Source of the DNA: Methanobacteriota archaeon
GTDB lineage: Archaea > Thermoplasmatota > Poseidoniia > Poseidoniales > Thalassarchaeaceae
Assembly (NCBI GenBank): GCA_002708385.1
Contig: PANM01000038.1
Span: 1 to 39,520 of the forward strand
Length of the DNA: 39,520 nt
Direction: 5' to 3'
Under the pieces are notes generated by a model that saw only the letters and a program-made list of their open reading frames with translations, was not told the DNA's origin and searched no databases. This document shows positions 1 to 39,520 of this stretch, one piece after another. How positions within the stretch are numbered: position 1 is the first letter of the stretch; each line of letters opens with the position of its first letter. A program made the position numbers and the translations under genes.

Positions 1-25
1 ACACTTCATGCAATTAATCGGAGGC

Positions 26-3000
26 TCACTGTTCGTAAGGTTCCCAAGCACCCGTCAAGACGTTGTGCTTGAGTAGACTTCCATCTGGGTTCTGTACCCA
101 AACATCCCCATTGTCATCACGCCATACTTTCTGACCGTGTTCATTGATTTGTGCATCTGGAGGTGCTTCAATTTTCGGAACTGGTGGTGGAGTATCTGCG
201 AGAAGACTGTCAAGGTCTAATTCATCGACTACTTCAGTTGATTGTATATCAGATTGAGGTTCTGTGAATACTTCTTCATTGACCTCGGACTCTAGAGTTA
301 GATCTACACCAAATTGTTCAGAAGTCAGTGATTCATCCACTGATTCTGTAACTATCTGTTCTGCTGCTTGTAAGTCCAACATAGTAGCGGGGGAGGGTTC
401 TTCTGTTTCAGGTATAGGCTCACTTTCGACTTGGGCTTGGGTATTTTCAAAAAACATACGGTCTTCAGCCGATACTCTAACTTCTACTCCGCCTATCTGT
501 CGAAGCTCATGAGTGCTATCATCAGCCTCAGATTTCTTCTGGCGGCTACCAACACCCATTCGTACGCTAAATCCGATTACTCCAAGAATAATTAAACCGA
601 TAAACAGGTGAACTGCTGCTTGCCCATACGTTTGGTAAAACTTCAGCGTTGGGAAATCATCTGAATTGTCACCAGTTCCATCTCCGTCAGAATCCTGCCA
701 TTCATCGGGATTCTTGGGGAAGGCATCGGGGCCAGCGGTACAAACTCCAGTGACATTGTTAGGGCCATCACAGGTCCCATCTCCGTCGAAATCAGGGATA
801 AGTGGATCTAGTCCAATCTCAGTTTCCTGAAGGTCAGTAATTCCATCACCATCATCATCTTCATCTGTATTATCTCCAATTCCATCTCCATCTGAATCTA
901 GCCACTCTGTTCGATCTAAAGGAAGGTCATCAGTGACATCTGGGAAGCCATCGTTATCATCATCATCATCTTCTTGTGTATCTTCACAACCATCCTGATC
1001 CCAATCATTTCCTTCAACACTAATCCAATTCAACAGTCCATAATCGCATAAATCAGTATAGTCAAGTACCCCATCATTATCATCATCGTCATCCAAGAAA
1101 TTCGGTATATTGTCTCCATCATAATCCTCTCGACAATCTTCAACATTGTCCGAACCCTCGACCAATGTTATTGTTCCTTGAGGGCAAGGTAGTGGTTCTG
1201 TTGCACCTTCGACGTCTACATAGAAATTAATCTCCGCAGGTATCTGTGATTTCGCCCCAGTAGAATTTACGTAGTATCCTAGACTTGCGGGTTTACATTC
1301 AGTCTGTTTAATGATATTTTGGTAACTTCCAACATCACATTCAATTTGATTAGCCGACCCAGATTCAGGAACGTGATAACCTAATTCTGAATCTAAACAA
1401 GAGAGTTTACTATATGACCCAGAATCTGGATTGAATGTTCCTGGCTCACAAGCATTTTGAGTAGAGGAGGCTTGTGTATCAACGTAATGTCCAGGGTCTG
1501 CAATTAAACAAATTGAGCTACCTTCATTCGGCTGGTAATGACCAATGTCACAAGCTTCTTGTAAGCCTGAACCCTCATTTGCAACGAAATAACCTGGACT
1601 TGTATTCATACAATCGTTTGAGGAGGTGGAACCACTTGATGGAAGGAAAGTACCCGCCAAACAAGCAGTTTGAGATGAGGCAAAGTGAGAGTCGACATAG
1701 TAACCAGGTTCAGCTAGAACACAATCAGTGCCTCCTAGATTTTCCTGAAAGGAACCCATCGAACAGCCAATTTGTCCCGTAGCTCCTTCGCTAGGCACAT
1801 GATATCCAGAATCTGCATCTATGCAGCTAGATTGCCCTGGTGCTGGTTGATAGGTTCCTGCAGAACACAAAATTTGTTCTGATGAGCCCGAATTAGGGAC
1901 ATAGTTTCCTGGTTCTGCTGCAAGGCAGTCTGCAGAATTGATCGAACCACTATCTTGGTTGTACGTTCCAGCATTGCAGGCTGTTTGCATTGAAGCCGCT
2001 GGAATATCTACGTAATATCCGGGTGAAGAAGTATCACAACTTGTGGATCCGTAACTGTCTTGCCATGTTCCTACCGAACATGGTAATTGAGCATCCGCAC
2101 CCGGGGTTGGCACGTAATAACCTGGTGCGGCTGAGTCGCAAGCAATTTGCCCCTGATTTGCAGAATAATTACCTGGATTACATTCGATTTGTCCTATTGA
2201 CCCCTGTAAAGGAACAAAATGACCAAAATCTGCAAGTAAACAATCGGTAGCTTGAGTTGCAAGTGCAAATGGATTGTATGAACCAGCAGGGCATGCTAAC
2301 TGAGAAATTGACGCCGGAGTATCAACATAAAAGCCAGGTTCTGCCCCATTACAATCTGATTGACCAGGTAGTGGTTGATAATAACCTGGAACACATGGTT
2401 GTTGGTTTGCTGATCCGGGATCGCCTGTATAATATCCCGAGGAGGTTTGAAGACAACTAATCTGACCACTTGATGGTTGATACTCTCCTGGTGAACATGC
2501 AGTCTGTGAAATTGAAGCATTTGTAGCTACAAAATGTCCTGGCTCAGCGTCCGTACAGGACAATTGTCCACCGTAGGGCTGGAAGGTTCCTAGATGACAT
2601 TGCGTTTGATTCGTTGCACCCTGAATTGGAACATAATGTCCGGCATCAGCTTCCAAACAAACTCTCTGACCTGAAGCAGGCTGATAGGTCCCTACGTTAC
2701 AGATTGTTTGATTCGCCTGGCCAGTAGCTGGAACGTAATACCCAGGACTTGCCGCAAAACATGTAGTTTGAGCTGATGATGGTTGATAAGTTCCTATAGA
2801 ACAGGATGTTTGTGCTGATGATCCTGTTGAATTGACAAAATGCCCTACACCAGCAGCAATTTGATTTGCAGAGCCTGCTTGAGCTACGTAGTAACCTAGA
2901 GCGGAAATTGTGCAATCAGTTTGCCCAGGATAAGTTTGGTAGTAACCTGCAGGACATTGGTTCTGAGAAGTCGCTCCGGAACCGTATACATAATGACCTG

Positions 3001-5131
3001 GAGAGGCCTGATTACAGGAAGAGGAGGCGTCCTGATCTTGCCAGGAACCTGGTGAACAGAGTGTCGAATAAAGAGCCTGCTCGGCGTTTACATGGATCGA
3101 GGTGGATCCTATTGTTACTGCGTTTTCGCCTGTAGATTTTACTTCAATAACTAGATTGTAGTCGTCTGAACCGTTGAAACCTGAGGTGAATGTTACTCGA
3201 ATAAAGTATATCCCTGTAGAATTATTTGCTGAAATTGTCGAGACCTCATCATGAGTATTACTGGTATTGGAAAAATCAATCACATCGAATGATGAATTTA
3301 ACAATTCGATATCGAAGTTTTTTCCAGCCGGAGACGTTAGATTTGCTATGAACCAGGTATTCCTTGATAGATTCAGGAAGAATACGTCGGTGTTGTCTGA
3401 ACTACCTTCGAAAGAACCCGTGTAGTTTGCACTCATTAGAGACAAAGGTACTGCTGTACTGTTTGTAGAACCCGCATCACCCATATCTAGGCTAACAAAG
3501 GAACCTGGGGCAGAGACAATACATGATGATTGACCAATTTCCATGTTGTAATATCCGGTTTCACAAGGGGTTTGTGAAATTGAGGCAGATAAATCAACGT
3601 AATGACCGGCGGATGCGTCCAAACAATCAGATTGACCACTGAACGGTTGAAATGTGCCAGGGTCACAGGAATATTGTATCAAGCCACCTGATGCGTAATG
3701 CCCCTCTTCTGCATCTAAACATGATAGTCTTCCATATTGACCTTCGTCACAATCTAACCATCTGACAGGGTTATTTGGATAATTTTCGTCTGAATCTATA
3801 ACTCCATCGCCATCAAGATCCCCAGTTTGGTGAGTATCGAAAATATTACGAATTCCATCGCCATCAAAGTCTTGATCTGAATATGCAACTTGCCCCCCAT
3901 CATTGAATGTCAATTCAAACGGAATGAGTTTTGAGTCTGTAGTATTGTCAAACTCTCCAGATTGGGCTCCCCAACATTTCAATGAATAGTCCGACAAAAT
4001 TGCACAAGTGGAATAATATCCCGCAGCTGCTGATATTACTGTCAAACCTGGCCCTAGATTTACATTAGCAATAGGATCACCCTCAGCTGGGAAGATATTT
4101 TCGGAATTACAATTTGGATTGGTTGTTGAGGCGCAGGTTCCGTCTCCTAATTGTCCGTTTGAATTTATACCCCAACATTGCATAGAACCATTGTTGGTAA
4201 CCACACATGCGTGACTACCAATACCATCCAGCATAATAGCAGTGGCATTATCTCCCAAGTCTATGAGATACAAGTTTGAAGATACTGGCCCATTATCGGA
4301 AAATACAGTGAATTTGCTACCCCAACAACCAACTGAACCATTTTCAAAAATTACGCAGGTTGATCTCGCCGAGGTGATTATTGATACGGCCCGAAGACCT
4401 GTGGAATGATTCGATAAGATTGGAATGAGGGAATCATTTGTTGTGCCATCCCCGAGTTGCCCTCTAATATTTAGCCCCCAACACATAACATCGCCGTTAT
4501 GGGTAATCACACAGGTATAATCATCTCCTGCCGAAACTGCAACCGCGTCAACTCCAATGCCAAGATTTATCTCGACTGGAGCAGCCCTGTTCGTAGTGGT
4601 ATTATCTCCAATTTGGCCATGGTGGTTACGACCCCAACACCATAGACTTGCGTCAATTAAAATTGCACATGTATGTTCTTTACCCGAATCGACTAATACA
4701 GGGTGCTGATTAAAATTAACGTAACCTTCCGTTAAGTCATTATTTGCCAGACCTAATTGACCATAACCATTCGAACCCGAACAATACATTGAGTAATTGA
4801 ATAAAATTGAGCATCTACCTGAAGTTGAAATCAACGAACCCTCAGTGTAGATTGGATTTCCTTCTGACCATTTGACTGAAGTTCCATTATTGAGAATAAC
4901 CAATGGGCCGCTATTTGTCACATCCAATACTGAATTTGAGAAAATTGTACTAGATTCTGAACCATTGATATTAATTGATGAAGTATCGTTAGTCGTGAAT
5001 GATTGAACCCTAGGTTCGCCCAGTTCTAAATTTTCCTTATCCGGATCAGAAAGAAAACCCAATATTGGTACGGCGAGAAATAAAAGGCAAATCCCTAGAG
5101 CAACGATTCTCTTCATTTCAGCATTCTCCAT
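26..5131 (-). CDS. Giant single-pass cell-surface protein: signal peptide, RCC1-like repeats, ~20 GCC2/GCC3 (ephrin-receptor-like) Cys repeats, PPC-like domain, TSP3 Ca-binding repeats, TM helix, acidic cytoplasmic tail
   Basis: ORF 26..5191; likely start at ATG 5131 or 5116 (MKRIVALGICLLFLAVPILG signal peptide). RCC1 motifs (CWGRNHHGQIGD, CWGLNIRGQLGDG), 34-aa CxxGxYQxxxGQxxC repeats, DxDxDG repeats, TM AAVHLFIGLIILGVIGFSV. Confidence 0.85.
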   Translation of the reverse strand: MENAEMKRIVALGICLLFLAVPILGFLSDPDKENLELGEPRVQSFTTNDTSSININGSESSTIFSNSVLDVTNSGPLVILNNGTSVKWSEGNPIYTEGSLISTSGRCSILFNYSMYCSGSNGYGQLGLANNDLTEGYVNFNQHPVLVDSGKEHTCAILIDASLWCWGRNHHGQIGDNTTTNRAAPVEINLGIGVDAVAVSAGDDYTCVITHNGDVMCWGLNIRGQLGDGTTNDSLIPILSNHSTGLRAVSIITSARSTCVIFENGSVGCWGSKFTVFSDNGPVSSNLYLIDLGDNATAIMLDGIGSHACVVTNNGSMQCWGINSNGQLGDGTCASTTNPNCNSENIFPAEGDPIANVNLGPGLTVISAAAGYYSTCAILSDYSLKCWGAQSGEFDNTTDSKLIPFELTFNDGGQVAYSDQDFDGDGIRNIFDTHQTGDLDGDGVIDSDENYPNNPVRWLDCDEGQYGRLSCLDAEEGHYASGGLIQYSCDPGTFQPFSGQSDCLDASAGHYVDLSASISQTPCETGYYNMEIGQSSCIVSAPGSFVSLDMGDAGSTNSTAVPLSLMSANYTGSFEGSSDNTDVFFLNLSRNTWFIANLTSPAGKNFDIELLNSSFDVIDFSNTSNTHDEVSTISANNSTGIYFIRVTFTSGFNGSDDYNLVIEVKSTGENAVTIGSTSIHVNAEQALYSTLCSPGSWQDQDASSSCNQASPGHYVYGSGATSQNQCPAGYYQTYPGQTDCTISALGYYVAQAGSANQIAAGVGHFVNSTGSSAQTSCSIGTYQPSSAQTTCFAASPGYYVPATGQANQTICNVGTYQPASGQRVCLEADAGHYVPIQGATNQTQCHLGTFQPYGGQLSCTDAEPGHFVATNASISQTACSPGEYQPSSGQISCLQTSSGYYTGDPGSANQQPCVPGYYQPLPGQSDCNGAEPGFYVDTPASISQLACPAGSYNPFALATQATDCLLADFGHFVPLQGSIGQIECNPGNYSANQGQIACDSAAPGYYVPTPGADAQLPCSVGTWQDSYGSTSCDTSSPGYYVDIPAASMQTACNAGTYNQDSGSINSADCLAAEPGNYVPNSGSSEQILCSAGTYQPAPGQSSCIDADSGYHVPSEGATGQIGCSMGSFQENLGGTDCVLAEPGYYVDSHFASSQTACLAGTFLPSSGSTSSNDCMNTSPGYFVANEGSGLQEACDIGHYQPNEGSSICLIADPGHYVDTQASSTQNACEPGTFNPDSGSYSKLSCLDSELGYHVPESGSANQIECDVGSYQNIIKQTECKPASLGYYVNSTGAKSQIPAEINFYVDVEGATEPLPCPQGTITLVEGSDNVEDCREDYDGDNIPNFLDDDDDNDGVLDYTDLCDYGLLNWISVEGNDWDQDGCEDTQEDDDDDNDGFPDVTDDLPLDRTEWLDSDGDGIGDNTDEDDDGDGITDLQETEIGLDPLIPDFDGDGTCDGPNNVTGVCTAGPDAFPKNPDEWQDSDGDGTGDNSDDFPTLKFYQTYGQAAVHLFIGLIILGVIGFSVRMGVGSRQKKSEADDSTHELRQIGGVEVRVSAEDRMFFENTQAQVESEPIPETEEPSPATMLDLQAAEQIVTESVDESLTSEQFGVDLTLESEVNEEVFTEPQSDIQSTEVVDELDLDSLLADTPPPVPKIEAPPDAQINEHGQKVWRDDNGDVWVQNPDGSLLKHNVLTGAWEPYEQ

Positions 5132-5187
5132 ATGGCTTGGCGCACTTACAGAGATTATGACTATTACCTTTAACTGAACAAGTTGCA

Positions 5188-6969
5188 TCATACCTTAAGC
5201 ACCTTTAATGCTAGTCCGTAAGACTGTACTCCCACCTCCGTTAATACCTCCTCTACGTCTGAAAAGGCAGGTTCAAGGGAATTTCTAGAGGCCTTTGCCC
5301 GATTTGAAACTATACGCCAGGCTGCTTTGCTACCGATTCCAGGAATTGCTTCAAGCTGAGATTGAGTCGCGGTGTTAATCGATAATCTAGATTCAACTCC
5401 ACTTATGCTTCTCATTCCATGCCCAGTTACTATGATGTCAGATTTTGTTTCTAGGGGAATTTGATATGGCGTACCTACCAATATTGGATAGGCACCAATC
5501 TGTCTCCCAAAAGTAATTCCAGAACTGCCATAAATCGAAACATCTCTGTGAATTTTTTGCAACACTTGTTCAGGTCTTCTGATTCGATCATCATGAGCTT
5601 CCCACCAAACTCCTTTGAGTTCAGTACCAATTGGAAACATTTCTTTTAGAAGTGGTTTATCGATTTCCTCTCGCACTCTTTTCTTGAATTCTTGAAATAT
5701 ATCTTGAGGGATTTCTTGGAAGCCCAATCCTTCGACCTGTCTAATGTTGATTCGTCGCAGCCATAGACCCTCTGATCTGAGGCTATCAAGTAATTGCATA
5801 TTGATTCCATAGGACCTCTTTGTTTCCCCGTTTAGGCCAGCGATGAAATTGAGTCCCGGCAATAATTTCGGCAGCCCTCGTTGTCCCGATTCTCTTCCAA
5901 ATTCATTGATATGGCGAATAGCAACCTTGAGCTGTTCCGTATTGCAATTTAGCCAATTTTCATGATGAACTAGGGGGTCAGCCGATTCGAGCCCAAATGA
6001 GAGTACTGCTCCATCAGATAAAGTAGAAATCAGAGTTCTAGTTATTTCAGATGCGGGTTCTAAATTCTCGGCAATAATAGAAGGATTGGCATTATCGACA
6101 TGCAGTATATCCAATCTTTCATCTTCTCTTAATCCATGTAACACTTGGGCAATCGGTTCTGGGTCAGGGATAGGATATTCTAATTCTACAACACCTTCGG
6201 CTTTGTAGGTATAGATATCAGTAGCGCCTCCTATTCTAACATGATTTACTCCATTATCCAGAGCCGTGGTGATTTCAGTAATTACTTCATTTTCGTCCCT
6301 AAAAATTGGAACTCCTTTCTTTGGCTCAATACAGAATTTGCAACCCCTTTTGTACCTCACACAGCCTTGATACAGTTCAACCTCATAGGTTAGAGGACCA
6401 GGACGACCATCTTCGGTGATTAAATCTGGATGACTTGTGACGCATTTCCCTTCAGCACCTGCTTTCGCCCAAGTATTCCACTGGTCAGCTGTTCTTCGCT
6501 TGTGGGACCACTCCCCTGTGCTTAGGAAATAGGCCAAGGTGGCATCTGTATCCTGAACTGCACAAAATAATTCAGTTCGCAGAGGCATCCAGCCATCATA
6601 GCGCCAATGACGAATTGCCCAGCCACCTGTGAGAACTGGTTGTTCCCTTGGGAATATCGAAAGGAATTCGTCTAATTCTCTACGTGAAATAGGAGTTCCG
6701 CGAACGTACTTACCAGGCACTATTGCACCTGCTAAAACTACTGCACCGTCAAGTTCGGAAAGTTGTTTTTTCAGTATTTCTCTATCCGATGAATTTGACA
6801 GCTTTTTTTTATGTTGCAGCCTCCAGTCATCAATTGTCATATATGTGTATTCTAACCCTCTGGATTCAAGCACTCCACAGATATATCTGACGTGGAATCC
6901 AAGATAATTTGGCACCCCAAAAGCAGCGGGTTCATCCTCATATCCATCAAGGACCAACCAGCCTTCCAT
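5188..6969 (-). CDS. Radical SAM protein with C-terminal TRAM-like and helix-hairpin-helix domains (COG1031-like)
   Basis: N-terminal LDGYEDEPAAFGVP, cluster motif CVRYKRGCKFC, GLESAD, HhH motif INTATQSQLEAIPGIG. Confidence 0.85.
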   Translation of the reverse strand: MEGWLVLDGYEDEPAAFGVPNYLGFHVRYICGVLESRGLEYTYMTIDDWRLQHKKKLSNSSDREILKKQLSELDGAVVLAGAIVPGKYVRGTPISRRELDEFLSIFPREQPVLTGGWAIRHWRYDGWMPLRTELFCAVQDTDATLAYFLSTGEWSHKRRTADQWNTWAKAGAEGKCVTSHPDLITEDGRPGPLTYEVELYQGCVRYKRGCKFCIEPKKGVPIFRDENEVITEITTALDNGVNHVRIGGATDIYTYKAEGVVELEYPIPDPEPIAQVLHGLREDERLDILHVDNANPSIIAENLEPASEITRTLISTLSDGAVLSFGLESADPLVHHENWLNCNTEQLKVAIRHINEFGRESGQRGLPKLLPGLNFIAGLNGETKRSYGINMQLLDSLRSEGLWLRRINIRQVEGLGFQEIPQDIFQEFKKRVREEIDKPLLKEMFPIGTELKGVWWEAHDDRIRRPEQVLQKIHRDVSIYGSSGITFGRQIGAYPILVGTPYQIPLETKSDIIVTGHGMRSISGVESRLSINTATQSQLEAIPGIGSKAAWRIVSNRAKASRNSLEPAFSDVEEVLTEVGVQSYGLALKVLKV

Positions 6970-7049
6970 CCAAACCCTCGAGTGTTCGAATTACTGATTG
7001 GTCTTCACGACTTCGCTATTCAAGAGTAGATATCTTGAGAAATTATCCT

Positions 7050-8324
7050 CTATCGACGATTGCGATTGCGATTTCGATTTCCTTTTCCACGGCCTCTACC
7101 GCCGCCATCATTAGATTCTTGAACACTAATTTTTCTTCCACGAATTTCGGTACCATCGAGTTCCTTAATCGCCTTTTCACCGGCTATTCGGCTAGCAAAT
7201 TTCACGAAAGCAAATCCTCGAGATTTTCCTGTATCTCTGTCCTTTGCAATGCTGCATTCTGTTATTTCCCCGTGTGTTGAAAATAGATTCTTGAGGTCTT
7301 CTTCACTCGCCTCAAAGGAAAGCCTTGCGACAAAGAGTTTGATTCCCGCTGCCTCTGCTGCCTGTGAACGAGCTTTGGTAAGAACTTCTCTTTCTGCTGC
7401 GAGTTCTTCCTTTGTTGCCTTTCCGTCATTCACCTTATCCATGCAATCCTTGCATCGGACTGGCTTACCTGGTGTGGGCTCAAATGGAACTGTAGTATCG
7501 GTTCCACAAAGTGTACACTTGCACTCATGCTTGATGCGTTGACGGCCACCTGAGCCTCCTTTTCCGGTAATTGCAGAACGAATCCTCACTGCTGCGGGTG
7601 GAGCCTTGTGATTAGGCCCACGACGATGGTCAGCCATGGGGGAAAGATACGGTCTAGCTCCTTCATGACCAAGATTGCCCTCAGCTTCCGGAGACCATCT
7701 TTCCCCTGCCCTATTCAATTCCTGTATATCCTTACCAAGAGTATGACCGTGGCCAAAACCATTTGATAATGCCCTGTATCCAGAATAATCGCATCTATTA
7801 CATACCACATTGAAGTCTTGGTTCTTGTCAGATGTTGTCAATTCATTCCCACATGCTGGACAAATTGCCCATAAGACTCCTAATTCAGGAGAGCCTCGTG
7901 TACTCGCTTTCAGGTTAGGTTCCAATTGTGTTATTCTAGCGCGAATCAAATCCCTAGTTCGCATTGCATCCCCTGGTGAAGGTAGGAATCTATCGACAAT
8001 TTCAGTTACGAAGATATCCGCGAATAAATTGTCAGCAATCAAATCTCTGTGTCCACCTTCTTTTTCGGTGTGTAGAATACGAATCATTACCACTTTAGGC
8101 ATTAATTTGACAACTTCCGCAATAACCTCATCTCCGATTTCTGGAGAATTCGTATTGGGACGATTCGATTTAATCGAGATTATCTCTCCATCCGAAATTA
8201 TCGTCCCACTGACCAATGCAATTGCACCAACATCAGACTCTGAAAGTCCGGGACCAATAGCGGTGCCTGATGGCACTTCTACTTGATTTCCTGGTGTGAC
8301 AAAGTCCCCAGTTGCAGCACTCAT
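7050..8324 (-). CDS. csl4: Exosome RNA-binding protein Csl4 fused to CxxC-x17-CxxC zinc finger, RRM domain and RG/RN-rich tail
   Basis: N-terminal FVTPG, S1 domain (PEIGDEVIAEV...DLIRARI), LGVLWAICPACG...CNRC zinc ribbon; then CTLC-x17-CKDC; RNP2 KLFVARL and RNP1 RGFAFVKF; tail GRGRGKGNRNRNRNRR. Confidence 0.85.
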   Translation of the reverse strand: MSAATGDFVTPGNQVEVPSGTAIGPGLSESDVGAIALVSGTIISDGEIISIKSNRPNTNSPEIGDEVIAEVVKLMPKVVMIRILHTEKEGGHRDLIADNLFADIFVTEIVDRFLPSPGDAMRTRDLIRARITQLEPNLKASTRGSPELGVLWAICPACGNELTTSDKNQDFNVVCNRCDYSGYRALSNGFGHGHTLGKDIQELNRAGERWSPEAEGNLGHEGARPYLSPMADHRRGPNHKAPPAAVRIRSAITGKGGSGGRQRIKHECKCTLCGTDTTVPFEPTPGKPVRCKDCMDKVNDGKATKEELAAEREVLTKARSQAAEAAGIKLFVARLSFEASEEDLKNLFSTHGEITECSIAKDRDTGKSRGFAFVKFASRIAGEKAIKELDGTEIRGRKISVQESNDGGGRGRGKGNRNRNRNRR

Positions 8325-8399
8325 TGTGACCGGCGACCGAACTACTCCCTATGAACGGTCCGGCCGTGCGTAGCACGGTTAATTGGAGAATAAAATCAA

Positions 8400-9014
8400 T
8401 TACTCAGGGGGCTTTAATCTCCAAAATGCAACCTTTGTTTTTCCTCGACTACTTGAGTGGTGAGTATAGACAGCTGGGAGAGGAAATTCAGTTTCCCAAT
8501 ATCGGTTAACTGTCCATCCTTTCGATTCGAAATAGGGTTCAACATGAGTTGCTTTAGCGCTGTGCATAAGGTGACAAATGGAATTAGAACGAATGATCAC
8601 ATCAAAAAAAGTGCGATCTGATTTAGCGACTTGAGTACCCCAAGGCGGGTTAGAAATTATCAAATCTACGCCGGATAAATCTAAGTTTTCATCGACATTT
8701 TGCATCATAAGCTCGACATTTTCTGAAACACCCACCTGTTCAATCGATTGGAAGGCGCTATTGCAGGCATCTTCATCCAATTCAATCAATAGCACTTGTT
8801 CTATTCCCATCAGAGCAGCACCTATTCCCAGAACCCCGTTTCCAGCACCTAGGTCTACAATTTTTGAATCAGAAGTCATATCACCAAATGTTGCTATTTG
8901 GCTTAACCAAGATGCTGCTATATCTCCCGGTGTAGAATATTGTTCTAACTCAAGCCTTCCACAGGGATGAGGAGGTAGAGAGGAGAGAAGCATGGCTAGT
9001 TGCCGTTGTCGCAC
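8400..9014 (-). CDS. METTL5-like (COG2263) N6-adenine RNA methyltransferase
   Basis: LEQYSTP, SAM-binding DLGAGNG, catalytic NPPW, C-terminal YTHH typical of this family. Confidence 0.85.
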   Translation of the reverse strand: MRQRQLAMLLSSLPPHPCGRLELEQYSTPGDIAASWLSQIATFGDMTSDSKIVDLGAGNGVLGIGAALMGIEQVLLIELDEDACNSAFQSIEQVGVSENVELMMQNVDENLDLSGVDLIISNPPWGTQVAKSDRTFFDVIIRSNSICHLMHSAKATHVEPYFESKGWTVNRYWETEFPLPAVYTHHSSSRGKTKVAFWRLKPPE

Positions 9015-9050
9015 GAACTCGGATGGAGGTCAGCCTATTGGCGTGTGCGG

Positions 9051-10151
9051 TCAGAAATCCCCTGCTAGAATGGTGTTGTTGTCGTGAAGAAGCCCGTCCG
9101 CTAACAACTGTTCCACAAGTAAAACTGAGTAACCAGCTGCACCACGAATTGTGTTATCCGCCATTGTTGAATATCTCAGACTTGAGCCTTCCACCTCTAC
9201 CTCACCTACTGCTACTGACATTGCCGCCTTCAGATCTTGCCCGGGGTGATCGGCGACCTCTACACCAATCCAACGATGATCATCATGCAATTCTCCATCA
9301 ACGAAGACAATCGGCCTACTGGGTGCCGATGGAAGGTTCAATTCCTGACCGCGTGCAGTAGACTTTTGCCAAGAATGAATAACTTGGTGTGCACTGATTG
9401 AATCTTCGAACTCAACTTCTATTCTAGCATAATGCCCATGGTCTCGAGTTACTCTTTTACATTTTGCGTCAATGTGGAAGTCCGAGGATAGAATCTTGGT
9501 TAATTCGTTTATGACAGATTCGGCCTCTCCAGGAATTTCACTGCTAATTACTTCCCCAGAATGGGCCTTCGCAAGTAATTTTCTTCCACCACCTGAAAGT
9601 GCTTGTTCAGTGGATATTCTGACTGAGGAAATACTAGAAATTTTCATCAGTGGAGCTAGTGTAATTGCTATGGGAGCAACTGTACAATTACTGCATGAAA
9701 TGAGTCTGCCATCAGCAGTATCAAATTGCTTTTCTAGTAATTTTAAATCCCTAAAATTTACTTCAGGAACAATCAAGGGAATATCTGGTGATAATCTATG
9801 GATCTGGGCGTGAGACACTACCAGAAAACCTGCAGCAGCCAAATTTCGCTCTACCCTTTCGGCCGGTTCATCGGGAAGTGCTGAGAAAATAATTCTAACA
9901 CCTAAACTTCTAAAATCCTCTATCAATAAAGGAAGTTCCTCCAATCCACCAATTGTTAGCCCTGATAGGGGAGGTCTTGCTTCGTCTAGGCTCCATAAGC
10001 AATCATCGTGAGAGGTTCCCGCGGTTTCTGGAGAGCCGACTACTGCCACCGGCTCGAGCCAAGGATGAAGCTGAAGCCTCTGAAAGAACCGTTGGGCAAC
10101 TATTCCTGTTGCGCCGAGAATAGCGCAGCGAACCTTCCCGTAGGAATCCAT
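9051..10151 (-). CDS. asd: Aspartate-semialdehyde dehydrogenase
   Basis: GATGIVAQRF Rossmann motif, PLIVPEVN, catalytic SNC, QALSG, HGH, DNTIRGAAG. Confidence 0.88.
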   Translation of the reverse strand: MDSYGKVRCAILGATGIVAQRFFQRLQLHPWLEPVAVVGSPETAGTSHDDCLWSLDEARPPLSGLTIGGLEELPLLIEDFRSLGVRIIFSALPDEPAERVERNLAAAGFLVVSHAQIHRLSPDIPLIVPEVNFRDLKLLEKQFDTADGRLISCSNCTVAPIAITLAPLMKISSISSVRISTEQALSGGGRKLLAKAHSGEVISSEIPGEAESVINELTKILSSDFHIDAKCKRVTRDHGHYARIEVEFEDSISAHQVIHSWQKSTARGQELNLPSAPSRPIVFVDGELHDDHRWIGVEVADHPGQDLKAAMSVAVGEVEVEGSSLRYSTMADNTIRGAAGYSVLLVEQLLADGLLHDNNTILAGDF

Positions 10152-10265
10152 TAGTCACGCCTATCGAACAGGCCCCCCTAAATAGTACTGTTTCGAATTC
10201 TTAGAGGAATAAATTAGGATATTTGCAATGATTGTTTAAATACCCTCGAGTTTTAGTTATATGAC

Positions 10266-11528
10266 ATGCTATTGGAAATCACGTATCTTGTCGGCGGACT
10301 TGTTTTGGGAGTCGTCATTGGATGGTTGTTATCCAAACAGAAAATGAATGCTGAATTTTTTGGAATGAAATCCGCTCTAGCACAGGCTGAAGCCTCTGTA
10401 AACGTGATGTCTGAAGAACATACTAAATCGATGGAATTACTTAGAGCCGAGATGAGGAATTTTGCCACCGAGGCAAATGAAAAAGCATCCGTAAATCTTC
10501 TACAACTTGCCGGTGAAAGGTTTGATGCGCAAAAAATTGAGACCGAAAAGGAGCATGATGCTCGGCGAAAGGAGGTTTCAGACTTAGTGACTCCAATCAA
10601 GGAAAGCCTAGAGAAACTGCAAGTATCAACAGATAAGATGGAGAAAGAACGCGAGGGTGCTTATCAGGGATTGAAGCGGACCGTAGAAGGACTAAGCAGA
10701 CAAACTACTGATTTGCGAGATACCAACGTCAAACTCTCAACTGCACTAAGAGGCTCTAGCAAATCTAGAGGAGACTGGGGGCAAATTTCACTCAGAAATG
10801 TTGCAGAGTCGGCTGGAATGACTGAACATTGTGATTTTGATGTTGAGGTCACTTTAGCTTCTGGCGCAGGCGGTGGTCGAGTTGATATGGTCGCTAAAAT
10901 TCCAGATGGCGGAAACATTCCGATTGACGCTAAGGTGCCTTTAGCAGCATATTGGGATGGCCTCGACCTCGAAGACCCCGATGCAAGGAAAAAGAAAATG
11001 CAGGAGCATGCAAAATCTCTGAAAGTTCACATCGACGCTCTTGTAAAGAGAGATTACCCTAGTTTAATGGGTGGTTCTGATTTCACAGTCATGTACATTC
11101 CCGCACCCCCAATACTAGCAGCAGCATTCGAAATCGACCCTACTCTGCAAGAATATGCTTTCAGGAAAAATATCCTAATTACAACTCCTGTAGAATTACT
11201 CGGATTGTTACGAACAGTTAGCGTATATTGGCAACAACAATCGATGGCTGAGAATGCGCAAGAAATTCAGCAGGCTGCTCGAGAATTATACGAGCGCTCG
11301 GCGAAATTCGGGGAAGACTTAGCAAAGATTGGACGCGGGCTAAATACCGCAACCAATGCCTACAATTCAGCCGTTGGCTCATACGATCGACGAGTTATTC
11401 CTGCCGGCCGTCGACTTGAAACTCTCCGAGTTGCCGACAACACTGCAAGAAAACTGGAGGCTATTGAGACAGTTGATGGGGCTGCTCGAATTCCAGAGAA
11501 CACAGGTGGCATAGAAGAGGAGGAATGA
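10266..11528 (+). CDS. rmuC: DNA recombination protein RmuC
   Basis: N-terminal TM helix, coiled coil, RGDWGQ, nuclease-like RVD...IDAKVPL, DFTVMYIP, YWQQ. Confidence 0.9.
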   Translation: MLLEITYLVGGLVLGVVIGWLLSKQKMNAEFFGMKSALAQAEASVNVMSEEHTKSMELLRAEMRNFATEANEKASVNLLQLAGERFDAQKIETEKEHDARRKEVSDLVTPIKESLEKLQVSTDKMEKEREGAYQGLKRTVEGLSRQTTDLRDTNVKLSTALRGSSKSRGDWGQISLRNVAESAGMTEHCDFDVEVTLASGAGGGRVDMVAKIPDGGNIPIDAKVPLAAYWDGLDLEDPDARKKKMQEHAKSLKVHIDALVKRDYPSLMGGSDFTVMYIPAPPILAAAFEIDPTLQEYAFRKNILITTPVELLGLLRTVSVYWQQQSMAENAQEIQQAARELYERSAKFGEDLAKIGRGLNTATNAYNSAVGSYDRRVIPAGRRLETLRVADNTARKLEAIETVDGAARIPENTGGIEEEE

Positions 11529-11553
11529 TGTCCTAGGTCTGCACCGGCAGACC

Positions 11554-12135
11554 ATGATTGACTGGGGCTCTCACGATTTCCATCCAGTTGTCGAAATGCC
11601 AGAAGATTACACTGTCCTCGATTTATCGGGAGGAACTTGGACCCCTCCTAAAACCGATTATAGTGTTGGGAAGTACGATGAATTGAGGCCTGGATTATAT
11701 TCGACTGAACTATTTTCAGGAGAACGCTTTCTACACATTGGGATAGATATTGGAGCACCAGCCGGAACTCCTTGTATGGCATTCGCAGAGGGTGAGATTT
11801 CTCATTTTGGATACAATGCAGCCGACGGAGACTATGGTCACGTCGTGGTTACTAAACATATTCTAGACGGAATTCCAATCTGGGCTCTTTACGGCCACCT
11901 TGATTCTGCTTCAATAGAAGGAAAATCAGTAGGCCAGAAAGTGAATGCTGGTGATGTAATTTGCTGGATGGGAGCCCCTCATGAAAATGGTGGTTGGGAG
12001 CCTCACCTACACTTTCAATTGTCATATCAAGAGCCAGAAACCCATGATATGCCAGGAGTTGTAGCGCCTGGTGATCGAGAAGAGGCTTTGCAAATTTACC
12101 CCGACCCCAGATTGATTCTAGGTGACCTCTACTAA
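11554..12135 (+). CDS. M23 family metallo-endopeptidase
   Basis: Zn motifs HIGID (HxxxD) and HLHFQ (HxH), YGH, LYGHL; no signal peptide. Confidence 0.85.
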   Translation: MIDWGSHDFHPVVEMPEDYTVLDLSGGTWTPPKTDYSVGKYDELRPGLYSTELFSGERFLHIGIDIGAPAGTPCMAFAEGEISHFGYNAADGDYGHVVVTKHILDGIPIWALYGHLDSASIEGKSVGQKVNAGDVICWMGAPHENGGWEPHLHFQLSYQEPETHDMPGVVAPGDREEALQIYPDPRLILGDLY

Positions 12136-13169
12136 ACTGTGGAAAGATATGTTTTGAGGCCATCAATTGCAGTCATTTCAGATGGGTCAATACCATTCAT
12201 AACTGCCAATGCGATACTTACCCAATCAGTTATGTGTGCTGCAAAAAGAAGACTCTCAAGCAGGCTTTCACCCTCGCAATCAAGTAACCAAGAATCACCT
12301 GGTTGCAGATTTTCCATCATCCATTTCAGTCGCGCGCGTACGCGTGCGTGAGTATGTGGGCTTGCGAGGTATAGCAAGGCTTGAGATGATGAGTTTCTAT
12401 TCCAAGCCACTATCTCATTGTGATTCATTTCAGGTAATTCGACAGGACGGGAAAACATCTCCGAATTCTCATTAATCTGATTGGTAAATCGAATACCAAC
12501 TGAAGACATTTCACTCGCCGAAACGATCGCGATTTCTTTGTCTGAGAATTTTGATGCCATACTAGATACTCTACCATCGCCACCGAGTAAATCTGCAGAT
12601 TCAGAAATTTTCGCAAGGCGGCCAATCATTTGGTTAATTCGTTCATCGGAAGGTCTCGGAAGAATACCTAGAGCCCAACAAATCGATAGTTGGCTGCCAA
12701 AAATATGTCCGAATGCTGATCTTGGCATTTGCCCACTTGGAACCGTTATACAAATCGATTCTTCACTTTCAGAAAGCATCTCTTCTAGATTACCACCTGA
12801 GCAAATGCCTATCACAACCCCTCCTTCTTCCAGAGCTTTACTGACACCATCCAAAGTCTCCTCTGTATTGCCTGAGTATGAGGTCGCTAAAACTAGCCAA
12901 TCGGGTCCCCACCAAGACGGTAGACCGTAGTTATTCCAAACTACAAATGGCAGACCTCCTGAATCATCGGCTAAGGCGGACAGAAACATGCCTCCTGCCC
13001 CAGAGCCGCCCATTCCTAGGCAGACGACTCCACTCCAATCCATGTCTGCTTCGATTTCTATCTCGGCAGATATTGCTGCATTTAGGTCATCGACAAATTT
13101 TCTGGTAAATCCGGCCATATCCGATTTATCGTATTCGGCAAGAAGTGATTCAAAATCCAAGATACTCAC
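12132..13169 (-). CDS. Bifunctional phosphoglucose/phosphomannose isomerase (SIS fold)
   Basis: GMGGSG, SYSGNTEET, PRSA, NENS, PEMNHNEI motifs; GTG start overlaps the nmd3 stop. Confidence 0.88.
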   Translation of the reverse strand: MSILDFESLLAEYDKSDMAGFTRKFVDDLNAAISAEIEIEADMDWSGVVCLGMGGSGAGGMFLSALADDSGGLPFVVWNNYGLPSWWGPDWLVLATSYSGNTEETLDGVSKALEEGGVVIGICSGGNLEEMLSESEESICITVPSGQMPRSAFGHIFGSQLSICWALGILPRPSDERINQMIGRLAKISESADLLGGDGRVSSMASKFSDKEIAIVSASEMSSVGIRFTNQINENSEMFSRPVELPEMNHNEIVAWNRNSSSQALLYLASPHTHARVRARLKWMMENLQPGDSWLLDCEGESLLESLLFAAHITDWVSIALAVMNGIDPSEMTAIDGLKTYLSTV

Positions 13170-14218
13170 CCCTCTCCCCTATGTCCTGGTAAAGCCAACC
13201 ATGAGTCGTCTATGAAAGCAATTCGTAGATTTGACAAGGACGAATCATAATCGTACGGTAAAGCGACTGTCACAACTCGGTAGTCATTGGGGTCCATGAC
13301 TTCAGCTCCTGAACTATCTCTGTTCAGAATATCGACGATGAATTGGTCGTCGGATATGCTAACTACAGTAGCCTTCTCCATATCTCTCCAAGTCACCCCT
13401 GTTCGTTCATTTCGATCCAATCTTCTGATTTTTGGACCATCCTTCTGCCAAGCTGAAACTAACCAGTATTCCCTTTTTAGACGGATTACATCTCCGAGTC
13501 CATAAGCCGGTTTTCTGTAGGAAAGAGTCAGTCTTGTCACTTCAGAACCCTCTCTCATACCAACCAAAGTTGAGGTCTCTTTTGTCGTCCCTCCAAACCT
13601 TCGAACAAGCTTTCGAGCCCAAGTTCTTGCAAGGGCTTTCGACCCGAGTTGCAGATCCCAACCTCCTGTGACTGGACCTTCTTTAGTTACGAAAAACATT
13701 GGGTCTGATTCTAATTCATCGAGTAACTCGTCCAAGGTTCCTCTAAGATCCTTTAATTCCTCCTCAGATAATCTACGCCCTGCACTCCTTAGTTGCATTG
13801 TTGCCTCAAAATACGCACCTGCTTTTCTCGTGCATGAAGGACAAACTGCGTTACTTGTTTGCAATAGTACTTCATGCTGATCTTCAAATTTGTATCCTTC
13901 TAATTCACCTTGAACATTAACGTGAAGCCTTGCAGCCCTCTCATCTATCGGCTGATATGCCATATCAACTGTTACTGCTGTGGCTCCTTCTGTAACTCCA
14001 AGGTTTTCTCGGAGCCGTAATTCACCCAATTCTTCGTCTTCAATTCTTACCCATCGCTTCTCTACTTCGTGCATTCCACACTTTGCACAGCGATGTTGTT
14101 GAATTCGCTCCGATACCTGAGAAAAAACAGTTCTTGCCCTAAGACAATTTTCGCAAAGCCGTTCAGATGTTAGAGGCGGGGGGGAGCCACAAGCGATGCA
14201 AAACGCTGCGCCATCCAT
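13166..14218 (-). CDS. nmd3: NMD3 family ribosome biogenesis protein
   Basis: Four CxxC pairs (CIAC, CENC, CAKC, CPSC), YFEATMQLR, GGWDL, C-terminal eIF5A-like region. Confidence 0.88.
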   Translation of the reverse strand: MDGAAFCIACGSPPPLTSERLCENCLRARTVFSQVSERIQQHRCAKCGMHEVEKRWVRIEDEELGELRLRENLGVTEGATAVTVDMAYQPIDERAARLHVNVQGELEGYKFEDQHEVLLQTSNAVCPSCTRKAGAYFEATMQLRSAGRRLSEEELKDLRGTLDELLDELESDPMFFVTKEGPVTGGWDLQLGSKALARTWARKLVRRFGGTTKETSTLVGMREGSEVTRLTLSYRKPAYGLGDVIRLKREYWLVSAWQKDGPKIRRLDRNERTGVTWRDMEKATVVSISDDQFIVDILNRDSSGAEVMDPNDYRVVTVALPYDYDSSLSNLRIAFIDDSWLALPGHRGEG

Positions 14219-14289
14219 GTTGTTCCCTCTTTATCCGGCAAGCCCACCCCGTTTGAATGGTTGGTGAGCCAGTCGAAGGCTAATTTCGA

Positions 14290-14442
14290 TTATTCTTCCT
14301 CATTCGTCTTTGATTGCTTATCGGAAAGAGAATCTAATTCTGTCTCTAAATTAGAAATTGATGTGAACAACTCGCGACTAAACCAAATTACTAGGCCAAG
14401 CATAATTGCATAGGCTATGTAGGCTTCAGCGATTCCGCTCAA
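14290..14442 (-). CDS. CcmD-like small membrane protein (50 aa; not in ORF track)
   Basis: My translation: MSGIAEAYIAYAIMLGLVIWFSRELFTSISNLETELDSLSDKQSKTNEEE. TTG start overlaps the ccmC stop (TTGA), GGAGG upstream; one TM with YxAY plus a charged helix; lies directly after ccmC. Confidence 0.7.
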   Translation of the reverse strand: MSGIAEAYIAYAIMLGLVIWFSRELFTSISNLETELDSLSDKQSKTNEEE

Positions 14443-15164
14443 GATATCGCCTCCTGGTCTAGCTCATTCTTTCTATCAGAAACCTCAGCAGCAAGGCGAT
14501 ATCGCTTGTTAGAAAGCAATAGTAAACCCGCAAATAAAATACACATCAGTCCAAAACTGATCAATAAGAATGAGCGTACATCTGGGCTCATACCTACTGA
14601 TTCAGTTGACTCGATAACTAAAACCTCAGGATGTGTTGTTTCCCACCAAGTGGTTGCACCAGCAGTAATCGGAACCAAGGCGAACCCGAATAATCCGATT
14701 GCTGAAAGAGTGTCTCGATTTTGTTGTGTATCGGGTTGGGATTGACGAGAATATAGTAGGAACAGGGCAACCGCAGTTAGTAAGGCAAAGGAATTCAACC
14801 TCATATCACCCCAATCCCAAGGCCGATTCCATTCTGCAGAAGCCCAAATTGGGCCTGATGTAATTACTCCCAATCCGAATATTACACCAAGGTCTGACCC
14901 ACTCTGAAAGTAAACCCAAGCATCCTCACTGCGCTTGAGATACCACATCAATGAGCCATAAAAAAGAACACTGAAAGATAAGAATGAACACCAAGCGAAT
15001 GGCACGTGAAGATAGAGAATTCTGTATGCTTCTGGAGCCCCCCAACAGCCACCTTCAGTACATGGTTTCAAGCCCGGAGCAAACTCTAATCCAAGTACTG
15101 AAACAAATACAATACCTGCAAGCCCCACATATGTCAAAGCATAACCGGAATCACGAAAATTCAT
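14439..15164 (-). CDS. ccmC: Heme chaperone CcmC (cytochrome c maturation system I)
   Basis: YLHVP (first His ligand), Trp-rich WWD motif GPIWASAEWNRPWDWGDMRL, THP (second His), six TM helices. Start ATG 15164 with GGTGA RBS preferred over TTG 15179. Confidence 0.88.
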   Translation of the reverse strand: MNFRDSGYALTYVGLAGIVFVSVLGLEFAPGLKPCTEGGCWGAPEAYRILYLHVPFAWCSFLSFSVLFYGSLMWYLKRSEDAWVYFQSGSDLGVIFGLGVITSGPIWASAEWNRPWDWGDMRLNSFALLTAVALFLLYSRQSQPDTQQNRDTLSAIGLFGFALVPITAGATTWWETTHPEVLVIESTESVGMSPDVRSFLLISFGLMCILFAGLLLLSNKRYRLAAEVSDRKNELDQEAIS

Positions 15165-15175
15165 TTTCTCACCAT

Positions 15176-16579
15176 TCAATCTTCAGGGATTATGACTGCC
15201 ATTGCCCACAAAAATAACACTGTTAACCATGCTATGGCTATGTCTGCAAATGGTTCACCTAGAGCCAATTTAAAACTCATACCATTACTCATTATCGAAG
15301 TCAGAGCACTAGTCATTTGCAGGAACGGCCAGATTAAGACTAGTTGCAATAAACTTCCCGCTACCGCGCCAGATCTAGTAAGATCGGATACCATCAGATG
15401 CAAAGCCGAAGCGGCCACACTCAAGTCGATGAGTACGAATGCGAATAGCCACAGCCAGAGTAAAACATCAGAATTCATCGTTGAATTGATATCGCCCGCA
15501 ATAACATACCAAGAAATATAAATTATCGGTAATGGTAGAACCAGAGAGACACCCATTATGGAAAACCAACCTCTTGAGCGGGCACCGGTCATAGCCCGCC
15601 ACCAATCGCCCGCTCTCTCTTCAGAGAGTCGTTTGACAATGGCGGGAGTTACGATAGCTGTGATGAAGGCTGGAGTCAGAGTTAGGGCGGCCAATAAATC
15701 GTAATTTTCAGTACTTCGGATGATATCAGTAGACAGTGTATAGGCTAGCAATAAGGCGACCAGTGCTGGAACTCCACGTCCAATAGTATCAATTGGATTA
15801 CGTCTCTCTAGCCTCGAAGCCCAAGCAGCTAATTCTGTGTGCGATTCAGCGGAGCAGGGCTCTGGGAGATTGGCATGTTCTAAGTTCGATTGCTGTATTT
15901 TGCTTGTCAATTCTGATGACTCACCTATAGTGACAATTCTGTCGCAAGCGGTAATGACTTCAGGGTCGTGAGTCGCAACTAGAATTCCATGACCACGCTC
16001 TGCTAGTGCTCTTAACCACCCTAACAACAATTCTCTGGATGATTGGTCGAGCCCCTCCGATGGCTCATCGAGAATGACGACTGATGGTTCAGAATTCAGA
16101 GCAACTGGAACAAGGGCGGATAGAACCGTAACTCTTCTCCGCAGACCCCCGGAGAGTTTGCAAATTCTATCCTCTGCTCGATGCACAAGACCCCATTCTG
16201 AGAGGATTTGGCGCAATGCTTGTGAATTATCTGCTCGTCCTGCGACGCGACAAGCACCACGAATTCTTTCGAACACTGTTTCGTCACCAGACATTCCTTC
16301 AGTTTGCAAACATAGTCCGAAACCAGAGATATCTCCTCTCTGACCTTCAGAGTCTCTGATGGTAGTTTCGATGCCCCTGTCATTTCTGAGTACTTGGCCC
16401 TGAGACATAGGGTGCAATCCTGCAAGAGATTCTAACAAAGTGGACTTACCTGATCCGTTTACTCCTAGCAAACCAACGACTTCCCCCCCTGAGAGTGAAA
16501 AGTCAACACCTCGAAGCACCTTACGGGTGCCTCTGTCCACAACCAACCCACGGGCTGAGAGCAAAGTTCGCGTACTCAC
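15176..16579 (-). CDS. Fused ABC ATPase + permease (CcmA-CcmB-like heme export/release protein)
   Basis: Walker A GVNGSGKST, LSGG, ILDEP, ATH, then ~6 TM helices; directly upstream of ccmC. Start at GTG 16579 or ATG 16618. Confidence 0.75.
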   Translation of the reverse strand: MSTRTLLSARGLVVDRGTRKVLRGVDFSLSGGEVVGLLGVNGSGKSTLLESLAGLHPMSQGQVLRNDRGIETTIRDSEGQRGDISGFGLCLQTEGMSGDETVFERIRGACRVAGRADNSQALRQILSEWGLVHRAEDRICKLSGGLRRRVTVLSALVPVALNSEPSVVILDEPSEGLDQSSRELLLGWLRALAERGHGILVATHDPEVITACDRIVTIGESSELTSKIQQSNLEHANLPEPCSAESHTELAAWASRLERRNPIDTIGRGVPALVALLLAYTLSTDIIRSTENYDLLAALTLTPAFITAIVTPAIVKRLSEERAGDWWRAMTGARSRGWFSIMGVSLVLPLPIIYISWYVIAGDINSTMNSDVLLWLWLFAFVLIDLSVAASALHLMVSDLTRSGAVAGSLLQLVLIWPFLQMTSALTSIMSNGMSFKLALGEPFADIAIAWLTVLFLWAMAVIIPED

Positions 16580-16726
16580 GATATCCCCCACTAGCAGCCT
16601 GCGTTTGAGTAGTTCCATCGAAGTCCCTATGCATATAGAGCCTCTGTCGAGGCCTGAGGGAGAGGACTGGCTACTGCTGACTATGAGCTTGTTTGGTCTG
16701 ATCTAACCGGTTCTGATTGGGCCGCA

Positions 16727-17704
16727 TTGGGGCTGTTTCTAGTAATCGCCATAACTCCATATATCGTGGCTTGGAAACAAGAAACCAGTATAGCCCTAGC
16801 CACAGTTTTATCATTATTATCAGTAACCTTCTATCAAATGATTATCGACATGGGTTTCCTTGATTTCACACCTATTGCCTTCCTTTCAATTATCCCGAAG
16901 ATTGCAGATCATCCCGACCAAATCCATCGCTTCATTACATCCGCTTGGCTTCATGCAAATTGGATACACGTTCTTGGAAATATATTGGTGATTGCTTTAG
17001 CAGGTGTTCCTCTGGAGCAAAGAATGGGGAAACTACGCTGGATATTGGTGTACTTCCTTGGCCTAATTGGGGGCAACCTAGCATGGGTGTTAACCCATCC
17101 TGATTCAATAAGCCCTGCACTTGGTGCGAGTGGGGCCGCTTTCGGCATTCTTGGTGCTTACATGGCATGCTGGCCAAACGATAGAATCGAATTCCCACTA
17201 CTGTTTTTCATTCGTGCCTGGCCGGTTTGGGGAATTGTAGCTTTCAGACTAGGTATTGAAGTCTGGAATATGTATCAAATCGAAGCGGGTCAATCAGTAA
17301 CAAATGTAGCGCACATGGCCCATCTCGGAGGCTTCATGCTAGCTTGGATTTTAGCAAGGCCAATCGCAAGAGGTGCTCCATCCGAATTGGATGATTCTAG
17401 TGATATTTCCATTGCTGGTTCGGCTGCCTCCAAGGCGGCAAGAGATGCGGCCACTGCGAAGATGGGGAGTCTCGAATCGGACCCTTGGTCGGAAGCGAGG
17501 GTTGGCTTGAAAGAGGAGGCCGCTAGAATACTAAAGAGACTTAGAGATGAGGGAGACGAACTTGAAACTCGAAGAGCATGGTTAGAGGAACTTGCAGAAC
17601 AGGTAATCTGCCCTGTTTGTGATGGAGAGGTTCATGCTGTAATTTCCGGACAGAATTGTACCCTAAAATGCTCCCATTCGAAAAATCACATTAACTGGCC
17701 ATGA
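16727..17704 (+). CDS. Rhomboid intramembrane serine protease with C-terminal Zn-ribbon-like tail
   Basis: HRFITSAWLHANWIHVLGN, catalytic GASG and AHMAHLGG; tail CPVC...C-x2-C/H. The frame is open upstream to CTG 16667. Confidence 0.9.
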   Translation: MGLFLVIAITPYIVAWKQETSIALATVLSLLSVTFYQMIIDMGFLDFTPIAFLSIIPKIADHPDQIHRFITSAWLHANWIHVLGNILVIALAGVPLEQRMGKLRWILVYFLGLIGGNLAWVLTHPDSISPALGASGAAFGILGAYMACWPNDRIEFPLLFFIRAWPVWGIVAFRLGIEVWNMYQIEAGQSVTNVAHMAHLGGFMLAWILARPIARGAPSELDDSSDISIAGSAASKAARDAATAKMGSLESDPWSEARVGLKEEAARILKRLRDEGDELETRRAWLEELAEQVICPVCDGEVHAVISGQNCTLKCSHSKNHINWP

Positions 17705-17754
17705 GGGCGCATAAGTTGCACCTTTACGGGTTCGTCTTATACCCCGAGTATTGC

Positions 17755-17774
17755 TGGCTCTACTTGTAGAGCCA
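17755..17774. repeat. Perfect 9-bp inverted repeat ending on the A of the S8 protease start codon
   Basis: TGGCTCTAC-TT-GTAGAGCCA. Confidence 0.75.
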
Positions 17775-20700
17775 TGGCAGAGAAGCCACTAGACCTCAGG
17801 CCACTAGTCTTAGTGGTGATGATTCTAATCATGGATATGGGGATTGGAGTATCCGCATCTCCAATCATTCAAAATGAAGAATTAATTAGTCAAGAAAGAC
17901 CCGAAAATTGGCCTCCTGCCCTAATTTGTGGGGATACAGAATGTGAACCAATCGATCGTTCAACTCGAGAACCCCCTTTCGATGCAGGATTCCCGGTGGA
18001 GGAAGAGGGTTGGTGGTTTGGCTATTGGTATGATTTGGACTCAAATGGAATGGATGATAGATTACAAAGAATCATCGCGGGCCAGCGTCAATCTGTCTCC
18101 CCCACAGCAATTATTGGATTGGATGGAAAACCCACAGTCGCAATAGTCGTAGATTATGCTTGGCATCCCGGTGATAGCGATAAATCTGCCCTAAAGGATG
18201 TTCTGGAGTCTCATGGCTGGGATCAAGATGGATCTTGGTTCTTCGAGATGGATATTCTAGACAGTATAGTTCTGGACCATGTGCCAGTTAGTGCTTTAAT
18301 CGAGATCTGGCAATTAGACGGGGTTGTCATGGTTGAGGAACAAAATGTAATTGTTCCATTTCTTGATACTGCCACTAGAGGCTCAAAGGTAAGAGATTCA
18401 GAACGTTATGATGAAACCATGCGAGATTTCGGTTACGATGGCTCAGGAGTTGTTATCGCAATTCTAGACACAGGAGTTGATAATGAGCATTTCTCACTAG
18501 ATGACTTCTCTGACCAAAATGACGACAATGAGAATGATCCAGAAGATTTGCCAGATCCCAAATGGGTTGCTGGTTGTGATGCTACATCCCTCAATCAAAA
18601 CGAGTGCAGCAATGAAGGGACGTATGACCCAGATGACGGAGATGGTCATGGAACCCATGTTGCTGGGATTGCCCTAGGGACGGGTGATTCTAGGCGAATA
18701 AATCAGGGATATGCACCAGGGTCCTATCTAGTTGATGTCAAAGTAATGACCGATACAGGTGGAACAAATTCTGCTGCTACTTTGAAAGGTATCAATTGGG
18801 TAGTCGCGAACGTCGAAACCGACTGGGGGAACAATGATTCAAGCGAAGGAATACAAGTTATGTCCATGTCATTTGGAAGTCTTGGGGACCCAAATGGAGA
18901 CGACCCCGGAGATAACGGATCGGCTGCTGATGCTAGGGCGGTCAATCAAGCAGCAGAGGCTGGAATTGTACCAGTTGCTGCCATCGGGAATGATGGGCGA
19001 AGAAGAGTAACATCAGTTGGTGCTGCAGATCAGGCAATTACAGTCGGAGCGATTGATGACAAGGACACCATAGACAGAGGGGATGATTCTATTGCTTCTT
19101 ATTCTAATTCAGGGCCAAGAGAAAGTGACGGAGATAGCGATGAAGATGAGGAATTGAAACCTGATGTAGTAGCACCGGGTTCTGACATGATGTCTGCAAG
19201 ACACGCAGAATCCTCAAGTCAAATTCCAGGAACGCCAAAGCCCTTGGCAGAGGATAGCTACCATGAATTGAGTGGGACAAGTATGGCTTGTCCCGCGGTT
19301 GCTGGCTTGGTCGCGGTGATACTACAGATAAGTCAGGAAGAAGGACTTGATCTTGATCCTGCTGAAGTTAAGGAGATACTAAGAGAAAATTCCGAGCCAA
19401 GGGGTGAGGCCTCAGAACCGGATATTTCGGACACTTGGAATGACAGGTATGGATTTGGAATAATTGATGGAAATAGAATTGTTTCTGCATTACTTGGGGA
19501 TGGTGGAGGCGGAGACCCGGGTGATAATACAACTGAGCCTCCTCCGCCTGGCGAAGGCGATTGGTTAGTTTTTGAACGCCCTCTTGAAGATTCTTGGCTG
19601 GTTGAAGGAGAGACCTATTCGGTGAGAGGACATGTTGATGATGAAGCCAAAACAAATGGTACCATCGAGGAGATTCAGGTCAAGATTGCTTATACTTACA
19701 AACCAGAAGGTTCACCCACTCAAGAAGAGATACTCGTAGATTGGCATACAGCTCAAGGAACTGTAAATTGGACTACAGAATTTACCATTCCAGATTTCGA
19801 AGAGGATGAGATTAATGCCTTGGAAATCAAAATCTCAGTACAGGCACGTAACGAATGGGATCAATGGAGCGACATACAAAAAAGAACTCACGAAATTGGC
19901 AGGGTCACATTGACTTTAGACAGCCCGAGTGGACAAAATTCAGTTGTAGGCGATGTGCAATTCGAAGGAGAATATGAAACTGTAAATGGCGGTACTATCC
20001 AATGGAGAATTGGGAAAGAAGATTGGGTTGATGCCCGAACCTATTTTGGTTCAGGAGGAACTACTGATATGTTCAGTTTTTCTTGGGACTCGACTGAACA
20101 TCCGGATGGCTCTCAACGTATTTCATTACGCTTTGTTAGCGGAACCGGAGTGCGCTCAGAAGAAGTCAGAGTCACATTAGAAATCGACAATCAACCGCCA
20201 GCTCCTGACTTGATGTTCAGAAGCGGACTAACTGTTTCCGAATGGGGAATTCCTATGTCTGAAACATTCGTTAATTCCTTTGTTGAAGTTAGTACGGAAA
20301 TCAGAAATGATGGCGACCAATCCGCCACCAATGTTGTGGTTTTTCTCCTTGAAGAAGGAACTAGAAAACACGAACTAACTATTCCTTCTATAGACTCCGG
20401 AGATATTGTTCAATTGACTCATTACTGGAACCCACTTGTAGTTGGTAAACGCCAACTAACGGTCGCTCTGGACCCCGGTGATGCGATTTTTGAAATCGAT
20501 GAAACAAATAACGATCAGAGTATAGAATTTGATGTTATTCAGAGACCCGAAGGGGTTGACTTATCTTTCCCCAACGGAGCATTCACAACAACTCCAATAA
20601 TTCCAAGACCAGGTGAACAATTCCAAATTAATGCTCGAATTACAAATTTAGGTTCATTCAGGGCGGAGGAAATTGAAGCGCAACTTCATCTGTACACAAA

Positions 20701-22576
20701 CAGGGGATGGGAGTTAACCTCCTCGACTACAATTCCTTCCATGGAAGGTGCTGAAGCAAAAACTGTATCCTTCGCACAAACATATGAAGAAGGTGGTGCA
20801 TTCAAATTTAGAGTTAGCCTTAGTGGCCCAGTACTTTCAGATATAGATTGGTCTAACAATCAGGCAGAATGGACCGTTGTTGTAGAAAAAAGTACTACCT
20901 CAGGGGGTAGGGCATTAAATTTCCAGACAGGAGAAACCCCAGTTGAAGTGATTGATTTGAATGATGAGGGGCTAGTAGTAACATCCAAAGATGGCGGACT
21001 AGGACTTTACAGATTGAACTCAAACAAAGGTATGACAGCATGCTCGAATATGTTGGAAGAAAAATGGTCGGGTGATTTTGCAGCAGCTACTACTTCAGAT
21101 GGTTTCGCGCACATCGTTTGGACTCGTAGATTCCTCGACACTAATGGTTACTTGAAGCAGACTGTTTCCTATTCAACAATTGATTCTTCTTGTGAGATGA
21201 CGCCAATTCAAGACCTTATGGACCCAATTGTATTATCTGATGGCAAATATTGGGGTTTAGACATTGATGTTGATGGAACCAAATTACTCGTAGCCGGCTA
21301 TCACCGTGACCTCTGGACCGGCGGTACATTGCAAGACTTGACTAGCATCTTTGTCCTAGAAGCTAATCCACCGACCTCCTCAAAGAGTTGGAGCCTAACT
21401 CCAAATGTCATATCTGATATTGATGTAGTTGCAGGATATACAGATCCAGTGCAAATTGAATATGGAGATGAAGATGGGCATATTCTATACCAGTCAATGC
21501 GCAATGATACAACAGGTAAAGAAAGGCTAGGATTATGGTATGCTCACGGAGACATAAAACAATCATCCTGGACTTACAAAAAAGCTGTTGGAGACTATGC
21601 ATCATTAGCACAGATGAAAGTTCAAACGATCGATGGAGATGATAGGCTTGTAGTTGCTTGGAAAGAAGGCACTGGCATAGATAGTATACTAATTACTAAA
21701 ATCGTTGATGATTCATTTAGTGTAATTGAAAACAGTTCAATTGAAATTGCTGCAACTGGGATTTCCCAGGTTGTCTTCATAGAAACCGAACGCGGTATCC
21801 AGCTAATACACGATATGGTTGGCCATAGTGGCCCACAGGTCCACTACGGAATTATCTACCCCGAGGATTTATCGATAGCAATCTCAAATCGAATATCAGA
21901 TGGATGGCTGCATTCCGGAAGTCGCTCACCGATTAGTGGAGAATTAGTTATTGTTCATACTTCAACACAAGGTTGGGTTATACGAGCGGTTATAGATGAT
22001 AGTAAACCAAATTCCGGCCCTGTTGATATCCTAGAAGAACTACGATTTCAACTAGGATTAGATGAAAGTAGTTTCAACATTTTAGTTGGTGGAGTTGCAA
22101 TCGCGGTTTTACTACTTTGTACCATTGTTCTTGGGGTTATGTCAGGTCGTGCAATCCGTTGGATGGGAGGTCGAAGACGCAAACAAGCAGAAGGCATTGT
22201 TATGCTGGAAGATGATGTTGTAGACGTCATAGATGAGGATGATATTACCGTAAAGACGATTGATACATCCTCTATTGTTGAAGTCGTAGAGATGGACGGA
22301 AAAAAGACATCGCCACGTCAAGATAGACGGCAAATGCGTGCCATAAACGCTGAGAGAGCAGAAATCCCTACACCTACACCAAGTATGATTCAACCAACAA
22401 CAAACCAAGGGACGGTTGCTGAACCCTTACCTCCAATAGGTGAAGCACCAGCACCTCCAGAACTTCCTCCGATGAATAAGCCTGTTATTTGTCCAGAGTG
22501 TGAAAGTCGATTTGACGTCGCATTTGAGCTGAAAATGACTCGTTGTCCGATTTGTGCAGTGCGTATCGATCTGTGA
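17774..22576 (+). CDS. Membrane-anchored S8 (subtilisin-like) serine protease with CARDB/Ig-like domains and C-terminal zinc ribbon
   Basis: Triad AILDTG / HGTHVAG / SGTSMACP; CARDB motifs (PDL...IRNDG...IFEIDETNN; VDL...ITNLG...DWSNN); TM near the C-terminus; CPEC-x14-CPIC. Confidence 0.9.
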   Translation: MAEKPLDLRPLVLVVMILIMDMGIGVSASPIIQNEELISQERPENWPPALICGDTECEPIDRSTREPPFDAGFPVEEEGWWFGYWYDLDSNGMDDRLQRIIAGQRQSVSPTAIIGLDGKPTVAIVVDYAWHPGDSDKSALKDVLESHGWDQDGSWFFEMDILDSIVLDHVPVSALIEIWQLDGVVMVEEQNVIVPFLDTATRGSKVRDSERYDETMRDFGYDGSGVVIAILDTGVDNEHFSLDDFSDQNDDNENDPEDLPDPKWVAGCDATSLNQNECSNEGTYDPDDGDGHGTHVAGIALGTGDSRRINQGYAPGSYLVDVKVMTDTGGTNSAATLKGINWVVANVETDWGNNDSSEGIQVMSMSFGSLGDPNGDDPGDNGSAADARAVNQAAEAGIVPVAAIGNDGRRRVTSVGAADQAITVGAIDDKDTIDRGDDSIASYSNSGPRESDGDSDEDEELKPDVVAPGSDMMSARHAESSSQIPGTPKPLAEDSYHELSGTSMACPAVAGLVAVILQISQEEGLDLDPAEVKEILRENSEPRGEASEPDISDTWNDRYGFGIIDGNRIVSALLGDGGGGDPGDNTTEPPPPGEGDWLVFERPLEDSWLVEGETYSVRGHVDDEAKTNGTIEEIQVKIAYTYKPEGSPTQEEILVDWHTAQGTVNWTTEFTIPDFEEDEINALEIKISVQARNEWDQWSDIQKRTHEIGRVTLTLDSPSGQNSVVGDVQFEGEYETVNGGTIQWRIGKEDWVDARTYFGSGGTTDMFSFSWDSTEHPDGSQRISLRFVSGTGVRSEEVRVTLEIDNQPPAPDLMFRSGLTVSEWGIPMSETFVNSFVEVSTEIRNDGDQSATNVVVFLLEEGTRKHELTIPSIDSGDIVQLTHYWNPLVVGKRQLTVALDPGDAIFEIDETNNDQSIEFDVIQRPEGVDLSFPNGAFTTTPIIPRPGEQFQINARITNLGSFRAEEIEAQLHLYTNRGWELTSSTTIPSMEGAEAKTVSFAQTYEEGGAFKFRVSLSGPVLSDIDWSNNQAEWTVVVEKSTTSGGRALNFQTGETPVEVIDLNDEGLVVTSKDGGLGLYRLNSNKGMTACSNMLEEKWSGDFAAATTSDGFAHIVWTRRFLDTNGYLKQTVSYSTIDSSCEMTPIQDLMDPIVLSDGKYWGLDIDVDGTKLLVAGYHRDLWTGGTLQDLTSIFVLEANPPTSSKSWSLTPNVISDIDVVAGYTDPVQIEYGDEDGHILYQSMRNDTTGKERLGLWYAHGDIKQSSWTYKKAVGDYASLAQMKVQTIDGDDRLVVAWKEGTGIDSILITKIVDDSFSVIENSSIEIAATGISQVVFIETERGIQLIHDMVGHSGPQVHYGIIYPEDLSIAISNRISDGWLHSGSRSPISGELVIVHTSTQGWVIRAVIDDSKPNSGPVDILEELRFQLGLDESSFNILVGGVAIAVLLLCTIVLGVMSGRAIRWMGGRRRKQAEGIVMLEDDVVDVIDEDDITVKTIDTSSIVEVVEMDGKKTSPRQDRRQMRAINAERAEIPTPTPSMIQPTTNQGTVAEPLPPIGEAPAPPELPPMNKPVICPECESRFDVAFELKMTRCPICAVRIDL

Positions 22577-22585
22577 GGTCGAAGA

Positions 22586-23218
22586 ATGCGTAGGTTACAT
22601 CTAGCATCTGCTTCCCAAAGGCGACTAACTTGGATAAAACAAAAATTTGAGAACTTCGAAATCACCTCTGCGGCATTACTCTTTGAAGAACCTAAACCAA
22701 AATGGGGGGCACCAGTAAAGGAACAAGTCGAATTTTCTTGTCTGAAGAAAGCACAAGCGGCAGCAAGAGAAGGTATTGTCAGCCAACAAGCAGGACATGA
22801 ACATCCTGAATTTGTAATGGTATCTGATACAATAGTCTCAGACCCAGATGACCCTTTAATGCCAATGGGAAAACCTGACGATGGTCAGCATGCTATGGCG
22901 ATGTTACTGAGACTCTCAGGAAATAGACACAGAGTATGGTCTTCAACGGCACTGATTTACCCCTTGAGTGACTTTGGAGAACATCAGTTGCATGGAGGGT
23001 GGACAGCAGACTTTTGGACGGAATCGGCGGTTGTGGAATTTGATGAGTTAAGCGAAGACAGATTATTGCAATTAGTGAGTAGTGAGTCCTGGAAAGGAAA
23101 AGCCGGAGCATATGATTTGGCAGGGGATGTATCAGAGGATACTAGACTTCTAGATGGAGAAGAGGTTACTGTGCTAGGATTTGCCCCTTCTGCAATAAAA
23201 AAATTGGAATCACTTTAG
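22586..23218 (+). CDS. maf: Maf family nucleoside-triphosphate pyrophosphatase
   Basis: LASASQRR, SDTIV, GKP, LSGNRHRV, GKAGAY. Confidence 0.88.
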   Translation: MRRLHLASASQRRLTWIKQKFENFEITSAALLFEEPKPKWGAPVKEQVEFSCLKKAQAAAREGIVSQQAGHEHPEFVMVSDTIVSDPDDPLMPMGKPDDGQHAMAMLLRLSGNRHRVWSSTALIYPLSDFGEHQLHGGWTADFWTESAVVEFDELSEDRLLQLVSSESWKGKAGAYDLAGDVSEDTRLLDGEEVTVLGFAPSAIKKLESL

Positions 23219-23221
23219 GCA

Positions 23222-23692
23222 TTATTTATTCCGAGAATTCCACCAAATTGGATCGGACTCTGCCTTTTCGACTAAAATTCTCAAAGCCTTAAGTGTGCTC
23301 TCGTCAAAATGATGCTCGATTCCTTCAGTATCAATATGGGCTGTTTCTTCGTCAACCTCGAGACTACGTAGAAACCTGACAAGTAAACTATGTCTATCTC
23401 TGAGATTTATTGCCGCATTTCTGCCAGTTTCAGTTAGATTTGCTCCTTGATATCTCTCGTATTCAACTAAGCCTTCTTCGTAGAGCCTTTGCAGCATTTT
23501 TGTGACTGAAGGCCTGGCCACTGCCAATAAATCCGCTATTCTGGCAGGTTTTGCTTGACCTTCTACCAACTCTAATTCATGAATTACTTCTAGGTAGTCT
23601 TCAACTCTAACAGAATGGCGTTTCGATCTTCTAACACCATCTGCCTCATGTGCGGAACGGAGTGCTTCGAGTCTTTCACCGTCCATATTCAC
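23222..23692 (-). CDS. mntR: DtxR/MntR family metal-dependent transcriptional regulator (MntR-like, no SH3/FeoA domain)
   Basis: VEDYLEVI, HTH IADLLAVARPSVTKMLQRL, RH, DTEGIEHH; GTG start overlaps the nfu stop. Confidence 0.85.
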   Translation of the reverse strand: MNMDGERLEALRSAHEADGVRRSKRHSVRVEDYLEVIHELELVEGQAKPARIADLLAVARPSVTKMLQRLYEEGLVEYERYQGANLTETGRNAAINLRDRHSLLVRFLRSLEVDEETAHIDTEGIEHHFDESTLKALRILVEKAESDPIWWNSRNK

Positions 23693-24168
23693 ACCTCGAC
23701 AAAAGTTACCCCGCCATGTTTCAAAACAAACTCTCGTTGTAATTCATCGAACCACTGCAACATCTGCGAATCAAATCGTACAGACACCACTTCATCGTCC
23801 ATCAACAAGTCATCCTGAATTCCCTTCAACGTACCCGGAGCAGCGCCACATGAAACACAAGCCCCATCTAAATCAATAACAAGCGAAAGTGCAGATTTAC
23901 CCGAATGCTTTTGTTCAATATTTGATTGCGCAATCAACAGTCCTCCTCCGTGTCCATCAAGAGCAGCCCTTACCGGCCCTAATCTTGCCATAAGAGCAGG
24001 AATTAGATCAGGATGATTATCACTAACCAAATCAATTAGTGAAAGAGAACGAAGTCTGTCTAATTCTTGAGGATCATGGGCTTCCAATACTCTCTTTTCG
24101 GCCTCTTTTGCCATAATCGCCTCAACTTGGAGACGGTATATTTCGGCTAGTTCGTCTCCCTCTTCCAC
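23689..24168 (-). CDS. NifU/Nfu-type Fe-S cluster carrier
   Basis: VRAALDGHGG...LDGACVSCG...TLKGI Nfu domain with CxxC; divergent from sufCBD. Confidence 0.8.
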   Translation of the reverse strand: MEEGDELAEIYRLQVEAIMAKEAEKRVLEAHDPQELDRLRSLSLIDLVSDNHPDLIPALMARLGPVRAALDGHGGGLLIAQSNIEQKHSGKSALSLVIDLDGACVSCGAAPGTLKGIQDDLLMDDEVVSVRFDSQMLQWFDELQREFVLKHGGVTFVEV

Positions 24169-24225
24169 GATAGGTCGGCTACGCCACCCCTACTTCTGAT
24201 TGACCATCATTCCGGCTTGATGCAA

Positions 24226-24244
24226 CGACCGTCTCTGACGGTCG
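24226..24244. promoter_or_regulatory. 19-bp perfect palindrome (candidate operator) in the nfu/sufC divergent promoter
   Basis: CGACCGTC-TCT-GACGGTCG, just upstream of the TATA-like TTCAAAA of sufC; function inferred. Confidence 0.45.
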
Positions 24245-24286
24245 CATTCAAAAGGGATGATTCTTACCAAGAATTGAGATTCTCCT

Positions 24287-25057
24287 ATGGCATCTAGCAC
24301 ACCCGTCCTCGATATCAACGATTTACATGCTGGAATCGATGATACTCCAATTCTACGTGGAATAAATCTCACCATTCCGTCCGGAGAAATTCATGCTATA
24401 ATGGGACGTAATGGAAGTGGTAAGACCACAACAGCGAATATCATCATGGGTCATCCTGACTTTGAGATATCGAAAGGAACTGTGGAACTTGATGGAAACG
24501 ATGTCCTTGAGATGGAACCATGGGAAAGAGCCCGAGCAGGAGTTTTTCTATCATTTCAATACCCTCAAGCAGTTCCTGGTTTGCAAGTTGGTAACTTCCT
24601 AAGAAAGTCCGTTGCTGCAATCAGAGGTGAAGATGCTGCCAAAGGCCCTGAATTCAGAAGTAAATTGAAGCAAGCAATGAACGAACTCGACATCGATAGA
24701 TCGTTCCTAGCTAGATACGTAAACGATGGTTTCAGTGGTGGAGAGAAAAAGCGCTTTGAAATATTACAGTTGATGCTTTTGGAGCCAAAGCTATCAATTC
24801 TAGATGAAACAGATTCAGGTTTGGATATTGATGGAATTAGAACGGTTGCGAAGGGAATTAATGCCGCTGTTAGAAATTCGGATTCAGGGGCTTTGATTAT
24901 CACTCATTATTCTAGAATTCTAGAACATATCCAACCCGACAAGGTACACGTGCTAATCAAAGGTAGAATCGTCAAGTCAGGAGGCCCGGAATTAGCCCTC
25001 GAGTTAGAAGACAGAGGCTATGATTGGCTTGAAAATGACCCGGAGCAATCTGCTTGA
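24287..25057 (+). CDS. sufC: Fe-S cluster assembly ATPase SufC
   Basis: [38 protein letters not shown]. Confidence 0.95.
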
Positions 25058-25077
25058 AAACGAATGGAGAGACAATT

Positions 25078-26487
25078 ATGGCATCAACAGAAGCAAGGGA
25101 AGCTGTAGGTGAGTATAGTGCAGGATGGCATGATCCAGAAAATGCTACTATACGCTTTGACTCTGGATTATCGGAGCAGGTTGTAAGAGATATTTCCGCA
25201 CTGAAAAATGAACCCGATTGGATGACGGAATTACGGGTCAAAGCTTTCCACAATTTCGAAAGTAAACCAATGCCCACTTGGGGTAACATGTCGATGCTGA
25301 AAGAAATTGATTTCGACGCAGTATGCTACTATCTTCGATCATCCAATGCAACCGAAAAAGACTGGGATGATGTCCCCGAAGATATACGAAATACTTTCGA
25401 TAAATTGGGTATTCCAGAAGCGGAACAGAAGTGGCTATCCGGAGTTACCGCACAGTATGAATCCGAGGCTGTTTATCACTCAATAAGAGAAGACTTAGAG
25501 CAACAAGGAGTGATTTTTCTCGATATGGACTCAGGATTGAGAGAATATCCTGAACTTGTCAAAAAGTGGTTTTGTTCTGTTGTTCCATATCAAGACAATA
25601 AATTCAGTGCTCTAAACACCGCGGTTTGGTCCGGCGGCTCTTTCATCTACGTACCAAAAGGTGTTCACGTAGAAATGCCGGTTCAGGCATACTTTAGAAT
25701 CAACGCCAAAAATATGGGCCAGTTTGAAAGAACATTAATTATCGCTGATGAAGGTAGCAGTATCCATTATGTTGAAGGTTGTACCGCACCAACATATTCA
25801 ACGGATTCGTTGCATTCTGCAGTAGTTGAATTAATTGCATTACCCGGCGCCCATATTCGGTACAGTACAGTTCAAAATTGGAGCACAAATGTCTACAACC
25901 TAGTAACAAAGAGAGGAATTGCTCACGAAAATGCAAAAATCGAATGGGTAGATGGGAACATCGGCAGTAAATTGACTATGAAGTATCCTGCTGTAATTTT
26001 GAAGGGAGAAGGAAGTCACGCGGAAGTAATTTCGGTAGCTTATTCAGGAAAGGGGCAGCATCAAGATGCTGGGGCAAAAATTCACCACCTTGCAAGTAAT
26101 ACAACCTCAAAGATTCTCTCCAAGTCGATTTCAAAGGATGGAGGTAGAGGCTCTTATCGAGGTATGGTTACAGTTTCGCCGAAGGCAGAAAACTGCAAAT
26201 TGAACGTTGTCTGTGACGCATTAATCTTAGACGATGGTTCACGTTCAGACACCTACCCCACGATGGAAGTTGCCAATCCAACAGCTCGTTGTGAGCACGA
26301 GGCCAGTGTCTCGAAAGTCAGCGACGACCAGGTATTCTACCTAATGAGTCGGGGGCATTCAGAGGAGGAAGCTCTCGCGATGATTGTAAACGGGTTCTTT
26401 GAACCATTTACTCGCGAATTACCTATGGAATATGCAGTTGAACTCAACAAATTGATGGCCCTTGAAATGGAAGGAAGCATCGGTTGA
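25078..26487 (+). CDS. sufB: Fe-S cluster assembly scaffold SufB
   Basis: [44 protein letters not shown]. Start at ATG 25078 (alternative TTG 25054). Confidence 0.95.
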
Positions 26488-26499
26488 ATGGGTGAAATT

Positions 26500-27603
26500 A
26501 TGGATTCCGCAAGTCTGTATAAGTCACTGGAGGAGCCCGATAGGGCAGACCATCTTTGGAGATATACACCTTGGAGAAGAGTACATCCAACTGGTGATCT
26601 AACTGATATTCCGGATGCATCAGCACCTAAAGTTGGTCTGACTTGTTTGGATGAAAATGTAGCACTGGTAGGGATATCAATTGAAGAGGGAGGTGTGGGT
26701 GGAGAAATCCTAACAGAATCTGATAAGGTTACGGCTTCTTTCATCAAAGCCGTAGCTCGAGATTCGGCATTCACTCTAAGAGTTGAAAAAAATTTCATCG
26801 CAAGTTCACCAATTATCCTGGACATTGACACAGGTGACTCCGATTGTGCGCTTCACCTTACTCTAGACATTGGAAGAAACTGTGAATTCGAATTAATAAC
26901 TCAAATTAGCGGCTCCGCACCATGGACAGGATTTCTTCGAACTGGACGAGTTGGAAATGGAAGTATACTCAACGATGTTGTAATTGGCCACACTGACTGT
27001 GGAACCCTATTACGAGTCGATAGTGTATCGATTGGTAGAGATGCACAAGTAAAGACTGGTACTGTGAGTTCAGGAAGTGACAATACAAAGTCGGATTTAA
27101 GGTATAAAATGGCAGATACGGGTGGACATTTGAATGTACTTGGGTCGGTCCTTTCAGCACATGAAATGCACCTTGATCATCACATTGAGATACATCATGA
27201 CGCACCTGAAACATTCAGTCGGTTAAACTGGCATTCGGCCTGTGGAGGTAATTCTCGAACTGTAGGCACTGGTATGCTAAGGGTTTCCAAAGGAGCAAGA
27301 GGGGCAGATGCAGGTCAACTATTCCACAACCTATTATTGTCAGATAAGGCGAAAGCAGATTCGATTCCTGAATTAGAAGTTAGTGAACACGATGTGGTAG
27401 GATGTGGCCATGGCACTGCTAATGGACCTGTAGATGAAGAACAAATGTTTTACCTCGAATCAAGAGGATTCGACACTGAGGAAGCTAAAGATGCTCTTAT
27501 CGCGGCTTTCCTAAATACAACCCTTGTTGAGATGGGAAGTGAAACCCTTCACCATTGGTTAGCCGAACACTTACAAGACGAACTGGATGACCTCAAATCT
27601 TGA
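26500..27603 (+). CDS. sufD: Fe-S cluster assembly protein SufD
   Basis: WRYT, NLLLS...PELEV...GCGHG, MFYLESRG; ATG 26500 has a GGTGA RBS (alternative ATG 26488). Confidence 0.9.
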   Translation: MDSASLYKSLEEPDRADHLWRYTPWRRVHPTGDLTDIPDASAPKVGLTCLDENVALVGISIEEGGVGGEILTESDKVTASFIKAVARDSAFTLRVEKNFIASSPIILDIDTGDSDCALHLTLDIGRNCEFELITQISGSAPWTGFLRTGRVGNGSILNDVVIGHTDCGTLLRVDSVSIGRDAQVKTGTVSSGSDNTKSDLRYKMADTGGHLNVLGSVLSAHEMHLDHHIEIHHDAPETFSRLNWHSACGGNSRTVGTGMLRVSKGARGADAGQLFHNLLLSDKAKADSIPELEVSEHDVVGCGHGTANGPVDEEQMFYLESRGFDTEEAKDALIAAFLNTTLVEMGSETLHHWLAEHLQDELDDLKS

Positions 27604-27639
27604 GTAACCAATTTGGGCTTAATCCTCACCAGACCCATT

Positions 27640-27786
27640 ATGGATCACGATCATTGCGCTTCCATTCTATGTGAATGTGGATTTCAAGGTGCGGCAATTC
27701 CTATGAGGCAACACATGGAATGTCCACGATGTAGAAGAGTCGTAGAAGCATGTTGTGAGGGTGTTCCAGATTACTCTGGACACTAG
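27640..27786 (+). CDS. Small Cys/His-rich metal-binding protein (48 aa; not in ORF track)
   Basis: My translation: MDHDHCASILCECGFQGAAIPMRQHMECPRCRRVVEACCEGVPDYSGH (7 Cys, 4 His). It fills the gap after sufD and its stop overlaps the convergent gene's stop. Confidence 0.7.
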   Translation: MDHDHCASILCECGFQGAAIPMRQHMECPRCRRVVEACCEGVPDYSGH

Positions 27787-28553
27787 CCTGAGCGGTCTCT
27801 ATAACTAGATAGTAAAGCGGTTAATAGAAGTCCAGAACCAATTCCAAATGCTAAGCCTTGTTCTTCCAAAGTAGAACCGGCTAAGTCCCTAAATGTGAAC
27901 CCCATAATGGTACACATAGGTATCACGAAAAAAACGAATCTGCGGACTCTCTGAATTTTTGTTGGTGCTGTCCCCATGGGCCTTAGAGTAATAGAGCCTG
28001 CTTTTTCCAAAACCTGCCAGTCGACCGCCTCTGCGCCAATTCTCAATCGTTGTAAAACCGCAGGTCTAATACCGGGGTCTGCAGAATTTTCGTGTAATAT
28101 TTCTCCACGACCTGTTACTACTCTAACCCTTTTCAAATTCTGACGAATAGCAAGTAATCTCTCAGTCGCACCGGCTGCCATTGGAGCATTCAGCCCGTGC
28201 ATGTCGAAAGTTAACACCCCTCTTTCACGGCGAATTCTTTCTTCTACATTCCAAGCGCCATCTGTTTCACTTGAGAGATATGCCATTTCTATGCGTAAAG
28301 CTTCAACTTCTGCTGCGCGAGACTCCTCTCTAGCCTGACCTTTTTCAGCATGGTCTCTAACTCTAGCTAAAGAGAACAGTAGAACTACTGAACCAACCCC
28401 AATACCAAGTACAAGACCGGTTCTTAATGCCGGTTGAATTGCTTCTTCTGTCATACCGGTTGCGAAGAAAGCCATCATCGAAGACATTACCAATACCATC
28501 AAGGAAATAACTAACGAGATGACGAATGCATCCCGCATCCTAACCTCGACCAT
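27783..28553 (-). CDS. Membrane protein carrying an Smr (small MutS-related) domain
   Basis: Two TM helices, charged helix, TFDMHGL...RVVTGRG...IRPAVLQRL...GSITL Smr motifs, two more TM helices. Likely start ATG 28553. Confidence 0.75.
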   Translation of the reverse strand: MVEVRMRDAFVISLVISLMVLVMSSMMAFFATGMTEEAIQPALRTGLVLGIGVGSVVLLFSLARVRDHAEKGQAREESRAAEVEALRIEMAYLSSETDGAWNVEERIRRERGVLTFDMHGLNAPMAAGATERLLAIRQNLKRVRVVTGRGEILHENSADPGIRPAVLQRLRIGAEAVDWQVLEKAGSITLRPMGTAPTKIQRVRRFVFFVIPMCTIMGFTFRDLAGSTLEEQGLAFGIGSGLLLTALLSSYRDRSG

Positions 28554-28597
28554 GGTAGGGGGATAGGTTGATGACGATAGAACCCATCGATTGGACA

Positions 28598-29368
28598 ATG
28601 CCTCAAGCCGAAGGGTCTTCACTGAAAAATGGCCGTGGGGATAGAATTAGAGAATCCAAGGTCGGGCGTAATTTAGCAGCAATAGCAGGCACCTATCTTA
28701 TTCTCTTATTTCTGACACCTTTAACCATGCCTGCAGATTCAATCCCTGATCTTTCAGGGCGTGCTAATCGAATTGATTATGCTACAATTGACGGGTACTG
28801 GGGATGGGGAAATAATGACAATAGCGATTACGAACATGCAGGTCATGACCAAGAGGCAAATGGTGGCTCATTTGCTTGGACTGATCTAAATCCAATTGCA
28901 GCAACTGTTTACGCTATAGGAGACTTGAATTGTCATCAAAAACACTACAGATCTTGGGAGATTAATGGTAATCAATTAGCAGTCTGTGTTCGAGATATCG
29001 GTATTCTATTTGGATTCGTAGCATGTTGTTTAATTTGGCAGCAAAGAGGGCTTAATCGGTGGACTTTAAGAGATACTTTCCTTTCTATGCTTCCTGATGA
29101 ATCAATCGAGAAGTTCTACTACAAAGACCAAAGGATGATGTTGATGATTGTAATAATGGGGATTGGCTTAGTGCCAATGGGAATTGATGGTTTTACTCAG
29201 TTACTTACCTCCTATGAATCAACAAATACTATGAGAATAATTACCGGTGTACCAGCAGGGTTCGTTGGAGGATGGCTATTTTCTGCAATGTTCTCAGCTA
29301 GACCTCATGAATTCGATAGTTCCGAAGATGTACGTCTTCCTGCAGACGCTAAACTACGGATGGTTTGA
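28598..29368 (+). CDS. DUF2085-like membrane protein
   Basis: CHQ..RS...GNQLAVCVRDIG, PMGIDGFTQ, YESTN..RIITG motifs. Start 28598, 28571 or 28568. Confidence 0.75.
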   Translation: MPQAEGSSLKNGRGDRIRESKVGRNLAAIAGTYLILLFLTPLTMPADSIPDLSGRANRIDYATIDGYWGWGNNDNSDYEHAGHDQEANGGSFAWTDLNPIAATVYAIGDLNCHQKHYRSWEINGNQLAVCVRDIGILFGFVACCLIWQQRGLNRWTLRDTFLSMLPDESIEKFYYKDQRMMLMIVIMGIGLVPMGIDGFTQLLTSYESTNTMRIITGVPAGFVGGWLFSAMFSARPHEFDSSEDVRLPADAKLRMV

Positions 29369-29371
29369 AAT

Positions 29372-30712
29372 TTAATTTCCTTGCCACCAATTCACAAGGC
29401 CGCTATTACCAGATGGAAGAGAATTATTGGAATTACCGTTTCCTAAAATTGCAAGTCTTTCGATAGTGTCTCGAACTGCCCGGGGGTGTTCACCAGAACG
29501 GACAATTTGTCCCATTGCAAATCTAATGTGGGTGTCTGGATTATTTGATATCCATTTAGACAATACTTTCCTTAATGGCCAAAGAACTAAACAAAGAATT
29601 CCAAAAGAATGAGATTCATCTCTTAATTGGTTTCTAGCAGCATCACTTCCTAGTAGTGACTTATGCTGATTAACCCAGTTGCTTCTGTCAGCGAGGAAAC
29701 GTAACACTTTGTGAGTGTGAGAATCCGATACTGCCCTGACTGGACCTTGCGCCTCCCTCAACTCATTTACATCGGCAGATGGAATCAAAGCCAAAGTCCC
29801 ACATATTGAAGAAATCGAGTGGGCTAAAACTGATTTTGGAACGTAAATTCTTTGATCTTCAGAAATCAATTCCAAAGCTCCACTATGGTCTTGCTGGGCT
29901 TCTCTGAGTACCTTCCATGGTGCCTTACCATCTAACCAGTCATTTAGTGTCCTAGCAGGTTCAACACCCAAGCCATCCAAAACCGTTTGACCCTTTGTTG
30001 ATTTAATCAATCGCTTTAGCATGAAACGTTCAACCGCTTCGGAATCTACGTTCAAAGGAGGAGGATGAGAATGAATGAATTTCCTGATGTGACGAGTTAA
30101 TTTTTTGCGAAACTCTCTTTCTGTTGTCTCGTTAGAAACTGGTCCAATTATTGCACCCATATCAAATGGTGTTGGCATTTCAATTTCTCCAGATAGCAAA
30201 GAAGAGTAACCCGATCGAATGGCTTTTTGTAATTCTGTTGTTTCAAAGTATTCGGCTTTATCTGACATCATTCGAAGAGTGCCTGATTGAATTCTCTTCA
30301 TTGCAACTTCTGGGTCACAATCTACCCAAATACATAGGTCTGGAACTAAAGCTGCAGAGTTGATTTGTGCTATACGATTTACACCTAACGAGCCTACAAT
30401 CCCTTGGTAAACTAGGGAGGAATGAACGTTTCTTTCACTGACTACAATCCTACCTTCTTCCAAACGAGGGAGTATCCAACCATGGGAATGATCAACTCGA
30501 TCTGCGGCAAAAAATCCAGCTTCTTCCTCAGGGGTGTGGATTTTTTGCCTTACTGAATCGATGGCTAATCTACCGAGAGGATGATCGCGACGTGGCTCAC
30601 CAGTAACCTCTACAGATGTGAAACAAAACTCCCTTTCGAGTACCTCTGCAACCACCTTTGTTGCAAGGCCTTTACCGTAGCCATCACCTCCTTCTATGGT
30701 GATAAGATACAC
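29372..30712 (-). CDS. tmk: Thymidylate kinase with ~230-aa C-terminal extension
   Basis: LITIEGGDGYGK, EP, FAADRVDH, VVSER..HSSLVYQG, PDL..WVD; GGAGG RBS before GTG. Confidence 0.8.
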   Translation of the reverse strand: MYLITIEGGDGYGKGLATKVVAEVLEREFCFTSVEVTGEPRRDHPLGRLAIDSVRQKIHTPEEEAGFFAADRVDHSHGWILPRLEEGRIVVSERNVHSSLVYQGIVGSLGVNRIAQINSAALVPDLCIWVDCDPEVAMKRIQSGTLRMMSDKAEYFETTELQKAIRSGYSSLLSGEIEMPTPFDMGAIIGPVSNETTEREFRKKLTRHIRKFIHSHPPPLNVDSEAVERFMLKRLIKSTKGQTVLDGLGVEPARTLNDWLDGKAPWKVLREAQQDHSGALELISEDQRIYVPKSVLAHSISSICGTLALIPSADVNELREAQGPVRAVSDSHTHKVLRFLADRSNWVNQHKSLLGSDAARNQLRDESHSFGILCLVLWPLRKVLSKWISNNPDTHIRFAMGQIVRSGEHPRAVRDTIERLAILGNGNSNNSLPSGNSGLVNWWQGN

Positions 30713-30713
30713 A

Positions 30714-31451
30714 TCAAACCTCCAATATGCCGAACTGTTTGCGGCTGAGGTAGGTAAGGCCCATACCTAACAAAATGAATAATGGTCCAATAAACATCAA
30801 ACCCTGACTCCAAAGTCCGAGGTATGCAAGAAATTGTGTTCGGAAATGATTTCTGCCATTGTACGCCTCAATACCACCTAAGATTCCGAAAATTCCTGCA
30901 AATAATGTGAAGGCACCGATTATCGAAGTGATTAGGACTGATTCGGCAAGATAACTCTCTCCACGCATATCCAAATCTTCAATGCCTTCACCCTCGGTTA
31001 ATGTAATAATAATCTGAGTATGATCTCCTGGAACCAACATAACACGTTGAGTAATGTGACTAGGATATTCAACCACCAACATCGATGAACTTCGTTGTAC
31101 ATCTTGTATTGAAAATCTACCGCTTGAGTCAGTAATGTCCCGACCTATCTCAAGTTCTTCATCGTTGTAGAGAATTATCGTCACCTCATCCATACCTTCT
31201 CCACCGGATGAATTGTTTACTAAAGCGGCATAAACTGCTCCATTCACATCTGCTTTACTTCCTGAGTCATCAAGCTGGCCATTGAGTACATCTCCGATAT
31301 CTGCAGTGATGTGAAGGCTACCTGTCAAAACTCCAAGCATACTTCCAAAGATGATTAACAAAGCACCAGCTATCCTAGTGGCAGGATCTATGGAGAGGTC
31401 TTCCAGCCACCATTCAAAGCGAGTTCTTCGAGATTCTTCACCCTCGGCCAT
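30714..31451 (-). CDS. Membrane protein with carboxypeptidase-regulatory-like (transthyretin-fold) external domain
   Basis: N-terminal TM, VNGAV...ITDSSGRFSI beta domain, C-terminal TM helices; ATG 31451 has a GGAGG RBS. Confidence 0.65.
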   Translation of the reverse strand: MAEGEESRRTRFEWWLEDLSIDPATRIAGALLIIFGSMLGVLTGSLHITADIGDVLNGQLDDSGSKADVNGAVYAALVNNSSGGEGMDEVTIILYNDEELEIGRDITDSSGRFSIQDVQRSSSMLVVEYPSHITQRVMLVPGDHTQIIITLTEGEGIEDLDMRGESYLAESVLITSIIGAFTLFAGIFGILGGIEAYNGRNHFRTQFLAYLGLWSQGLMFIGPLFILLGMGLTYLSRKQFGILEV

Positions 31452-31464
31452 GCTGTCCGCCCTC

Positions 31465-32508
31465 CTACTCATCCTCTGAGACAATAGACGGCTTCTGAGT
31501 TTGCCGCTTTGAGATTGACGCGTAAATGACCAATATCATTATTGATAAAACAAGGAAATGAATCAGACCTATCCCCTCGTTATTCTCACAATTCATACAA
31601 TCAGTTGGAGTTTCACCAGATGGTTCAACCTGGCAACTGGGTGATAAGTCTACAAACTCAATTTTCACCTCATAATAATTTGACCAGTTCTTTCCAGTAA
31701 TCCAATAATTTCCTGTTTCGGAGTCCCAAGCAATTCCATTCAAGACTCCTGATGAATCAGTCTCGTACTGATCTCGTATGGAACTGAAATCTACCTTCTG
31801 GCAAACATGACCATTTGAAGTGTGAATCAGATAAATCGAGTCGTCGAACCATTTGTTGGCGAGAATGTCGCCATTGCTTCCAATACATTCCAATTCATTC
31901 CAGCTCTGACTTGGCCCACCACCTAGCAAAACTTCTATTGATTTATTAAATGAAATTGATGAAGAATTGGAATTCTTTAGTTGACCTGTTCCATCGGAAA
32001 TCCACAACCCTGTTGTTTGAGAATTGCAGATTCCCCATCCCTCTCCTTCATAGGAAAAATTGCCTACTTCCTCAAGTGAATCGATGTCATAAATCAAAGC
32101 AATATTTTCCTTCCAAGTAAGTTGAATTATAGTATTATTCAAAATTGTTAAACCCTCGCCGAAAAAAGAATCAGAAAGGTTGTACTGAGCCTCTATTTGG
32201 CCACTTTCCATATTCACTATTCTTACGCTAGAATGACCATATAATCCTGTACTTTCGTATAATTTACCGTTGTGAATTTCTAACCCTTGCGTGAAAGCGG
32301 ATTCGTCATGAGGAACAACATTGATAATTTCAGGTTGTATTTCCACAACTTCCCAAACTTCAGGGGTCTCTGCATTAAAATTTGAAACGGGAAAAATCAA
32401 CGATGAAAGAATGCATATTACGATTGTAACATAAGGCCTGATGGCAATTAGTGAACAACGAGTGGAGAATCGGCCCTTCGGGCCGGGTACGTCCGAACGA
32501 TGCTCCAT
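31465..32508 (-). CDS. Glutaminyl-peptide cyclotransferase (type I, beta-propeller), membrane-anchored
   Basis: PHDESAFTQGL, ESTGLYG, FGEG, QLTWK, EGWG, NELE, VLNGIA; hydrophobic segments at both ends. Start uncertain. Confidence 0.88.
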   Translation of the reverse strand: MEHRSDVPGPKGRFSTRCSLIAIRPYVTIVICILSSLIFPVSNFNAETPEVWEVVEIQPEIINVVPHDESAFTQGLEIHNGKLYESTGLYGHSSVRIVNMESGQIEAQYNLSDSFFGEGLTILNNTIIQLTWKENIALIYDIDSLEEVGNFSYEGEGWGICNSQTTGLWISDGTGQLKNSNSSSISFNKSIEVLLGGGPSQSWNELECIGSNGDILANKWFDDSIYLIHTSNGHVCQKVDFSSIRDQYETDSSGVLNGIAWDSETGNYWITGKNWSNYYEVKIEFVDLSPSCQVEPSGETPTDCMNCENNEGIGLIHFLVLSIMILVIYASISKRQTQKPSIVSEDE

Positions 32509-32564
32509 CGATGTTATAGCGGGTTGAAGCGGGGCTTGAACCTGTCCTATTGCTGAGGTGCGTC

Positions 32565-35500
32565 ATGTTGAGTTACTTGAAGCCACATTCAAAGCCAACA
32601 ACTTCGTTGTTGTTGATATGGTTGATGCTGGGTTCTCTGATGTTACCAATGGTCGGAGCGAGTAGCGAATCCGGTAACGAAGAAATTCCCTCTCAATTCG
32701 GTGATCTAAGCGGTTTCACTCCCGAACAGGATGGTCATGCATATATTTTCAATGATGAACAAAATCCAGTTTATTCGGCATTTGGCTATCTAAAAAAGCA
32801 GTGGATTGAAAATGGATATCCGAATTTAATCGACCCTTTTGCGGCTTCTTCCCAGAACTCACGGTCTAGCAATGGCACTTGTTCAAATGCATGGCAAGTC
32901 GATGACACGGACACCTTTTCCACATCTAGTGGGTTAGTTTCAGCCACAGTAAAGAAAATATCTGCAAGCTCGGCTATTTTTGTAGAGGATGGAGTAGTGA
33001 TTCCCTCAACAACACTCAATGACATAACATCGACTTGGGAATCGACAATTTACCCAACAGATACTACCTACTTTGGTACCGCTCCTGATGTGGACAATAA
33101 TTGTCAGATTGAAATCCTAATTTTCCAAATCGATGGCGGAGGTGGCATTGGAGGTTATTTCGACCCCAACGTTGCCAATCAAAGAGAAATTATGTTTGTT
33201 GATTCGGGTGATTTAAGTTGGAGAAATACGATTATTGCTCATGAGTTTCAACATCTTCTTCACAACGCAAGAGATCCATTCGAGTACATTTGGTTAGATG
33301 AAGGGGCTGCTGATATGGCAGCCTACCTCTGCTTTGGCGTGACCAACACCATCTCAGGGCATGCAAATGAATGGTCGCAAAATGCCAATATGAGTGTTCG
33401 TTGGTGGAATCAAAGAATAGCAGATTATGGTGGAAGTTTCATGTTTGTGATGTATTTAGCCGACAAACTTGGAGGAGGTATAGCGATATCTAGACTGGTT
33501 GCCGACACTGCTACTGGCGGAGTTGGAGTTGAGAATTTAGCAAGAAACCCTGAACCCGGTTCAACTGCAATTGGAACCACCATGTCGGATATTTTCGCTA
33601 ATTTCACTGCCGCAGTCAGCCTCGATAGTGCCCAAGGTGCATTTGGATTTTCAAATATCGCAATGACCGCGGGATGTGTTACAGGATTTATTTGCAAAGT
33701 ACAAATGAGTGGCTATCAAGATCAATGGCAATCGACCTGGGTTAGTCCTTCACAAGAACTTGAGGGATGGGGAATGAGGGCTTACAAGTTTGCGGGAGGA
33801 ACTGGAGCTCCTCTTAATTTAATGGTTCAACCAACCAATTTTGGAGTCACTGGAACTGTAATGATCAAAGATTCTGCAACCGGAAGCTGGACGATGGATA
33901 GATTGAGAATTGATTCTGCAACCGGAGCGGGTACGGCCTTAGTTCACGGATTTGGCAACACATCGAGTGAAGTTTGGGTAATTGTTTGGTATGAGTCTCA
34001 AGTTACCGACTGTGATTACAACTTCGCTAGTTGTGGTATTACAACCGGCTCTTATCCAACTACAGATATCGTAGTCCAAGCGGGGCTGATTACAAGTCCA
34101 GCAGAAGTAGATATAATCAAAGTTACAACTTTCGATAGAGATGAAAATAATCTAGACGATAGTGTCCAAATCGATTTACAGGTCACCTCAGATGCATTCT
34201 TTGAGATTATTGAGGTTACATTTGAGGCCTTTGTCAATAATACATTACGTGATTCAATAACATTCTCGATGACTGCAGGTAATAGTGTCCCGAACCCAGA
34301 ATCAATTTGGTTTACTCCGCCTGAAAGTGGGGATTGGACTTTTGGAGTGGACATTAGAGATGTAAGTGGAGAGATTACAGATACTGCATTCACTCTTCCA
34401 ATTGCACTTGGGAATATGGAACCAGTAGCAAGTGGGTCCACATCAACTGGAACTACTCAAACATGGCTACCAGTAAACTTCTTTGGTGGTGGATACGATG
34501 TCTGGGGATTTGGTCAGATTAACGGTTCTTATGGACATAATCAAACACCAATGGCCTACAACTGGGATTTAGGAGACAACACCACTTCAAGCCTAAAGAA
34601 TCCAATTCATTACTACAATGAGACTGGCACCTACAATATTCAACTAAACGTAGTAGACATTGGTGGATTCTATTCTCAAACTCAAACATGGATAGTAAAT
34701 GTAACAGATACAACAGAGCCAATTCCAGAGATTCAGGTCGACGGAGTCCCGATAAGCGATGAAATTGTAATTTTCACAGACCAAAGGGTACTTTTCTCTG
34801 CTAGAGGCACATTAGATAACGTACCCCATGATGAAATTGAGTTCACATGGAATTGGGGAGATGGAAATGACGAATCAGGTGTTGGACTAGTTGAAGCCAG
34901 CCATGCTTATGTCGATGGTAGCGCTGAAGGAACAGTTTACACTTTGACTTTGATAATTAATGACGGGACTTTTGTGGTGGAAGAGCAAATATATGTTAGA
35001 ATCTTGAATCGTATACCTCGACAAATTTTCGATGAGGAGTTACAAACATACACCCTAACTCCTCTCCAAATGCCAGATGTTTTCACAGATGATGACGGAA
35101 TAATTGTAGAATACCGATGGGATTTTGATACAGGAGTTAATTTCTCCACAGGAGGTATGACGCCCACTTCTGACTTCTCCCAGACTATTTCTGTTGACCA
35201 AAATCCAACTGTTGGATGGAATACACCTGGTATGAAAACGATAACTCTTGAAGTTACAGATGACGATGGCAATACATCCTCGACCACAATAATGGTTCGT
35301 GTATTGAATCAGAGGCCAGTTGCAGTATTCGATCGCCCTTCTGATGGAACAGTTGAAACTGAATACTTCTTCGAGAGCTTATCCTTCGATCCCGATGGAG
35401 ATACCTCTCTCCTAGAGACTCGATGGGAGATTTCAAATTTGGAAGAAGAAATTGTCAATTCATCATCGATTTACTATACATTCACAGAACCAGGATTGTA

Positions 35501-36674
35501 CACGGTTTCCTTGACGGTTGTCGATGAACTTGGAGCAGAATCTGCTACCAAATCCTATCAAATTAGAATTGCAAACCCTCTTCCAGTTCCAATGATTGAA
35601 TTCTCTCAACCCAGTGAGAATGGTAGCGCCTTAATCAATATCCCCACTAATGAGGAAGAAGTTACTTGGTGGGTTCCATTCGTATCTAGTGGAGGGGCGT
35701 TTATTGCACCAAACTGTCCATTGAAGTTGGATGGTTCAGGAAGTTTTGATTCTGACCCTATTTTTGCAGGTAAATCATCAACAGATCCAAGCAATTCAGA
35801 TTGGAATGGTATAACTCGCTGGATTTGGGATTTTGGAGATGCAACACCTCAATTAGAGGGGCCAATAGTTTGGCACTCATGGGATCGTCCTGGAACCTAT
35901 ATTGTGACTTTGACAGTGGTGGATGGATTTGAGACGGGAGACACAAATACAACTTCATTTACAGTCTATGTATCAAGTGCCCCAGAAATTGAATCGACGG
36001 ATCCAATTGACTCTGATTACGTAACAGAGGGAGATTTAGTAATTTTGAATCACAGCGCATACGACCTAGACCTAGACGCAGGAATCGATGCTTGGTTAGA
36101 TTCTGATGCTAATTTCGATAGCGATGGAGATGGAATAACAACCAACGACAAAGATATCAGTTTGACAGGAGAGTTGTCAGTTGATTGGGATCTCAACTCA
36201 ATAATCGATTCTGACCAAGACGGAAATCCAGAAAATGATTTTCTTTGGGCTAATATGACTTGGGACCAAACTGGAGAAGTACGCCTAATATTGCAAGTAT
36301 GCGACGGTGTTGGAGTTTGTAGTTCTGAGGACTATATCATAAGTGTACTTTCTGCAGATAAGGAAACTCAGCAAAAGTCGTGGGATGAATTAACTTGGAT
36401 AGATTTCGTTCCAAATAAAGAGAGCGTGGGACTTCTAGCACTTGTTGCCATGGTCCTTGTCCTCGGCTGGTTAGTAATGAGGCAGAAAGATGAAGAGGAG
36501 ATCGATGCCGAGGAAATGCTTGAGACCTACGATATCCAGGAAGTAGAAGCAGAAGGCGGTCTACCAGGCATGGATCAGCATACTCCTCCTCCACAACCGA
36601 AGTATCTTACGGTTGACGAAAGAAGGAACAAAGAGTCTGGATACATCCGCCCAATCAGGACTCGGAGGCGCTGA
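32565..36674 (+). CDS. Membrane-anchored zinc metalloprotease (M30/M6-like) with multiple PKD domains
   Basis: Signal peptide, AHEFQH and WLDEG Zn motifs, ~6 PKD-like units (WDLGD, WNWGDG, WDFD, WDFGD), C-terminal TM; GAGGTG RBS before ATG 32565. Confidence 0.85.
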   Translation: MLSYLKPHSKPTTSLLLIWLMLGSLMLPMVGASSESGNEEIPSQFGDLSGFTPEQDGHAYIFNDEQNPVYSAFGYLKKQWIENGYPNLIDPFAASSQNSRSSNGTCSNAWQVDDTDTFSTSSGLVSATVKKISASSAIFVEDGVVIPSTTLNDITSTWESTIYPTDTTYFGTAPDVDNNCQIEILIFQIDGGGGIGGYFDPNVANQREIMFVDSGDLSWRNTIIAHEFQHLLHNARDPFEYIWLDEGAADMAAYLCFGVTNTISGHANEWSQNANMSVRWWNQRIADYGGSFMFVMYLADKLGGGIAISRLVADTATGGVGVENLARNPEPGSTAIGTTMSDIFANFTAAVSLDSAQGAFGFSNIAMTAGCVTGFICKVQMSGYQDQWQSTWVSPSQELEGWGMRAYKFAGGTGAPLNLMVQPTNFGVTGTVMIKDSATGSWTMDRLRIDSATGAGTALVHGFGNTSSEVWVIVWYESQVTDCDYNFASCGITTGSYPTTDIVVQAGLITSPAEVDIIKVTTFDRDENNLDDSVQIDLQVTSDAFFEIIEVTFEAFVNNTLRDSITFSMTAGNSVPNPESIWFTPPESGDWTFGVDIRDVSGEITDTAFTLPIALGNMEPVASGSTSTGTTQTWLPVNFFGGGYDVWGFGQINGSYGHNQTPMAYNWDLGDNTTSSLKNPIHYYNETGTYNIQLNVVDIGGFYSQTQTWIVNVTDTTEPIPEIQVDGVPISDEIVIFTDQRVLFSARGTLDNVPHDEIEFTWNWGDGNDESGVGLVEASHAYVDGSAEGTVYTLTLIINDGTFVVEEQIYVRILNRIPRQIFDEELQTYTLTPLQMPDVFTDDDGIIVEYRWDFDTGVNFSTGGMTPTSDFSQTISVDQNPTVGWNTPGMKTITLEVTDDDGNTSSTTIMVRVLNQRPVAVFDRPSDGTVETEYFFESLSFDPDGDTSLLETRWEISNLEEEIVNSSSIYYTFTEPGLYTVSLTVVDELGAESATKSYQIRIANPLPVPMIEFSQPSENGSALINIPTNEEEVTWWVPFVSSGGAFIAPNCPLKLDGSGSFDSDPIFAGKSSTDPSNSDWNGITRWIWDFGDATPQLEGPIVWHSWDRPGTYIVTLTVVDGFETGDTNTTSFTVYVSSAPEIESTDPIDSDYVTEGDLVILNHSAYDLDLDAGIDAWLDSDANFDSDGDGITTNDKDISLTGELSVDWDLNSIIDSDQDGNPENDFLWANMTWDQTGEVRLILQVCDGVGVCSSEDYIISVLSADKETQQKSWDELTWIDFVPNKESVGLLALVAMVLVLGWLVMRQKDEEEIDAEEMLETYDIQEVEAEGGLPGMDQHTPPPQPKYLTVDERRNKESGYIRPIRTRRR

Positions 36675-36675
36675 A

Positions 36676-37554
36676 TTGAAGAATTCCGCTCAGAAAATTT
36701 TTGCAGGGGGATTTAGCCTTGGGCTGATTACCCCATTGCTTGCTATACTTCTTTTCTCGGCAAACCCAGTTGTTGCATCCGGAAACGATTGTACTGTATC
36801 TCCCGATGTTGGATTTGACTCAACTCTCGCCGAGGTTGTGGAAGTTGATGATGACCCTTGGAATTGGTGGGGCAACCCAAATCCAGAAATAGAACTCGAA
36901 CCACTTAGTGAGGATTTGTATGTTGAAATTGATCTTAAATCAATGCACTCCCAAGCTTTGCGTCTTGAGTTAATTACAGGTTACTCTTACACATTTTGTG
37001 TGGAGTTTCATTTAGACCCAGATAACCCTCCAACAGATGACCCAAGAGGTGATGTATATCTTTTTGATTCCGCAAATTGGTTCAGATACAAGCAAGATTA
37101 TGACATGGTGAATAGTGAGTTCGAAACCCCTGATGAGGTTATGGATTTCATCCCAGTTGAATGGCGTGATATGATAGTTTTCCTACCATTTAGAGACACC
37201 CATGCCTACGAAAATAAACGAGCTACTAGCTTCTCCACTGCACTAGATAATGACAAAAAATCGTTTATCTCCTTTTTTGGAAGTGATGATGATTCGGAAT
37301 ACTTTCTTGCATTAGATAGTTGGAATAATACCAGACCTAATGATGCTGCAGCGGTAGATGGAGATATGATTGTTCAAGTTTGGATAGATGTTGAAGAACG
37401 ATTCACTCTGCCTAAGTTTACTGCTTACATATTGGTTGGATTACTACCATTAAGTTGTGTAATTGTCCCAATAATCCTTCATTCTAGGTATCACTCAAGC
37501 GGAGATGAGGCCATTGAGGAACAGAAAGAGTTAGTTCCTTTACTGGAACAGTAA
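36676..37554 (+). CDS. Hypothetical exported protein with C-terminal membrane anchor
   Basis: Signal-like N-terminus, acidic beta-rich body, TM ILVGLLPLSCVIVPIIL; TTG 36676 immediately follows the upstream stop. Confidence 0.7.
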   Translation: MKNSAQKIFAGGFSLGLITPLLAILLFSANPVVASGNDCTVSPDVGFDSTLAEVVEVDDDPWNWWGNPNPEIELEPLSEDLYVEIDLKSMHSQALRLELITGYSYTFCVEFHLDPDNPPTDDPRGDVYLFDSANWFRYKQDYDMVNSEFETPDEVMDFIPVEWRDMIVFLPFRDTHAYENKRATSFSTALDNDKKSFISFFGSDDDSEYFLALDSWNNTRPNDAAAVDGDMIVQVWIDVEERFTLPKFTAYILVGLLPLSCVIVPIILHSRYHSSGDEAIEEQKELVPLLEQ

Positions 37555-38397
37555 TCAATCGTAATTGAGCATCTCCCAAGCGATAAGTAGGTCAGATGCG
37601 TTTATTCTTCCTTGGGATGAAAGATGAGATCCTGTCTCCATGGTGGAATAGACTAGTTCTTGATTCAGTAACGGAGCGTGAATTCTTGTCCAATCTCCTC
37701 CTGCACCTATTCCCATGATGGCTGTTTTGTTTCCTGAATCTTTAATCATCCATGCAGCCTCAAAAAGCTTCAATGCAGAATTTTTCCCATTAGTAGTGTA
37801 GCATACTTTGATGATATCGCCAGAATCTGACATTTCCTCTATGTCAGAAATAATTTCTGATGCGTTACTGGGCTCATCTTGGAAATGAGTTGAAGAAATG
37901 ACATTGGTTTTACTACTGGCAATTTTTATTAGTTCAGTTCGAATTTTTGAATCAATATCTGACTCAAGATCAATCCAACTCACTCCACTATCGATAGCGG
38001 CCCTCAGGACCGAAATTCTTTCTTCTTCTGTTCCCGGGAAATGACCTCCTTGCCGTTCAGGACGACAAGTTAGAACAACAGGTAAATCGATACCTCCTTT
38101 GAAAGCATCTAACGCCTGAGATAAATCAACAGAATCGAACGGTTTTGGGATATATTCTGGTGGCGAATAAGTAGCCCTTCTCTGATTTTTTTCTTCATTT
38201 GAGTCGCTATCAGATTGAGGTTCAGAGAATTTTTCTTCGACCCAAAGTTTGTCTAGGCGAACTTCGCAAAGGTCTGCGCCTACAGCAGTAGCCCTGGCTG
38301 CATCTGCGAGCATTTCATCCGCTGTGCAGCCGGATAGGGTTACACAGATGGTCGGTCTTCGCATCGATTCGGGGACCGGAGAGGTCTGTTTAACCAT
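37555..38397 (-). CDS. aroD: Type I 3-dehydroquinate dehydratase
   Basis: ICVTL, CEVRLD, LTCR...GG, IDLE, STH, IIK (Schiff-base Lys), MG..G..TRI. Confidence 0.88.
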   Translation of the reverse strand: MVKQTSPVPESMRRPTICVTLSGCTADEMLADAARATAVGADLCEVRLDKLWVEEKFSEPQSDSDSNEEKNQRRATYSPPEYIPKPFDSVDLSQALDAFKGGIDLPVVLTCRPERQGGHFPGTEEERISVLRAAIDSGVSWIDLESDIDSKIRTELIKIASSKTNVISSTHFQDEPSNASEIISDIEEMSDSGDIIKVCYTTNGKNSALKLFEAAWMIKDSGNKTAIMGIGAGGDWTRIHAPLLNQELVYSTMETGSHLSSQGRINASDLLIAWEMLNYD

Positions 38398-38411
38398 ATT
38401 TGTTAGGCTAT

Positions 38412-38430
38412 ACCCCTCCCTTGGAGGGGT
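38412..38430. repeat. Perfect 8-bp inverted repeat upstream of aroD
   Basis: ACCCCTCC-CTT-GGAGGGGT. Confidence 0.75.
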
Positions 38431-38523
38431 GAATCAATTAATTTACCCGTATTTTAGGGAATTTTAGCCCCCTCCCAAGGGAGTATTGATTAACCTCCCC
38501 TTGTTAGTAAATTAAGTGGAAGA

Positions 38524-38548
38524 CTGAGGGTTCCATAGGAACCCTCAG
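38524..38548. repeat. Perfect 11-bp inverted repeat 18 nt upstream of the gyrB start
   Basis: CTGAGGGTTCC-ATA-GGAACCCTCAG read directly from the sequence. Confidence 0.85.
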
Positions 38549-38566
38549 ACGATTGGGGTCGAAAAA

Positions 38567-39520
38567 ATGGCTGATGAGTATGGCGCAGATAGCATTCAGG
38601 TCCTTGAAGGCCTAGAAGCGGTACGAAAAAGGCCTGGAATGTACCTAGGTGATCCTCATGACGGTTCGGCGCTGCACCACTGCATCTGGGAAGTGGTAGA
38701 CAACTCTGTTGATGAACACCTGGCGGGGCACACGGATTCAATTGAAATAACACTCAACCCGGACAACTCGCTCTCGGTCAGAGATTACGGGAGGGGGATT
38801 CCCGTGGGGATCCACGAAGAATTCGGAATCTCTGCAGCTGAAGTGATAATGACCAAATTGCATGCAGGCGGGAAATTTGACAACAGTTCGTACAAAGTTT
38901 CTGGGGGTCTGCACGGAGTGGGAGTGTCTGCAGTTAACGCCGTTTCAGAATGGATGGAGATGACGATTCACCGAGATGGAGTGATCTATTTCCAACGGTA
39001 TGAAGCCGGTGTACCAGTAGAGGCATTGAAGGAGATTGGGAAGTGCGAAGACACAGGGACTTTGATAGCGTTCAAGCCTGATTTATCTATATTTACAGAT
39101 ATTGTCGAGTTTGATTTTGAAGAGGTCGATACCAGAGTGGGGGAAACTGCATTTCTAAATGCGGGACTGAAAATCGCAATAGTTGATCTTAGGAGTTCTG
39201 AGGCGCATACTTCAGAACACCTGTACGAAGGTGGGCTTTCCGAATATGTGAGTCAACTCAATGAGAGGAGAGAGGTTTTGCATGAAGAAGTCATCACTAT
39301 CAAAGGCGAAAAAGAGATTGAGAAGGGTGAGGTCGAAGTCGAGTTAGCACTGCAATGGTCTGATGCTTTCAGCGAATCGATTCGTTGCTATACCAATATC
39401 ATAAGAAACAAAGACGGGGGGACTCATATGTCTGGTTTACGAACGGCTCTGACCAGTTCTGTTAACTTGTATGCAAAGAAGAAGAAGCTCCTCAAAGGGG
39501 ATGCTTTGTCGGGTGATGAC
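38567..39520 (+). CDS. gyrB: DNA gyrase subunit B (N-terminal part, truncated by window end)
   Basis: My translation: MADEYGADSIQVLEGLEAVRKRPGMYLG...EVVDNSVDE...DYGRGIP...LHAGGKF...SGGLHGVGVSAVNA...DGGTH. Confidence 0.96.
   Translation, partial: MADEYGADSIQVLEGLEAVRKRPGMYLGDPHDGSALHHCIWEVVDNSVDEHLAGHTDSIEITLNPDNSLSVRDYGRGIPVGIHEEFGISAAEVIMTKLHAGGKFDNSSYKVSGGLHGVGVSAVNAVSEWMEMTIHRDGVIYFQRYEAGVPVEALKEIGKCEDTGTLIAFKPDLSIFTDIVEFDFEEVDTRVGETAFLNAGLKIAIVDLRSSEAHTSEHLYEGGLSEYVSQLNERREVLHEEVITIKGEKEIEKGEVEVELALQWSDAFSESIRCYTNIIRNKDGGTHMSGLRTALTSSVNLYAKKKKLLKGDALSGDD

What the first reader, a model, noticed from the sequence alone, without database searches (positions are those of the whole stretch)
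7050..8324. Exosome cap Csl4 fused to a CxxC-x17-CxxC finger, an RRM and an RG/RN tail: a built-in RNA-targeting adaptor
Seen: after a complete Csl4 (N-terminal domain, S1, Zn ribbon; about aa 1-185) the ORF continues without a stop through a Gly/Arg linker into CTLC-x17-CKDC (7443-7517), a canonical RRM with RNP1/RNP2 (about 7115-7343) and GRGRGKGNRNRNRNRR. Known: archaeal Csl4 is normally under 200 aa, RRMs are uncommon in archaea, and eukaryotic exosomes are directed to substrates by separate RRM/Zn-knuckle adaptors (RBM7-ZCCHC8 in NEXT, Air1/2 in TRAMP). Inference: this lineage may have covalently attached a substrate-selection module to the exosome, a convergent analogue of eukaryotic adaptors.
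Basis: partly seen in the sequence, partly recalled or inferred. Interest (0 to 1): 0.8.

Follow-up and report, generated by a model that had tools for sequence, protein, structure and literature searches.

The report
Exosome cap Csl4 with RNA-binding arm
In Marine Group II ocean archaea the only gene for Csl4, a lid protein of the RNA-degrading exosome, is permanently extended by a zinc finger, an RRM domain and an arginine-rich tail that probably form a built-in arm for catching RNA; the function is untested.

Summary
ORF 7050-8324(-) encodes 424 aa: a complete Csl4 (N-domain, S1, four-Cys Zn ribbon), a conserved 42-aa extension, a Gly/Arg linker, a CxxC-x17-CxxC finger, a helix, one canonical RRM and an RG/RN tail.

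It is not a chimera. The same architecture occurs in 48 of 49 family genomes. The sister family Poseidoniaceae carries Csl4 plus two RRMs in 76 of 77. DNA contigs from two independent studies span the gene. The folded add-ons are as constrained as the Csl4 core.

In sister orders of the class, Csl4, the RRM and the finger are separate small genes, and Csl4 sits behind the same methyltransferase gene. The fusion is therefore the Csl4 orthologue. Rrp4-Rrp41-Rrp42 are present in this genome.

Best reading: up to three flexible RNA-binding arms per exosome that capture and hold single-stranded RNA at the entry pore. An engineered S. solfataricus Csl4 with an RNA-binding domain on its C-terminus behaves this way (PMC4227792). 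Substrate selectivity is not shown.

New here: a two-finger variant without an RRM, RGG-only tails on Csl4 in other Thermoplasmatota, and a fast-evolving DnaG C-terminal domain in the same order.

My searches found no paper on it. This scan has reported the same fusion at least 15 times on other genomes.

The parts
7050..8324 (-). Whole gene: Csl4 with C-terminal RNA-binding arm, 424 aa; stop codon at 7050-7052
   Evidence: ORF list and translation. Single match in the own genome. Full-length orthologues in 21 of 24 genomes of the genus.
8145..8324 (-). Csl4 N-terminal domain, about aa 1-60; boundary approximate
   Evidence: NF034126 profile starts at aa 7. Aligned to 2ba1_A from chain residue 2. 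Invariant V9, P11, G12. AF2 pLDDT 37-62 in model 1 and 67-85 in model 2.
7875..8144 (-). S1 domain of Csl4, about aa 61-150; boundary approximate
   Evidence: Beta strands with pLDDT 82-92 in AF2 model 1. Covered by the Csl4 profile and by 2ba1_A.
7746..7874 (-). Csl4 Zn-ribbon domain, aa 151-193, with C155, C158, C175, C178
   Evidence: The four Cys are invariant in 34 sequences of three families. Coordinates. Stand-alone Csl4 proteins of sister orders end at the equivalent of aa 193.
7620..7745 (-). Conserved Poseidoniales-specific extension, aa 194-235 (LN..G.RW...AE motif); unknown role
   Evidence: G207, R209, W210, E215, D232 invariant across f1, f2, f3. Mean identity 0.77 within f1-type proteins, the highest of all regions. 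dN 0.03-0.08 against 0.09-0.11 for the core. pLDDT 83-86 up to about aa 215 in model 1 but under 50 in model 2. No Atlas lead.
7539..7619 (-). Gly/Arg-rich flexible linker, aa 236-262
   Evidence: pLDDT under 50 in both models. Mean identity 0.46. Fastest dN together with the tail.
7434..7538 (-). CxxC-x17-CxxC zinc finger, aa 263-297 (TIGR04272 / PF23477)
   Evidence: Both models above their cut-offs. C270, C273, C291, C294 invariant in 39 f1-type sequences. Hairpin plus helix with pLDDT 70-86 in model 2. Zn binding shown for M. mazei small proteins of this family (PMC12704099, passages).
7341..7433 (-). Helical connector, aa 298-328 (KEELAAEREVL...)
   Evidence: Helix 305-326 in both AF2 models, pLDDT 74-86 in model 2. 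Mean identity 0.68.
7116..7340 (-). RRM domain, aa 329-403, with RNP2 KLFVAR and RNP1 RGFAFVKF
   Evidence: RRM_1 75 bits. Beta-alpha-beta-beta-alpha-beta fold with pLDDT 82-89. Fold matches to solved RRMs with TM about 0.9 normalised by target length and rmsd about 1 A. F331, G370, F371, F373 invariant in f1-type proteins.
7053..7115 (-). Basic RG/RN tail, aa 404-424; net charge +7
   Evidence: Composition. pLDDT under 50. Length and sequence vary among orthologues.
8400..9014 (-). Upstream neighbour: small MTS-family methyltransferase, 204 aa; a conserved partner in gene order, not part of the protein
   Evidence: PF05175, 49.8 bits. A homologue lies directly upstream of Csl4 in 14 of 14 loci examined, including 4 stand-alone Csl4 loci of sister orders.
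5188..6969 (-). Downstream neighbour: 593-aa protein with a helix-hairpin-helix motif
   Evidence: Only HHH_3, just under its cut-off (26.6 against 27); no NCBIfam family. Homologue downstream of the fusion in 10 of 10 Poseidoniales loci; not seen in the 4 short sister-order loci.

Best explanation
The gene encodes this archaeon's only Csl4, the cap subunit that sits on the Rrp41/Rrp42 phosphorolytic ring of the exosome. Its C-terminus carries a tethered RNA-binding arm: a conserved 42-aa segment, a flexible Gly/Arg linker, a C4 zinc finger, a helix, an RRM and a basic tail.

Proposed mechanism. The Csl4 N-domain anchors the protein to the ring and the S1 domain lines the entry pore. The arm leaves from the peripheral Zn ribbon. 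An exosome with one to three Csl4 subunits therefore carries one to three flexible arms. Each arm has three weak, largely sequence-tolerant contacts for single-stranded RNA (finger, RRM, RG tail). The arms raise the local concentration of RNA 3' ends at the pore and hold the substrate during phosphorolytic decay or A-rich tailing.

Shown: the gene, its domains, its conservation, its orthology to Csl4, and the presence of the core genes.

Inferred: assembly into the exosome, RNA binding by the arm, and its effect on activity.
For: Identity. Csl4 profile match over 178 of 180 positions. Profile hit and best fold hit to solved Csl4 2ba1_A. Four invariant ribbon cysteines.

Orthology. One match in the own genome. 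The same methyltransferase gene is upstream in 14 of 14 loci, including stand-alone Csl4 loci.

Partners. Consecutive Rrp4, Rrp41 and Rrp42 genes on contig C16, each the best NCBIfam hit over its full length.

Reality of the fusion. Full-length architecture in 21 of 24 genus genomes and 48 of 49 family genomes. Csl4 plus two RRMs in 76 of 77 Poseidoniaceae genomes. 270 database proteins at E<=0.001. DNA contigs of two independent studies cover 6900-8376 without a gap.

Selection. Against the closest orthologue, omega is 0.10 for finger+helix, 0.10 for the RRM and 0.16 for the extension, against 0.11 for the core. In the 10 other comparisons their dN is mostly no higher than the core's. Region identities are 0.67-0.77, against 0.73 for S1.

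RNA-binding competence. Canonical RNP1 and RNP2 aromatic residues are invariant. The RRM fold is confident.

Modularity. The arm occurs as finger+RRM, RRM+RRM, a single RRM, or finger+finger. Other Thermoplasmatota put plain RGG tails on the same C-terminus. This argues that the position serves generic RNA binding.

Experimental precedent. In S. solfataricus the DnaG RNA-binding domain fused to the C-terminus of Csl4 gave a chimeric Csl4 with strong poly(A) binding, and the exosome reconstituted with it degraded A-rich RNA faster (PMC4227792, abstract and passages).

RNA libraries. Metatranscriptome contigs at 99% identity or more cover parts of both halves of the gene.
Against: No binding or activity data exist for this protein or any orthologue.

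The window's protein scores 82.1 bits on NF034126, under the curated 90, and Pfam sees none of the Csl4 domains.

Own-genome Rrp4, Rrp41 and Rrp42 are also under their curated cut-offs (140.8 of 200, 305.1 of 318.7, 228.9 of 280), so the whole machine is divergent.

The N-domain is modelled with low confidence in model 1.

The conserved extension is confident in one AF2 model and not in the other, and its role is unknown.

The RNA contigs are short, come from one study, do not bridge the Csl4/arm junction, and DNA carry-over cannot be excluded.

Relatives still encode DnaG, so an adaptor already exists and the arm's added value is unclear.

Some RRMs bind proteins rather than RNA.

The fusion was not found in 3 of 24 genus genomes (65-79% complete range), in G102 (f1, 93% complete) or in G033 (f3, 93% complete).
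Confidence: 0.62

Rival explanations
1. Selective adaptor. The finger and RRM recognise a particular RNA class or sequence, for example A-rich tails, pre-rRNA or rRNA fragments, and so decide what the exosome degrades, as NEXT, TRAMP or DnaG do.
For: DnaG and Rrp4 give the S. solfataricus exosome a poly(A) preference, and DnaG targets rRNA (PMC3672285 and PMC4227792 abstracts). The folded modules are highly conserved within the family (0.67-0.73 identity). The gene sits behind a small MTS-type methyltransferase in all 14 loci, which fits a link to stable-RNA metabolism.
Against: The modules are swapped between families: RRM+RRM, finger+RRM, finger+finger, a single RRM. RGG-only tails occupy the same place elsewhere. 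This is hard to reconcile with one conserved specific target. The nearest RRM relatives by profile are small glycine-rich general RNA binders (NF058537, CIRBP-type and plant GR-RBP chains). No specificity data exist.
Confidence: 0.2
2. RNA chaperone arm. The RRM and RG tail mainly melt secondary structure so that structured RNA can thread into the narrow S1 pore. They would substitute for a helicase, as small cold-induced glycine-rich RRM proteins do in bacteria and plants.
For: The RRM is of the small glycine-rich type (NF058537, 81.5 bits; solved CIRBP, RBM3 and GR-RBP chains among the sequence hits). One source names orthologues 'cold-inducible RNA-binding protein'. Free RRM proteins of sister orders carry RGG tails. 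The organisms live in cool sea water according to the labels of the runs that hold the gene.
Against: The names are automatic transfers, not data. Nothing here measures unwinding. This rival overlaps with the best explanation rather than excluding it.
Confidence: 0.1
3. Protein-interaction or regulatory arm. The extension docks other factors (DnaG, ribosome, Sm-like proteins), gates the pore as an auto-inhibitor, or drives condensate formation through its RG-rich segments.
For: The 42-aa segment at aa 194-235 is the most conserved part of the add-on and has no RNA-binding signature. The DnaG C-terminal domain, reported as the exosome-binding part (PMC4227792 passages), evolves about twice as fast as the rest of DnaG between this order and a sister family: 0.24 identity against 0.50 and 0.49. 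A short helical motif recurs at different places in the arm in all families.
Against: The RRM keeps every canonical RNA-contacting aromatic residue. The finger and RG tails are typical nucleic-acid binders. No partner has been identified.
Confidence: 0.06
4. Artefact. The ORF is an assembly chimera or a mis-joined pair of genes, or the protein no longer works in the exosome.
For: The genome is a 75%-complete, 45-contig assembly. Some database entries show the halves as separate short proteins: 115 aa starting at an internal Met of RRM2, and a 193-aa partial Csl4.
Against: The same reading frame is found in more than 120 genomes of two families. Independent DNA assemblies cover it. All folded parts are under purifying selection. 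It is the only Csl4 homologue found and occupies the Csl4 position in gene order. The short database entries match internal pieces of a 487-aa fusion at over 90% identity and look like truncated gene calls.
Confidence: 0.02

Closest known systems
Canonical archaeal Csl4 (A. fulgidus Csl4 in PDB 2BA1/3M7N/3M85; NCBIfam NF034126)
   Same: N-domain, S1 domain and four-Cys Zn ribbon in the same order. Profile alignment covers chain residues 2-177 of 179, and it is the best fold match. It is the sole copy in the genome, and the Rrp4/Rrp41/Rrp42 genes are present.
   Different: 231 extra C-terminal residues carrying two folded RNA-binding modules. Canonical proteins end at the equivalent of aa 193. 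Sequence is divergent: 24% identity in the fold alignment, and 82.1 bits against a cut-off of 90.
DnaG-Csl4 exosome of Sulfolobus solfataricus and the engineered Csl4-NT fusion (Hou et al. 2013, 2014; PMC3672285, PMC4227792)
   Same: An RNA-binding module is brought to the exosome through Csl4. In the engineered protein it is fused to the Csl4 C-terminus, exactly where the natural arm starts, and it changes RNA binding and decay (abstracts and passages).
   Different: There the natural adaptor is a separate protein with a different fold (DnaG N-domain plus TOPRIM), and the fusion was man-made. Here the fusion is natural, uses a finger, an RRM and an RG tail, and coexists with a DnaG gene in relatives.
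Eukaryotic exosome adaptors NEXT (RBM7-ZCCHC8-MTR4) and TRAMP (Air1/2-Trf4/5-Mtr4) (recalled; only review titles were seen in the listing)
   Same: An RRM and/or a zinc module delivers RNA to an exosome that has a Csl4/Rrp4-type cap.
   Different: These are separate polypeptides organised around the Mtr4 helicase and, in TRAMP, a poly(A) polymerase. Their knuckles are CCHC, not CxxC-x17-CxxC. There is no homology beyond the RRM fold. Nothing here shows helicase involvement or selectivity.
Bacterial PNPase (RNase PH-type ring with KH and S1 domains fused in cis) (established knowledge, recalled)
   Same: A phosphorolytic ring whose RNA-capturing domains are covalently attached and flexible, three per ring.
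   Different: In PNPase the RNA-binding domains are fused to the catalytic chain and are KH and S1 domains. Here the extra modules sit on a separate cap subunit that already has an S1 domain.
Small free RRM-RGG and CxxC-x17-CxxC-RGG proteins of other Thermoplasmatota
   Same: The same two module types, each with RG-rich segments. RRM open frames are 80-158 aa and most finger open frames are 47-220 aa.
   Different: They are free-standing genes elsewhere. In Thalassarchaeaceae the single RRM and single finger found per genome are the ones on Csl4.

Membership tests
Archaeal Csl4 exosome cap subunit | Sequence match to the curated Csl4 model (NF034126) over its full length | tested here: inconclusive
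   Full-length alignment (profile 1-178 of 180), E 4.2e-23, but 82.1 bits against the curated 90. Orthologues in f3 and f2 score 97.9 and 102.5, and one f2 protein 89.0. A profile built from 34 orthologues hits solved Csl4 2ba1_A at E 1.8e-26.
Archaeal Csl4 exosome cap subunit | Three-domain fold: N-terminal domain, S1 barrel, C-terminal four-Cys Zn ribbon | tested here: met
   The best Foldseek hit of the AF2 model is 2ba1_A (E 1.5e-11, TM 0.67 normalised by target length, 170 columns), followed by eukaryotic Csl4 chains. C155, C158, C175 and C178 are invariant.
Archaeal Csl4 exosome cap subunit | Sole Csl4 orthologue, in the conserved Csl4 gene neighbourhood | tested here: met
   One match to the protein in the own genome. 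The MTS methyltransferase is upstream in 14 of 14 loci, including 4 stand-alone Csl4 loci. Caveat: the genome is 75% complete.
Archaeal Csl4 exosome cap subunit | Exosome core partners (Rrp41, Rrp42) and the second cap subunit (Rrp4) encoded in the genome | tested here: met
   Consecutive genes on C16. Each is the best NCBIfam hit over its full length, though under the curated cut-offs: 305.1 of 318.7, 228.9 of 280, 140.8 of 200.
Archaeal Csl4 exosome cap subunit | Physical assembly on the Rrp41/Rrp42 ring | not testable with these tools
   Needs reconstitution or co-purification.
RRM (PF00076) | Profile match above the gathering score, RNP1 and RNP2 with aromatic residues, beta-alpha-beta-beta-alpha-beta fold | tested here: met
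   75 bits against 20.7. KLFVAR and RGFAFVKF are present. Secondary structure and pLDDT of 82-89. Solved RRMs match at TM about 0.9 normalised by target length.
CxxC-x17-CxxC finger (TIGR04272 / PF23477) | Profile match above cut-off; two CxxC pairs 17 residues apart | tested here: met
   41.4 against 36 and 39.6 against 27. The spacer is 17 residues. The four Cys are invariant in 39 sequences.
CxxC-x17-CxxC finger (TIGR04272 / PF23477) | Zinc binding | not testable with these tools
   Shown by ICP-MS for two M. mazei small proteins of the family (PMC12704099, passages); not shown for this protein.
Eukaryotic NEXT/TRAMP-type exosome adaptor | Separate cofactor complex built on the Mtr4 helicase, with a CCHC zinc knuckle and/or RRM subunit | tested here: not met
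   The modules are in cis on Csl4, and the finger is C4 of the CxxC-x17-CxxC type. A helicase partner was not searched for. The resemblance is functional at most.
DnaG-type archaeal exosome adaptor | DnaG N-domain and TOPRIM fold docking on Csl4 through the DnaG C-terminal domain | tested here: not met
   The arm has no DnaG-like domain. DnaG is a separate gene in relatives and was not found in this 75%-complete genome.

The most novel reading that the evidence does not exclude
Poseidoniales have rebuilt how the exosome acquires substrates. The ancestral free RGG-tailed RRM and CxxC-x17-CxxC proteins, still separate genes in sister orders, would be exosome cofactors that were captured in cis on Csl4. 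This is a Rosetta-stone link that would assign a function to two widespread families of small archaeal proteins. The finger would be an RNA-binding module interchangeable with an RRM, as the finger+finger, finger+RRM and RRM+RRM variants suggest. The conserved 42-aa segment together with the fast-evolving DnaG C-terminal domain would mark a re-wired or partly replaced DnaG docking site.
Probability: 0.22. Interest if true: 0.72.

Novelty: new variant of a known kind. Interest (0 to 1): 0.57.

Why it matters
Marine Group II archaea are among the most abundant archaea of the surface ocean and remain uncultured (established knowledge). Their RNA turnover machinery is known only from sequence.

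How archaeal exosomes choose and hold substrates is still open. The only known adaptor is DnaG on Csl4.

This lineage offers a natural experiment. The RNA-binding modules are wired into the cap, they were swapped several times, and they exist as free genes in sister groups. Reconstitution with and without the arm could directly test what such modules contribute.

It would also give a first functional context for the CxxC-x17-CxxC small proteins and the small RRM proteins of archaea. It is an independent parallel to the way eukaryotes and bacteria (PNPase) add RNA-binding domains to the same kind of ring.

Practically, databases name these proteins inconsistently: 'CxxC-x17-CxxC domain-containing protein', 'hypothetical', 'cold-inducible RNA-binding protein', 'nucleolin', 'Csl4'. 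Exosome inventories of these genomes can therefore miss Csl4.

Tried and rejected
1. Complex prediction. Csl4 aa 1-245 of relative G024 (alignment A3) was folded with the DnaG of the same genome (alignment A2). Score 0.00 twice, under the mark of 0.32, and the controls were not run. This gives no verdict either way.

2. Atlas search with the conserved extension plus linker (aa 186-262): no usable hit.

3. Idea that the arm replaced DnaG: rejected as stated. DnaG passes its curated cut-off in 109 of 111 class genomes, including 33 of 34 f1 and 56 of 56 f3, and its C-terminal domain still aligns end to end with a sister-family DnaG (36.8% identity). It was not found in the window's own 75%-complete genome, which proves nothing.

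4. Long open frames around Csl4 outside Poseidoniales. Of 9 examined, 5 were only open upstream DNA in G+C-rich genomes, 1 had a 45-aa non-RG extension, and 3 had RG-rich tails. None had an RRM or a finger.

5. Placing the two-finger variant P0127. Its best matches among 401 phylum genomes are Poseidoniales at 31-44% identity, so its lineage stays unplaced.

6. RNA contigs as proof of a single transcript. They are short pieces that do not bridge the junction.

7. The Pfam DUF7351 hit at aa 155-210 (E 0.0045, 17.2 bits against 31.2) was judged a Zn-ribbon cross-match.

8. In one search my script picked an antisense frame for the G063 DnaG. That row was dropped, and one search uses four sequences.

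9. L066 was left out of alignment A2 because of an ambiguous residue.

10. The search for the 2001 comparative-genomics paper on exosome operons did not retrieve it. What I say about it is recalled.
Full report
OBSERVATION

The window is a whole 39,520-base contig (C38) of a 1.14-Mb, 45-contig genome. The genome is 74.9% complete and 0.25% contaminated.

The ORF at 7050..8324 on the minus strand starts with ATG and encodes 424 residues without a stop.
- CTLC at 7517-7506 and CKDC at 7454-7443, with 17 residues between them;
- RNP2 KLFVAR at 7340-7323;
- RNP1 RGFAFVKF at 7220-7197;
- the tail GGGRGRGKGNRNRNRNRR at 7106-7053.

Pfam gives RRM_1 (aa 330-399, 75 bits, cut-off 20.7) and PF23477 (aa 264-297, 39.6 bits, cut-off 27). 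NCBIfam gives TIGR04272 (41.4 bits, cut-off 36) and the Csl4 model NF034126 over profile positions 1-178 of 180. The Csl4 match has E 4.2e-23 but 82.1 bits, against a curated cut-off of 90. Pfam reports none of the Csl4 domains for this protein.

The Csl4 call is secured by other evidence:
- A profile of 34 orthologues hits the solved A. fulgidus Csl4 chain 2ba1_A at E 1.8e-26, covering chain residues 2-177 of 179.
- The AF2 model's best Foldseek hit is the same chain (E 1.5e-11, TM 0.67 normalised by target length), followed by yeast, C. thermophilum and other Csl4 chains.
- Orthologues of two other families pass the curated cut-off, at 97.9 and 102.5 bits.
- The four ribbon cysteines are invariant.

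ANATOMY

I combined two AF2 runs. Model 1 used 34 sequences of three families. Model 2 used 39 sequences of the finger+RRM type only.

- aa 1-60, N-domain.
- aa 61-150, S1 domain. pLDDT 82-92 in model 1.
- aa 151-193, Zn ribbon.
- aa 194-235, a conserved extension with two short helices. It is confident to about aa 215 in model 1 and not confident in model 2.
- aa 236-262, Gly/Arg linker. Under 50 in both models.
- aa 263-297, finger: a hairpin plus a helix, pLDDT 70-86 in model 2.
- aa 305-326, a long helix.
- aa 329-403, RRM. pLDDT 82-89 in both models.
- aa 404-424, basic tail. Under 50 in both models; net charge +7.

Stand-alone Csl4 proteins of sister lineages end at the equivalent of aa 193. 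The add-on is therefore 231 residues long.

IS IT REAL?

With the protein as query, 21 of 24 other genomes of the genus hold a full-length match at 71-94% identity. The three without a match are 73-79% complete.

In a class-wide draw of 151 genomes at least 80% complete:
- 48 of 49 genomes of the same family (f1; source names point to Thalassarchaeaceae) have the whole architecture, down to 48% identity.
- 76 of 77 genomes of family f3 have a Csl4 match followed in the same open frame of about 455-600 aa by two RRM matches.
- Misses: G102 (f1, 93% complete) and G033 (f3, 93% complete).

Translations confirm Csl4+RRM+RRM in f3. In the small family f2, one genome has one RRM (404 aa as listed) and one has two RRMs (485 aa as listed).

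The word-indexed protein search found 270 proteins at E<=0.001. The 120 listed are 57-100% identical to the query and come from NCBI, JGI, ENA, Logan and Tara sources.

DNA contigs from two independent studies cover 6900-8376 with four base differences and no gap. Metatranscriptome contigs from one further study lie at 7018-7265, 7318-7603, 7706-7880, 7932-8101 and 8134-8315, at 99% identity or more. They touch both halves but do not bridge them, and DNA carry-over cannot be excluded.

SELECTION

I compared the window gene with 11 genus orthologues by Nei-Gojobori dN and dS per region.

| Region | omega against the closest orthologue |
|---|---|
| Csl4 core | 0.11 |
| extension | 0.16 |
| linker | 0.37 |
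| finger+helix | 0.10 |
| RRM | 0.10 |
| tail (few sites) | 0.91 |

In the other ten comparisons dS is large or saturated.

| Region | dN range in the other ten comparisons |
|---|---|
| extension | 0.03-0.08 |
| finger+helix | 0.06-0.13 |
| RRM | 0.07-0.11 |
| Csl4 core | 0.09-0.11 |
| linker | 0.16-0.27 |
| tail | 0.17-0.29 |

The folded add-ons are thus mostly no faster than the core, while the linker and tail are faster.

Mean identity to the window protein among 26 f1-type sequences is 0.77 for the extension, 0.73 for the finger, 0.68 for the helix and 0.67 for the RRM, against 0.73 for S1. For alignment A1 I used 25 of the 119 listed database relatives, chosen to span the identity range, plus 8 proteins read from loci.

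ORTHOLOGY AND ORIGIN

The own genome gives one match to the protein.

An MTS-family methyltransferase (8400-9014, PF05175) lies directly upstream. Its homologue is upstream of Csl4 in 14 of 14 loci examined: 10 Poseidoniales loci and 4 stand-alone Csl4 loci of families f4 and f5.

In five genomes of f4 and f5, which belong to sister orders of the same class:
- Csl4 lies in open frames of 186-224 aa in 4 genomes. In the fifth, G047, this query found only the RRM.
- The RRM lies in frames of 101-121 aa in all 5.
- The finger lies in frames of 65-68 aa in the two f5 genomes.

The free RRM and finger proteins themselves carry RGG-rich segments.

Across 301 genomes of the phylum:
- 107 have an RRM.
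- Every listed place outside f1 and f3 is in a frame of 80-158 aa.
- Each of the 22 matching f1 genomes has exactly one match. Of the 46 matching f3 genomes, 45 have two matches and one has three.
- The listed f1 and f3 places lie in the long Csl4 frames.
- One genus genome, G014, also has an 81-aa RRM frame.

The finger is in 178 of 301 phylum genomes, almost always in small frames. It is in 22 of 23 f1 genomes, where it sits on Csl4, in 1 of 47 f3 genomes (a weak match), and in 0 of 8 f4 genomes.

The simplest history is that free small RNA-binding proteins were captured onto the C-terminus of Csl4 at the base of Poseidoniales and then reshuffled.

HOW FAR DOES THE THEME GO?

An exhaustive HMMER search used aa 1-235 against 1.84 billion representatives. 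It found 201 proteins at E<=0.001. Among the 150 listed:
- Ten are 387-487 aa and are the best full-length hits.
- Most of the remaining full-length hits are 180-200 aa.

Pfam on 27 of the listed proteins (the ten long ones and 17 of 229-376 aa) showed the following:
- RRMs in 9 of the 10 long ones: two RRM stretches in 7, one RRM in 1, and one RRM plus a finger in 1.
- One protein, P0127 (460 aa), has Csl4, the same conserved extension, two fingers and a long RGG tail, and no RRM.
- None of the other 17 has an RRM or a finger.

Four of those 17 (P0256, P0193, P0206, P0162) carry roughly 70-130-residue RGG-rich tails directly after the ribbon. Close cluster members of two of them are labelled Thermoplasmatota or Euryarchaeota Csl4.

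In the phylum survey with the Csl4 model, 298 of 301 genomes match. I examined nine of the longest open frames among the non-Poseidoniales matches:
- five were only open upstream DNA;
- one had a 45-aa extension without RG repeats;
- three had RG-rich tails.

The C-terminus of Csl4 is therefore a recurrent attachment point for RNA-binding appendages. Folded modules were found only in Poseidoniales and in the unplaced P0127 lineage, among the genomes searched. P0127's nearest matches in 401 phylum genomes are Poseidoniales, at 31-44% identity.

THE MACHINE AROUND IT

Contig C16 carries consecutive genes:
- Rrp4: 238 aa, NF003181, 140.8 bits, cut-off 200.
- Rrp41: 238 aa, TIGR02065, 305.1 bits, cut-off 318.7.
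- Rrp42: 264 aa, NF003282, 228.9 bits, cut-off 280.

All three are full-length best hits under the curated cut-offs, so the whole complex is divergent in this lineage.

DnaG was not found in this incomplete genome. It passes its cut-off in 109 of 111 class genomes.

In the sister families, 19 of 20 DnaG matches run over model positions 1-413 to 1-419 with 424-514 bits; one is cut by a contig end.

In Poseidoniales the scores are 301-360 bits. In all 33 f1 matches and most f3 matches, the main stretch stops at model positions 269-289. The C-terminal domain appears only as a second stretch of 20-30 bits, or not at all.

Between one f1 DnaG and two f4 DnaGs, identity is 0.50-0.51 in the N-domain, 0.46-0.49 in TOPRIM and 0.24-0.25 in the C-terminal domain. 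Within f4 the figures are 0.74, 0.73 and 0.63 (four sequences, after dropping a wrongly framed fifth).

The C-terminal domain is retained and still aligns end to end. According to Hou et al. 2014 it is the part important for binding the Csl4-exosome (PMC4227792, passages). Its accelerated change in the lineage whose Csl4 C-terminus was rebuilt is suggestive of co-evolution. It is a correlation from few sequences.

MECHANISM

Established knowledge, from the structures behind 2BA1 and from Hou et al. [quoted passage not shown] The chimeric protein gained strong poly(A) binding, and the exosome reconstituted with a cap of this chimera degraded A-rich RNA faster (abstract and passages).

By analogy, I read the natural arm as a fly-casting device. 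One to three arms per exosome, depending on the Csl4:Rrp4 ratio in the cap, each carry a finger, an RRM and an RG tail on disordered linkers. Together they raise the capture and retention of single-stranded RNA at the S1 pore during decay or tailing.

Shown here: domains, conservation, orthology and partner genes.

Inferred: assembly, RNA binding and the effect on activity.

The swapping of modules and the RGG-only versions argue for generic affinity rather than one conserved target. A chaperone role and a protein-docking role for aa 194-235 remain possible.

KNOWN OR NEW?

Public databases hold hundreds of copies with automatic names: 'CxxC-x17-CxxC domain-containing protein', 'hypothetical protein', 'cold-inducible RNA-binding protein', 'nucleolin', 'exosome complex RNA-binding protein Csl4', and 'RNA recognition motif-containing protein/exosome complex RNA-binding protein Csl4'.

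Full-text searches:
- Csl4 + RRM + archaea: 9 papers, by title and abstract start all on eukaryotic exosomes or general reviews.
- Poseidoniales + exosome: 2 versions of one DPANN paper, not read.
- 'RNA recognition motif' + 'Marine Group II' + archaea: 0 papers.
- Csl4 + fusion + 'RNA-binding domain' + Thermoplasmata: 30 papers hold at least three of the four terms, 12 listed.

None of these turned up a description of the natural fusion. I saw listings only, except for the three papers cited by passages or abstract. Supplementary tables were closed and may list the gene.

This scan has already reported the same fusion on other genomes at least 15 times. Those notes agree with what I found independently before reading them.

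I file the finding as a new variant of a known kind: a true Csl4 with a lineage-specific, modular RNA-binding arm.

VERDICT

Interest is moderate to high for RNA-decay and archaeal biology. The decisive work is biochemical.

Noticed in passing
Relatives' DnaG loci, e.g. L040 (G024:C1:127248-128081 region) and L042 (G031:C3): The DnaG C-terminal domain, reported as the exosome-binding part, scores only 20-30 bits or nothing against the archaeal DnaG model in Poseidoniales. Sister families match end to end (424-514 bits). Domain identity between f1 and f4 is 0.50 (N-domain), 0.49 (TOPRIM) and 0.24 (C-terminal domain).
   Followed up: partly
G000:C45:6602-6985 region (L006:4210-5037, minus strand): Besides Rrp41 and Rrp42, this archaeal genome encodes a 275-aa bacterial-type RNase PH (TIGR01966, 246.5 bits against a cut-off of 141.5).
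   Followed up: partly
Protein P0127 (460 aa, on a 3.0-Mb ENA contig): A Csl4 with the same conserved extension, but with two CxxC-x17-CxxC fingers, a very long RGG tail and no RRM. Its lineage could not be placed: best matches are Poseidoniales at 31-44% identity.
   Followed up: partly
L052 (G193:C86), L053 (G306:C63), L051 (G182:C115); proteins P0256, P0193, P0206, P0162: Csl4 proteins of other Thermoplasmatota families carry RG/RGG-rich C-terminal tails of roughly 65-130 residues and no folded add-on.
   Followed up: partly
window 7380-7420 (aa 302-315) and the C-termini of f2/f3 proteins (L019-L023, L027) and of P0127: A short helical motif recurs. It is K-A-T-K-E-E-L-A-A-E-R-E after the finger here, K-S-S-R-E-L-Q-A-L-R-E-E at the far C-terminus of the two-RRM forms, and a similar R-E-A-A-A-R-R-E-E in P0127. 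It may be a shared docking peptide. Unexplained.
   Followed up: no
window 5188-6969 (-): A 593-aa protein with only a near-threshold helix-hairpin-helix match and no NCBIfam family lies directly downstream of the Csl4 fusion. It is there in 10 of 10 Poseidoniales loci (60-80% identity).
   Followed up: partly
window 8347-8378: A 32-base stretch in the Csl4-methyltransferase spacer has several-fold higher contig depth in two DNA runs, and long contigs end there with loose ends. This suggests a short repeat or a strain-variable junction.
   Followed up: no
window 26-5191 (-), 17774-22576 (+), 32550-36674 (+): Three very large proteins: 1721 aa with RCC1 repeats and ephrin-receptor-like domains; 1600 aa with an S8 subtilase and CARDB; 1374 aa with PKD domains. 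They are likely surface or secreted proteins.
   Followed up: no
Database proteins P0304 and P0306 (115 aa) and P0305 (193 aa): Entries named 'RNA-binding protein' begin at an internal Met of the second RRM of a 487-aa Csl4 fusion. A 'hypothetical protein, partial' is its Csl4 half. These look like truncated gene calls that hide the fusion in some MAG annotations.
   Followed up: partly
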